Shown here one piece after another: positions 1 through 64,000 of a stretch of DNA of 64,000 bases. The notes beneath the pieces are model-generated. The model was given only the letters and a program-made list of their open reading frames with translations, was not told the DNA's origin and made no database searches. The DNA is from Tubiluchus corallicola (Eukaryota; Animalia; Priapulida), in assembly GCA_030141605.1 (NCBI GenBank), contig JAQGDQ010000314.1, forward strand, positions 186,001 through 250,000, read 5' to 3'. A program made the translations under genes and the position numbers. Every line of letters begins with the position of its first letter. Position 1 is the stretch's first letter.

Positions 1-1723
1 GCACGTTCGAGGTCTCAGATAAACAATATCAGGCGTTACACATAGTGCCATTTTTATTTTTATTAGTAGGAGAAAAATTCTCCCCACTATTGTCTGCCAT
101 TTCATGGTAGCAACTTGGTAACAAAGAAGCAACGTCAGGCGGCATTTGGTTTGGCGTCACCTGATTATTTCGTGACGTCAAAGCAGTAAAGGGGAAACAA
201 CAGATGCTATATGTACATACAAGATCGTTCAGAAAGGAAAACGTTCCCCAAAGTAACTTGTAACCCTTCATCTTGTTAAATCACTTGTTAAATAGATCAA
301 CATCATGATGTAGTCCAGTTTTTTCTCTTTCCAAAGGGTTAAAACTTCCCTCCAAGGCTCCGCCAAGCGCCGGTAAGAACCTCTTTTCTACACTGTGTTT
401 CGGCAATGAGCAAAACGACCATTCGGAGGTCCGTCACTGCAGTTCCTAGTGGAAAGACGCTTGGTGGGGATCTTAGAGGAAAATTCACAATTCTTCGGAC
501 AGAAATGAAGCCAGGCTACACGATAATGTGGGTCTCCTTTACAAATGCCTCTGCATAAAGGGCTATGAACTGGTTTGGCAGGAAGTTTTTCTGGACGACT
601 CAGTAATTTTGTACGTAGTTATATAGATCTTTTCCTTTAAGCGATGCCTTTTCGAGGGTGTTATCATCTGTTTTTGTGTGACGAGTAAACGTGCTGTTAA
701 TTTTTCAATTGTAGCAAAGTGCATTTACTATTCCACAAATACTTAACATGCTAATCTTTGAATTGCTATTTCCTAACCTGGCTCCATAATTATTACTAGC
801 TTGACTGTGGGTTGTGAAAAACCATTAAATATTCTTTTGGCGCACATATTAACTTGCTTCCACAATAGGTTGTCACTTCTGTCTCTTTATTGTTTTGTTT
901 TTTGCATTCTATAATACTCTGTGTAATGTATTGTATTAATGTACGAATATGTATGAATAAATAATATAATAATTACTAATGAGTATCATTTTGAGCATTA
1001 ATAGATGACATAACAATATTGAAATAAAGCACTTTTGAGTGTACAGTTAAATGTGTAGTAATAGTATATTTGTTTAGCTTCATAAATTTAATACAGTAGT
1101 TAAGATGTTAGTGCACATCATACATAAAATATGAGCAGAGGTGATGAAAGACCATACAGTCACCCATTCAGTTACGACTAGTCAAGCAATCATACTGCTA
1201 GGGAAATAGTAGCTGGATGACTTTGCTGCAGTCAATTTTTTATCTTTCTGAAACATTTATGCAAATTACTGCATAAAAGGTAATAATATAAATTGGTGCA
1301 GTGATTTTCAATAAGCTCTTCTGACATTGATAATACAGCTAGGAAAGTTGTATACAGCATTGTTACATCTGAAATAGAACACGTATTTTTGTTGTTGTAG
1401 GTCACTGTTATCCCTGTTAAGATGCTGTGGCACTTCTCTTAATCAGCTACACTGTTTTTAAAAACACTGCTGATCCATTCTATCAACTTTCAGGCTGATT
1501 TCATTGCTAGACTATTTGGATTAGTCACACTTTTGGCTATCACGAACAGATTTTACAAAAGTATCAGTGATCTTTTGATATCACAGCAGATATCACAGAC
1601 AATGCACATATCAGGCAAAAATTGTTTACAGATCAAGAAAAACATATTGATAATAAAAGCTGAAGTACAACCTGAGTTCGTTCTTTTGTTATTGAGCATC
1701 ATGGAATGTCATCACCTTCTTTA

Positions 1724-4063
1724 TTATTTTTTAATACTTTCTAGATCACTCCACGCCTTTTCCATGACATCTATGACAATTTTGATCCTGTCATTGTCCA
1801 CATTAACATCAGTCACACCCCAACGTCCTGTGAAAGTGGTCTCTGTACTCATCACATTGCACGTGCTGATGCCAACTAAACCCATAAGAGTCTTCGTTGT
1901 TGGAAGGTTGCCATCACGTAAATGTTCTCTTATGGCACTTGCACATTTATCCATTAAGTAGAGCACTGAGACCCCTTCTATGTACTTGTTCTTAAAACCC
2001 TCAAATAAGTTAATGTCAGTAAGGTAATGATGAGGCATACAACCACATTTGCTACACTCAGAAATGTAACTTAAAATATTTATTACATGTTCTTTAGTGT
2101 TACTCCAATCGTGTAAATCCTGGTTTATTTCCCTCTCATGCAAGAAGGCCGTTTTTATTGTGTATGAATCAAGAATATCCCCGGGAAATTGCTTTACTAA
2201 TGAGAAAAGCTTGTACAGGTTTATCCCAGGAAAATTCGTTAGAAAGTCAATATATTCCTTATAAATTTCATCTAACTCATTTTGCACATCAGTGTCAGTA
2301 ATGAGGGAGCCAATATTGTAGATTTTCTCTTTCATTAGTGTCTTTGTGAGTATCATAACATCTTTGCATTCCTGGGAAAGTGCATTGATTTGTTCACTTT
2401 CGGTCAAGCTGCTGCTAATAGTCCATGTAACCTCTCTTTCACCTTCCATAATTCCAGGATCATCGACGGGTTTTGGCAGCATGTTGTAGCGCACATCCAA
2501 ATGCCGACTATTCACACCTGGTGGCTTACCTCCTATTTCTAGTGCAGGTGAAATATCGACAGTTATTTTTAGTTGCTTGTAGAATGAGCCTTTGTAGACT
2601 AGATTGAAAGTGGTGCAAACTTTGTTCCACTCTAATAGACAGTCATCACATTTCACTGGCTGCAGTTCTAGATGTCCTTCTTTATAAACCACAGACACAG
2701 CATTACAAAGTAGATCAACAAATTTGTCTTTTAATTTGATCTGAAGGTAGCCATTGCTCATGTAGGTAAACATGACCATGGAGTTACCTGGATCATGTAC
2801 TTTAATTTTTGCATATCCTGGTTTAGTTGCAGGTTCCGCTGACAGTCCGTTAAATATTGTTCCTGTTAGCACAAAGAAGTAGTCAAATTCGTCTGGCATC
2901 CAACACTTGACACCACATGAACTGCTACCAACTAGAACAGGCTTAACCTCGAAATCTGGAGAGAACTCCTTTATTTTATCGCACACATTATTAATGAAAC
3001 AACCAACAGCTTCTCTAATTCTGTCGCATTCTTCTGAATTCTCCAGTTTACCAAGAGGTAACAAACTGGCTATATTTCTTTCTGTTTTATTTACCAGGGC
3101 ATTAATCTGATTGAGCTTGAAGGTTTCGTCTTGTGTAAAATCATTTTGTACACTTTTTATTTCTGAAAAATGCTGATGTTGATAAAGTGACCCAATTATC
3201 TTCCTCAGGGTCCTAGTGTTCTTGCTTGTTTGTTTTCCGAAGTTTCCCCTTTCAACTAGAATATCCACAGCAGTCTTGCTAATATTATTGACAACACTGA
3301 CATCAATGCTGTGATTGATCAGTTCTTTTACAATCTGAAGATTAAATGGACAGTATAAGCCTACATAGTGCAATGCAGTGTTGCCATCAGCATCTATTGA
3401 CATCACATTTGCAGCATGCTGCAATAAAATATTTACCATATCAGCATGTTCCCATTCAACTGCAACATGAAGAGGAGTTCTGCCAAACTTGTCTTTCACC
3501 TCCAAGTTTGCTCCGCGTTCTATTAGTACGGTCACTACGCCTATATGACCTCTTTCAACTGCAATGTGAGTAGGCATGCGGTCAAGTGCTTTGTCCTGAT
3601 GTCCTCCCATTGCTCCAAATTCCAGTATTGAGTTAAGAACATCAGCTCGCTGCCTGTCATCTGTGTAAAAAAGTGCAGCATGTACAGCCGTGTGACCGAA
3701 TTTGTTTACCACATTTACCTGTGCCCCATTTTTGAGCAGTAATTTCGTGACATCATAGTGTCCAGAGTAGGCAGCTGTGTGCAGAGGTGTGCTTCCAGTA
3801 AAGCAGTCCCTACACTCCATTTGAGCTCCTTTCTCCAGAAGTAAATTAGCAATTTCAATGCGTCCTCTAGCAGCAGCAAAATGGAGAGGCGTACCATCAA
3901 ATTCATCCTTGCAATTAATATCTGCTCCACCATCTAGCAGTGATTTCACCTTGGCAAAGTTTCCATCAAGGGTTGCTACATGTAGCTCAGTAAGTGTCTT
4001 CTCAGTCATGCTTTCCAACTGTTGAGGCGTTAATTCTTCTGTCTTGGTGAAACTTTTGCCCAT
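1724..4063 (-). CDS. Ankyrin-repeat + Mab-21/cGAS-like nucleotidyltransferase (cGLR-type) protein, 779 aa, single coding exon
   Basis: About 7 full ankyrin repeats plus one partial in aa ~25-275 (TPLHFAAARG, TPLHTAAYSG, TPLHVAVEWE, TALHYV). These are followed by the NTase signature VLVGSSSCGVKCWMPDEFDYFFVL, a third acidic residue in ITVDISPAL, and Mab-21 C-lobe motifs DSYTIKTAFLHE and MPHHYLTDINLF. Confidence 0.88.
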   Translation of the reverse strand: MGKSFTKTEELTPQQLESMTEKTLTELHVATLDGNFAKVKSLLDGGADINCKDEFDGTPLHFAAARGRIEIANLLLEKGAQMECRDCFTGSTPLHTAAYSGHYDVTKLLLKNGAQVNVVNKFGHTAVHAALFYTDDRQRADVLNSILEFGAMGGHQDKALDRMPTHIAVERGHIGVVTVLIERGANLEVKDKFGRTPLHVAVEWEHADMVNILLQHAANVMSIDADGNTALHYVGLYCPFNLQIVKELINHSIDVSVVNNISKTAVDILVERGNFGKQTSKNTRTLRKIIGSLYQHQHFSEIKSVQNDFTQDETFKLNQINALVNKTERNIASLLPLGKLENSEECDRIREAVGCFINNVCDKIKEFSPDFEVKPVLVGSSSCGVKCWMPDEFDYFFVLTGTIFNGLSAEPATKPGYAKIKVHDPGNSMVMFTYMSNGYLQIKLKDKFVDLLCNAVSVVYKEGHLELQPVKCDDCLLEWNKVCTTFNLVYKGSFYKQLKITVDISPALEIGGKPPGVNSRHLDVRYNMLPKPVDDPGIMEGEREVTWTISSSLTESEQINALSQECKDVMILTKTLMKEKIYNIGSLITDTDVQNELDEIYKEYIDFLTNFPGINLYKLFSLVKQFPGDILDSYTIKTAFLHEREINQDLHDWSNTKEHVINILSYISECSKCGCMPHHYLTDINLFEGFKNKYIEGVSVLYLMDKCASAIREHLRDGNLPTTKTLMGLVGISTCNVMSTETTFTGRWGVTDVNVDNDRIKIVIDVMEKAWSDLESIKK

Positions 4064-5330
4064 TTTGTTGAATCACGAGTGAATACCATAGATGCTCCCA
4101 GTATTGTATTTGTAAAAACACTTAGTAGACACACTCAAGAGATTCCTCAAGTTCACTCATAAAAAAATCCACTGTGACTTTTACTCCCTTGGGGCCGAAA
4201 TTCAGTCCATATTTCAATAACCTGAAATAAAGTAGTACATATAGTATCAAGAAAATTAGAGCGATTTGCAGCATACATGCACAATATAACACAATGTGAC
4301 ACTCATATTGGTTTTGGCTCACTTTGGCTCAATAATCAGCACTTAAGGCATGGCCTATTGAGTAATATTGACAGTTGCAGCCGAATTAAAACCTCGATCC
4401 TAGATAGATCATTATCAAGGTTACAGCACTTTGAGATACAACACTGAAATGATTCAGTGTGCATTCGCCCTCCTTCATATAAGAGTAAGATATATATATC
4501 AGATGAAATGACCCAAATGTCATTTTCCCATGAAAACCCACCTAACTATTAGCCAAGCTGGTACTACTTAACTTTGCAGCCAATCACATGCTAATCACTC
4601 GGTCTAACATAAAGCTGTGCAAGCTACAAAACAGCAAAAACGTGACAGCTTTTCTACTAAAAAACTTCAATTCAATCACCCGCCATTGCTATCAACATTA
4701 TCATCATCGTTGATCATCATCATCATCACCACCCCAACCATCATCACCAGCATAATTATTATAACGTCAAACCAAAAGTCAATGGCACATCGTATTTTGA
4801 AATTCTAACTCCTTATCTTTTAAAATTGTTACAGGAAGCTGAATAAAATAAAAAAAATCTTGGTGAGGCTTTACACTTGCTAAATACGTTCTTGACGGAA
4901 ATATGAATTCCTCGAGCGTATTTATGCTAATCATCACAAAGATAAGCTACGATGTTACAGTAACCTGTAATAAATAAATCTATGGGTAGTTTGCAGTTTA
5001 GGTGGTTCTTTTTTAAGGCACTCTCACATCGCACAAGAACGACCTACATAATTTCTTTAAATTCTATCACTGTCTGAATAAGGTCACGCAGCTGAATACG
5101 CAAAATTATAGTACTCCCATTACCATGTCTACGTCTAATCACTGTTAGTGTTAGAGACCGAATAGTAGTATTTTTAAATCCCCTACTTAAACTTACCGTT
5201 ATCAGTCACACAAAAAGCAGCAGAACTTTATATAATATTCACTACACAACATACTGGGCAAAACAGTCAAGACTGCGACCTGCCATGATTGGTAAACGCA
5301 AAAAACAAGCTTGTTATACCGCGAGACCAC
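4064..5330 (-). other. Probable spliced 5' UTR of the ANK-cGLR gene: non-coding exon ending at 5197, intron 5196-4222, exon 2 starting at 4221
   Basis: Minus-strand donor AACG|GTAAGT at 5197/5196 and acceptor TTTATTTCAG|G at 4222/4221. The upstream limit of exon 1 is a guess. Confidence 0.5.
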
Positions 5331-5874
5331 TCACTAAGATCAGGTCACTGTGTCAAGTTCTGGCTTCATTCTGTAACGCTTACATGCCGTACAGTAGGGT
5401 AGGGGTGAACATTCTCTACCAGAAAGCGAATTCGAATCGAATTTGTGACTTTCGAGTTTGAATCGAGTTGAACTTCGGTATTTCGAATTCAAATTGAGAC
5501 TGAAAGATTTTCGAACAAGTTTTCGAACCAACAATTAAGATTTGTTTTACAAAGATCATGCATGTTAAAATATTTTGTTCTGCAGTGAAACCACTAATAA
5601 ATAATTTGTTTAAAAATTGTGCACAGAAATCACAGCTAAATTATGCTAATTGCATGATGTCTCATACGCTTTAATGATATAGAACGTATGTGATTGAAGT
5701 TCTGAATTATGCGAATGCATAGTGTTAGTAATCACCCCTTATTACAGTAATATAAGGGGGAAAAGGAAATAAAATGAATCTGAATCTTCGAAACTGTATC
5801 TAAAAATAAAATTTCTTGAATTAACTGTTGCTGAACAAACAAATATAAGGATTGTCTTTTTTGCTGTACCTAAC

Positions 5875-6183
5875 ATGTCGCTGTTCGTGGAAAGCTTTTT
5901 ATTTTTGTTGACTTTTAGCTTTTGTGATTTACATTTCTCTTTGGCAAACGATGATTCCAAAATCTTAGTTACCATAGAAGGAAAGGTGCAGTCACTTAAG
6001 GAGTATTATCCAAATTGGACGCAGGTTACAAAAATTCACGTTGATGGTGGCCACTATTTAGGTTTCTTAAAAGAGGATGGCAGTTTTCAGGTGCAAAATC
6101 TGCCCGCGGGCTCATCTTACGTTTTTGAAGTCATAAATGCTGATTTTGAATATGAACCAGTACGAGTGGATATTAATAGTAAG
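5875..6183 (+). CDS. EMC7: ER membrane protein complex subunit 7, coding exon 1
   Basis: Signal peptide, then IEGKV...TKIHVDGGHYLGFLKEDGSFQVQNLPAGSSYVFEV...YEPVRVDINSK. Phase-0 donor AAG|GTAAGA at 6183/6184. Confidence 0.93.
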
Positions 6184-6559
6184 GTAAGAAATTTCCTGAC
6201 TTAAACAAAAATAGTGTTTTTTAATTTTTATTCGTAAATAATAATAATTATATTAGTTGCATTACAATTATTTGTGTTAGTCCATTTTTAACGGTAAATA
6301 AATAAGGGATGGCTGATTCGATAACTGATGTTTTTCGCCAACCTTTCCAATTTGTTTGGTTACTTAATTTATACTAATCTTCCTTGTTTTTGATTTGGAT
6401 AAAGAAATGAAAGATTTGACTTTGAACTTTAATTGCATTTGTTTGGTTATGTGAAATAATATCTCAGAAGTTATGATATGCCGCACTATTTTAAGTGCAA
6501 GCACTTTTTCTTTTTGTTTCCTGATAACCCAACGTGTATTTCTTTATTGTTCTTTGCAG

Positions 6560-6907
6560 GGCAAGGTTCGTGCAAGAAAGCTGAGCTATATACAAACCCA
6601 CTCGTCACAGGTGCAAACTGTAAGCTACCCACTCCGGTTTAAAATGAAAGGTTCAGCAAATTACTTCCAGAAGCGAGAAACATGGCGGATTACGGACATG
6701 CTGTTTAGTCCGATGGTGTTGATGATGGTTTTGCCAATGCTGCTGCTGTTCGTTCTGCCAAAGATGGTGAATATGAATGATCCTGACACTCAGAAGGAGA
6801 TGGCCAACATGCAAGAGCAAATGCCGCAGCCACAAATGCCGGATATGGCGGAAAAATTAACGAGTTGGCTGGGAGGAGATACCAAACCTAAAGCAAGAAA
6901 AAAGTAA
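6560..6907 (+). CDS. EMC7: ER membrane protein complex subunit 7, coding exon 2 (total ~218 aa)
   Basis: Acceptor TTCTTTGCAG|GGC, in frame with exon 1. Reads GKVRARK...YPLRF...YFQKRETWRITDMLFSPMVLMMVLPMLLLFVLPKMVNMNDPDTQKEM, the TM helix typical of EMC7. Confidence 0.93.
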   Translation, partial: GKVRARKLSYIQTHSSQVQTVSYPLRFKMKGSANYFQKRETWRITDMLFSPMVLMMVLPMLLLFVLPKMVNMNDPDTQKEMANMQEQMPQPQMPDMAEKLTSWLGGDTKPKARKK

Positions 6908-9900
6908 CAAAAAAGAACAATACACTCCTGGTTTTTAAATTTATGGTGAGACTTGTGTATTTATAGTTTGATTATCATAATTGACAGAGACTTATTTTTT
7001 TTACCCAGGCCGCTTATAAGTGTGAAAATATAATATGTAAAAATGTAGCTTATTATAGTATTAAATTTCCATTTTTTTGTACAAATTTATGATTCAGTAA
7101 ACATGCATTATTTTATTTTACTTTGAAAGTCTTACTAAGGTAATTTTTGTATGCTTTCTGGTTTTTTGTTACACTGAGGATTCATTAAATTATACATCAC
7201 AGTTAGCGGTAGGCATTACAGACTGGAAAAATATGTTTACGTATGAAAGTGCCTTTTTGCTTATGCAATACTATGCTCATTGCTCACACAGTGCATAAGA
7301 AATTCTGTGATATTTTTTGTACATAGCAACAAAGTGTTTGTATTTGGATATATATGCATAGGTTTATAATTATTGCAGCCTTAACGTACTACGATATGTA
7401 ACAAAATAGTCCCAGCTTTGATTAGGTGTACCTATTATGAAGACTTGACAATGCTGACTGCTGAATGTCAACCTCTGCACTGTCTTCCAGATATTCTTTT
7501 TGGCAGCTCATGGAAGTTTGCCCTTTTTTAATACAGCTGGAGAGTCCTGTATTAAACAAACTTCGAAGAAAGAAATGCTTCTTATCTCCACAATTAATTT
7601 CTCAGTAAGTTTTCTAACTTGGCATTTTTGTGCGCTTAATAGTTGTACAAAATTGTGCAGCTGGTTGCTTTGATGCTGTGATGGTGTTAGCTTTAGAACT
7701 ATGTGTGTGTTCATCCTGATGCGTTTGAAGTGCCAAGAGCTACTGTGCAACGTATACAGGTACAGTCAAATGCCATTATAACACCAAGTCTGGGACACCA
7801 CTGAATATGGCGTTATAGTGAGGTTGGCGGTAAGGTGAGGTTTATCAAAGCCATTCTGCTGTGCAACCTCTCTTTTGTTTCTTAGTTAATTTTAATATCT
7901 GATAAATAGGTTTAGTATTTTTATGTGTGTGTTAATACATGTGTTATACTGCTCATTTTTGTTGCATTAACAATGCAGATGTAGTTCTACGGTGGCACAT
8001 TGCAAAACTTTTACATAACATGGCGTGTAGAATAATGTGAAATACTGGTAATTATCCAACTTCTGATAAGAGAAATATGGTCCCGTAAGCCAGCCGTGTA
8101 ACATTACTGGACAAATATGACTATAAATAGCCATCGTACATAAGTTGACCTTAAGTCAAAGCAGTAGAAATGACAGCTATTAAATTCACATCAATATTGA
8201 ACCTTACCTATGCAGCTCTTGTACTGTTAAATGCACGCTCCTTGCTCAAAACTTCGACATTCAGTTCCATACAGTCACTAGGTACGAAACCTAAATCTTA
8301 GTTTAAACATCGTAAGTGCTCTTCTGTGCAGAGATTATTGTTTTTACAATAGATTCAATAGACAGCAATTCGTCATGCTTTATCTTGTTGGTGTTATAAT
8401 GGGGTATATTTGTGTAAAATGGACTTTTGGCAAAGCAGATTTATTGACAGATGGTTATTCAATTGTATTTCAAAACTATTTCATTTATTTTAAACCCACA
8501 GAGCATTTAGAAAGGACAGTAAAGCCATTCATATTTGCTCTTTATCCTTTTTTCAATTGTAATAAACAAAAAAGCACAAATTTCATAGTGATATATTAAC
8601 TTTATTTGCTGTCACATTTCCAAATTTGATTAACATTTCCACACCTCAAATACTCCACTTGACTGGTTTCAATTCTTAATTTTAATAAATCCTTAGATCC
8701 ACCACTGTGACAGATTAACAATTTATCATGCAATAATCACAGACAATAATAAATAATTTTCACATCACAATAGTAACATTTGGTCATTTTTTATGATTTT
8801 ATGTACACAAAACATTCATACAAGTGAAAACTGAATAGTACATATGTTGTAAAGTAGTGTGTGCACACCATAATTTGTTAGGCTAATGGGTTTAATTATT
8901 ATATAAATGCTACACCACAGTATTACGCTTATTGTGGTGCCATGTGTATTTTAAAAATGGTAAATCATCACAGGATAAAATGACAAAAGAGATCATTCTA
9001 CATTTTTTCCACAATTACTGAAACAGTAAGTTACACCTAATCTTATGCTGTTTTTACTATTTGTGGCTATAGTTGCCACAGACTATTTGATTATTTCAAA
9101 TCACAAAATCTCAGGCAATTCACTTGTCATACACTGTGTGCATTAAAAGTAAGTACGGTAGCTTCGATTGTCATTCAAATGTCAAAGAATCATAACTGTT
9201 TAAGTGTAGCGCAAATGCAGAAATGTCTGCTATTATCCATTGATAAACAAGTAGCTATAGTAATTAAATACATACAGTCTTGTGGTGTATAATTCCACAG
9301 CATTTAGCTATAACCAAGTAGAGCAAGATTTGGTCTCTCTGAATAAAATAATAATATAGTTTCCAAACAATACCACAAAATTGGAGATTAGACTAAATGA
9401 ACAAGATGTGTCATGATACAGTTAATGCTCTGGCATTTATTGAAACCTCATAGAGTTGTAACCAACTTAACAAATTACATTTTATATCATATTATTAAAT
9501 TTACAAGTCCATGTTTTATTGTCTCCATCGCAAATTCATGACTGTCTGAGAATGATGCTGGATGGGTTTTGTGAATGCAGAATACATAAGACTGTATATT
9601 TGTACACAGTAACTGACAACAATATAGTTAATACATGTATCACTATTTTAATCAGGTAATAATAATTATTTTAATAGCTGGATTTGTTTTGAAAAACTTA
9701 ATCTTGTCATTAAAATCAAATATTTTTTAATAGTCGCCCAGGCCATCAGGCCAATGTGTTCTAATCACCGTGAAATGCTTTTAATTTGGGAGAAATGCAC
9801 TTTAAGTTAGCATTCAATATCATAACAAGACATTAAATGGCTGGTTTTAATTGTAAAATGCTTAAAATGGAGGGGGGAATATTAAATGGACTCAGTAAAT

Positions 9901-11946
9901 TGAATTCAAGTGAATTAGTACAGGATTGTAATAGCATTTTACTGTAAATGTATAAAATAGCATACAGAAGTTAATCTATCTGCTGTCATGCGCTTTGCTA
10001 TGCTAAATTTAATTAACCATGCAAAAGCAAATCTGTCCTACAAGCTTTTCCACCAAATAAAATCAGCATTATATTATATACACTTACAGCAAGAATATAC
10101 TCTAAAAAAGCTGTACTTTTCCTTTATTGAATTTAACAATTATGGTGTTAAAACGTTTTAATAAATTACAGAAAATAATGGAAACAAAAAAATTAACAAT
10201 TACGTAACAATAACATCTACAACGTACACTATATCACATGCACTAAATTAAATGATTTAAGTTCACAGCCTCTATCACGCAGATACATAGACATTACATA
10301 AGTACCAAAAGCGCCAGACGTAACAGTTAAAATGTTAAAATTGTATATTAAAACTTACATGAAACCACTTACTTGCTCGGGTCATTGTTAAAATTTTATT
10401 TCTCCATAATAATTTATAAAATGAAACAAAGACGGCAGCCTATTCATCATTACAAATTGTAGTAGACTATGCCATCTGTTGGCAAGTTGTGTAAACACAA
10501 GCTGAGTGCTTGAGCAAAAACAAAAGCCAGAGAGAAGACATTTTCAATACATTACAATATTTGTTTGGTTACACGCCAGCAGTTAAAAGCCAAACTCAGA
10601 CTACCAGAAACAACGACTGAATAGGTTAAAAATATGATTTGATAACATGGCTCAAATATTTGTTGATTAAAAGAAGCTAAAACAGATAAAGACACGTCAG
10701 TAAATATACTCTATAATCAATAAATAAACTTTTTCAATAAGAAATGATTTATGAAGACGTATAGTAGCAGCACAAGAAGACTAGAAAAAATCTTTGGTGT
10801 AGTTAATGTGCAGGCTTAATCACACATTGTACTGCTGTGATTGAGAATACCAGCAACATCAGAAAAAAAACAGCAAAAAATGGTATTAAAAGTTCTACTA
10901 CGACTAAGCGAACTCCTGAAAGAGAGAGAACTGTTCACAAAACTGCTTACTTTTTAATATAATTCGATGTACTGCAAGTTGGAATTGATGACTCAACAGC
11001 AGCGACCAAGCAGAATGTTGTACAGCTTGACTAGTTTTGTAGAAAAAACTATCACCACTTACTATCATTATATGGTTGTAGAAATGCATTAAACAAACAC
11101 AATGTAGTACAACAGCATGACGATCGAAACTGCAAAATTTCAATAAAAAACGTCTAACAGAACACATAGATTTGAATGTCATACGCGTGAAGAGAGAAAC
11201 TGCTAACCTACATATCCAAAAATACTTCACATGTGTGTCACTCAAGGGCTGTTTTACCATTCAGTTTTTGTATTGTACAACATTGTGCCCACCTCTCTGT
11301 GAGCATGTGCAGCACTTAAATATATAAACAGAAGAGCATCTACAGACTTTGATTACTAAATGTGCAAATTACTATAGTCCAAAAATAGTGGTTTTCATAG
11401 TGAAAAATCTCAAGACACATACTGTCTAGAATGTGCAATAAACACGAAGCTCGTGGATAACTACAAAGCTTAAAACGCTTTTGCAATGGAATGTAAGATA
11501 ACAGCAACGTAGCCATGCGAATAAAATGCTAAAATCAATAAAAATATCAACATCCTTAAAAACTTTGGCATGAGATTTGGACCCGTTTTCTGGGATGCAG
11601 TACTGCTTCCAAGCAAGACTTAGACAGCTAACTTAACCACAAAAAGTCTAGATATGATACAGAACAAACAACAATAAAAGCAAAGCTGCAAAAGTTGTAT
11701 TACACCAACAAGAGCAGAGATGGAGTATTATGCTCAAAGGGGGGAGTTTGGGCATTTACATGTAACATCCAGCCCTTGACTTTCTGGGAGCAAATAAAAT
11801 GAGTAAACTCATGTTTACTGTGAGTGCTAGGCCTGAGTACTCATTAGAAAGTAGTTAGCAAATTCCAACCCGTCTTCTGAAGGACATGCAAAAGTTTAAG
11901 TACTCCATATGCCTGCATGCAGAAAAATAACTAACATCACGATCAG

Positions 11947-13728
11947 TTAATCTTCATCATCATCAAAGTGACCACCCTGTACGACTGTCTTCTGATGGTA
12001 GCGGCCCCGGGAGGCAAAATCTTCATTATCCTCTGTAAGCTGAGCAGCAGTCGTCTCCACTCCAGGGTGAGATGGAGTAACAACGTACTGTTCTTCCTCG
12101 TCCCGTCCACGACAGCGGTTCCACAGTGACCGCAGCCAACTTATGAAACTAAAGTCAGCGATGCCGGGAGCCAGGCCAGGGTTAGCCCAAGCAATGTAGA
12201 CATACACCAAGCCAAGGAAGATGAGATTACAAAGGGCATAAAGCCATTGCACAAGGAAGATTATGGTGAGACTGACTATAGCAGAAAGGAGAGCAATCCA
12301 GCGATTGCACAGCATTGAATACCAAGATTCGGGCTGTTTGCTTATCTGAGGTTTAGCGCCAGCTGGTTTGACAGCATCCAGAAGGTGGGAAGTGTCGCTG
12401 GCGTCACTGTAGAAACTTTGCTGACTGACTGATTTTTGCACAATTTCACCACGATCAACATCGTGTTTAAATGTTGGTGAGTGAGGGCGCTCGAGACTGT
12501 CCTGCTGCAAAGGACCACCGTGCTTCGGATCGACACGTTCCGGAAAAAGCCTGTCAAGGTCATCGCTAAACTTTTCCAGAGATTTACTTTTAGAATTGGG
12601 CAGGCCGGGCTTTTCTGCTGTGCCATAACCAGGGATGGCCATTGTGTCATCGTCATGAGCACCCTTGCCGAATCTTGTTTCGCGACGCTTTTGGATGTCA
12701 AACGACATTGCCAGAGCAAAGTAGGCGTAGTCAATGGCAGCATAAGTTATCATGAATGGCATTGTAACAATGGGTGCCAACACATTGAGCTGACCAATTA
12801 AGATAAACAACAATGACACCAGAACTGTGACACCAAGTGCCAGAACAGGAACCTTGTTAGGACCACGCCCTCTACCAAGAACACGGATAATTGGTATGAC
12901 ATTTTCATTTGCAATACTCTGGAGGATCCGCGGAGAGCCGTACAGACCACCCAAACACGAAGAAAGGGAGGAGATGTAGAGACCTAAAAGCCAAGCAATA
13001 CGCAAGCCGGAGACCTTCTCCGCAATCATGTAATCAGTTTGCAGGGCGCTACGGGTGCATGTTGCACCGAGTATCAATAAACACATTAAGTAGAGAAACC
13101 CACTGACACCAATAGACGCCAGCGAGCCAATGGGAATGTTTTTGCTTGGATTGCGCAAGTCTCCACTCATATTGATCCCGGCAAAGACGCCAGTGGCTGT
13201 GGGAAAGATTACCCCAAAAACAGTGAAGAAATTCTGGTCCGCCAGATAATCCGGACGGGAGTTGTTCATGAGTACATCTCTGCTGTAACCGACGACGCCG
13301 TGTGCAATGTCGTGACGCAGGAACGAACCGATTGCAAAATCTAACATGGCTATGAAGAGAGCGAAGAGAAGAACTAACTGGAGCTTAATTACCCATTTAA
13401 CTCCAGCTACATTAAATGCGCTGAGTACGATCAAGACCGCTGTGCCGATACCACGGGAAATCCAAGGATTGTCATTGCTGATCAGAGAGCTCATTGACTC
13501 ACCGAAGCCGGTTGCAAACAGCGCCACTCCAACTGCCTGCCCGAAGACATAGATTATTCCCACAGCACCTCCTGCTCGAGGACCGAGTACAAAACTGATC
13601 AGGAAGTAAATGCCGCCACTTTCCACCCGACAACGCTCACAGATGCCAATGCCAGACAGAACGGAGAAGAGTGCCATTAGGACCGTCAGAAGAATAATGA
13701 TTATAGACATGAGTATGCCGGCATTGCC
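11947..13728 (-). CDS. SLC12A8: Solute carrier family 12 member 8 (CCC9), large last coding exon
   Basis: Acceptor TTTCGTTTCAG|GGC at 13729/13728 gives GNAGILM, then LSGIGICER..ESGGIYFLISFVLG..GGAVGIIYVFGQ, FFTVFGVIFPTATGVFAGINMSGDL, and a C-terminal QLTEDNEDFASRGRYH typical of SLC12A8. Confidence 0.92.
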   Translation of the reverse strand, partial: GNAGILMSIIIILLTVLMALFSVLSGIGICERCRVESGGIYFLISFVLGPRAGGAVGIIYVFGQAVGVALFATGFGESMSSLISNDNPWISRGIGTAVLIVLSAFNVAGVKWVIKLQLVLLFALFIAMLDFAIGSFLRHDIAHGVVGYSRDVLMNNSRPDYLADQNFFTVFGVIFPTATGVFAGINMSGDLRNPSKNIPIGSLASIGVSGFLYLMCLLILGATCTRSALQTDYMIAEKVSGLRIAWLLGLYISSLSSCLGGLYGSPRILQSIANENVIPIIRVLGRGRGPNKVPVLALGVTVLVSLLFILIGQLNVLAPIVTMPFMITYAAIDYAYFALAMSFDIQKRRETRFGKGAHDDDTMAIPGYGTAEKPGLPNSKSKSLEKFSDDLDRLFPERVDPKHGGPLQQDSLERPHSPTFKHDVDRGEIVQKSVSQQSFYSDASDTSHLLDAVKPAGAKPQISKQPESWYSMLCNRWIALLSAIVSLTIIFLVQWLYALCNLIFLGLVYVYIAWANPGLAPGIADFSFISWLRSLWNRCRGRDEEEQYVVTPSHPGVETTAAQLTEDNEDFASRGRYHQKTVVQGGHFDDDED

Positions 13729-14912
13729 CTGAAACGAAATAAAGGAAATGTATTTAACAACATATTGCTAGTTATATATCTTAATATTTAAAGCTTATTT
13801 GAAACCTCAAGTTATTGATACTGTTACTTTGGAAGCTAACTACAAAAAATACACAACAAGAAGGTAAATGTCATATCATCAGGCCATAACTAAAATACAT
13901 TATAAGACCAAATTGATCGCCACCTTGATTCGATCTTCAGGATATTATTTTACGTCATTATGATTGCATGGACAATGCGAATAAATAAGATAGGGCTGAC
14001 AATAAAAATACTTTTGTGTCTGTCTAATCGCCCGGGTACATTTAATTTTATTGCACACCCAGCTGAAAGACTTACCTGCCACAGCCATATAAAAGCAGTT
14101 TTTAATTTAAAACGTAAAATACAATAATTATTATAACATCGTCATTTTGGATAGGACGCAGCCATGTTTTTCTAGGGCTAACTCTCAGTCAGGGTTCTCA
14201 TTCTCTATGATGCTTGTTATCGTATTGTGGGCCAAAAAGTATGTATTTTCCGCCAAATCAGCATATTAATGGCCGAGTAGTGTTGCCGCTTATACCATAA
14301 CTATAAGAACAAATGTTCTGATGATACCGTACAAAAAAGAGTCTATATGATAATCGGTAATTGTACAATAATTTAGTAATGCGAAATAAAGAACTAAAAA
14401 ACTAATCGTGAGAAAAATGTGCATTGAAGGAATTTAAAACATTACTGCTAACCAGTGGGAAATAAACAAACTTTGATAACAACTCACTTTAAATATTACA
14501 CAATTCAGCTTTAAACATTCACAAAGCTTTAAAAAAGATTTCCTCAATCCTTACTGACATCTTTTGAGCTCATGAGATAAGCCAGAAGCAAATTCTGTTT
14601 TGCGGCCAGCCCAGCAATAATTAGAAATGAATATGTAATTAAAATACATAAAAATTGCATGCCAGATACAAATACTTTTCTAGCTAAAATACCAGTTGTT
14701 TACTTTACATATCTGCTACAAAAGTACACAAATTTTTTTATAATTTGATTACTCCAGTGCACAAAATGTCCAAAAGCAATGAATGCATTTATAGTTTAAG
14801 CAGCACAATACGCTTAACTTGCCAAAATAAATTCTACCACACATTTTTAACATACTATATCTGTCTTTTAAGAACAACAGTGAAAAGTGCCAAGAGAACT
14901 CTAAGTGCTTAC

Positions 14913-15041
14913 CACCATCCAACCTGTGCGAAGGAATATGATTACGCCAAATATGTTCAGCATACAGGATGTAAAAACTCCGTCCCAGGTACCAAACAGT
15001 ACTGGCTCCCGAATGAAGAAATTTGCTTTCCACCAAGGTTT
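14913..15041 (-). CDS. SLC12A8: SLC12A8 internal coding exon (43 codons; not in the ORF track frame)
   Basis: CTGCAG|...|GTAAGC, phase 0/0. Translates [43 protein letters not shown], the conserved TM1 region. Confidence 0.92.
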
Positions 15042-15823
15042 CTGCAGAACAGAATGAGATCAAGAAACACTGTACATTATGCACGAGATATACTAACGAT
15101 GCTAATAGTACGAAAACCAAAAATTAAGAAATTCTACAGCCATTTGTTTTTTTTTTGAGTAACTTACCCAACTGTAAAGCATTAATCAAGAAAAAGCAAT
15201 GATTCAACCTCATAAACTAGTCCAATAGCCTCACTAAATCCCATCAATTGACAATTTGTACTAGTACAGTGCAGTATAAAAGAATTTATTGAACTATAAC
15301 AGAGTACATGAAATAAGGCCAAGAGCGTCCCACCCCCAGCCCCGTCAATGAAGCATGTTTACATAACTTGCCAAACATCAAGGCTGCCTCTGAACAAGAA
15401 GCTTCCTGATTCGAACATTAGTTAGTGACCTGACAAATAGCTTTACAGATGATTATATGTAAAATTTTGCAAAATGCATGCTACATTCCCACAATTTTCA
15501 GTGCCCAGCGTTTATTTTATATAACTGAATCTACTGAGTTACAACACTCAATAGTTACTGTTATTCAACACAGATAGTTGTGGCCAACTTGGCTATTATG
15601 AAGGTTATGCATGTAGATCACAAAATGGCAGAAAAATGGGATAAACAACCAGAAGTGGTATGACGAGTGAGCCGCCCAGAACAAGTATTAAAAAGTTTTG
15701 GATCAATCCTTGATCAGCTTTGGCTCCATTCTTAACTTCGTCTGCAAGAACTGACCATGACCACACAGCTATTACATCTTACCTCTATTCCTCTATTCCG
15801 TAACATGACCTTGTTATACGTAC

Positions 15824-16000
15824 CTGATCTTTCTGGTCATCAGTATATAATTCATTTTCTTGCATGGCATCATGCTGATATCTCCCACTCTCAGCTGTAT
15901 AAGGTGACTCCGCCCCTGTTCGCTCATCTCCATCACGCAGTCCGTACCGTCCCCAGTCCGGTGCACCTCCACCCTTTACTTGCTGTTCTAAGTCTGTCAT
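15824..16000 (-). CDS. SLC12A8: SLC12A8 first coding exon (59 codons; total protein ~695 aa)
   Basis: MTDLEQQVKGGGAPDWGRYGL...ENELYTDDQKDQ. Phase-0 donor CAG|GTACGT at 15824/15823. An upstream acceptor near 16027 implies a further non-coding exon. Confidence 0.75.
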
Positions 16001-19000
16001 TCTAGAGCTATATCTCTGATATGCCCTGTAAAATATTCACACAGGTTTATCATTTTGACTGAGATTTTTCATTTAATGACACAATAAAAATGGAAGATGG
16101 GCGGAGGACATTCTTATGCAAAATCAACATTTATAGCTACAGCCAAAAAAACAATAAAAAAAATTTGCAGTCTAATTTTTGAAAGTAAAAATTCATAAAA
16201 TTAGACCCCAAGGGCTATACAGTTCAAACGATTAATTATACAAATTAATAACAAAAATCGTTTAATGTCCAGATTGAATAACTAATTATTTGTCAAAATC
16301 AAAATAATTTGTTAATGATGGAATGAACTGTTGAATTTATGAAGCCAAACTTGTCTAAAACAATAAAGAAGCAAAAATCTGGTTAAAGATATTTAATATT
16401 AGGAGGCCAATTCCATGACAACTAGCCTATACAATAATAGTGGACTGTTCAATTCATCACCTTTCCTCATTAATTCTATATGCTAAAAATAACTACTAGA
16501 AAAGTTGATTACAGTAATGAAAATGAATCAACACAAAAATATAACACCTTTACATATCTAATCAGATAGCTTTCGAACATGCTGTGTCCTTTATCAGGCA
16601 AATAAAAATGAAAAGAATGGATCTTAGAACTTTAAACAGAATGCAAAAAACAACAACAATAATGTCAAATAAAGGATTAAAACAGATGTCCCTTTGGAAT
16701 TTAAATCCAGGTTGTCAACTTAATGTGCAAACTTTTTTGATTTTTAGGAAATAATTGTCACATGATTACATCAAAATTTTAAATTTGTTATTAGACGTAG
16801 AGTGACCAGTGAGAATAGAGTTTTAAAATCCACTCCTTTCATCCTTAATTGACTGATGATGGACACAAGAGGAAGCGAAGGGAAGCAGAATGCAAACATG
16901 GATAGATTTTACACAAAAGAACTCAATGAAACATCTCTAATTTTGAAAGACAAGTATTTGGAGAGAAGCAAAAGAACGTACCATTTAGCAGCAGAAGCTG
17001 GCGGTGTAACGTCAATGGACGATTGATACATGCCATATTATATGATGATGGAAACAAGTATTTTCAAAAGTTATCTGATTAAACATATTAGAAAAGTTCC
17101 ATAAACAACCAAATAAATCAAAACAAATCATATTGATTCACCTTCAAACCTTTGATACTTTTGCTCAAAGACTAGACGATGTCTGTAACGTTTCTACATG
17201 GTCCGTATCTTACACATGATGTGGGTTACTGCATTTGATTAGTTACTTATACTGCCTCCTCATCACCAATTTATGAATTAAGCAGTAAGGCGATACTGTT
17301 ACTGCAACCTAAGAAAAATTAAAAAGCTAAAATTTCAATTACCTCTTAATGAAATACAGAGAAGAATTAACTTGGGAGAATTAAGCCTGGCAGCAGTAGG
17401 TCTTTTAGTTTATTGAACAATTGACTTCACATTAACAGAAGTCCCGAAAGTGGCATTCTGTGCAGCTGTCCTCCCGGCTACATACTTCCATCAAATTATA
17501 ATTTGGGCACATGATAAAAAGCGTACTTACAGCAAATTTTGCCTGAATTCATAACACCGAAATAACTGCTGATAAAACTGAAAGGGGCACCAAAAACTTA
17601 CGAATATTAAATGTGAGCTGGCACTGAAAAAGCTAGCATGTCTGGTAATATAGCACACATTTGGAAATCTGGAATCATAATGTTTCCCCAAGTATAATTA
17701 CACACAACCACTGTAATAATTAGGCCTAATCATTTCATTACCTTTTAGGTCTGGCAATTAAACTCAAAATATTTTTACCACAAACTTACACAGGAGAAAC
17801 TTAATTACAGCTAGTATTTTCTCCTTTCTGATAATTCAGGGTCACACAAACACTTTCACATTCAGTAGTAAATTTAAATTAGACTTACATACTTTTATAC
17901 AATGCAATGATTTGATATTCAGATATTCATTAATAAATGACTCGGCATTCGGCAATAACAATTTCCAATTTGCGTTTTTAACAAAATAAAGCAAGACAAA
18001 CCACGCAAAATCAATAAATCTTAAACATTGTTGCTGCCATAACAGTGCCAATTAATTTTGTCGATGAACCTTTCAGTGGTAAATCAGGTCGGGCAAAAAC
18101 TGTTATAAGCTACTTAAATGTTCAGATTAAGCCTTAGGTCCTGCGGACTACGACTTTATACACTGAACTATTTGTACACACATGAACTTTATACACAGGC
18201 AAATTTGAAATTATACATCTACTTAGTGCAATCGTCGTACCGTCGGGACAATCACAATAGTGTCAAAAAACAACATTAAAATTTTATAGCCTACAAAAAT
18301 GTTACACCAGAAAAACTAAAAAATTCGTAGTAACCTAGAAAAAAGGTTCCAGATGGAATCTATCACTAAAATTCACAAACACACACGCAGCCATCATGGA
18401 GTGAACGTAGACTGGTACGCGTCCGTTTTCAAATTTACACTTTACCATGCAATGCATCCGGCGCGTGCGTGTAGCCGTAGATGAGAGTGACACTCAGGCG
18501 CCACACAGTTAGATGAGCATCAGTTGATACCTGGCTAGTTTGCATTCGAAGACGTTTCGCGTGTATTTACATTAATTTTATATTTTTGCGACTAAGAGAA
18601 ATTTAAAATAACCTCTTAGTTTTTTCTGATTGCAATTATAGGTCTGTATTTTGTACTATTTTCAAATATAATTGCAACCATTTCTTTCCCGGGAAAGTCA
18701 TTTACAATTTGTTATTTCGCTCCTAGTTTTATGCTAGCAGATAATTAATTAGTTGGAAACTGGCATTTTTAATTTATATTGCTGATATAACTACCCTGGT
18801 AAAATAAATAAATCTAATCCAAAAAATAGCTCTGTTTATCAAATTTACGGGGTTCCATAGGTGATATCAACTACTTGCCCATATACCCAGAAATTGTTTT
18901 TAAGGTATTGGTAATATAACTTTTTGTAATATTTCACAACTTGAGAAACAGTCCACAGTTAAGCGACTTGATCCAACAAGAAAAGTCCATTCTAAAGAAA

Positions 19001-20231
19001 TATAGTTAATTAGCAATGTACCAAATTTCAGTGAAGCCCATGCTTATAAATATAATTGAAGTTCCTAGTGACCTTGAAATATAATTGAGTTCTTTGTGCT
19101 GTGTTGCTTTGCTTTAGTGTACCGTCTTCCGTAGATTTTAAGTCGCAGACTAAGAAAAACTTTCACTGTCCTTCGTAAAAAAGAAGACTAGTGAACTGCT
19201 TCTTTACTGATCCTGCGTTAAAAGATGTGCTTGCGACTACATTTGCTGTATTTGAAAATATAGAATAGCGCTGCACATTAAACCTTGAGATAAGATTTTC
19301 AAACGTAATTATTGTGGTGCCACAAAAGTATTGATGTGGTAATATTTCTTCGTGTTCCTGCTGATTTAATTAAAAAACAATTTTTGCGAAACTTTGTTAA
19401 CACTGCAACGCATTTTTTAGAATTAGCAGTCACATGCGACGGCAGGAGCAACTCATAATGCAGCACCGGAGTCTACTCCTTTTGAGACAGACTTCAAAAT
19501 TCCATCTTCTCTCATCTTTCACGGCTTAAATGGTCTTAGCAGGACTGTATCCTAACTCAATATCAAAAATATTCCTATATGATGAAGTTCTGACAATCAA
19601 GTGTCTCAGCCACGTTTACGCACAAGCCCTTCTTTAAAAGTTAAAATAGCTAGTGGCAGTGTGGCAGACGAATCACCCGTCTCAGTGGTATCACCCATCG
19701 ATTTACTAACCAGATCTAGCATTGCTTAAATGACTACTCGTTATTTTCCGCGAGATATTCCGCCAAGATTTTCCAAGACTTTGAAATATAGACATGTAAG
19801 CAAGTAAGTGCCCCTTATAACGAGAAAAAGTTGTTGCTTTCCTACAAAATTTTGTCAGCATTTATGTAGCTACTTGGACCAAATAAATAAAGTGTTTCAC
19901 AGTGTTTGACTGAATAAAATAACAGCAACCTTAATGTATGCTCACTTCTCACATGTTTAATTCCTATTATTGTCAAAAGTACAAGATTTTTTAATGCATG
20001 TTAATATAACAAAAATAGCGCATATTAATTGATAAAAAACATTGTTGCGTTTTTATTTTATGTTTTATTACTTTAAACATTTGTAAAGGCAATGCGTTTT
20101 CAGTTTTTCATTTTTTTCGAACGTTTTTAAATCTTATAACTTATGAAATTTTTACTGAAATAATATGTTTAATACGTGATTATCATAATAATTCGAAAGT
20201 TCCCATTTCTCTTGAAATGCACCCCAAGATT

Positions 20232-23200
20232 TTACATTTTTGGTTTTGCGAATTTCTTTTTTAACCTATACAAATCCTCATGTTCCTGTTTCCATTTGTC
20301 TGACCTATCGAAGCAGGTGGACCACCACGCGAAACTGCCAGTTGGTTGAGTCTGCTGTAGATACCATTCACGGAGGTCTTCAGTGCTACCATAAATGTGA
20401 TCAAGTGATCCCATAGAGCGGCCGACGTGACTGCTTGATTTTGCTCTTTTTCCTTTGTCCTTATGAGGTTTGGTAGATCTGCGCTTACCAGAAAGGAGAG
20501 GTTTGTAAGCAACATTTTGGAAATCTTCACCATTAGTCGCAGCTGCCAGACAATCTCCTGGTTTTAACTCACTCAAATCATTGACTACAGAACCATCAGG
20601 AATCCGGTACAAAACCTCTGCCTTGCCCGTTTCAAAGGGAATCTTAGTTGGTATGTCCTGGAGAACTGCTTCTAGATTATCTTCTTTGTTCAATATAAAT
20701 TTCGTCGGGGAAGAATATGAATCACCGTTTCGGTACACGTGTGCCGGAACACCAGCCAGTGGATAATCAACGTTTTGAAATTTGTCCTTTTTAGTCGCAG
20801 CAGCTAAATGGTCCCCTTGCTTCAGTTCGTTTGCATATTTTATTTTAGAGCCGTCAGCTATTCGATACAGCTGTTCGACATGACCATCCACTAGAGGAAC
20901 CTTCTTTGCAGCATCTTGGACAATATCTTCTAATGTATTGTCTTCGTTAACTGTTAATTTCACGGGAGCAAAATTGACGTCACCATTTTTGTACAAATAT
21001 ATTTGAAGACCGGATGGTGGGTAATCAATGTTTTGAAACTTTGCCTCCTTTGTGGCAGCAACAGCAACTCTGTCCCCTGATTTAAGGTCATTTGTACTCT
21101 TGATTTTAGAACCATCAGGGATTCGAAACAATTGCTCAGCTCCACCCTCTTTAAAAGGAATCTTTGTAGAAATGGTTTTGAGAACATGTTCTAACTTGTC
21201 TTCCTGATTCACTAGCAGTCTCACAGGAGGAGATTTATTCCCGTTTTGGTACACGTATATTGGAAAACCAGATGGCAGGTAATTAATGTTTTTAAACTTT
21301 TCCTGATCTGTGGCAGCAGCCAGACGGTCTCCTGGTTTCAGCTCTTTCGTTTCATTGATTTTAAAGCCACCGGGGATATGAAATAACTGTTCAGCGTGAC
21401 CCTCGTTGAAGGTGATCTTTTCGGCAACAGCTTGGAGAATCTCTTGTAACTCATCATTTTCGTTTACTATAAATCTCACAGGTGGGGAAGATTCCTCGCC
21501 GTTTTTGTACACATAAACTGGGAAACCAGATGGAAGGTAATTAATGTTTTGATACTTGGCTCCTTTAGTGGCAGCGACTAGACGATCTCCAGTTTTCAGA
21601 TCTTTTGCATCTTTTATTTTGTATCCATCTGGTATTCGAAATAGCTGTTCGGGACGACGACCCTCTTTGAAGGAGATCATTGTTGCTACATCTTGAAGTA
21701 TTTCTTCTACCTTCTTTTCCTGGTCCACCAGTAATCTTATAGGGGGAAAGGCCTTATCACTATTTTTGTATACATAGATTTGGAAACTGGTAGCTGGATA
21801 ATCAATCTTTTGAAAATCTTCCCCGTCGTCTGCTGCTGCAACACGTTCTCCTGATTTTAGTTCACTTAGTTCTTTAATTTTGGAGCCATCAGAGATGCGA
21901 TATAGCTGCTTTGCATTGATACCTTCAAGAACATCTTTTAACTTGTCATCTTGGGTCAATATTAATTTTGTAGGAGGTGTAGATTTGTCACCGTTTTTGA
22001 ACACATAGATTGGACGACCAGCTGGGGCATAGTTGGTATTCTGAAACTTTTCTTGATTTGTTGCAGCTGCTAAACAATCGCCTGATTTTAAGTCCTTGAC
22101 ATCTTTAATTTTAGAGCCATCGGAAATCCGAAACAGTTGCTCAACACGACCTTCTTTGAAAGGAACCTTTGTGGCAACAGCCTGCAGAATTTCTTCCAAC
22201 TTGTCTTCCTTGTTCACAAACAGTCTTACCGGAGGAAAGGACTTGTCATTATTTCGGTACACGTATACCGGAAATCCAGGCTGTGGGTAAACAATTTTTT
22301 GGAACGCTTCTTTTTTAGTGGCAGCTGCCAACCTGTCTCCTGGTTTCAGATCTTTTAGATCTTTAACTCTAGTACCATCAGGGATTTTATAAAACTGTGC
22401 AGCATGACCGTCTTTAAAAGGAATCTTTGTGGTAACGTCTTGAAGAACCATATCTAACTTGTCATCACTATTCAGTGTTAGCTTTAATGGAGGAACTGAT
22501 GCATCGCCGTTTTTATACACATAAACAGGTATGTCAGATGGTAGGTAGTCAACGTTTTGGAACTTTTCTTTATTAGTGGCAGCTGCTAAACGGTCCCCTG
22601 GCTTTAGTGATTTTACATCTTTGATTTTCGAACCATCAGGAATTCTATACAACTGCTCTGCTTGACCCTCCTTAAATGGAATCTTAGCAGCAACATCTTG
22701 CAAAACCGTTTCTAATTGATCGTCATTGCTTAGTGAAAGCTTTTTTGGAAGCATAGATGCATCACCATTTTTGTACACGTAAACAGGTATGTCAGATGGT
22801 AGATAATCAATGTTTTTGAAAGTTTCTTTATCAGTGGCAGCTGCCAAACGGTCTCCTGGTTTTAGTGATTTCACGTCTTTAATTTTAGATCCATCAGGAA
22901 TTCGATACAGCTGCTTGGGATGACCATCTTCAAAGGGAATTTTTTTGCCAACATCTTGAAGAACCGTATCTATATTATCGTCACAGCTCAATATCAGTTT
23001 TATGGGAGCAAGAGATGTGTCACCATTTTTGTACACATAGACAGGTATGCTAGACGGTAGGTAGTCAATGTTCTGGAAAGTTTCTTTATTTGTCGCAGCT
23101 GCTAAACGATCACCTGATTTCAGTGATTTTACATCGTTGATTTTGGAACCATTAGGGATTCGATACAACTGTTCAGCATAGCCATCTTTGAAAGGGATCT

Positions 23201-25412
23201 TTGAGGCGACATCTTGCAGAACCTCTTCTAACTTTTCTTCTGCACTCAGCATTACTTTTGCTGGTGGAATGTCCTTGCTGCCGTTTTTGTACACATAAAG
23301 AGGTATCCCAGCCGGTGGGTAATCAATGTTTTGGAAACTTTCTTCATTAGTGGCAGCTGCCAGACAATCTCCTGACTGCAACGATTTTAGATCGTTGACT
23401 TTAGAGCCATCTGGAATTTGATAGAGCTGCTCGGCATGGCCCACTTTAAAAGGAATCTTTGATGCAATATCTTGTAGAACTTCTTCTAGTTTGTCTTCTT
23501 TGCTCATTATTATTCTTATGGGAGGAACAGACTTGTCACCGTTTTTGTACACATGGATTGGCACACCTGGTGAAGGGTAATCTAAACTTGAGAACTTCTC
23601 TGTACTTGTAGCAGCAGCTAGGCGGTCACCTGGTTTCAACTCCTTGACATTGCTAATTTTCTTGCCATCTGAGATACGATATAATTGCTCAGCATGACCA
23701 TCTTGAAAAGCAATGTTTGGTGCAACATCATCTTGCAGGATATCCTCTAGCTTATCATCTTGGTTCAATATTAGTTTTATGGGTGCAACAGTTTTGTCAC
23801 CATTCTTGTACACATAAACAGGAAAACCAGGTGGTAGGTAGTCAATATTTTGGAAGGCTTCACCTTTAGTAGCACCTGCTAAACGGTCTCCTGGCTTCAG
23901 CTCTAATATGTCTGTGATTTTTGAACCATCAGAAATGCGGTACAGTTCCTCTGCATGGACATCGTGGAGAACTTCTTCCAACTTGTCTTGCTCAGTCAAC
24001 AAAACTTTTATAGGTGCAACTGCTTTTTTACCATTTTTATAGACATAGATTGGAAAACCAGGAGACGCATAAATCATGTTTTCAAAACTTTCGTCCATGC
24101 CAGCAGCTGCTACACGATCTCCTGATTTAAGTTCTTTAATGTTATTGATTTGAGAACCACTAGGAATGCGGAATAACTTTTCAGCTTGGATATCTTCAAG
24201 AAGTTCCTGTAGTTTCTCATTTGTGTTCAATATGAGTTTTAGGGGAGGAGAAGTGTCACCATTTTTATACACATAGATCAGAACACCAGGAGGAGGGTAG
24301 TTAACATTTTGAAATGTCTCGTCCTTAGTAGCAGCTACTACACGGTCCCATGATTTCAACTCAGTTGCCTCTCTGATTTCACAACCATCACTGATTCGAT
24401 ACATTCGTTCTGGTTGTCCCTCAGGGAATGGAATTTTTTCTGCAATCTCCTGAAGAACCTTTGTTAATGTGTCTTCTTCTTTCAATATTACTTTTTCGGC
24501 AGGTATCCTTTTGTCGCCATTTTTATAAACGTAGATTGGAACACTTGGTTTCGGATATTTTATTTTCTGAAACTTGCGTCCCTTGGTGGAAGCCACTAAT
24601 CGATCATCTTGTTTCAACTCTTTTATGTCTGTGATTTTAAAACCATCTGGGAGTCGGAACAGTTGCTGAATAGGTTCATTTTTAAAAGAAATTTTTGTTG
24701 ATAAGTATTCACGAAGGCCTTCCAGTGTCGTATCTTGGTTAATTATTAATGTTAAGGGATGAAACGACTTGTCACCATTTTTGCATACATGAATTGCAAA
24801 CTCTTCACCACCCGTGTCAACAGAATCAGCAGAATCTTTGGACTGCAGGGATGGTCTTTGTCCTCTTAGTCTTGATTTTTTCTGGTAAAATCTGGGATCC
24901 TCTGCTATTGTAGGCCGAATCTTTGATTTTCGAATAACCAAGCCTTTAGCAATTTGAAAGTGCTCAGCTCTTGGTTTTACAAGGCGATTGGGATCTCTAG
25001 CATCTTTTTTCAGCTCAGGTGGTGGATATTTGACCTTTTGGAACTTTTCTGGCATCGAGGCTGCTGCTAACCGATCCCATGATTTCAATTCTAAAGCATC
25101 AGTTATTTTTTTGCCATCCTTTATGCGGAATAACTTCTCCACTTGGCCAGCATTGAGAAATATTTTTGAAGCAACACTTTGAAGAACATCATTAAGCGTA
25201 TCAGCCTGATCGAGTATCAGCTTTATGGGATTGAAGAACTTGTCGCCATTCTTGTAGACGTAAATTGGAATGGGTTCTGCAATTATACTTACTCTTGCTG
25301 GAACCAAACTGCCTGTTCGACTGTGCGTAACTAATTGTGGTACATCTAAAGTAGCAGAGGTAGTAGACGCTTTACCACTCATTCGTCGTTCCACTGTGTC
25401 TAATTTTTCCAT
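20232..25412 (-). CDS. Giant multi-doublecortin (DCX)-domain protein, 1726 aa, 18 DCX-like domains plus a Trp-rich C-terminal motif, single coding exon
   Basis: Eighteen 76-87 aa units with consensus P[IV]YVYKNGD..PP.KL.L...D.LE.VLQD.A.KIPF..G..EQLYRI.DGSKI....LK.GDRLAAAT..E.FQN.DY. This matches the DCX fold pattern (YRNGD...L..L...G.V..LY..DG..I..L.EL..G..YV....F....Y). Confidence 0.85.
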   Translation of the reverse strand: MEKLDTVERRMSGKASTTSATLDVPQLVTHSRTGSLVPARVSIIAEPIPIYVYKNGDKFFNPIKLILDQADTLNDVLQSVASKIFLNAGQVEKLFRIKDGKKITDALELKSWDRLAAASMPEKFQKVKYPPPELKKDARDPNRLVKPRAEHFQIAKGLVIRKSKIRPTIAEDPRFYQKKSRLRGQRPSLQSKDSADSVDTGGEEFAIHVCKNGDKSFHPLTLIINQDTTLEGLREYLSTKISFKNEPIQQLFRLPDGFKITDIKELKQDDRLVASTKGRKFQKIKYPKPSVPIYVYKNGDKRIPAEKVILKEEDTLTKVLQEIAEKIPFPEGQPERMYRISDGCEIREATELKSWDRVVAATKDETFQNVNYPPPGVLIYVYKNGDTSPPLKLILNTNEKLQELLEDIQAEKLFRIPSGSQINNIKELKSGDRVAAAGMDESFENMIYASPGFPIYVYKNGKKAVAPIKVLLTEQDKLEEVLHDVHAEELYRISDGSKITDILELKPGDRLAGATKGEAFQNIDYLPPGFPVYVYKNGDKTVAPIKLILNQDDKLEDILQDDVAPNIAFQDGHAEQLYRISDGKKISNVKELKPGDRLAAATSTEKFSSLDYPSPGVPIHVYKNGDKSVPPIRIIMSKEDKLEEVLQDIASKIPFKVGHAEQLYQIPDGSKVNDLKSLQSGDCLAAATNEESFQNIDYPPAGIPLYVYKNGSKDIPPAKVMLSAEEKLEEVLQDVASKIPFKDGYAEQLYRIPNGSKINDVKSLKSGDRLAAATNKETFQNIDYLPSSIPVYVYKNGDTSLAPIKLILSCDDNIDTVLQDVGKKIPFEDGHPKQLYRIPDGSKIKDVKSLKPGDRLAAATDKETFKNIDYLPSDIPVYVYKNGDASMLPKKLSLSNDDQLETVLQDVAAKIPFKEGQAEQLYRIPDGSKIKDVKSLKPGDRLAAATNKEKFQNVDYLPSDIPVYVYKNGDASVPPLKLTLNSDDKLDMVLQDVTTKIPFKDGHAAQFYKIPDGTRVKDLKDLKPGDRLAAATKKEAFQKIVYPQPGFPVYVYRNNDKSFPPVRLFVNKEDKLEEILQAVATKVPFKEGRVEQLFRISDGSKIKDVKDLKSGDCLAAATNQEKFQNTNYAPAGRPIYVFKNGDKSTPPTKLILTQDDKLKDVLEGINAKQLYRISDGSKIKELSELKSGERVAAADDGEDFQKIDYPATSFQIYVYKNSDKAFPPIRLLVDQEKKVEEILQDVATMISFKEGRRPEQLFRIPDGYKIKDAKDLKTGDRLVAATKGAKYQNINYLPSGFPVYVYKNGEESSPPVRFIVNENDELQEILQAVAEKITFNEGHAEQLFHIPGGFKINETKELKPGDRLAAATDQEKFKNINYLPSGFPIYVYQNGNKSPPVRLLVNQEDKLEHVLKTISTKIPFKEGGAEQLFRIPDGSKIKSTNDLKSGDRVAVAATKEAKFQNIDYPPSGLQIYLYKNGDVNFAPVKLTVNEDNTLEDIVQDAAKKVPLVDGHVEQLYRIADGSKIKYANELKQGDHLAAATKKDKFQNVDYPLAGVPAHVYRNGDSYSSPTKFILNKEDNLEAVLQDIPTKIPFETGKAEVLYRIPDGSVVNDLSELKPGDCLAAATNGEDFQNVAYKPLLSGKRRSTKPHKDKGKRAKSSSHVGRSMGSLDHIYGSTEDLREWYLQQTQPTGSFAWWSTCFDRSDKWKQEHEDLYRLKKKFAKPKM

Positions 25413-26215
25413 TGTAAATGTTGTAATTTCCAGATTAATTTGTTAGTTGTTTTTGACAGATTCTTTTCTGTGGTTTCCACGTCACAACCAGTTTCAGGTA
25501 ACCCAGTAGCAATCAAACCACCTTCTGCTGACCTAAAAGACGTCATTAGATATTGTTGAACTCAATCAAAAATGTGTTACAGTATATAACTAGCTGTTGC
25601 TTTTTAATTTTAGATAGACTGAAAATGTTGAATTCTTGATGTATTTCTGTGAAAAGGTGTCAGCTAATTATCTAACACAAAGTAGAAAGCTGAACTTTAA
25701 AAAAACTGAGCAAGATATTTTTGCATTACATGCATTTGGATTACATTCATGTAATTTTAACATTATGAGGTGGAACAAGAATTGACGTCAACATATTTGA
25801 CAATTAATGCCAGCCAACCATGCAGAAAACTCTGCTTAATTAATTTTAGGTAGCTTTAACATTATATACAGTTAAAAGCATTAACACGCTTTCTACTTTT
25901 GTCGTTCAATGAAAATACTGCCTCACGGGCAGCCGTTTTTCTAGTGCACGGGCTTTTTCATGGAACACAGGCCGTTAGTGCGTTGTACTCTAATTGATAT
26001 TTTGTGAATAGTGACCGCCAGTTTTTGTAAAATTTTTGTATTTGCCAATATTTAGCTGTATGTTGGTGTAGCAGTAAACGGATTTATACTTACTCCGTGG
26101 GAGCTAAGCCCGCTTGCCTATCAGATGGTAAATCTAGGCACACACTCATTCCCAGACACACTGGGAATGCGAGTGCATAGCAACTAGTAACCATAGATGC
26201 TAGAGATGTCTAAAT

Positions 26216-26230
26216 GTTGCCATGGGCGAC
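26216..26230. promoter_or_regulatory. RFX X-box-like element upstream of the 18-DCX gene
   Basis: GTTGCCATGGGCGAC, 122 bp upstream (minus sense) of donor GGA|GTAAGT at 26094/26093. The matching acceptor is TCTTTTAG|G at 25533/25532. Confidence 0.55.
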
Positions 26231-26314
26231 TGTTTAAACACAGGATAGAAAACTGAGAGCACGAAGTAAATCCCATGTTAAAAGTGTTACCGTACACGAA
26301 GATTTGGGCAGCTG

Positions 26315-26537
26315 CAAGACAAGACAAGACAAAAGACAAGACAAGACAAAAGACAAGGCAAGGCAAGGCAAGGCAAGGCAAGGCAAGGCAAGGCAAGGCA
26401 AGGCAAGGCAAGGCAAGAGAAGAGAAGAGAAGAGAAGAGAAGAGAAGAGAAGAGAAGAGAAGAGAAGAGAAGAGAAGAGAAGAGAAGAGAAGAGAAGAGA
26501 AGAGAAGAGAAGAGAAGAGAAGAGAAGAGAAGAGAAG
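26315..26537. repeat. Compound pentanucleotide microsatellite (AAGAC)n(AAGGC)n(AAGAG)n
   Basis: Directly visible; explains the spurious ORFs at 26184-26595. Confidence 0.97.
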
Positions 26538-27084
26538 ATATTTATTTAACATGAGTCAGAAAAGCGATTTTACAAGTTCCTGGTTGCATGTATAATACAA
26601 ACATTGTGACTTAATACATAAAGACAAAAAGCAGAAGCACAAAAAAGCCAAGATTGCAATCTGAAAAGAACTTAAAATAATGAAACAAAGCAAAAAGATT
26701 TAACATGTTAAAAATGATGCTATAAAAATACAAGCAATTGAAAAAAAAAGTTATATGATGCACAGCCAAAAAGGAGAATATAAAAGAAAATTAAAGCAAT
26801 AAAAGACAATAAAAATCCAAAATTTTAAAAAACTAATAGAAAGCTAAGATTGCAAGCAAATGAAAAAAAGCCATATGGAAAATAACTTATGTAAATCAAA
26901 TAAAGGCAATAATATTAAAAGCAAAATTCATAAACAATATGCAGGTTAATATCAAAAGCATCTGAACAAAAAAGAAAACATGTCAAAATTTAAATTCAGC
27001 TTAAGAAGAGGAAAATACTATTAATTAAAATAATAGTTTTTACCACTTAACACAAACATTTTGCTCTAGGATAATAGAGTGTTG

Positions 27085-27085
27085 G

Positions 27086-27117
<32 letters not shown>

Positions 27118-27136
27118 GTGATGATGATAATAATAC

Positions 27137-27211
<75 letters not shown>
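27085..27211. repeat. (GAT)n(AAT)n microsatellite
   Basis: Directly visible. Confidence 0.95.
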
Positions 27212-27212
<1 letters not shown>

Positions 27213-28092
27213 GCATATTAATGGTAGAAAGCTTTTATAGCAAACAGCATGGAAGGGAGTATTGTCTTTGTAGAACTTGAAGAATATTAGACTGCTATAG
27301 GCTGGTTTACAGCTGGTAGTTAGAACACACCATGAGGTGCAGGTGACTGAGCAGTACAGACCAAGTCCACAAACTGGATTAAACTTGACTCAAATAAATA
27401 ATGTTAACTGTAGGTGGCAGCACATGTTATTTTTATTATGATAAATTAAATTAAAAATCGCAAAAGAATGTGCGATAACAACAACAACAACAACAACAAT
27501 AATAAGCAAGCGTGACTAGCTGCAAAAATGCCTGTCACGTAGTGATGCAATCAAAATGTTGTTCCATTGGAGTGAAGGGGGAGAGGTGCTCCTGGAGGCA
27601 GAATGAGAGATGTGCGCTTGAGTTAGTGTATGTTGACTTAGCAACAAAGTAACAATTTCAAATTATCATGGCATCTTATATCAATTAAGTAACTGCTGTG
27701 AAGCCTATCAATTATGGAAAGAGTAAAAGTTGGCATTAACCAATTATTTTAAAGTGCCATCAAACAGAATAAGTACTTTAGTGTTATTTTTTTTCTGTTA
27801 TGAATTTTTCTCTTATGAACTATGGACCTTTGGTAAATACATGCGCTTTAGAAATTCATAGCAATTAAAGGCTATTCAAAAATGAAAAAAAATCTTAAAC
27901 GGTTTACCATTATCACACAAAATACATTTAACTTTGTTTAATGTAAAATGTTACTATGTATAGCAGTAATTTGTCAAATAATAGTAACGACACTAAAATT
28001 AATCAAAGTATTAAGCCTATGCTAAACCAAAACAAGATTTAATAAATAACTTAATGTATGCAGATAATACAAAACCACTCCAATTTCTTCTC

Positions 28093-28434
28093 CTATTTTG
28101 GTTTCTTCAACATACAGAAGATTTCATGTTTTTTCTGCCAATCGCTAGTCATCTCTTTTTCATTGCGTACGTCCCACCACGTCCATGAGCCCACTGCAAA
28201 TTTTTGCGTTTTATAAAGGTCTCTTAGGTCTTCACTGCTTCCATAGAAAAAGGGGCGGCTGTATTTTTGAGTAGAGCCGCTGGAGGCGACCACTTTTTCC
28301 TTATCTAACTGCACGGTTGTAGCCTCAGCAGTGTTTTTGTCGCTTTCTTTTACTGATTTCTCCCCAGTCTCTCTTATATCAGTAAACTCTTTGCTTTGCT
28401 CTGATGCCTGTGTTCCTGCGCCATTAGTCGACAT
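28093..28434 (-). CDS. Small 113 aa paralogue of the DCX-cluster genes with no DCX domain; keeps the Trp-rich C-terminal motif
   Basis: C-terminus FYGSSEDLRDLYKTQKFAVGSWTWWD...SDWQKKHE aligns with the C-termini of both neighbours. Good start context (AAAATGTCG). Acceptor (T)nCAG|AT at 28664/28663. Confidence 0.75.
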   Translation of the reverse strand: MSTNGAGTQASEQSKEFTDIRETGEKSVKESDKNTAEATTVQLDKEKVVASSGSTQKYSRPFFYGSSEDLRDLYKTQKFAVGSWTWWDVRNEKEMTSDWQKKHEIFCMLKKPK

Positions 28435-29636
28435 TTTCGTTCCCTGCTTGACTAGCGGAATTTCGTAATGTGTTTCACTAGCGGTGCGTACGTAACGTAC
28501 ACAATCGAATTCCTCGTTTACCGACTGCTAAAGTTTTATTGTTGCCACCTTCCCGATTTTCTGTAAGTTTCCCAATAAGAAGTAGTCAAGATCAGGCGTT
28601 GATAAAATGCTAAGGAAGAGTGATTCCACTGAGATACATGAGAGAAGAAAAGAATTTGGAAATCTGAAAAAAAAACAAAAGTAAAATAAATGAGTAAATA
28701 AAATAAAATGAATTAACGCGTCCATTAAGACAGTACTTCATAGGAAGTATCTAGTTTTTCTCATTTTTATAGGTTAAATGTCAAAATCAAGCAGAAAATG
28801 TTTATTTTTTCGACTTTCTTAGCAATAACGGCGGATAAGTGTGGAAAAATTTCTGTTTTAAGTAGCGTTTGTGTAGCATCCGGAATGTGTTATCTAGCTG
28901 CGGAATAGCTGCGAAATAAAAAAAATCAATAGGAAATACCCGCAGAAGAAAATGTCGCATAACGCAGGTCTGACAAACGGCTGCATTGAAAACAATATAA
29001 ACCGATTTTATTTATTCCATAACCCCTCATAACTCATTCGCATTAGGGGTGCTACATAAATGTCACTTTACCGTGTTAAATTTACATACAAATTGGATAA
29101 AGATTCTTAGGTCCTATAGCATTTTTAAGAGGGACTTATTTTTTTTGTCCACTAGCCAACTTTCCCAAAAAGTATATAAACATAAAAGTCATTAATTTTT
29201 GTTGGGAGTTTATTCCTGGATAGATAGTTTGATCACTTCTGGTCTTCTTCAGCACCCAAAACTGTGTAATAGGAAATGCTGTCATGCTAGTAAAATTGCA
29301 ACGCTTCGAAACAAATACTCAATGAATTCATGCTTTCTGTTTGTAACTTCACATAACGAACCATTTAGTCTCTGTGCTTGCCGGATATGCAGGGCTAAAA
29401 ATTTTAATATCTGTTTTGAAATAAACAAAAAACACAAAAACACAAAAACTACAACCGTGATTGTTCTGTTCGTTTGTTTGGTTTATTTTCTATTATCTGA
29501 GCGGAAATGCGCGTGTGCGTAAATGCGTGCATGGGCATGTTTTCAGGATTTTTTTTTCGAAAATATCTGTAATCGATTTACTATACTCACTGTAGTTGGC
29601 TTCTTCTAGTATTTTTGATCGCACTGCATAGAAACT

Positions 29637-29650
29637 GTTGTCTTAGTAAC
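29637..29650. promoter_or_regulatory. RFX X-box-like element upstream of the 113 aa gene (CRE palindrome TGACGTCA at 29692-29699 nearby)
   Basis: GTTGTCTTAGTAAC, 46 bp upstream of minus-strand donor ACA|GTGAGT at 29591/29590. Confidence 0.5.
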
Positions 29651-30050
29651 GAAATAACGACAGAAAAATAATGCAATACTGACATATAAAATGACGTCAT
29701 TCTGTGTCCATGTGCCTCTACTCATTTGAATTTGGTCGTGGATTTAACAATTTCTTCTTTATTATTCTGCTGCAATCTTCTACATTAACTTTGTTGCCTT
29801 ATGTATGTCGGTTATGTATACGGGCAAATGTCATGATTAAAAAATAGTATGATTATATAATATTTAAATTTTAATGCACAGCACAAATGTGTGCAAACGT
29901 AAAAATTAAATAGATAACTGATATATAAGAACATAATTATTATTATACAGTAACAAAATCCATTAAGTGTCATCAGTTTCTTAACTTTCGCTAGGCGTAC
30001 AAGTAAATAATAATTTTCGTTGTAGCTATTTTTACTGAGCTGCAAACAAT

Positions 30051-31211
30051 CTAATTTTCATGTGCCCCTGTTTTGGGGCAACATAGATCTTTCGCGTGTT
30101 TACGGGTTGACCTCAAGTAGGCATCGATCCATTTGTGCCATTTACTTGATCTGTCGTAACACGTATTCCACCACGTCCACGAGCCCACTGGTTGCAGTTG
30201 TGACTTGTACCATTCGTCAAGATCCTCGGTGCTCCCGTAGAAGATAATGTGAGCATTTTTTGATTTTTCAAATCCAGAATTTTTTGCTTCTTCGCTGTCC
30301 TTTTCAGTCACATCAGTAGCCCTTTTTGTTTGAAATTCGTCTTCTTTATATACAGGACTTTCATCGTATTCGTCCAACTTCTCCAGTTTACTATCTGTTG
30401 CTGTTAAGCGCCGTGACATTTTCATTGTCTCCAAATTCTTCTTGGCAGAACTTTTCGCTTTTTCACTGCCCTTTTGAGTCACTTCAGTCAGACTTTTTGT
30501 TTGAAGTTCATCTTGCAAATATATAGGGGTTTCATCAAGTTCATCTAGCTTCTCCAGTTTACCACCTTTTGCTATTGAGCTTTGTAACAGTTCCATGGCG
30601 TCGTGCATGGCGAAAGTATCTCCATGAAATGTATGCCGTCTTCTAGATGTTATAACTTTCCTGAACGCCACAAAATCATCGTCGTCATCCTCTGCTTTTG
30701 GTCTCTGTGATTTTTGCTGGACAGTTATATCCCTTTTAGAGAAGGGCTCTGCGGGAAGCGAATGCCGCTTCTTGGATTTTCCAACAACGATTCCCTTGGA
30801 CACCTTAAAATGCTCGGCTTTCAGTTTTTCCAGACGATGAGGGTCCTTGATGTTTTTCTTTAGCTGTGGTGATACATATTTAACGTTTTGGAACTCTTCA
30901 TGCATTGTAGCAGCCGCTAAACGATCCCAGGATTTCAACATTTTCTCATCCGTTATCAGGGAACCATCGGCAATCTGGTACAGCTGGTCAACATGACCAC
31001 GAGTTAACGAAATCTTTTTGGAAATAATTTGCAAAATCATCTCTAGCGTTTCATGTTGATGAAATATCAGTTTAATAGGTGTGAAGAATTTGTCTCCATT
31101 CCTGTACACGAAAACTGGAATGGGTTCCGGAATGCGATTCACTCGTGATGGAACTAACTGTCCAGTTTTGCTGTGCTTGACCACTGGTAAGAGTGCGTCC
31201 TGCTCTGCCAT
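30051..31211 (-). CDS. Single-DCX-domain paralogue, 386 aa, with an internal acidic duplication and the Trp-rich C-terminal motif
   Basis: First ATG is at 31211 (the ORF track starts at a TTG). PIPVFVYRNGDKFFTPIKLIF...LYQIADGSLITDEKMLKSWDRLAAATMHEEFQNVKY closely resembles DCX unit 1 of the 1726 aa protein. C-terminus FYGSTEDLDEWYKSQLQPVGSWTWWNTCYDRSSKW. Confidence 0.85.
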   Translation of the reverse strand: MAEQDALLPVVKHSKTGQLVPSRVNRIPEPIPVFVYRNGDKFFTPIKLIFHQHETLEMILQIISKKISLTRGHVDQLYQIADGSLITDEKMLKSWDRLAAATMHEEFQNVKYVSPQLKKNIKDPHRLEKLKAEHFKVSKGIVVGKSKKRHSLPAEPFSKRDITVQQKSQRPKAEDDDDDFVAFRKVITSRRRHTFHGDTFAMHDAMELLQSSIAKGGKLEKLDELDETPIYLQDELQTKSLTEVTQKGSEKAKSSAKKNLETMKMSRRLTATDSKLEKLDEYDESPVYKEDEFQTKRATDVTEKDSEEAKNSGFEKSKNAHIIFYGSTEDLDEWYKSQLQPVGSWTWWNTCYDRSSKWHKWIDAYLRSTRKHAKDLCCPKTGAHEN

Positions 31212-31745
31212 GTTTGGCTTTCTCAATTCTTCGAAGTTGAAAAGGTTGGATTAGAGACGTTGATGTAGCTTGTTTTGCTCAGAATTACTGATTCCATTTT
31301 TCGTAGCTTCGCTTAGTCACTTTTTTCCAAGATTAATGACCTGTAATTCATTGGTGAGAACAAAGAAATTTGAGAATATTGGCTTGACTAAAACAAAGCT
31401 GACAAGACTTGCAGAATTATCCCCGATAATTAGCTAGATTCCTATCCAATTAAAACCATTAAATTAGGCCTATATTAGTAGGTCTAGAACTTGCTATTAA
31501 TGCTGGATTTCGTCTTGCGTTCAGTATGGTATTCAGCGAAAGCTAAGAACCTTCTTTTTGGAGAGAGTATACTTACCGAACGTTGTTTTTATAAAAAACT
31601 ATTTCTGTTACGATGAGACACAGTACCGGGCAAAGGTGTCTTGGTCATCCTCTGATTTAAGGGAATGTGTGCAAACTATTCAGAGACAGTTTTCCAAGCA
31701 GACTTCCATTCACTTACAGAGCAGGACCAGCTTTGCTTAGCTTCG

Positions 31746-31759
31746 GTTGCTAAGCGTAC
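31746..31759. promoter_or_regulatory. RFX X-box-like element upstream of the single-DCX gene
   Basis: GTTGCTAAGCGTAC (one strong half-site), 169 bp upstream of minus-strand donor TCG|GTAAGT at 31577/31576. Acceptor TTACAG|G at 31341/31340. Confidence 0.42.
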
Positions 31760-32099
31760 TCTGTGACCTCTCCGCTATTTCATTTGTCTTTTGTAATTTC
31801 AGTTAAAAAACCAAAAAAGTAACTGCCGTGAACATGGGCTTAAGATTTTCGTGAGATGTTTGTTCCAAAAGAAAAACGGAAACGAAAAGAAAATGACCAT
31901 TGTTGTCTTTGTCACAAAGCTTATGTTTAGCAATATTATTTGAATTCTTAGCATTCGTTATTTCATAATTCATAATCCGTAATAATTAATAGAGATTTAG
32001 CATATTTTGCTATTGATCCCTCTACTTTTCCGAACGCACTGTAAAAAACTAAAAATTTGTGAAGACGCCACCAGTGGAGGACTTCATGTCATCTGTATA

Positions 32100-33650
32100 T
32101 TAATTCATAACATTTATCTGCCAAAAGCAAAAGAAATGCACCGCATGGAAATCAGTTTACGATCATAAGATGGATGATATTCTTAATGACGGTTCTGTTA
32201 ACAAAAGGTGAGCAAAAATCAGTTTCAGGATATGCAAGCTTCATTTAACAGAAAATGTTATTATTTCTCAGTTTTCAGATCATAAAGATATTTTAAAGTG
32301 TTCCATTTCTTGGTTGTCATCTTTACCTTATGCTTATGGACTGCCTAAAATTCATAAGCCCAGGAAACCTACAATTATTTCCAATTGTGGTTCACCATGT
32401 TATACTAGGTAGGTTATTCAAATTCTTGGCTAAACACTGATCAGACAAAGTTGCTAGGTAGCTTTTCGGGTGCACACCTGGGACATAATTTAGATGTTAT
32501 TGACAAACTTCGTAATGTAGTGCCAATAAAGTGGAATGATAAATAAAGATTTCTTTTAATGTTCAGTTACTCTTACAAATGTTTCTTCGGAACCCACATT
32601 TAACTTTCTTCGGAGAATATTGTCAACTCTAGACTTTCATCTTCTTTTTCTAGTGAACGCTTTCTAAAACACGTGGAACTGGGTTGCGTGAGTTCTTTTT
32701 TTCAATTTTGGAAAAACTTTTATAAGCAAACATTTGTAGGCCGTAGGAAACCCCTTGACCCTTGTTCTTGCATATTTATTTCGGGAACATGTTGAAAGTA
32801 CGACCAAAAATTTCGTAACGTTATGTAGATGATAGTTTGTGGTTAATTTCTACCGACTTTAATAGCCATTTGTTTTTCAACTGCTTGTAATCTTTGTACC
32901 AACCCGTAACTTTACTTCTGAAGTTGAACAGAATAAAAAACACCGTTTTAGACGTACATATTCATAAACATTATGCACATTCAACGTTTTCAGTTTATCA
33001 GAAAAATACTAATGCTGAAACTTACCTTCACTCTTTCTGTTATACAGCAATTAATCTTAAATTCTCTGTTGGCTTGATTTATTTTTGAGAGCTATACGAA
33101 TTTGCAATAAAAAAATTTTTACCAGAAGAGATGAGTCATATTTTTATTACTTTGAAAAATCTATCTCATCCGGATCACGCTCTGAGTAAGGCTAGAAGTC
33201 AACATTTTGCTTGGTTTCCAGAAGTAAACAATTCTTTACCTCGAAATGCTGTATCACAGAAATTTCCCATTGTTTCCATGTAACAGTACAAACCGCACCT
33301 TACGCAGTTAATACTAGGTTGGTTTAATATAAATATGACTCAAAATTGATTTCTTTCAAAATAATTCTTACGATTTTAAAAATGTGGTGTTTACAAAACT
33401 AAGCTAAACTTGTGACAAACTTTATTTTGAGGAAATCGATAGAAATTTAGAAGTGCGATATAAAGAAGGCATACGCTTACAAAAACCTAAGTGCTTTGGC
33501 TATCCTTGTCACAGAAACAATTCACAACTTTAATAGAACAAAAAATGTTTATCCGGGTAGAAACATAACTAAAAAGCACATAGTAATTGTAAAAAATGCA
33601 AACTTGGCTTTAAGCCAAAATTTTTGCTGCACAGAACATATTTTAAAATA
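32100..33650 (+). mobile_element. Degenerate Penelope-like retroelement (RT + GIY-YIG endonuclease) remnant
   Basis: Broken reading frames with motifs in the expected order: YGLPKIHKP (32335), GNPL (~32745), RYVDD (32819), LDV and FSVYQKNT (~32947-33010), and GIY-YIG-like CGVYK..CDKLY..E..RNL..R.KE (~33385-33470). Boundaries approximate. Confidence 0.8.
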
Positions 33651-35505
33651 AAAATTTAATAAAATTTATTACGGTGCTTCTTTATGAAATTGGCCTCGTT
33701 ATAAAAAGATTTTAAGAATGTTATGTACAGTAAGCCTACTAATTAAAGCAGCTAAAATACTAATCCATTGTTTAACCAAGAGATGTCGTGCTTGGGTAGT
33801 CGTATTATAAAATAGACCTTTAACCCCCCCCCCCCCAACTACCAACTAACTTCTCTCGGGCCTATTGATCTGAGGAGAATTGAAAAACTTGTGGTCTAGC
33901 CATCTAACTGGTCTTATAGCCCTCAACAGACATTAAGCGACCATTATAATGATAGTACACAAAAACAGTGGCAACAATATTTTTTGCCAATTGCTCAGCA
34001 ACATATCACAAAAAATAAGTGCTATCTTTTAATCTACCAACTTATTTTTAGGAAATAGTAGATCTACAAGGTTGTCAGACTTAATGTGAGTAATAAACAT
34101 ATTTATATTAGCCACTACAACACGGTATGGTGTAATGATCATAAAAGCTATAATTACGAGATACAAATGTACTCGAATATATTGCCGTACATCCGGCTTG
34201 CGCAAAAAGGTTATAATTAAACCCATTTTCCAAAATTTTGCTATTTTTTGATATTTTTTCATTATGAGTTAAAAATGTGAAATGTAGGTGTATGCATGGT
34301 CCTACTGAATAACTGAAAGTGCCAACTTTCTTCTCCGCATTAAGATATCAAATTTAAATACCTTTACTAAATCAAAAACAAAACTAATACATACTGACTT
34401 TTTTGAAGACCGTATAAAGTGAAAATTCTTAATAGACCTAGATAACATTAAACAAAAAATAAGAAAGCTAATATAGATATAATCACCTCTGCAAGCTCAC
34501 AAATTTATAAGCAATAAAATAAAGTTATAATAATGTGTTTTAACAATACAACGTAAAATAACATTTAGCGATGCATATTAACTAATAAGTGAATCTGCTA
34601 GAACTCCAAAGAGTTCTTTCCCAATACATTAATCCTTGCAGTTCGTTATACCCTATCCCATGCATTTAAAATATGCCATACATTTTTAAGTTTCTGCTTT
34701 GCATTCGTATACATATATAAAATCGCTATAATATAGATCTATAATAGTTTATTCAAGTACACTGCATTCCAAATTTTCTAATGATATGCAATTAGAAGTT
34801 TAGTCTAGTATGTAATGCATTGGTTCGTTCAAAAATTTTGGAGATTAGATATCCTATACATTTTTGGAAAGCTAAGGATCTGCCTCAACATATAAATTAT
34901 CTTTCCTTTTTTTTCAAAATCAGCTTGGTAGCCATCTCAAAATGACACTTTCTAAATAATGATTTTTTGTCATATATTCACTGCAAGATAAGCTCCAGTT
35001 CCAGTGGTTAGTTCTTTCCTTGTGAACTGGACAAAGCAATGTATATACATGGGCAAAAGGGCTAAGATGTTGGGGGCAGGGCGGGGCTGTACATTTTAAC
35101 AACTTTCCAGGTGGTACCCCCATCTTCGTTATGGGTTGTAACTTTGTTTTCGCAGTTTCCAATCGAATATTTGAATTCTATCAATGCATGCTATTATATC
35201 TTGGCCATTAGCAATAACCTCATACATAATTAGGTTGCCAGTATCAGTAAGCTCCAATTCATGGCTATTAGGTTTGTGTTACAGTTTTTTATGACCACAG
35301 CAGGTTTTAAAAAAACGAAAAGATACATTTTTAGATTCTCTAACGATTCCAAAAATGTATAGTTTTGCAAATCTCCAAAAAAAAAATAACGAAAATGCAT
35401 AAGGAACTGGACTAATTGTCAACATTCAAACATTTTGCATATGTATAAAATATATTATAAATTCCTGGTAATCGTAAGCTTTTGTAACGCTTATGGGATT
35501 TAGCA

Positions 35506-35912
35506 TTAAAAGCTGATACACGATGGTGTATCATTGCTGACAGCTGCATCTCCCATTAAACCATTCTTCATTTTACTCCAAGCCAACAGGTTCCCACCAC
35601 TATTATAGCAATACAAGAACAAATCTTGGATTTCTTCATTACTTAATATGTAGTCGTAAAAATTAAAGCCTGCAATCTTGCCCTGGAAAGCATTTACCAG
35701 TTGGAAACTCCTGTCACCCCAGGTTTTAGCATACTGTCCTATAAACAAAGATCTGTTTACGGGCAAGAGGTAGTCGGTTAAATATCCTGTATTCACGGAG
35801 TAAATCATCTGAGCGTCAACATGAAACTTGTAATTTCCTTCAAGATGGAACGCAGATGAAATGCCACTCATCATCCTGCACATGAACCACATTACCCGGA
35901 GTACTCACGACA
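35506..35912 (-). pseudogene. Pentraxin/LamG-like domain gene, last exon, with a frameshift
   Basis: Acceptor TGTTTCAG|T. The spliced frame reads VVSTPGNVVHVQDDEWHFICVPS* (stop 35842-35840). The pentraxin remainder (EGNYKFHVD...LFIGQ...AFQGKIAGFNFYDYILSNEEI..L..C....GNLLAW) lies in a different frame. Confidence 0.75.
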
Positions 35913-36935
35913 CTGAAACACAAAACAAAAAACTCACACAGGTTCCATTATTATTGGTGAAGATGTTTTTTTCTGTTTTTTTTTCTGTTTTCACAATTCT
36001 TAATTTAATGCTAAAAAGTGGAAGTACACTAAAAGGCTGCTATAATCGCATATATTAATTCTCTTGCTATATATATATTTATATATATATATATAAGATT
36101 CGAGGCTACAGCTCTGACGACGGCACCATTTGTGGTGATCCATACATCAAACGAATTATACAAGAATCTATATACGCACTGAAGAAAATTAAATATAGAC
36201 GGTAAAGATGGCAGTTGGAAGCGCCATCAATACTACCACTGTGGTGCAAGTTTACAGATTCAGAGCTCCCTTGGTACATAGTAGTGTGTAGTAAGTAGTA
36301 TGTTTAATTTGTCTGTGCACCCACACGTGGAAGTTAACATGAAAAAGTGACACACGCAACCAAAAGCGGTTAACATGATGTAATAATATATCGTTTTTAC
36401 CTTTTTAAAAATTTTTTTGAAAGGTTTTAGTGTAAAGCAAAAAAGACACTTATAGTTGCCGCCCTTTGTACGTGGGTTCAAATACTTGTTATTTTGCTGT
36501 TAACATTGGACAACTGGCAGAGAAAAAATATTAGAACAAATTTAGATAAAACAGAAACATGGGCATGTTGCAGTGATGCTGTATTCTAGAGTTGAAAAGA
36601 TAAAATAAATATAAGCCTATCGGGCTTTCTTCAATTAAAAAAGTGTTGTTGTAGCTTGGATCCACCTGCCTGTTTAATTTCTCACTTTAGAGAATCCTTC
36701 TTGATATTCCGACAGATTCCAATCCTGCCACACTCCATTAGCACAGTAACACACCCGTTCATTACTGGATTCCAGTATGCAGTTCCAATGTGTCAAACCT
36801 TTTTGAAAAAAGTAATGGTATGGGATGCCTGTGTCACACAACAACTGCACTGAGGACCTATACAACTTTTGCTAGTTTGTTTGATGTATTATTATAGTCA
36901 TTTCTAAACTCAGTTATAAAAGAAGCATGCCTTAC

Positions 36936-37182
36936 TCTTTATAATACCCTCGATCATCTTCAAAAACAAGGTGTAGTTGAAAATTTGAAAATCTGAAGTT
37001 AATGGTATCGTTGCCATTGTTCCAAGTCCAGAGCTGATGCTGGGCATAGCTTCCTGATCCAACCGTTGTCTTCAACCAACCACAAAATGAAAATGCTGAG
37101 GTTAAGTCGTTAGAAAAAATGCCATCTATCTGAATGTAGTCAGTTGTGCTCGGTGTAGGAAACTCCACTTCGTAGCATTCGT
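36936..37182 (-). pseudogene. Pentraxin-like domain gene, upstream exon
   Basis: CATTTTAG|AC...GA|GTAAGG. Reads ECYEVEFPTPSTTDYIQI...LTSAFSFCGWLKT, the pentraxin N-terminal FP....DY / F[TS].C.W pattern. Its phase-2 end matches the next exon. Confidence 0.72.
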
Positions 37183-37846
37183 CTAAAATGATCGTCAAAT
37201 TATTGTTGCTTTCTTTTTTTAAATTAAGTCACAAGCAACCTGAATAGGCAATCTGAATATTGCTAATGACTCTCACGTGCGATTATACTTCAAAATTTTT
37301 TAGGACGGACGTTCTTCTTATTTGGTGTGGTAGATTTTTTTATTATTGTTGCATGTAGTTGGCAGAATTAGTATTTTGTGTGTTTGTGCAGTGCATGTGT
37401 AGTAATTTATCTTTTTTAGTCAATTACATGGCAATTTTAATGCTGAAATAAAAGGTGAATAGAACTGAATTTAATTGAAAAAAAGCCGTTTCACAGGTTT
37501 ATCCAGCCAGCCAACATCATGCTGCTCAAACGATTTTAGTACAAAATGATTTGAAAACGTTTTCAATTTACTGGTTTTAAACCCCGTTTGGTGAAAATAT
37601 TTTGAAAACATTTAGGCTGACATGAAAACACTCAAATCGCTTTGAATGTGGTTGAAAACGGTTTAAGAAATAAACCATTTCCACGTATTCAATGTTTTTA
37701 TTTACTTTTTTAATAAATTTAATAAATTATTTAATATTGTACTGCAGGGCTGTGATGAGATGAAGTGTAATGCTGGCAGGGGAATACAGTAGAGTTCTCA
37801 GGTGTGCGTGTTAGTAAAAGCCACTAGACACGTGCATACCTGAGCT

Positions 37847-37949
37847 TATAAAAAGGGAAGGTCTGCCGTAGATCCTTGTCAGTGGTCGTGTCTTTCATCG
37901 CAGCTCTGTTCACATTTCACAGGCTTTGCCGCAAACTCCGTTCTTTTAG
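37847..37949 (+). promoter_or_regulatory. Candidate TATA + initiator promoter and short first exon, probably of Wnt7
   Basis: TATAAAA at 37847, TCAGT initiator-like motif at 37879-37883, strong donor AG|GTAAGC at 37949/37950, in a locally CpG-richer region. Confidence 0.4.
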
Positions 37950-38376
37950 GTAAGCTATTTGTAATATTTAGTAATAAATTGTCATTTCGACTTTATTATT
38001 CGGGTTCTGTTCTGGTTTGGCGTTGAGCGACTTAATTGAGACATGCCGCACGGTGTAGGCCGCGGTGCCATCCGTCCTGCCTCCGTTAAAAGCGGACAGC
38101 AGTCCAATATCTTACATATATTATAGCTTTTAATTGCTAATAATTAGTAAAGCTCAAATGATTTAATTACCATTTAATTTACAGATACTTATCATTTTTG
38201 TTGTCGTTGTAGCACATGATATTGTTTCATTTGTTCGCGTTGTTACATGTAGTTAAACGTAGAATTAATTATGATTTAGGCACAAAACAGTGCGCAGGCG
38301 CAGTATTAAACTAGAAATGATATTAAAGCAAAACCGGACGCAATCTTAAACTGTAGGTCAAAACAATCAACTCTTT

Positions 38377-38793
38377 AAAATATTGAAAGGAAACTATTTT
38401 TTCAAAAATGACATACGTGAAAGAATTAATACCACACAAACGCAATTTCACCTTCGCGCCATTAGTTCTTCGCTATTATATGCATTTCGTCATTCGCTAG
38501 TTAGACGGACACTAGCGCCTACATTTCGGAAACACATTGCACAAAAACAGGTGCTGTACTTTTCAGTTCAGATGAGTTAGCTTCTGACGAACTACACACG
38601 TTGGACAGCTCATGCATGAGCACAGCGGTAAATTTGATATTTGAATTTTTATCTTAAAACGTGCCTAGTTTTAGTGCAACACACTGAATATCTTATAGTA
38701 GTGCTGTACTTTAATTTTCGCTTTCACAAACACGTGCAACACGCTCGTGGAATATTTTTGCTGTTGAAAAATATGTTAGTTTGTGATGTCATC
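38377..38793 (+). repeat. Dispersed ~420 bp repeat, copy 1 (copy 2 at 63202-63616)
   Basis: Colinear shared blocks: TACGTGAAAGAATTA, TTGCACAAAAACA, TTTCAGTTCAGA, GTACTTTAATTTTCGCTTTCA, TGTGATGTCATCA. Confidence 0.8.
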
Positions 38794-40270
38794 AATAGTC
38801 GGGCTCGCCCGCCGTAAATTCAGTTTGAATTTAACATGCGTTTGAATGGTCATGAATGTGGTTTATAACAATACATTGTAACTAACGAATTGGCTGCGTG
38901 ACCCAGTTGAACTTCGGAAGAAAATGTCAAGGCTTACTACGGACCACTACGGATCTAGCTGTTGGCAAATATGCATGTTGCTCACGTTATTCTTATGAAA
39001 CGACAATATATAATCTCTGATTAAATAAACCCAACGAATGAGAATTGTTCTAAAATAAAGTTTGCGTTGGAATAATTATTGTTTTTTATAATTTCCATTT
39101 TTTGACAGAACTTTTGCTATTTTCAGAACCTGATTCACGAAAAAGGTAAAAAAAGAAACAAATATTCTTGGATGATGTCCAGTGGTTGGTAAAGACGAAA
39201 CAACTATTGTCCAAGTAGAATAAATCTATGACAATAATTGCACCTAACCAAACGGGGTGAATTGGCTAGTTCCGAGACAACATAACCTCTACAGCAACCA
39301 TTCACGAATGGTATTCAGATATTATGCTGATTCTTGTTATTATCGAGGCAAATTTATGAAAAACATCCTCATTCTAATACTGAGTACCACATTTTTAATT
39401 GTTTATTCTTGTATAGCAGGATTAAACTTATATAGTAGGAGTTTGTGTGTTGACAGTCACATGCCAGTTGCCTGGAGAAGTGATACACTGTACAAATTGT
39501 AACAACAAAATAAGTACCAATTAGTGATGTAAAACAGATAGTTTAAGAATAACTAGTTTTTTACGCCTAGTCTTTATTTACTATCACGTTACTACAAGAG
39601 GCTATAGCATAAGTGAACATATAATCGCTAACAGCACTATTATAATACTTACCTTCTATGTAAGTAGCATTATGTAAAGTGAAGACTTTCTGTTGTGCCT
39701 AAAAATAATGTAGTATGATTATTTATAAATACTTATAAATGATTTATATATTTGCGTTTATATTTTATATATGTAGACATGTTTTTATAAAGTCAAAGTT
39801 GACAAACCAAAATGTATATACTGTATATAAATATATATGTATATAGTTATAAAACTTTGGTCACATCACAATTATTTTTTTACACTGAAGTAAAATCACG
39901 TTAAAAATAGCATTACCACTGGATTGCTATAGTAAGATCCAAACACTGAGCTGTCATTTGTTACGGCACACATATCGTAAGCTATGGCTGGAACCAAGTA
40001 ACACAGGCGTTTATCTGCTCCCGTCTCTACTTCACTGAAACTGCGGCAATTTTCGATTTGGTAGCATACGTATGTAGTTAAAAAAATCGCGCGGTGCCTC
40101 AACTTTCAACTCTTTGAAAATCAGACTATAACTGCCCTTTTCGCCTCTTCGCTGTAACCATTTCTTCACCCAAACTTTTCTAACTCTTTCTTTATTAACT
40201 TTTCTAATCGCACAATAGACAATAAAGCACGTTTGCGTGTTGGCGCCGCAATTTGACTGAAAGACTTTAA

Positions 40271-40708
40271 CCCTTTCAGTCCCAAATTATTTTTTTAATA
40301 AGAAAAATTTTTTTGGCTTGGTACTTTTGTTCCAAATGTATCCTGTGGGATACAAAACATTTTTTGTCATATGCAAAAAACAAAGTCCGACTTTTTTAAA
40401 AACACAACAAAAGCAAAAAAGTGCTTCATTTTGCGACTGCTGATAATTTTTTAAAGTATTTAAGACATTTGGTATGCATGCTATGCTGATCTGTACAAAG
40501 TCATCTCTAAAGTACTGTACCTTGCACAGTTTTTTGTGCTACGTAGATTTTTTAGTTTGCCATTTTATCACCATTTTTAGTCTATTGTTATTGGCTTAAA
40601 TCAAAATAACTATTAACAGATCAAAATAACTGTCAGTTTTAAAATTTTATTAATTTTAAAGGCAGAAAATATTCTTGTATCCCACGGGATACAACGGGTA
40701 TGATAGGG
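40271..40708. mobile_element. Non-autonomous piggyBac-like MITE (438 bp)
   Basis: TTAA on both sides (40267-40270, 40709-40712). Termini CCCTTTCAGTCCC and GGGTATGATAGGG match 10/13 when inverted. Subterminal palindromes GTATCCTGTGGGATAC (~40338) and GTATCCCACGGGATAC (~40677). Confidence 0.75.
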
Positions 40709-42890
40709 TTAAACATGCGTCAGTTTTTTTAGACTGGCAGTTTTTGCATTTGTCGGTTTTAGTTTGACAGTTTAAAAACTGATCGCGCAAACGCTTTCTA
40801 AACAGTACATCACCATCCTAACAGTTTAGTATCTCTTATAGGGATCAACTTTCTTACTTACCTAGATTCCGGTCCTACAACAATAATCTGCATTTTAAAT
40901 TAAGACATGATTGCCCCCAGCGCATCTGGGATGTGCACGAATCTCCGACTATCACAGTTCACTGATTTAGATACGTATAAAATCTGCATTATCGCAATAG
41001 ACTGACATTCTCAAAATTTAATAACTAAGCAGGCCTACGTTGTTAATTTCGTGAATCCGATTTAACATATAAAACGAACATGTTCAAAACATGGAAGGAA
41101 GTTTTACCTTCAAATTTTCAATTTTAATTTAATTACGTTTTTTAGGATCATTTTAATGAATTTGTAATTATTTTTATGCAAGTTTTTTCTTAGATTTATC
41201 TGTAATTATTTAAGTATTTGCATATGGATAATGATGATGATGATGATGATGACGATGATGATAATAATAATAAGTAGTACATAATAATCTGTAACTGATT
41301 ACTGGATCAAAACTGTCGGAGTACCAAAAGCATAAAAATATTTATTACTTTTCTGAGATGTGCCACTTTCTGCAGTCGTGCAACTCCATAAGCCAAATAG
41401 TTTTTAGCTTTCAAAAGCATATAAAAGGTACGTTTATATAATGTACCTTGTATAATGTATAGTGTAGTTTATGTTGAGCTTCGTTTAATAGGATTCACGG
41501 GGTTATGAGTGTCACAAATTGACTGTTTTCGACTGATTGGCTTCATTTATCGTTGAATATACCTATTCTACATTCCATTCTAACATTCTTATTTAGTCTA
41601 TTCAACCGATTCAAGCTAACGCCCGGACAAAAATTTTCAACGCCCGAGCTGACTATTGTTATGGTATAATATTTGTAGGGAAAAGTTTAGCTGAGTTGTT
41701 GGCTTTGTATCGCGGCGCCATCTCTTGGTTGTTACGCCAATTGTTTGAACCTTTGCCCAGCAACCAACAATATCATTAATTTCGCCGCTGCTGCTTTCTG
41801 TGAAACGTCCTCACTGCTTTTACACTGCCTTTATCCTCCTAAAAGCCACAGCAGTCACAGCGATTCCATGCATTCTCACTTTGTGCAAATACCTTTACAC
41901 AAATATTTTGCTTCTGCGTGTATAGAAGGTAAACTCTACTTTTCTGGATTCCTGAAAATGGGAGGGTTCACCCTTTGTAGAGTACAAAAATGGTCATTTG
42001 TATACGAGTATTTTGCCGCTGTTTAAAAATAATCAAATCTTGATGCAGCAGACACCATGCCTTAAATTAACCATGGCAAAAGAAATATCTTTCGAATATT
42101 ATTTTGCTGTTGCAGATGGAAAAAGTCTTAGGATGTAGGCTACATTTTTGTCCTATTATAACAAATCTTTAAAGACAAGACCCTGGTCACTTAATCTATG
42201 GTCTCCTGCATTCTCGCGACACTCATTTAACTTATTTCACAGTAATGGGTGTAACACAGTAGTGTATGTTAACGCATTTAGGCGAAGACTTTAGGATTAC
42301 CCCAAACGTTTTGACATTTGTATCCTTCTTGTGAGGCCAGATCAATAAAAAATAAGCCACTTTATGCGCTGACTTACTGGTCCGCTCGAATTATGACCTT
42401 CCATGGAAATGATATTTTGGTGACCTTTGACCTTTATCATGCTCAGGTTCAATCACATTCACTTTTCTGTTCATTTGGCAAATTACAGAGCTTGTGACAA
42501 ATTTTCAGATTATGACATTGAAGTGACCTTTCTGGGCTCTTTAATTCTGGACCCATGGTTAGTTGGAAAATATACACGTGCAGTTATTCACAGTGTTAAT
42601 GACCATGCCAAAACATCATTCAAACTGAAAAGTAACAGTTCTACAAAACTACAACGATGATGAGAGCGATGATGGCAACAGCAACAAATATATTAAATCA
42701 GTAATGCTGTGCAGTGCAAAAACTTAGATATGCATTGAAAAAAATAATCTTAGGTAGGAAAATTTTGGGCTGAAAAATTTATTTTTCTTTGCAAAACGAT
42801 TTACGAGCGAAAAGCAAAACATAATTATCTTGTAAGAAATGGAATAAAATTGTTGAAACTCAGATAAAGAAGCAAGGAAAAGGTAAAGAA

Positions 42891-43040
<150 letters not shown>

Positions 43041-43577
43041 AATAGAACAGAAAGAGAAAGCAAAAAAAGAAAGGAAGGGAGAAAGCAAAACGACGGAAAA
43101 GAAAGAAAGTAGTAAAAAGAATAAAAATTAGAAGATGAAATAAAGAAAGAAGGGAAAAACAAAGAAAGGAAGCAGCCAAAAACAATGAAGGAAGTAAGTG
43201 GACAGGAAGGAAGGAAAAGCAAGTAAACAAGGAAAAGAGAAATAAAGAGAAAAGAGAGAAAGAAAAGAGATAAAAAACGCTTAGAAAAGCAAGCAAGCTT
43301 GAACGAGTGGGATTAAAAATGACTAGTTGTATCCAACAACAATTTTTAATAAAACAGATCAGGAAAAGTACACAAATCACATTAAACATAAGCGAACAAG
43401 CCAGCAAGCAAACAAACAAACAAAAATAGAAAACAAATTCAACCAAAAAGTGAATAGTTGGCTCCAGACTGGCTGGGAGAAGCGCATTGTTAGCGATGAA
43501 ATAGGAAATACAATTGTTTGAACAAAAACTGAAAAACACCCAATGTCACACAAATCGCAGTTTCGTGAAGTAAATAT

Positions 43578-43681
43578 CTTTACAAACGTGTTTCGGTGCT
43601 GAAGAATTTAAAAGAACATTACTTTTACACTTTACAAACGTGCTTCGGTGCTGAAGAATTTAAAAGAACATTACTTTTACA
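43578..43681. repeat. Two-copy 52 bp tandem duplication
   Basis: CTTTACAAACGTG[T/C]TTCGGTGCTGAAGAATTTAAAAGAACATTACTTTTACA repeated with one mismatch. Confidence 0.9.
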
Positions 43682-44369
43682 ATTAAAAGAAATTAAAATT
43701 AGTTACAGTATAGCTTAATAAATGATTTTAACAATTTTAGTAGAATGATAGATTGGTTTGCTTCCCAATTTAACGCATAGTCTGACACAGAAAGCTGCAA
43801 TTACTAAAATATCTTTGTCGCAAATACACCAACTCACCTATACAAATACCGACTTGCGGGCGGAGCCTAGTCAAGTGTCCGCCAATCAGCAGACGTAGGG
43901 AAACTTCTTAGGATCACCGCCACCATAGTTGCTCTTCTGACCATATTTTGCCGAAATTTTATCCTTCTGCCTGGTATCCCGCTGAGAGAGGGACTACACA
44001 CGCGTGCGGAATCAGGAAATCTTATTTGCTGACCAAGATTTGTTTACTATTTACTAATCATTATCAGTGTATCAGCGATTTTGATAGGCTAACACTTGAA
44101 CTTGTTGAATTCGAGTCGAATTATTGCGTTTCTAAAAAGGATATCCTTTTTTGTGCTCATTTATTCGTATATTAGTAAACCGATCTCAGCATAAAAACTG
44201 AGAATAAATAGAAAAAAGTGTTTATTGTGTACATCTTGTTGTTCAAAATAACAAATGCTCGAAATAGAAAAGGCGTGACAGTGTTAAGGAAACTAGTGTT
44301 GTGGAGAGAAAAATTTTGCTTTTTAATGCAAAAATGCTTCTTTTTTCGACTAAAGTGTTTTAAACATAT

Positions 44370-44435
44370 ACATGTGAACACAGTGATAATGCGCGGGGTC
44401 CCGCAGGGACACATCCTGCGTCCATTTCTGTTTGA
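44370..44435 (+). mobile_element. Tiny non-LTR retrotransposon RT fragment (CR1/L2-like)
   Basis: Translates RGVPQGHILRPFLF, close to the GVPQGSILGPLLF RT motif. No flanking RT sequence recognised. Confidence 0.55.
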
Positions 44436-47400
44436 CGAGAAATAATAAAATACCGAAAATCCTCGAAAGAGGTCTGGGCAGAATGGTACTTCCGTTCTGG
44501 TCAGGATCGGACGTTCTTATGGTAGGACTGGTTGTCTGTGTTGTACTGACAACAGGGCCGTTATCGTAAGTTTGATTAGTTTTAGATAAAATTCTAACAA
44601 GAATTTTGTTTTATCATTCTCTCTCACGTAGGTCTGAACATGCACAAATATTTCTGAAGCATACATTTTGTTATCACCGTTATCGGTTTATTAAAATAAT
44701 GAAAAGTTTAAATGTTTTTCAAAACGTATTAAAGTAATAATAATATGCTTGAAAGGCTATACGAATTTGTCAAATTAACAAAATATTAACACAAAGACAA
44801 TATTTCGTGTGTGAATATATCAATATCTATAGAATTGAACTATCGACATAATAGCAATTACCTACATAAAAATGGCGTTAACAAATGATAGAAAAACAAA
44901 ACAATAATGTTTTTAAAATTAGACATTACTCTTTTCCAAAATGGCACACTTTGTCTTCGATGCATCAACCTCTCAGCCTTGGTAGGTTTTTTAAAATTCC
45001 CCGGACTGGGCAACATTATATTTTTATGTGGTCTGGTTTTTGTCTGGACACAGGAAAAAAACGAAAAGACTCGCGAATAAAAAGGGAAGCAAACTAGACA
45101 AGAAGCGATAAAATTAGGAGTGTTCAAGTTCAACTTCAAATGATATTGTTGAAAGGGATAAAAGCTGCAACATTTTGTAGTCAAATCAAACAAATAAATT
45201 TTTGTTATGATATTATAGAACTCACAAATGAATGATGATACCGGCCTCCTATAAAACTATATAGGTGTAGCACATAACAAAGCAGTAATCATTACTTGGG
45301 AAACGTTGTACCTGAAGGCACTGGACATCATTGTACATAAGTGACCAGTAACTGGACTTAAGTGGTCACTGGGGACACTAAGCGCGCCTTAGTCTTTTCC
45401 CATATTCTCGAGTTTTATTTAGAAGCTTATGTAGTTATGTACGCCATGTATAAGCTACCTTTGCTCACTTGAGTTTTGCTAGCACTTAATTAACAAAACT
45501 TTCGGCGCTGACATTTACAAAACATTTGGAGTTTGTAATTGTAAAACTTAGAAAGTCTAACATACAACTTTTCGAGACTGTTATATGTTTTTTCAAAACT
45601 TTTTAAATTTGTTTTTAATTTAAATTTCTTCAACACTTGCTGAGTTTTAATTTAGAAGTTTTTATTGTTAAAGTAGGGATGTGCTGATATCTATGATTTA
45701 TTTATATCAGCGCAGTAAACGTTCATCCCTCTAACAATACGCACGTGTAGTTTATTCAATATTAGCTAAAAATTTTAAAAATTATTGTCGAATAAAAATA
45801 AAAACAGAATCACATAGATTAAAATTACTATAGTCAAAGTCACATGTCGTATTGATACAAACTTTTTGCATAGTTTCAAGAAAAATTGACACTTGTATAA
45901 TTACGCGTAAGAGGCCTGCTATTTATCTGTATCTCAACTGTCTTATTAATGGAAAAAGGCCCATTTCTCTGAACTAGCTTTAATTACACTTTAACAATAA
46001 TAACATCAGCTATTTATAATATTAGACAATCTTATCGGTCATTCAACCTGTATATTTATCTAGTTGAATTTCTTTATTAAATTTATGCATTATTTGCTTC
46101 ATTCGATCCATCTAATGATTCATTCATTCATTTCATTCATTCACTGCCAGTTTGTGGAAAAAGAGCAAATTCTTGTTGAGCTATAAGCAGCGCGCAGCTG
46201 TAAAATGTGTTAAACTTACAAAACCTAAATTGTATTTGTACACATAGGCTTTTTAATTGTTGCGACTTGCATTATGCATTTCTGCATAAATCATGCATCT
46301 GTAGCTGGTATAATGCATGCCTAGGCCACCCGTATATCCAACCAGCAAAACCCTGCAAATCTCTACTAGCACAAGCGCTAGAAAAACACCTGATTTTTAG
46401 AAAAATATTTAACTTTAGTCTGTATATAGTTGTATTATAAGGTCAACCGGCGTGCGAGTGGTGGACAATAAGACCAGCATTCTAGCGCAAGACTTTCTGT
46501 CTTTTTAAGGACCTTATTTAAACATCAGGCGTGCTGTACGTGTATCATTTGTCACTATTTACATTTTACATTTAAAAGCTATAGAATTTAACTAGCGAAC
46601 AGAGCAAATACCTTTCTACAAACATTTACAATGCTGTATAGGACGAAGCATGGACGAAACTCGATTTTTGACTTTCATCACGTTCATCTATTACCTCCTT
46701 TTGTATCACCCGTTTTTTTGTCTTTTAATTCAAAGAAATCTTGCGAGAGGCGCAGCAGTCGCGATGTGGTGTTTAGAAACTAATTAGCTCTACTGAATGC
46801 TTATTTTTTGCCACATTAGCCACATTTTAAAATTTTAATTATTTAATTAAAAGTTACCTCACTGCCAAAAAAGCTTCCATAAACATAAACGAAAATATAA
46901 ACAAAAACTGACTGCAAGGTTGTGCATAGTAACTGGAGCTTTTTTTTACTCATACTGGTTTTGTATAAAAAATAAACAATATTAGAGCATCCAAGTATTC
47001 GCGGACAGCAATTTAATAAATAATTTCAATGTTGTTACATCTAATTCATTACACTTAACCCTAACAATATTTGTTTAATGGCGGCTTCTAAAATATTGCT
47101 TATATCTGAGAAAAGTATTTCCGTTTCCTGCTGAGCAGCAAAATATTTAAAAATTGACCGTCTTGTTTCCATTTTCCTATTATGTCTCTATGCAGAGCAC
47201 GAAAAATAATAATTTCGACGAATTAATGATAATAACTGTGAGGATTCTATAAAATGGCAACTTACGTATCCCAAAATTGCAAGACGTTAGGGGCTAAGAC
47301 TTGTTATTGGCTTATATAGAATAAGTCACCTTTTCAAGTCTTTACCACATGTTATGTATGTTCTGGGAAAACAGAACGTTTTGCAATTTACAATAGGAAA

Positions 47401-48227
47401 AATTTATACAATAAAATTCTAAAAAGATTAATATTTCAGCAATCCAGTATTGAACCCTGTACCTCTTGGCTGCCGTCATTACAATATTTTCTCTTACTGA
47501 AACTAATAGATTGAACTGACGGAAAAAGGAACGGAAGGAAAGTTGATATAACGAAAATTTATTTAATTAAAATTAATAAAATAATTATTGCAGTCATCAA
47601 AATAGTTATATTTTATCTAACAATATAGTAGTTGTAATTTTTTAGTTAAAATAATTTCAAAATTAATAACAATAATTAGGAATTTAAACGTTTTTGTAAT
47701 TAATAATAGTAATAGTAGTATTAATATTAATAATAATCGCACAAATTGTCGAAGCTGCATGCAAAATTAAACAGAATTTAAGGTTTGTGTGGTTTAAGCT
47801 TCCTAGTTCGCATGACGAAAATAAATTACTCATTTTCACCACCACCCACCATTAGTTCAACAGCTGATTGTGTAAATTGACGCATACTACCTAGCTTACT
47901 CATATAGATCTTAAGTGCTTATATGCACGTACACGTATGAGCTTATTTTAGATAGCGCTCTGTTACCTTTACTATTTGTCATAATTTGTGTAATTTTAGT
48001 ACGTTTTGTTTATACTAGAAAACGCGCGTAACAAAGCGGTGATACACCGTAGTTAAATGTCTGCAAATTCGGACTCCTACAAGTTGCGGATGTCAACCCA
48101 CAGGCAGGCACTTGCTTTGAGAGGGTTGTTTAATTTTGTAATAAGTCTATTTGTATATGAAGACAACAAAATAGTCATGATCGAACAGGAAATCAAAAGA
48201 ATCCGTCGCAGTTGTATTTGTGTATGT

Positions 48228-48440
48228 CATGTTACGTTGTATTATGTTATGTTATGTTGTGTTGTGTTGTGTTGTGTTGTGTTGTGTTGTGCTGTGCTAT
48301 GTTATGTTATGTTAAGTTATGTTACGTTACGTTATGTTGTGTTAAGTTATGTTATGTTATGTTATGTTATGCTATGCTATGCTATGCTATGCTATGCTAT
48401 GCTATGCTATGTTACGTTACGTTACGTTATGTTATGTTAT
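48228..48440. repeat. Pentanucleotide microsatellite (TGTTA/TGTTG/TGCTA/CGTTA)n
   Basis: Directly visible. Confidence 0.95.
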
Positions 48441-49498
48441 TCACATGACCCAAGGCCACTCTTTGGAGGCTCTTGACCCAAGCTATGCTTAAAGAGTGTG
48501 AGTGATGGGCCTATTACATTAAGTGGCTTACAGTGACCATATATAACATCGCGCTATACTCCGTAAGATAAATGTAATTTGTAAAAAAAAAGGCCGCATT
48601 ACAATAATACTATAAATAATTTAACTATATTAGTTTACGCTTATCCAAGTGATTTCTAGTCTTCAAAATTGTAAATTTAGTACAAGAATAGTAGCAGCAA
48701 GCTTTGCAGGAAATTTAGGCAAATCAAGTAACTGGAATTCTCTTCTAAATTTAGGCAAATCACGCAGGTAATTGTAATCCCTTCTTGGTTGTGCAGTCTT
48801 TAATTTGATTAGTTTTTAACCTTAGCTGAAAAGTTTTATTTATTCGTCAATGACATAAGCTCTTGTAGCTTGTAATTGTGTATGTTCTTAAAATCGACGT
48901 AAAATAAATGCTTATCTTATCTTATCTTGTCTTATCTTATCTTATCTTATGATGAAGGCTATTTCTTTGAAAGTTTTTACCTTAAACAATAAAATATTAA
49001 ATAGCATATAGCTAATAAACTGGCTACATTACATTAGAAACAAGAAGATGTTAAAATTTTACACTGATTTTTTTTACTTACTGTATTACCACATCGGTAA
49101 ACACTAAACGCAATGTTTCGTGATTTTTGTGCTTTTAGTGATAATTTAACATTCCTGTTTTCTTTTGTGCTTCGTGGTTCATTTGTCGTTATAAATTAAA
49201 ACCTAGTAGTAATGCCAGTTGGTGCTTTTTGAATTTTTTTGTTTTCTTACATATATATATATATATACAGCGCGTTTAAATTGTTTTACATACTACACTC
49301 AGTGAGTCTTTCTGCTTTATTATGGTGAAATTTCTTCATCAATATAGCCCTGATGCCTTTGTATGGTGGCTTTGCAGTGTTCAGACTGTACTTAGACGTA
49401 CGTCTGTACTATAATAGTGCCTGGAGGATATACTTGGCATGTAAAGACGTAGGCTTATGTACAGGTTAATTATTATTCATAGTAGATACGCCCATTGT

Positions 49499-49641
<143 letters not shown>

Positions 49642-50699
49642 CGTGCCATATTAGTCAAAAAAGACATTTTCGCCATACGAAATAATAGTAACACATGCAA
49701 AAGTTTGTAGCTATAGTAATCGCAACGCCATGCTATTGTAATATTAGCACGCTGCATTAAATGAGTAATAAAAATCTAATATGGCACGATAGCTGTTTTG
49801 TGGGCGGAGCTTTTTTATGTAGATCGCCCAAACAAAATCAGTGTGGCTAGTAATAGTAACGAGTTACAGCAAAAAGATGGAAATGTGACTACAGAATATT
49901 CTTCTTGCTGTGTTTCCCTGATTGTAGTTATCATGGAAACAACTCTCTTGTAAAGAACTGCACAGAAATGGTATGGAAAAACAATGGTTTCGTTTTTTTC
50001 AACCTACAAGTAACTACTGACTGTTTAAAGTTTATAAACCTGTAGTCTAACACCAAAACTTCACTGAGTTGCACAGAAATAAATGTAAATACTTTTTTTT
50101 TAGCATTAAGTTTCATCATATCGCCAGTGAAAACACAAATTCTCGAACATAAAATGCAATAAATTAACTTTGCTTATTTATACAATAGTTCGAGGCATAA
50201 CAGACGAAGCGAAAATGTCAAACTTGCATAACTTAATTATCATGTAACATCGTAATATTCCCAATAAAATACACATTTACGTTATCAAATAATTAAGGCT
50301 GTTTATTTGCAAACTGCGTCAATGATTATCCCGAGAAAGCCTGTTCTTTAAAAACATTAGTGGGATAATTATTGCAAGACTACAGGAAAATTATACACCT
50401 TACCAATTTTCGGCATTTAAAAATAATTTTGTTAGATTTTTTTTAAATAAAAAGAGATATATCTAGAGTAATTATGCAAAAATTAAAAACTCAAAACTAA
50501 TAACAAATGTTTTAACCACAAACAAGGCTACAAACATACTATGATGAAAAACGTTTATACCTACATCATTTTTACTAAGCCAGTGAGTTCCCTAGGAACT
50601 TAATGAAGAACTTACGGAAAAGATTTTAAAAATTACATATAATTAAATTTAAGATACGCACACACTGTAGGCTCACAATGTAGACTAATGTTGGCAAAG

Positions 50700-50855
50700 C
50701 ATCAGAAACATCATCGCCGTCGCCGTCATTATCATTCATCACCCATCGTCGTAGTCATCATCATCATCACCACCATCGCCATCATCATCATCATCATCAC
50801 CATCATCCTCATCATTATCATCATCAACAACAACATCATCATCAACATCATCACC
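50700..50855. repeat. Degenerate (CAT)n microsatellite just upstream of a Wnt7 exon
   Basis: Directly visible. Confidence 0.9.
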
Positions 50856-50925
50856 AAAAGTCACCAAATTCCTTTGTCATGGACATGCCATTCTAAAAGG
50901 CTTTTTTCCTTTTTCCTTATTTCAG

Positions 50926-51149
50926 AGCTCTGTCTGTTGTAGCGCTGGGCGCCAACATCATCTGCAACCGCATCCCGGGTTTGGCGCCGCAGCAGCGGGC
51001 AATCTGCCAGTCCCGACCGGACGCCTTGGTGGCGATCAGTGAAGGAACAAGGATAGGGATACGTGAATGTCAATATCAGTTCAAGAGCATGAGGTGGAAC
51101 TGCAGTATTGAGCAGGCTGACACTGTCTTTGGGCACATTGTGGTTATGG
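50926..51149 (+). CDS. Wnt7: Wnt7 internal coding exon (not in the ORF track)
   Basis: TTATTTCAG|A...G|GTAAGT. Translates [60 protein letters not shown]...VFGHIVVMG, which is diagnostic of the Wnt7 subfamily. Confidence 0.95.
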
Positions 51150-51267
51150 GTAAGTAGTTTACCCTCTGAGTTACCTATTACATTTTATCTATGACCAATT
51201 GTTGGGTCTCCTTTAATGCCTTTTCTCTGAAATTTCAAATTACACTTTCTACCTTTTCTACTCTACC

Positions 51268-51310
51268 ATGCTGTTGATGCTACTTCTGCTGCTGTTGTTG
51301 TTGTTGTTGC

Positions 51311-51359
<49 letters not shown>

Positions 51360-51430
51360 GCTTGTTGCAGTTGCTATTGCTCTTGTTGTTTGTCGCTGCT
51401 ATTGCTGTTGTTGTACTTGCTGTTATTGTT
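51268..51430. repeat. (GTT/GCT)n microsatellite
   Basis: Directly visible; explains the poly-Leu ORF. Confidence 0.93.
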
Positions 51431-52491
51431 TCATCTTGTTATCATCATCATTATTTATAGTCATAACACAATTTGTAATATCAGTCATGCTTTATAATTT
51501 AAGGTTTAAAAACAACAAGAATCAGATAACGTTGGTAAAAATTCTATTAATTCCAACGTATTGGTAGTAACAGCAGAGTTGTCTTTGTAAACGATGGCAC
51601 TAGCCAATCGGCGTTTTTACAATGATCTAACTCTATCGTGCAGTCCACAGGATTAGCCTAAACATTCACCACACACAAAAATGCCTTAATGCAGACGTAA
51701 TGATAACTTTGGTACATTACTAAGCCCATTTCGACAAGCTAAGCGCTTGGACAAACACTAAATCGGCTCAAGTGGTCAAACACATTAAACGTGACCGGAC
51801 GCAAGCCACTAGAATGATTACTACCTCTTCTAGAGACCACACCTGTGGATAACGAAATGCTCTGATTTAGCTACATTCCTTATGCTGGCTTTTGAACTTA
51901 ATCTGAATGAGCAGCAAAGACACCTGAGTGACAGCCTGGAAAACACCGGCACATGTTTGAAGAATGGACGATTTTCATGATAGCTATTTATCGAAAATTA
52001 ATTAAAAATGCATTAAAAATATTTATTGTCCGGTGTCAGAAAAATAAGATTTTCTATTTTCTCTGTGTTCATGCTGCCACTACTGTTCTTAGTGGTTAAC
52101 ATTTTCTAATGTGGCACACTAAATTTTGTTTATCTATTTTGTCTGTCATTCGCTAAAATTTTAAAGTCAAATGCTTGCATGCGTCAGAGTTCGTTTTTTG
52201 TTTAAGATAAATTACCAAGCTCGCTGAAAATATAGATCAGAGGAGCCCAAATCGGGATTTTCCAACACAAAACAAAGACACCAAAATAAGAAGCTGAAAA
52301 GAGTTAAGCCTAACTTTTTCTCGCGGAAACAAACCGGTCAAAATTCTACAAAAGTAATCAAAAACGCAACTTTACCGATTTTTTTTATTCAGAAAGCGCG
52401 GCAACAAATTGAACTAATAAGGCCCTAATCAAAACTTTTAATAAGCTCGTTTCAATGGTAATTTAACATCTTGTAAATAGTTTGAAAACGG

Positions 52492-52724
52492 CCCAGGAAG
52501 CATGACAAAATTTCCACAATGTTGTCATAATATTGTTTTCGCAAATATTGGGACAATATTGAAATGTGAACTTGCCACAACATTGTACCAATATTTTTGA
52601 CAATATTTTTTCCACATTGTGACAATGTTGTGACAATACTGGTAACCGTATTGTCAAACAATATTAAAAATATTGGTACAATCTTGTGGTAAGTTCACAT
52701 TTGTAAAACTTGGACATGCCTGGG
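52492..52724. mobile_element. Small foldback MITE-like element
   Basis: Termini CCCAGGAAGCATGACAA and TTGGACATGCCTGGG. Internal 36 bp inverted repeat (AAATGTGAACTT[G/A]CCACAA[C/G]ATTGTACCAATATTTT at ~52562 and ~52667-52702) and repeated ACAATATTG-like units. Confidence 0.65.
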
Positions 52725-53475
52725 ACAGGCCTGTAGCTCTTTTTCTCTGAAATTCAATTACTTTCTCTGTAGGCGTGAAATCTCTAATAAATCCCGATCC
52801 ATATTCACACCAGAATACTCTGCAATCACTGAATCATTTAGGCTACTGCTCACTCCGTTGTCATTGTAAAAGCTGCGTATTATCGGGAGAATCAGTGTCC
52901 TCGAACAATAGGCCAGCTTTACCGCAGTCAATTCGGCTTTATTGTTTTCGACTTAGCCCGCTGTAATCTCTCTTTGATGAGTGCTAAATTTGTAAATGAT
53001 ACCCTCGGTTAGCAGCTGTCGTGTGCCCCTACTCCAAACTCTAGTGCCAAAAGTTTATTCAAAACCGCCAGGCAAATAAGCTTATTGTTTAATAATCTAG
53101 TTAAGCAGTTAAAATCCGTTGACTTACTTATTCATATGGTAATTGTTATTATGCCGAATCTACTTGGTAAACATTAGTGAAAGTGATGGACAGATCCTTT
53201 AGTCTGCTGCATATCAACGAATTTAAATAATTTACCAGTATAGTATATCATACGAGTTCATCGAAATTATTTAACTATTTCTTTTGTTATTACTAACAGG
53301 TAAAATTTTTTGCAAACATCGAATAATCTTACAAAGTTTTAAATTAAATAAATGTCATATCAGCTGAAGCTACTATAAATGTTACAGGATACAATGTTTA
53401 TGAAAAGCTTTTGCAACTTTCAGCTACTCCAGTTTAGAAAAGCATGTATTCGACATTACACAGCATTAGTATACG

Positions 53476-53665
<190 letters not shown>

Positions 53666-56478
53666 CTTTATTCACATATTGGCACATATATGCATTCACA
53701 AAAAATATTTATTTTTATTTCCATTCAGAGTGATTTAAGCCGGGAATTTCTATTTCGTGTAATATTGACCAACATAGATCACATAATATAGAGCAACATA
53801 ATCATGGGGAAAGAATCGATATATTATATAACATGCTTTACTATACAATTGTATATAGTCATACACCTATACAAACGTACATACGCAATACGAAACAATA
53901 CGTGCATATAACTTATACATACATTAAGTATATAGAAAGCATTAATAAAACGTTAATAACAAGGTAAAAATGAAAGCATTAAGTTGAACAAAATTTCACA
54001 TAAAAAGTAGCGAACATGCGTGCAATATTTAAAATGGAAAACAACTATTCACTATACAGTATCACCCGTATTTATTTCCCAGGTGATCTTATTGTGCCAG
54101 GTGTGTACGTACGTGCACCATAAAAAACAAGCCGACTACTAATGACAGGAGCATCTGATGAATAAAAAAGTTTCAACAGCTAGACAACAGGCAAACAAGG
54201 TCCACGTATTAATGTTGACCTAACTAATGTCCTGCCCGTGTTAATACATGTATATATATAATTATTTATATGTATAGTGTTCTGTCCACTCAGGTGGTCA
54301 ACTGGCCGCACAATGGACAGCTAGCGGTAGCATTGCTCTCTGCCACGTGCCCAAGTTTATTGTCAAACCCACAGCACCTTGACCTTTGCATAAGCAGAAT
54401 ACATAGAATAACTCAACAATGTTAATACCGCATGCAGCTGCTGAATTGTGGTCTCTGCCTGTGTTGGTCTTACATTAAACATAGAAAATGGGATAGAAAA
54501 TTTATTTAACTAGGTATTTGTCTAAGTATCACGGAGTCAGTTGAGTGATGCCATCACTGTAAGCCTGCATATGCTGTGATGTCTTGAGCAATGTTGTTGT
54601 AGTTTCACATTGCAAACGTGCTATACTAATGAATGGTATTATAAAAAAGTATTCTGTATAATCTGTATAACATTCTAAGTTTTTTAGCGAATATGGTTGC
54701 GTATTTTTCGACGTCCACCTGTCCCATAAACCAGAAAAAAATCAGAACCTTGAAAAGCTTGCAGTTTTAAATTATTGAAATATCATTTATTCTGACACAG
54801 CAGGGCTAATTGAGTGTCCTGTAGACCTGATTGTATGCAGAGATGGTAAGCTCAACAGGTTGGCTCACAGGTGAACTGTTTACCTGAGGAATCACGTCCA
54901 ATTAAGCTCAAGCACTTTTCATTTGCTTGAGCGTGTAGACACTGAAATTACAGGTATTTTTGTAACAAATATACATAATTGAGACTGCGATAAGCCAGGT
55001 ATATATGCTTAACACCAGGCGATGTGGCTCACAAGGCAAAAGTTAAGCTTTGAGCTTAGCCTGCCGACAGAAAGGCCGCTAGATAAATTGTTACATTTAG
55101 GCAAACATTGACGTGATAACCCGCATATTAGCGAGTACAGCTTTGAAAATATGTGCAAACCAGACTTGTGCAAACAGAAAACCATGGGAGAGGCATTAAA
55201 GAGCACGCATTAGCTTTACGTCAAAATGGATTAGGATAAATTAGTATTCAACTCAATAACGGAAATCATTTGCTCGAATTCGAAATTAAGTTAACATGTC
55301 TGTCAAAGAATACTGTTGCTACTTTTTGTTTAATGATATTTTATTCTACAGTACCATCAAAAGTGATCAAGATAAATATATCTTAAATGTGACAATTTTT
55401 TAATTGTATTTTTTATATTTAAATTAAGGTTCAAAGTGTAGTTACTACAATTGGTTATAATTTTCGAAGCGCCATGCTTAACATTAGGAAAAAAAGTTGC
55501 AATGACTTTAGCAGCAAACTGTTTTAATTGTGTTTGAACAAAGATTATCTCTTGTCTATGTTGTACATGTAATCTAATCTAATCTAATCTAATCTAACGT
55601 AACGTAATATAAGCCTATACCTTGCCAGCTCTATCTGACCTTAAATGAGTGGTTCAAGGTCAAAAGTCACAATAGCTGACAAACGACAAGGCTGGCCATA
55701 GTCCATAGCCCAGAGCTTGTTGTAACAAGGGAAACCTTAGTTTACCTTATCTGGAGCTTCAATCCCAAGAAGATATCACAAGCTAAAAAACTGAATTGAA
55801 TTTACTGTATTTACTGTAGGAACACAACTTACAAGAATTCAATTGCAATTAAACAGTTTGCGATCAACTAATTTAAAAGCATTATTACTAAAGCGAGTGG
55901 CATGCCTGAGGACAGCACTGAGAAGAAAATCTTTTCTTGGTACAGCATAGATTAGTGGCAAATTGAAAAAAATATGAAACAAAAATGCAGATACAATACA
56001 TAATATACTATAAAAAGAATATACAGCTGAAAGGAATTTCTAAAATCTCTTGTGTTTTAAACTTCTTTACTGTAAATTTTTGTTAATTGTTCCATTTCTG
56101 GCAATTAAAAATTATTTCCGTGTTTTTGAATAATGGGCATTATACATATACCCGGTCTCTTCGTCTATGGCAAAACAATTATGGCCGCTGCTCAAATTTA
56201 TGTTTCTGTTTTAGAAAATATTTTTGCAGCATAAATCGTGCAAATCTTATTTAATATGTACAAAGGATTTGATCTGGCGGATTATTATACGTGACAGGTA
56301 TGCTTGACCCGCGGGTGTCTACGCTCAAAAGGGGCGCCTTCGAGCTTGTATTCGTAAATGTAGTGCATTAATTCATGACAACCATAACGGCATGCAAAAT
56401 TCTCAATATCTGTAGAATGAGTGGAAAAAGGCTCGTAAGTTTGGGTTAACGCTGTTTGCGTATATATATATATATTAT

Positions 56479-56808
56479 AAATTATACAGCCATGATCAAT
56501 ACGAAGATTGTGTCTACCAATGTATGACAGCAAGGAATAAAATCCCCAAACAGATCACTGCCTGTCATCCATCCAGTAGTAGGCACATAGAACTAAAATA
56601 AAAATTACATGGTAAAAAAAAATAAAATACATACATATGTATATGCATATGTATGTATGTATTTTATTTTTTTATCATGTAATTTTTATTTTAGTTCTAT
56701 GTGCCTACTACTGGATGGATGACAGGCAGTGATCTGTTTGGGGATTTTATTCCTTGCTGTCATACATTGGTAGACACAATCTTCGTATTGATCATGGCTG
56801 TATAATTT
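56479..56808. repeat. Near-perfect long palindrome (~155 bp arms, very short AT-rich spacer) in a Wnt7 intron
   Basis: AAATTATACAGCCATGATCAATACG...CATACA is the reverse complement of TGTATG...CGTATTGATCATGGCTGTATAATTT, with about one mismatch and one homopolymer indel. Confidence 0.95.
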
Positions 56809-56859
56809 TACTGTTTACATTTACTCATAAAATGTACATATTTATTTTTGTGCCTAATT

Positions 56860-56868
56860 AATAATAAC

Positions 56869-56918
<50 letters not shown>

Positions 56919-56928
56919 TAATAATAGC

Positions 56929-56969
<41 letters not shown>

Positions 56970-56972
56970 TAA
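56860..56972. repeat. (AAT)n microsatellite
   Basis: Directly visible. Confidence 0.96.
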
Positions 56973-57294
56973 AGTAATAATGGTCTATTATGGTTTCTAT
57001 TGTAAAACATGTTCACTCAGAGGGACACGCTTTTCGTAACCATTAGGAGTACTACTCAGTTGCAGTATTTTAGTTCAGATTTGGTTTGCATAACTCTGCT
57101 TTAAAACCGCTTGAGCGTTCGCATTATAGCGCTTTATCTTGTACATTAGCCTAAATATTTTAGCAAAAATTAAACGATAGCAGTCTTATATTTCGGTTAC
57201 TTTAGAACAAGTTCGTATTGTACTTACTGTTTTAGAAAGAAACAACTGTCTTGTATCACTTAACTAATACCTGGTCGCCATTTTGATGTTTCAG

Positions 57295-57563
57295 GTAGTA
57301 AAGAAGCAGCATACACATATGCCATCAGCTCAGCGGGGGTAACCTACTCCGTGACCCAGGCCTGCAGTCAGGGTAACTTGACTAACTGCGGATGTGATAA
57401 GACTAAGGAGGGCGCCTACGCCATTGAGGGCTGGAAATGGGGCGGGTGCAGCGCCGACATTCGGCAAGGTGTCAAACTATCACGGAAGTTTCTTGACGCA
57501 CGGGAAATTCAGAAAGATGCCCGGTCATTAATGAATCTTCACAACAATCGAGCTGGTAGAAAG
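57295..57563 (+). CDS. Wnt7: Wnt7 next internal coding exon; the 3' exon(s) lie beyond the window
   Basis: TTTCAG|GT...AAG|GTAAGC, phase-compatible with the previous exon. Reads [40 protein letters not shown]...[38 protein letters not shown]. Confidence 0.96.
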
Positions 57564-59703
57564 GTAAGCTTATTAAGTTCATCTTGTCTTCAGACAAGGG
57601 AGCTTTTGACCTGACGTGACCTTCTAATGATGTCTTGCCTTTAAATGTACATAATTTATTAACCATCTTTTATTATGATTTGATTAGGTCCTGCATTTTG
57701 GATGTTGCTAGTAGGCCTATTTTGTATGTTGACAGGCCTATGACGTAATGCTAAAATAAACAAATTTATTACTGTTGTTATAACACCTGTAATCCCTCTC
57801 GCCCAGAGTTTCATCCACTGTCAATAACACTTTAGTTTTTAAGTGCTTTCTCTTTTAACGTGTAAAACAATAAAGCGGGCCTTTAATTAGTCGATGTTGC
57901 GAACATTTTGAAAAGATTAGACAGCTGTTAACTAGATTAATAATTAACAATGTAGGGCCAAATTTCTCTCACGTATATCAGAAACACTTTTCTTGGCCTT
58001 TCGTTATGCAAAACTTTCGAGAAATACTTCCAAATTTACTTGTAGTGGTTTACCTGTAATCACGCAAGAGCAATAAACAGTAGCTGGTGCGGAATTCAAC
58101 CAGAACAGCTAGAAGGCGTTACCCGTCTTAGCAATGTATTATAATTTAGGCTGTTTGGATAAAAAACATTCATGTATTTTTAATGAAATGAAATGATTAA
58201 AGGGCGGTGTGTTTAATGTTAAGAACGAAGATAAAGGACAAGTAGGAAGTCTTGGACACAAACATGAAATGAAAATGATTTATCATTCAGTCGACTAAAA
58301 ACGCGAAGCAGAAATAAAGGGCGGTGCTTTTTAACTTTTTTCTTTTTTAATTAGTCCGGCTTACACGCAGTAATAATGAAACTTTACGTAATTTTTATTG
58401 ATAACTCTGTCTGCATACGAATCAATAAGAAGGTAATGAATCATTTTTGTTAGGGAAGCAATAAAATCAGATGACACTGGGGCTCAGTACAACGCATGGC
58501 GCCTTTAATCCTGGTAAATTTCGTCTGCAAAGTAGCTATTGCTCTCGTTATTAGACATAAATAGAATCAGCAAATGTCTTACGAGAATAAATTAGTAAGG
58601 AAGGCCCTGGAAGGTAACCAAGTTGAACCGGAAATGAATTTCACTTAACCCGTGTGATTCGGCTTAGCTTAGGATGTAGGCCCATATTATTTGAATAATG
58701 GGCATAAATCTTACTTGCTTTAAGCTAGGTGCATGTAAGGTTTGAAGTCATTCAAATAAAGGTTATCAGTATCAAAGTACGAGTTGAACTCTAAGTTTCG
58801 AGTTAGATCGCTACAGCAAATGTTAGGTCTGCCCGCCAAAGAAATAGGCTTTCCAGAGGCTTCTTAAAAATAAGTTATCACAATAATCACCATCGCTTTT
58901 AGAAGACATTCAAGAGAGAATATGAGATTTGAGAATTTTTATAAAACTGCGGCCCGAGAAGACAGACAAATGGCAGACTGCTACACTATAATAAAATCTC
59001 AACTTTATTAGTACGGGTATGCAAATTCGTTGGACTCTAATAACTAAAGTGGCTATTCTGGAAGAAGCAAGTTTCGTTTAGTTCATAAAACCTACGCTTT
59101 GTTACCATTTCGTATAGTTGAATCGGAGCTTACGAAAAAAAGTTGCGGAACTGTTGCCCCCGAGAAGGACAGTTTCAAAGAAGCGGCGCACCGCCTAGAG
59201 CTTGATCTACCACAAACGGCCGCGAGCACTGTGCCGACATCCACTTCAAAAATACTTGAGCAACATTCCTTCTTTGAGCTTTGGCGAATAATCCATTTAA
59301 AATTCAGTGAGTTTAATTAAATTTTCTTTGAAAAGAAGCGATGGGCTGTTAACAGTCGGCCGCATCATTGAGACTACATTATTATGGGCATTTTGTTCGC
59401 ATTAGCAGACAAACGGCAAAGCGCGTGACGTCTGATCCAGACTGGTGTTGCTATTTAAGTGAGAAAATTAAGAAGTAAAGTCAGATATAGTAGTTGCAGA
59501 TGGTCCTGAAGTGTGGGAGAGTTAAATGCACCGCTGATATTGAAGTAGACCTCTTAAAGCCCTTTTGACAATGAATATGAATTTTTTTAGCTTTTTTCAC
59601 CTTTTTAGTTCTATTTGGCTGTAACAGAGCTGAAGCAAACATTGAGACTGTGCAAAAACTAATAAAACTTAATATAGACTTAATATGACAGTTAGAAACG
59701 ACG

Positions 59704-60475
59704 CCATCATCATCATCATCTCTGAAGTTACACGTCATCGGACATGACCTTTGTAATCACTTTAGACCATGATGCTCTGTCATTCGCAGTTTCCCATGTC
59801 TTTGTATTTTTGATATCTAATGGCGCGTTGACAGGATCTTTCTGTATCAAATTAACGTAAGTCAGCAGTTGTCCTCTTTGTGGTTTCTTTTCTTTCTGCA
59901 GTGCTTCTTTGAAAGCTAATTTTAATGGACTCTCTTTTTGTAGTCGTATAACATGTTCTATCCGTCTTAGTGTTCCCCTTTTTATTTTAACTGACCTTCC
60001 CCCTGTCTTGACTTTATTATACAAATCCTGGTTCGATATTTTCTTTGGTCATTTTATTCCTCTTTATTCCTTATTCATCTTTGAAATGCACCGATTTCTG
60101 GTTTGTCATGTGGTTTGATTGTCCACAATTCTGAATTGCTGAGAAACACAGTTTCCACAAGTGCAGCAAAGATTCTTAATTTTGTTTCTAGACTGAGGCT
60201 TTTACTTTCAAATTTTTTTGCTAATTTTGAATATGCTGTGATGCTAAGATATTTCTTCCTGATATATCTTCATCTGTTGCTAGAAGACTGCCTAAGTATT
60301 TGCCTTTTCCCTACGCATCATCACCATTCCTTTTTATGTGGTACTCTTCTGTTTTATCTTTATTTAATATGAGGTCAATTTCTTTTAATTTTGTTTCTAT
60401 TTTGATTTTCATATCATCTATTTCATCTTTGGTTCTTGCTGTCCATGCAATATCATTAGTATATTGCAGGTCTAA
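59704..60475 (-). mobile_element. 5'-truncated RTE-like LINE remnant, antisense in a Wnt7 intron
   Basis: The minus strand gives DLQYTNDIAW (decayed YADD), KYLGS, LSLETKLRIFAALVETVFLSNSELWT, IEHVIRL and ANDRASW, followed by a (GAT)n tail. Confidence 0.78.
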
Positions 60476-60699
60476 AGTGGTCTAAAGTTGTGTGATATTT
60501 CGTTTTATTGCAGAACTGCGTAGAAATGACTACGTGACCTTCCTACGTCACCCTGATACAAGTAAACCTTCTGTACGACCCTTCGGGTATTTTGAGGAAA
60601 TATAATTTAAAATTACTATTTCCAGCGTAAAGGGACAAGAAAGCTCATTACTTACATAAAGTTAAAAATAATTTTAGGTCATTCGAACAGTGAATATTT

Positions 60700-60860
60700 G
60701 GGTTTTGAACACTTGGTCAGCGGCACTTGGACATTGGGTACTTGGCTACTGCTCATAATGTCCACTGCCAAAATATCCTACTACCCAAATGTTCACTGTC
60801 CCCAGGTACTACCACTGCCGAAATGTCTGCTGCCCAAGTGTCGACTGCCCAAGTGACCGG
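60700..60860. repeat. Degenerate ~15 bp minisatellite-like units (ACTGCCNAARTGTC) with an inverted partner, likely a DNA-transposon relic
   Basis: Repeated ACTGCCAAAAT / ACTGCCGAAATGTC / ACTGCCCAAGTG units, with ACTTGG units in opposite orientation to their left. Confidence 0.5.
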
Positions 60861-63201
60861 TAATGAAAAAAATTCGGCTTGAAATTTCGTAACATACGTA
60901 TTGTCTTACTGTGCACAGACCTTGTATTAAACTTGTAAATTTAAACACAGTGATGACCGTTAGACGCGGCCATCTTTGTCGTTTGGAACATGTTTGGATA
61001 ACTTTGTGTAAAGTTCTCAAAACAATCAGATCATTGGTAACGCACACATCGCTAACATTATCCTATCAGCAAGATTAATAATTTATTCTTGGTGAGCCTG
61101 CGACACTTTTGTGCAAACTGGGATAGTGAAACAGTGACGTTTGACCTACGGGCGCAGATACTTTGACTTATTAAGAATTTTATTATTCGATAACATATCT
61201 TTTTCAAACCGGTAAGCGTAATGCCAAGTAACACAACTTTGTATGGAAATTTTTTAGACATACTTTAAAATTCCCTTTCCCACTAAAGTAACAAAAATAC
61301 AGTGTGTGTAATGATATTTATACAAGGAAATTTAGCTGAACGATGGCATTGATAAAAATCTTTAAGAATTATCAGCATCATGAACTTAAATGTTGTAATC
61401 GCATTTATGAAGAAAGCTGACTCGGTGGAATAGCACAGGTGTTAACACTTTCTTTAAAGACACCTTCTTGTGAGACTAATTCTTTGTAAATACATCAAAA
61501 TCGTATTAGCGTGCACGCAAACCTTCCCGCGCGTGCGCGTTTGAATAGGACGTCGTTATGTCAGCTAAAACTTTAAAAAGCTCAGATAAGATGGATTTAC
61601 CAGAAAAACAGCATTTAAAGTGTCACAGAAGAGATAAAAGAGATGCTTTTTTTCGCTGCTTTGAAGCCTGTGTGGCCTTCTATGAGCGGAAGTTGCTTAG
61701 ACTTTGTTGCTAAGCAAACTAAGTGGTAAGATAGGCACCTGCGGCAACTGTAGCCGTATTGAAAATATGTGTAGTAACTGTGTGTCTGTTTGACCCAAAA
61801 TACAAAAATTACGACTTCAAAAACCACAACTTGAGCTAAGTACCAATACTTATTGTTTTTCATACAAAACTAGTTTCTTTTTGAAGCAAAAACGTTGTCA
61901 GTGGACTTCATACATGTCCTGGCCAATTTCTGTGTGCTTAGACATGCTCTCTGCAGAAAAAGTCAAAACAAACATTAAATTATAAAAAAATAATTACTAA
62001 TAATTGTCTTTTTAATCTAGTCATCATCTTTGGACGAATCAGAGCAGTGGCAGTGGCAGTGGCAGTGGCAGTGATTATTGTCATCACTATTATTACTGTA
62101 GCCTATACGCATAACTATCTTCTTCAGCATCATCTTCATCATTGTTATACCGTCATCATCAACTTCTTCGTTGTCGTCTTATTTTTTATCTACTTCCTAC
62201 TGTTGATATTGTTGTTTTAAACCAATAACATTAAAGTTAGATCTATAGCTTTTTGTTGATAACAAACAAGCGTATAATTATGCTACATTGCGTAAACAAA
62301 AATTTTTAGTAACTCCTTTAAATTTTGTTATTCGCCGCATTCATTGTCTGCGGGAAAATGATTTCAACTTTTACTTTTGTATGATTTTAGCAATAAATGG
62401 TTATATATTAAAGTCTTCTAATACATTGCCTATAATAAATTATTGTAAGGTTACCCATGTAAGCTTTTGACAGCAGCTGTCTATTATAGTGAAATTTTGA
62501 ATGGAAAGAGTCAAAAGTAAGTATACAGTCTACACTACTGTAACTGTAGGTGAATTCTTCATATTCGCTTGAACTTAGCTAAACTCTAATTGGGTGTTCT
62601 TGGTCTATTCACGGTCCATCTTGCACTGGCAGTAATTATAAGGTTGCTCTGCTAAATGCCTGCAAGACATTCAAGTACGCTCAAGTCAAGTAGAAAACAC
62701 AATGCCGCCACAACAACGGCGAAAACTCAAATGCGAATTAAATAAACACGGCAACAAGAGCGAGCCTTGCGGAACGCCGACGACTCTATATTATTTCCAT
62801 TTATAAACTTACGACCAGTTTGAGCCATTTTTGAACTTGGATTAATACGCATCGAGAGTGGGCACATCGCTAAAGCTTATAGTAAATACAACAGCGAAAT
62901 TAATAGTAACTAATAAGAGTCTACAACAGGTCAGTTTTGCCACTTAAAGAATATTTTCATTTGAAGTATTTTATCACCTTGCTTTCTTTATTATTCTTAT
63001 TATTTTCCCCCCGATACAATGCAAAACTACTTAAAATTGGCGCTTCTTGCGCTGGAAAAAACACTTAGATCAGGGAAACACGAAATTTGCTACAATTTTC
63101 ACAGTTGCTGTAGGAATAACTAATTAAGTAGTAATAACAGTATACTTTAAAAGGTAACCTGACCCAATCTTAAACTATAGGTCATACAATCCATATCCTG
63201 T

Positions 63202-63616
63202 AAAATATTGAAATGAGGCATACCATTCTTTCAAGAATGACTTACGTGAAAGAATTATTACCACAGAAACGTAATGTGTATCGCGTTGCGGCTAGTTCTT
63301 CATTTTTATATGTATTTCGCCATTTCATAGTTAAATAAGCACTCGCGCCTGCATCTAGAAAATGCGTTGCACAAAAACAAGAGGTGTGCCTTTCAGTTCA
63401 GAGGTGACGTAGTGCACACGTTCGTGAGCTCATACGTAAGCACAGCGGCAAATTTAAAGTCTGTATTTCGAACTTAAAATGTGCCGAGTTTTTGTATAAG
63501 ACAATACTGAATGTTGTAAAGTAGCATCGTACTTTAATTTTCGCTTTCATGAACACGTGCCACACACTCTTGGAATGTTTGCGCTGTTAAAAATTTTGTT
63601 CAGTTGTGATGTCATC
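63202..63616 (+). repeat. Dispersed ~420 bp repeat, copy 2
   Basis: Colinear similarity to 38377-38793. Confidence 0.8.
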
Positions 63617-63675
63617 ACTAGTCATCACTGTTAATGAAGTTTTTGACCTATTATTTAGTTATCAGAACCGCTTTG

Positions 63676-63676
<1 letters not shown>

Positions 63677-63729
<53 letters not shown>
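63677..63729. repeat. (TTA)n microsatellite
   Basis: Directly visible. Confidence 0.95.
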
Positions 63730-64000
63730 GAAGTGTTCAAATATACACTTTTCATCGTACTCCCAAATGGGAAAGAGACGAAAAATCATCCTGTTTTCCT
63801 TTAATAAAAGATTAAAATGATTTAAATAAAAATTCATTGATTCGGGAGTGAAGAACTTCGCAGACCAATGCATTCACTGACAAATATATTGGTGAACAAG
63901 CTTGCTGCTTTAAAGTATGAATTATTACTGTTTGCTGGTTTGCAATTAACTGGTATTAGTAAATTAAGCTAATAAAAATTAATAGTTATTAATTGGCCCA

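What the first reader, a model, noticed from the sequence alone, without database searches (positions are those of the whole stretch)
20232..25412. Eighteen DCX-like domains in one uninterrupted exon
Seen: 18 units, of which units 2-18 are head-to-tail with almost no linker. Most are 86-87 aa, but units 4, 5 and 13 lack the same ~9-10 aa (the KIPF.EG segment). Units 8-11 are most alike, and DNA copies are diverged while the 5.2 kb frame stays open, which argues against an assembly artefact and for purifying selection. Known: DCX, DCLK, RP1 and DCDC2 carry two domains, and I know of no characterised protein with this many. Inference: with such short linkers, successive domains probably cannot occupy consecutive 8 nm lattice sites, so the array may act as a rod, ruler or cross-linker.
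Basis: partly seen in the sequence, partly recalled or inferred. Interest (0 to 1): 0.8.

Follow-up and report, generated by a model that had tools for sequence, protein, structure and literature searches.

The report
Eighteen-doublecortin chain with eroded microtubule face
One uninterrupted reading frame in an animal genome, likely a priapulid worm or close relative, encodes 18 doublecortin-type domains whose usual microtubule-binding charges are largely lost or reversed, so the chain likely works as a long spacer rod between two end modules rather than as an 18-fold microtubule clamp.

Summary
One minus-strand frame (ATG 25412, stop 20232; 1,726 aa) encodes 18 DCX domains. Units 2-18 are joined by 6-residue linkers, and units 4, 5 and 13 lack the same 9 residues. 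Three units fold as DCX (pLDDT 94.8, Z 13.7 to doublecortin). All 171 domain pairs have pN<pS (median omega 0.24), and public contigs tile the gene without frameshifts.

Two new points:
(1) Two tandem paralogues upstream share the gene's Trp-rich C-terminal motif but have one and zero DCX domains.
(2) 6 of 10 family-conserved basic positions are lost, two mostly to Asp/Glu, and the deleted segment is doublecortin's microtubule-contacting loop 3.

Best reading (0.45, inferred): a semi-rigid spacer rod held by its two ends, likely on ciliary or sperm microtubules. Rivals are a multivalent lattice binder with a new mode (0.25) and a non-microtubule scaffold (0.2). Among the 150 best of 333 hits in 1.84 billion representatives, no protein had more than 4 DCX domains. 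No orthologue was found, and neither expression nor binding is shown.

The parts
20232..25412 (-). Complete single-exon CDS, 1,726 aa, about 194 kDa, no transmembrane stretch
25014..25274 (-). DCX unit 1; sister to the paralogue's single DCX domain (97/94 support); flanking segments also conserved with the paralogue
24804..25013 (-). 70-aa basic linker after unit 1 (net charge +9); first half conserved with paralogue 2
20496..24803 (-). DCX units 2-18, head-to-tail, 6-residue Pro-rich linkers, net charge -13
24060..24287 (-). Unit 4, lacks the loop-3 segment (9 aa)
23829..24059 (-). Unit 5, lacks the loop-3 segment (9 aa)
21789..22019 (-). Unit 13, lacks the loop-3 segment; still predicted to fold (block pLDDT 91-97)
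20394..20495 (-). 34-aa basic stretch after unit 18 (net charge +8)
20235..20402 (-). Trp-rich C-terminal motif shared with both paralogues; no Pfam, PDB or Atlas match
20052..20069 (-). Two AATAAA hexamers 162 and 174 nt after the stop (candidate polyadenylation signals)
25532..25542 (-). Acceptor-like site 120 nt upstream of the ATG; paralogue 2 has one at 129 nt, both followed by GTCA. Suggests a 5' UTR intron (inferred, no RNA)
30051..31211 (-). Paralogue 2, 386 aa: N-terminal module with one DCX domain (30867-31124; 52% identity over 170 aa to the array's N-terminus), a charged spacer with its own two-copy 57-aa-period repeat, and the C-terminal motif
28093..28434 (-). Paralogue 3, 113 aa from its ATG: low-complexity stretch plus the C-terminal motif, no DCX domain. 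The frame is open 31 codons further upstream, so it could be a last exon

Best explanation
The 18-domain gene is one of three tandem paralogues that share a C-terminal motif and carry 0, 1 and 18 DCX domains, and its units 2-18 likely act as a folded, semi-rigid spacer rod that holds two end modules apart, likely on or between ciliary or sperm microtubules. Shown: the array, its close kinship with the one-domain neighbour, purifying selection, and loss of most conserved basic residues of the family. Predicted: each unit folds as DCX, and neighbouring units have a fairly defined orientation. Inferred: a DCDC2-like gene was reduced to one C-type DCX domain whose lattice-binding face was remodelled. 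That gene duplicated in tandem, and one copy then amplified the domain serially inside the exon. The basic segments at both ends (+9 after unit 1, +8 after unit 18) and the Trp-rich motif would do the attachment. The acidic middle would set a distance of up to roughly 60-75 nm if extended (17 units at 3.5-4.5 nm, my estimate from domain size, not measured).
For: (1) At 6 of the 10 columns where at least half of 273 homologous domains have K/R, at most 4 of 18 units do, and two of these columns are D/E in 14 of 18 units. They include the equivalents of DCX R102 and C-DC K202. The loop carrying R76/R78 (H205) is two residues shorter and acidic (numbering recalled, anchored on N94/I95 in PMC7726794 and R78=H205 in PMC3003314). 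DC-microtubule contacts are mainly electrostatic (PMC7726794), and R78 lies close to tubulin (PMC3003314). (2) Unit net charge runs from -5 to +5 (units 2-18 total -13), against a median of +4 in homologues; Mann-Whitney p 1.5e-7, overstated because units are not independent. (3) Three units tolerate deletion of loop 3, which enters the inter-protofilament groove in DCX (PMC7726794), and one such unit still folds. (4) The part conserved in all three paralogues is the C-terminal motif. Paralogue 2 fills the middle with an unrelated charged repeat (25 of 40 identical), as expected of a variable-length spacer. (5) pTM 0.67 for three units corresponds to about 5-6 A inter-domain error, against about 0.35-0.4 for free orientation. 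(6) The best sequence relatives are DCDC2-like or unnamed proteins of animals and flagellated eukaryotes, and the C. elegans DCDC2 orthologue localises to the axoneme (PMC10388106, abstract).
Against: Four of the ten basic columns are kept: the K of the YKNGD motif 17 of 18, the R196-equivalent 17 of 18, the K112-equivalent 15 of 18, and one more 9 of 18. A lysine beside the R89 equivalent stays in 13 units. Loop 3 is intact in 15 units, and 18-fold avidity could offset weak sites. The acidic residues are conserved with mixed codons (E46: GAG 8, GAA 6), as are new surface residues (R50, D53, K64, D67, R68), which suggests each unit binds something rather than being an inert spacer. Unit 1 and the paralogue's domain have the same eroded face, so the N-terminal domain is no better a microtubule anchor. 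The end anchors rest on charge alone. The contact map was inferred from text passages, not from the papers' figures. The pTM may be inflated by overlapping windows of the same protein in the alignment. The ciliary or sperm setting is inferred from the family only.
Confidence: 0.45

Rival explanations
1. The array is a multivalent lattice binder with an altered mode. Each unit binds tubulin weakly, and the chain runs along a protofilament groove at about 4-nm pitch (intra- and inter-dimer vertices) or uses every second unit at 8 nm, so stabilising, curving or bundling a special microtubule array.
For: The DCX fold and the NGD motif are kept. Four basic columns are retained. TgDCX binds the intradimer interface whereas mammalian DCX binds the interdimer one (PMC12819142, passages), so 4-nm-spaced sites exist. 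Tandem DC domains are needed for stabilisation (PMC7726794).
Against: Six of ten basic columns are lost, two reversed; the array is net acidic; loop 3 is deleted in three units. No alternation of two unit types: mean identity is 52.6% at even lags and 53.2% at odd lags.
Confidence: 0.25
2. The domains have left tubulin altogether and serve as a poly-beta-grasp docking platform, binding many copies of another partner or self-assembling through a new conserved surface.
For: New conserved charged positions that are rare in the family: R50 16 of 18, K64 17 of 18, R68 14 of 18, D67 18 of 18, D53 15 of 18. Long stem of 1.05 to the clade of 18 units plus paralogue (99 support). Related folds CIDE-N (Z 10.6) and other beta-grasp interaction domains follow DCX. 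DCX domains also bind non-tubulin partners (PMC1550402).
Against: No partner was identified. These residues could be intra- or inter-domain salt bridges, as the rod model would need. Basic end segments and the family's microtubule association remain.
Confidence: 0.2
3. The expansion is nearly neutral: slippage or unequal crossing-over lengthened a dispensable gene, and selection only removes frameshifts and misfolding.
For: Omega up to 0.59 in some pairs. 8 of 14 allele differences in the CDS are non-synonymous (pN/pS 0.38, p 0.07 against neutrality). No orthologue was found.
Against: pN<pS in 171 of 171 pairs; median omega 0.24 over 136 estimable pairs; synonymous sites are near saturation (mean pS 0.66) while 5.2 kb stayed open. 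Specific surface residues are conserved through synonymous change.
Confidence: 0.08
4. Assembly artefact that inflated the number of copies.
For: Long reads were not examined, and the runs that cover the whole gene are one sample that may be the assembly's source.
Against: No two units exceed 78% DNA identity, depth is flat, one 3.4-kb contig spans 21067-24438, and a second sample matches parts of most units.
Confidence: 0.01

Closest known systems
DCDC2 / DCDC2B / DCDC2C family (human DCDC2 PDB 2dnf; C. elegans RPI-1; sea cucumber and Ptychodera DCDC2-like)
   Same: Best single-domain PDB sequence match (E 4e-7), fold Z 13.2, same loop-3 length as C-type domains, no kinase; units fall on the side of the tree with animal second (C-type) domains (92, unstarred).
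   Different: 18 domains against 2; 6-residue linkers against a median of 41; conserved basic face lost; novel C-terminal motif; one coding exon.
Doublecortin (DCX) / DCLK
   Same: Domain fold (Z 13.7, rmsd 1.9 A over 86 residues to 5ikc) and the NGD and terminal F..V.Y motifs.
   Different: No N/C pseudo-repeat pair: all units descend from one domain. No 38-40-aa linker, no kinase; R102- and R78-equivalent charges are lost or reversed.
Uncharacterised 3-4-DCX proteins of chytrid and blastoclad fungi, Mantamonas, Palpitomonas, Ancoracysta
   Same: More than two DCX domains in one chain; they are the top hits of the unit profile.
   Different: At most 4 domains, long linkers, mostly basic faces kept, separate clades in the domain tree: independent expansions.
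Toxoplasma TgDCX (PDB 6b4a, 9y9z)
   Same: Divergent DCX domain (Z 13.1) with a non-canonical lattice site (PMC12819142, passages): precedent for a changed binding mode.
   Different: Single DCX domain plus partial P25-alpha (bioRxiv 10.1101/623140, listing); binding shown there, not here.
Linear polyubiquitin, ISG15, USP7 UBL array
   Same: Head-to-tail beta-grasp domains with short linkers; top Foldseek hits.
   Different: TM 0.2-0.3, rmsd 11-19 A, 10-18% identity: shared architecture only. No Gly-Gly processing sites.

Membership tests
DCX domain superfamily (PF03607) | Sequence match to the DCX profile | tested here: met
   Whole protein 194.7 bits, E 2.2e-58; 13 of 19 single domains at E<=0.1; 18 of 18 at 22-62 bits with a homologue-only profile
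DCX domain superfamily (PF03607) | DCX-type beta-grasp fold | tested here: met
   AF2 model of units 12-14, pLDDT 94.8; top six VIA-align hits are DCX domains, Z 11.1-13.7. Only 3 of 18 units were modelled confidently
Canonical lattice-binding DCX MAPs (DCX, DCLK) | Conserved basic microtubule-facing residues and loop 3 | tested here: not met
   6 of 10 family-basic columns lost, 2 mostly acidic; 4 kept; loop 3 deleted in 3 of 18 units. Mapping to DCX numbering by eye
Canonical lattice-binding DCX MAPs (DCX, DCLK) | [quoted passage not shown] | not testable with these tools
   No tubulin sequence was held, and the site involves four subunits
DCDC2 family | Two N-terminal DCX domains (N- and C-type) joined by about 40 aa | tested here: not met
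   18 domains of one origin, 6-residue linkers
DCDC2 family | Domain descent from a DCDC2-type domain | tested here: inconclusive
   Best PDB single-domain hit is DCDC2; the tree places the clade beside animal second domains at 92, on 91 columns with a long stem, and without labelled DCLK or RP1 rows
DCDC2 family | Ciliary/axonemal localisation | not testable with these tools
   Needs cell work
DCLK, DCX-EMAP, RP1, DCDC1 | Extra domains (kinase; HELP/WD40; PLAT; ricin or DCDC1-type domains) | tested here: not met
   None in the Pfam scan of the whole protein; DCX2_DCDC1 only weakly in 1 of 19 domains. The PLAT and ricin features are recalled or from PMC1550402
Polyubiquitin / UBL precursors | Gly-Gly C-terminus on each unit for processing and conjugation | tested here: not met
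   Units end in Y-x-P-x-type linkers

The most novel reading that the evidence does not exclude
The longest doublecortin array found here, and a case where this microtubule-binding module has been charge-reversed and reused as a titin-like structural repeat: a molecular ruler whose length is tuned by gene family members with 0, 1 and 18 units, setting spacing in a lineage-specific cilium or sperm structure of priapulid-like worms.
Probability: 0.25. Interest if true: 0.8.

Novelty: new variant of a known kind. Interest (0 to 1): 0.58.

Why it matters
DCX domains are treated as one- or two-copy microtubule-lattice binders. An 18-copy, tightly linked, selected array with a remodelled face gives a natural series for asking what a DCX domain does without its basic surface, whether loop 3 is dispensable for folding, and how a MAP module becomes a structural repeat. 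The natural variants are full and loop-3-less units, and paralogues with 0, 1 and 18 domains. The Trp-rich C-terminal motif is an uncharacterised conserved element with no database match. The limits are one species, no orthologue and no expression or binding data.

Tried and rejected
Homologue searches:
- Word-indexed searches with the full protein (lengths 954-3038; the 7,983 candidates sharing most words were scored) and with paralogue 2 (lengths 212-676; 5,899 candidates) gave no hit. Longer and shorter lengths were not searched.
- The metagenome scan gave 1 distant locus of 324 pattern matches (28% identity, L001; not followed).
- ESM Atlas gave only DCX/DCDC1 clusters under 0.8 for the protein and nothing for the C-terminal motif.
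- PDB sequence search with the motif gave 0 hits.
- Exact look-ups of window proteins found none in the collection (the paralogue-3 query started two codons late).

Expression: no RNA holder was listed, and nothing of run X6 was laid; neither is evidence on expression. Read coverage of the two paralogues was not obtained.

Structure:
- The single-sequence fold of units 8-11 was poor (pLDDT 47) and was discarded.
- Complex prediction of the unit-1 module with the C-terminal motif gave no answer (score 0.00).

Other:
- P0095, with 8 matched stretches, is a false hit (short matches at 0.2-5.9 bits) and was dropped.
- Nine of 171 homologue linkers were 10 residues or shorter. The seven looked up are vertebrate DCDC2-family database models, likely lacking the linker exon (inferred).
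- An alternating two-type pattern of units was not found.
- Retrogene origin was not argued: the neighbouring SLC12A8 and ankyrin genes also have very long exons.
- A search for accessory microtubules in priapulid sperm found no paper with that term.
- No whole genome was held, so other family members and the ordinary DCDC2 gene of this animal could not be sought.

Full report
OBSERVATION. The window has a 1,736-codon stop-free frame at 20232-25442 on the minus strand. The first ATG is at 25412 with an in-frame stop just upstream, so the whole 1,726-aa CDS lies in one exon. An acceptor-like site 120 nt upstream suggests a 5' UTR intron, and two AATAAA lie 162 and 174 nt after the stop. Motif splitting gives 18 units. 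Pfam DCX matches at E 2.2e-58, 13 of 19 single domains match alone at E<=0.1, and a profile made only of homologous domains scores all 18 at 22-62 bits. A profile of the units finds doublecortin and DCDC2 as its top 13 PDB sequences. An AF2 model of units 12-14 on a 118-row alignment has pLDDT 94.8, and its top six structural matches are DCX domains (Z 11.1-13.7). Units 2-18 have 6-residue linkers, against a median of 41 among 171 homologue linkers. Units 4, 5 and 13 lack the same 9 codons. Units 4 and 13 group weakly (83/75) and unit 5 is unresolved, so one deletion later copied is likely but not shown.

REAL AND SELECTED. Units are 50-78% identical in DNA. All 171 pairs (18 units plus the paralogue's domain) have pN<pS, with median omega 0.24 over the 136 pairs where dS could be estimated. 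Contigs of public runs tile the gene at flat depth, one 3,372-bp contig spans 21067-24438, and a second sample covers 26 of 30 bins, with no indel in the CDS. The fully covering runs are one sample and may be the source of the assembly. Of 14 allele differences in the CDS, 6 are synonymous and 8 are not, with none a stop (pN/pS 0.38, p 0.07), so constraint is moderate. Transcription is not shown.

HOST. The neighbouring SLC12A8 is at most 50-54% identical by BLAST to molluscs, annelids, nemerteans and Priapulus. In a quick tree of 54 rows (53 of the 120 listed hits plus the window's) it is sister to Priapulus caudatus (SH-aLRT 100, 61% over 544 columns), within Ecdysozoa at 94. The tool flags the Priapulus branch as long and compositionally odd. 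A priapulid or other scalidophoran is likely, on one gene. Earlier AI notes on this genome read it the same way (unchecked).

GENE FAMILY. Two further genes lie upstream on the same strand. Paralogue 2 (30051-31211) matches the array's N-terminus at 52% over 170 aa including one DCX domain. Paralogue 3 (28093-28434) has no DCX domain. All three end in the same Trp-rich motif (tblastn E 7e-15 and 2e-5 within the window; alignment). Where the array has units 2-18, paralogue 2 has a charged spacer with its own two-copy repeat. The 18 units and the paralogue's domain form one clade (99) on a long stem among 292 domains, and unit 1 pairs with the paralogue's domain (97/94). Identity falls only slightly with distance along the array (55.5% at lag 1, about 52% at lags 6-9), and most inner branches are unresolved. 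This points to an old, fairly rapid series of intragenic duplications from a one-domain ancestor, with later rounds around units 7-11 (inferred).

THE MICROTUBULE FACE. I aligned the units with 273 domains from 148 of the 150 listed hits (domains under 18 bits or covering under 65 columns were dropped). Ten columns are K/R in at least half of the homologues. Units keep four (17, 17, 15 and 9 of 18) and lose six (0-4 of 18); two of the six are D/E in 14 of 18, and an adjacent column is D/E in 15 of 18. By the printed alignments these are the equivalents of DCX R102, C-DC K202/K226/K227 and N-DC K134/K135, and the R76/R78 loop is two residues shorter and acidic. The numbering is recalled and anchored on residues named in the papers. 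PMC3003314 (passages) lists R76, R78, R89 and R102 as surface disease sites and places R78 close to tubulin. PMC7726794 (parts 2-4 of 9 and passages) says the contacts are mainly electrostatic and that loop 3, with N94 and I95, inserts in the inter-protofilament groove. That loop is the segment missing in units 4, 5 and 13. The full contact lists are in figures and appendices that I could not see, so the mapping is partial. The same erosion is present in unit 1 and paralogue 2, so it preceded the expansion. The acidic residues and several new charged residues are kept through synonymous change, which means remodelling rather than decay.

MECHANISM. I favour (0.45) a spacer rod. The folded, net-acidic units 2-18 have a moderately defined mutual orientation (pTM 0.67 implies about 5-6 A inter-domain error by my arithmetic; overlapping windows in the alignment may inflate it). 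They would hold apart two end modules: unit 1 with a +9 linker, and a +8 stretch with the Trp-rich motif. The ciliary or sperm setting rests on the relatives: the named top hits are DCDC2-like animal proteins and proteins of flagellated fungi and protists, and RPI-1/DCDC2 lies along the C. elegans axoneme (PMC10388106, abstract). Some priapulids have highly derived sperm (PMC5371643, passages), which is a lead only. The main rival (0.25) is a weak-site, high-avidity lattice binder at about 4-nm pitch; TgDCX shows that an intradimer site exists (PMC12819142, passages), and four basic columns survive. A non-tubulin docking platform (0.2), near-neutral expansion (0.08) and artefact (0.01) follow.

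COMPARISON AND NOVELTY. A unit profile run over 1.84 billion representatives gave 333 hits at E<=0.001, best 99.7 bits. Because scores add over domains, a long array of similar domains would have ranked first. Recounted with a broader profile, the 150 listed hits have at most 4 domains (118 with 2, 28 with 3, 3 with 4, 1 with none). The limits are that 183 weaker hits were not listed, the profile is window-specific, and the window's own protein is absent from the collection. An unchecked earlier AI note reports an LRR protein with eight DCX domains in a protist, and no such protein was among my listed hits, so divergent arrays can be missed. Paper searches listed no description of a many-domain DCX protein. 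PMC1550402 (part 1 of 6 and passages) describes one or two repeats. PMC9122500, PMC11193195 and PMC13406575 were seen as passages and add nothing against this. No supplements were read. Foldseek's top hits to linear polyubiquitin and USP7 reflect only the tandem beta-grasp layout (TM 0.2-0.3).

VERDICT. This is a real, selected, lineage-specific 18-domain DCX array, a member of the DCX superfamily by sequence and fold but not of any named subfamily by architecture. Its canonical microtubule face is largely remodelled. It is a new variant of a known kind, with interest 0.58; the function is inferred and untested.

Noticed in passing
window 1724-4072 (-): Single 782-aa frame joining ankyrin repeats to a Mab-21/cGAS-like nucleotidyltransferase (Pfam Ank_2, Mab-21, Mab-21_C).
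   Followed up: partly
window 11947-13767 (-): SLC12A8 orthologue with about 600 codons in one exon; groups with Priapulus caudatus in a quick tree.
   Followed up: yes
window 5773-6204 and 6455-6907 (+): Two EMC7 exons (Pfam EMC7_beta-sandw).
   Followed up: partly
window 35506-35904 and 36932-37228 (-): Pentraxin-domain exon and a likely upstream exon with no Pfam hit.
   Followed up: partly
window 50897-51157 and 57264-57614 (+): Two Wnt exons (Pfam wnt); Wnt7-like by eye only.
   Followed up: partly
window 28093-28434, 30051-31211, 20235-20402 (-): A roughly 50-aa Trp-rich C-terminal motif shared by three tandem genes, with no Pfam, PDB or Atlas match.
   Followed up: partly
window 15785-16036 (-): Short coding-looking frame without a Pfam match; may be an upstream exon of SLC12A8.
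   Followed up: no
window 19690-19729 and 19982-20151: Short stretches that also lie on other contigs of the same runs (dispersed repeat or second locus) just downstream of the gene.
   Followed up: no
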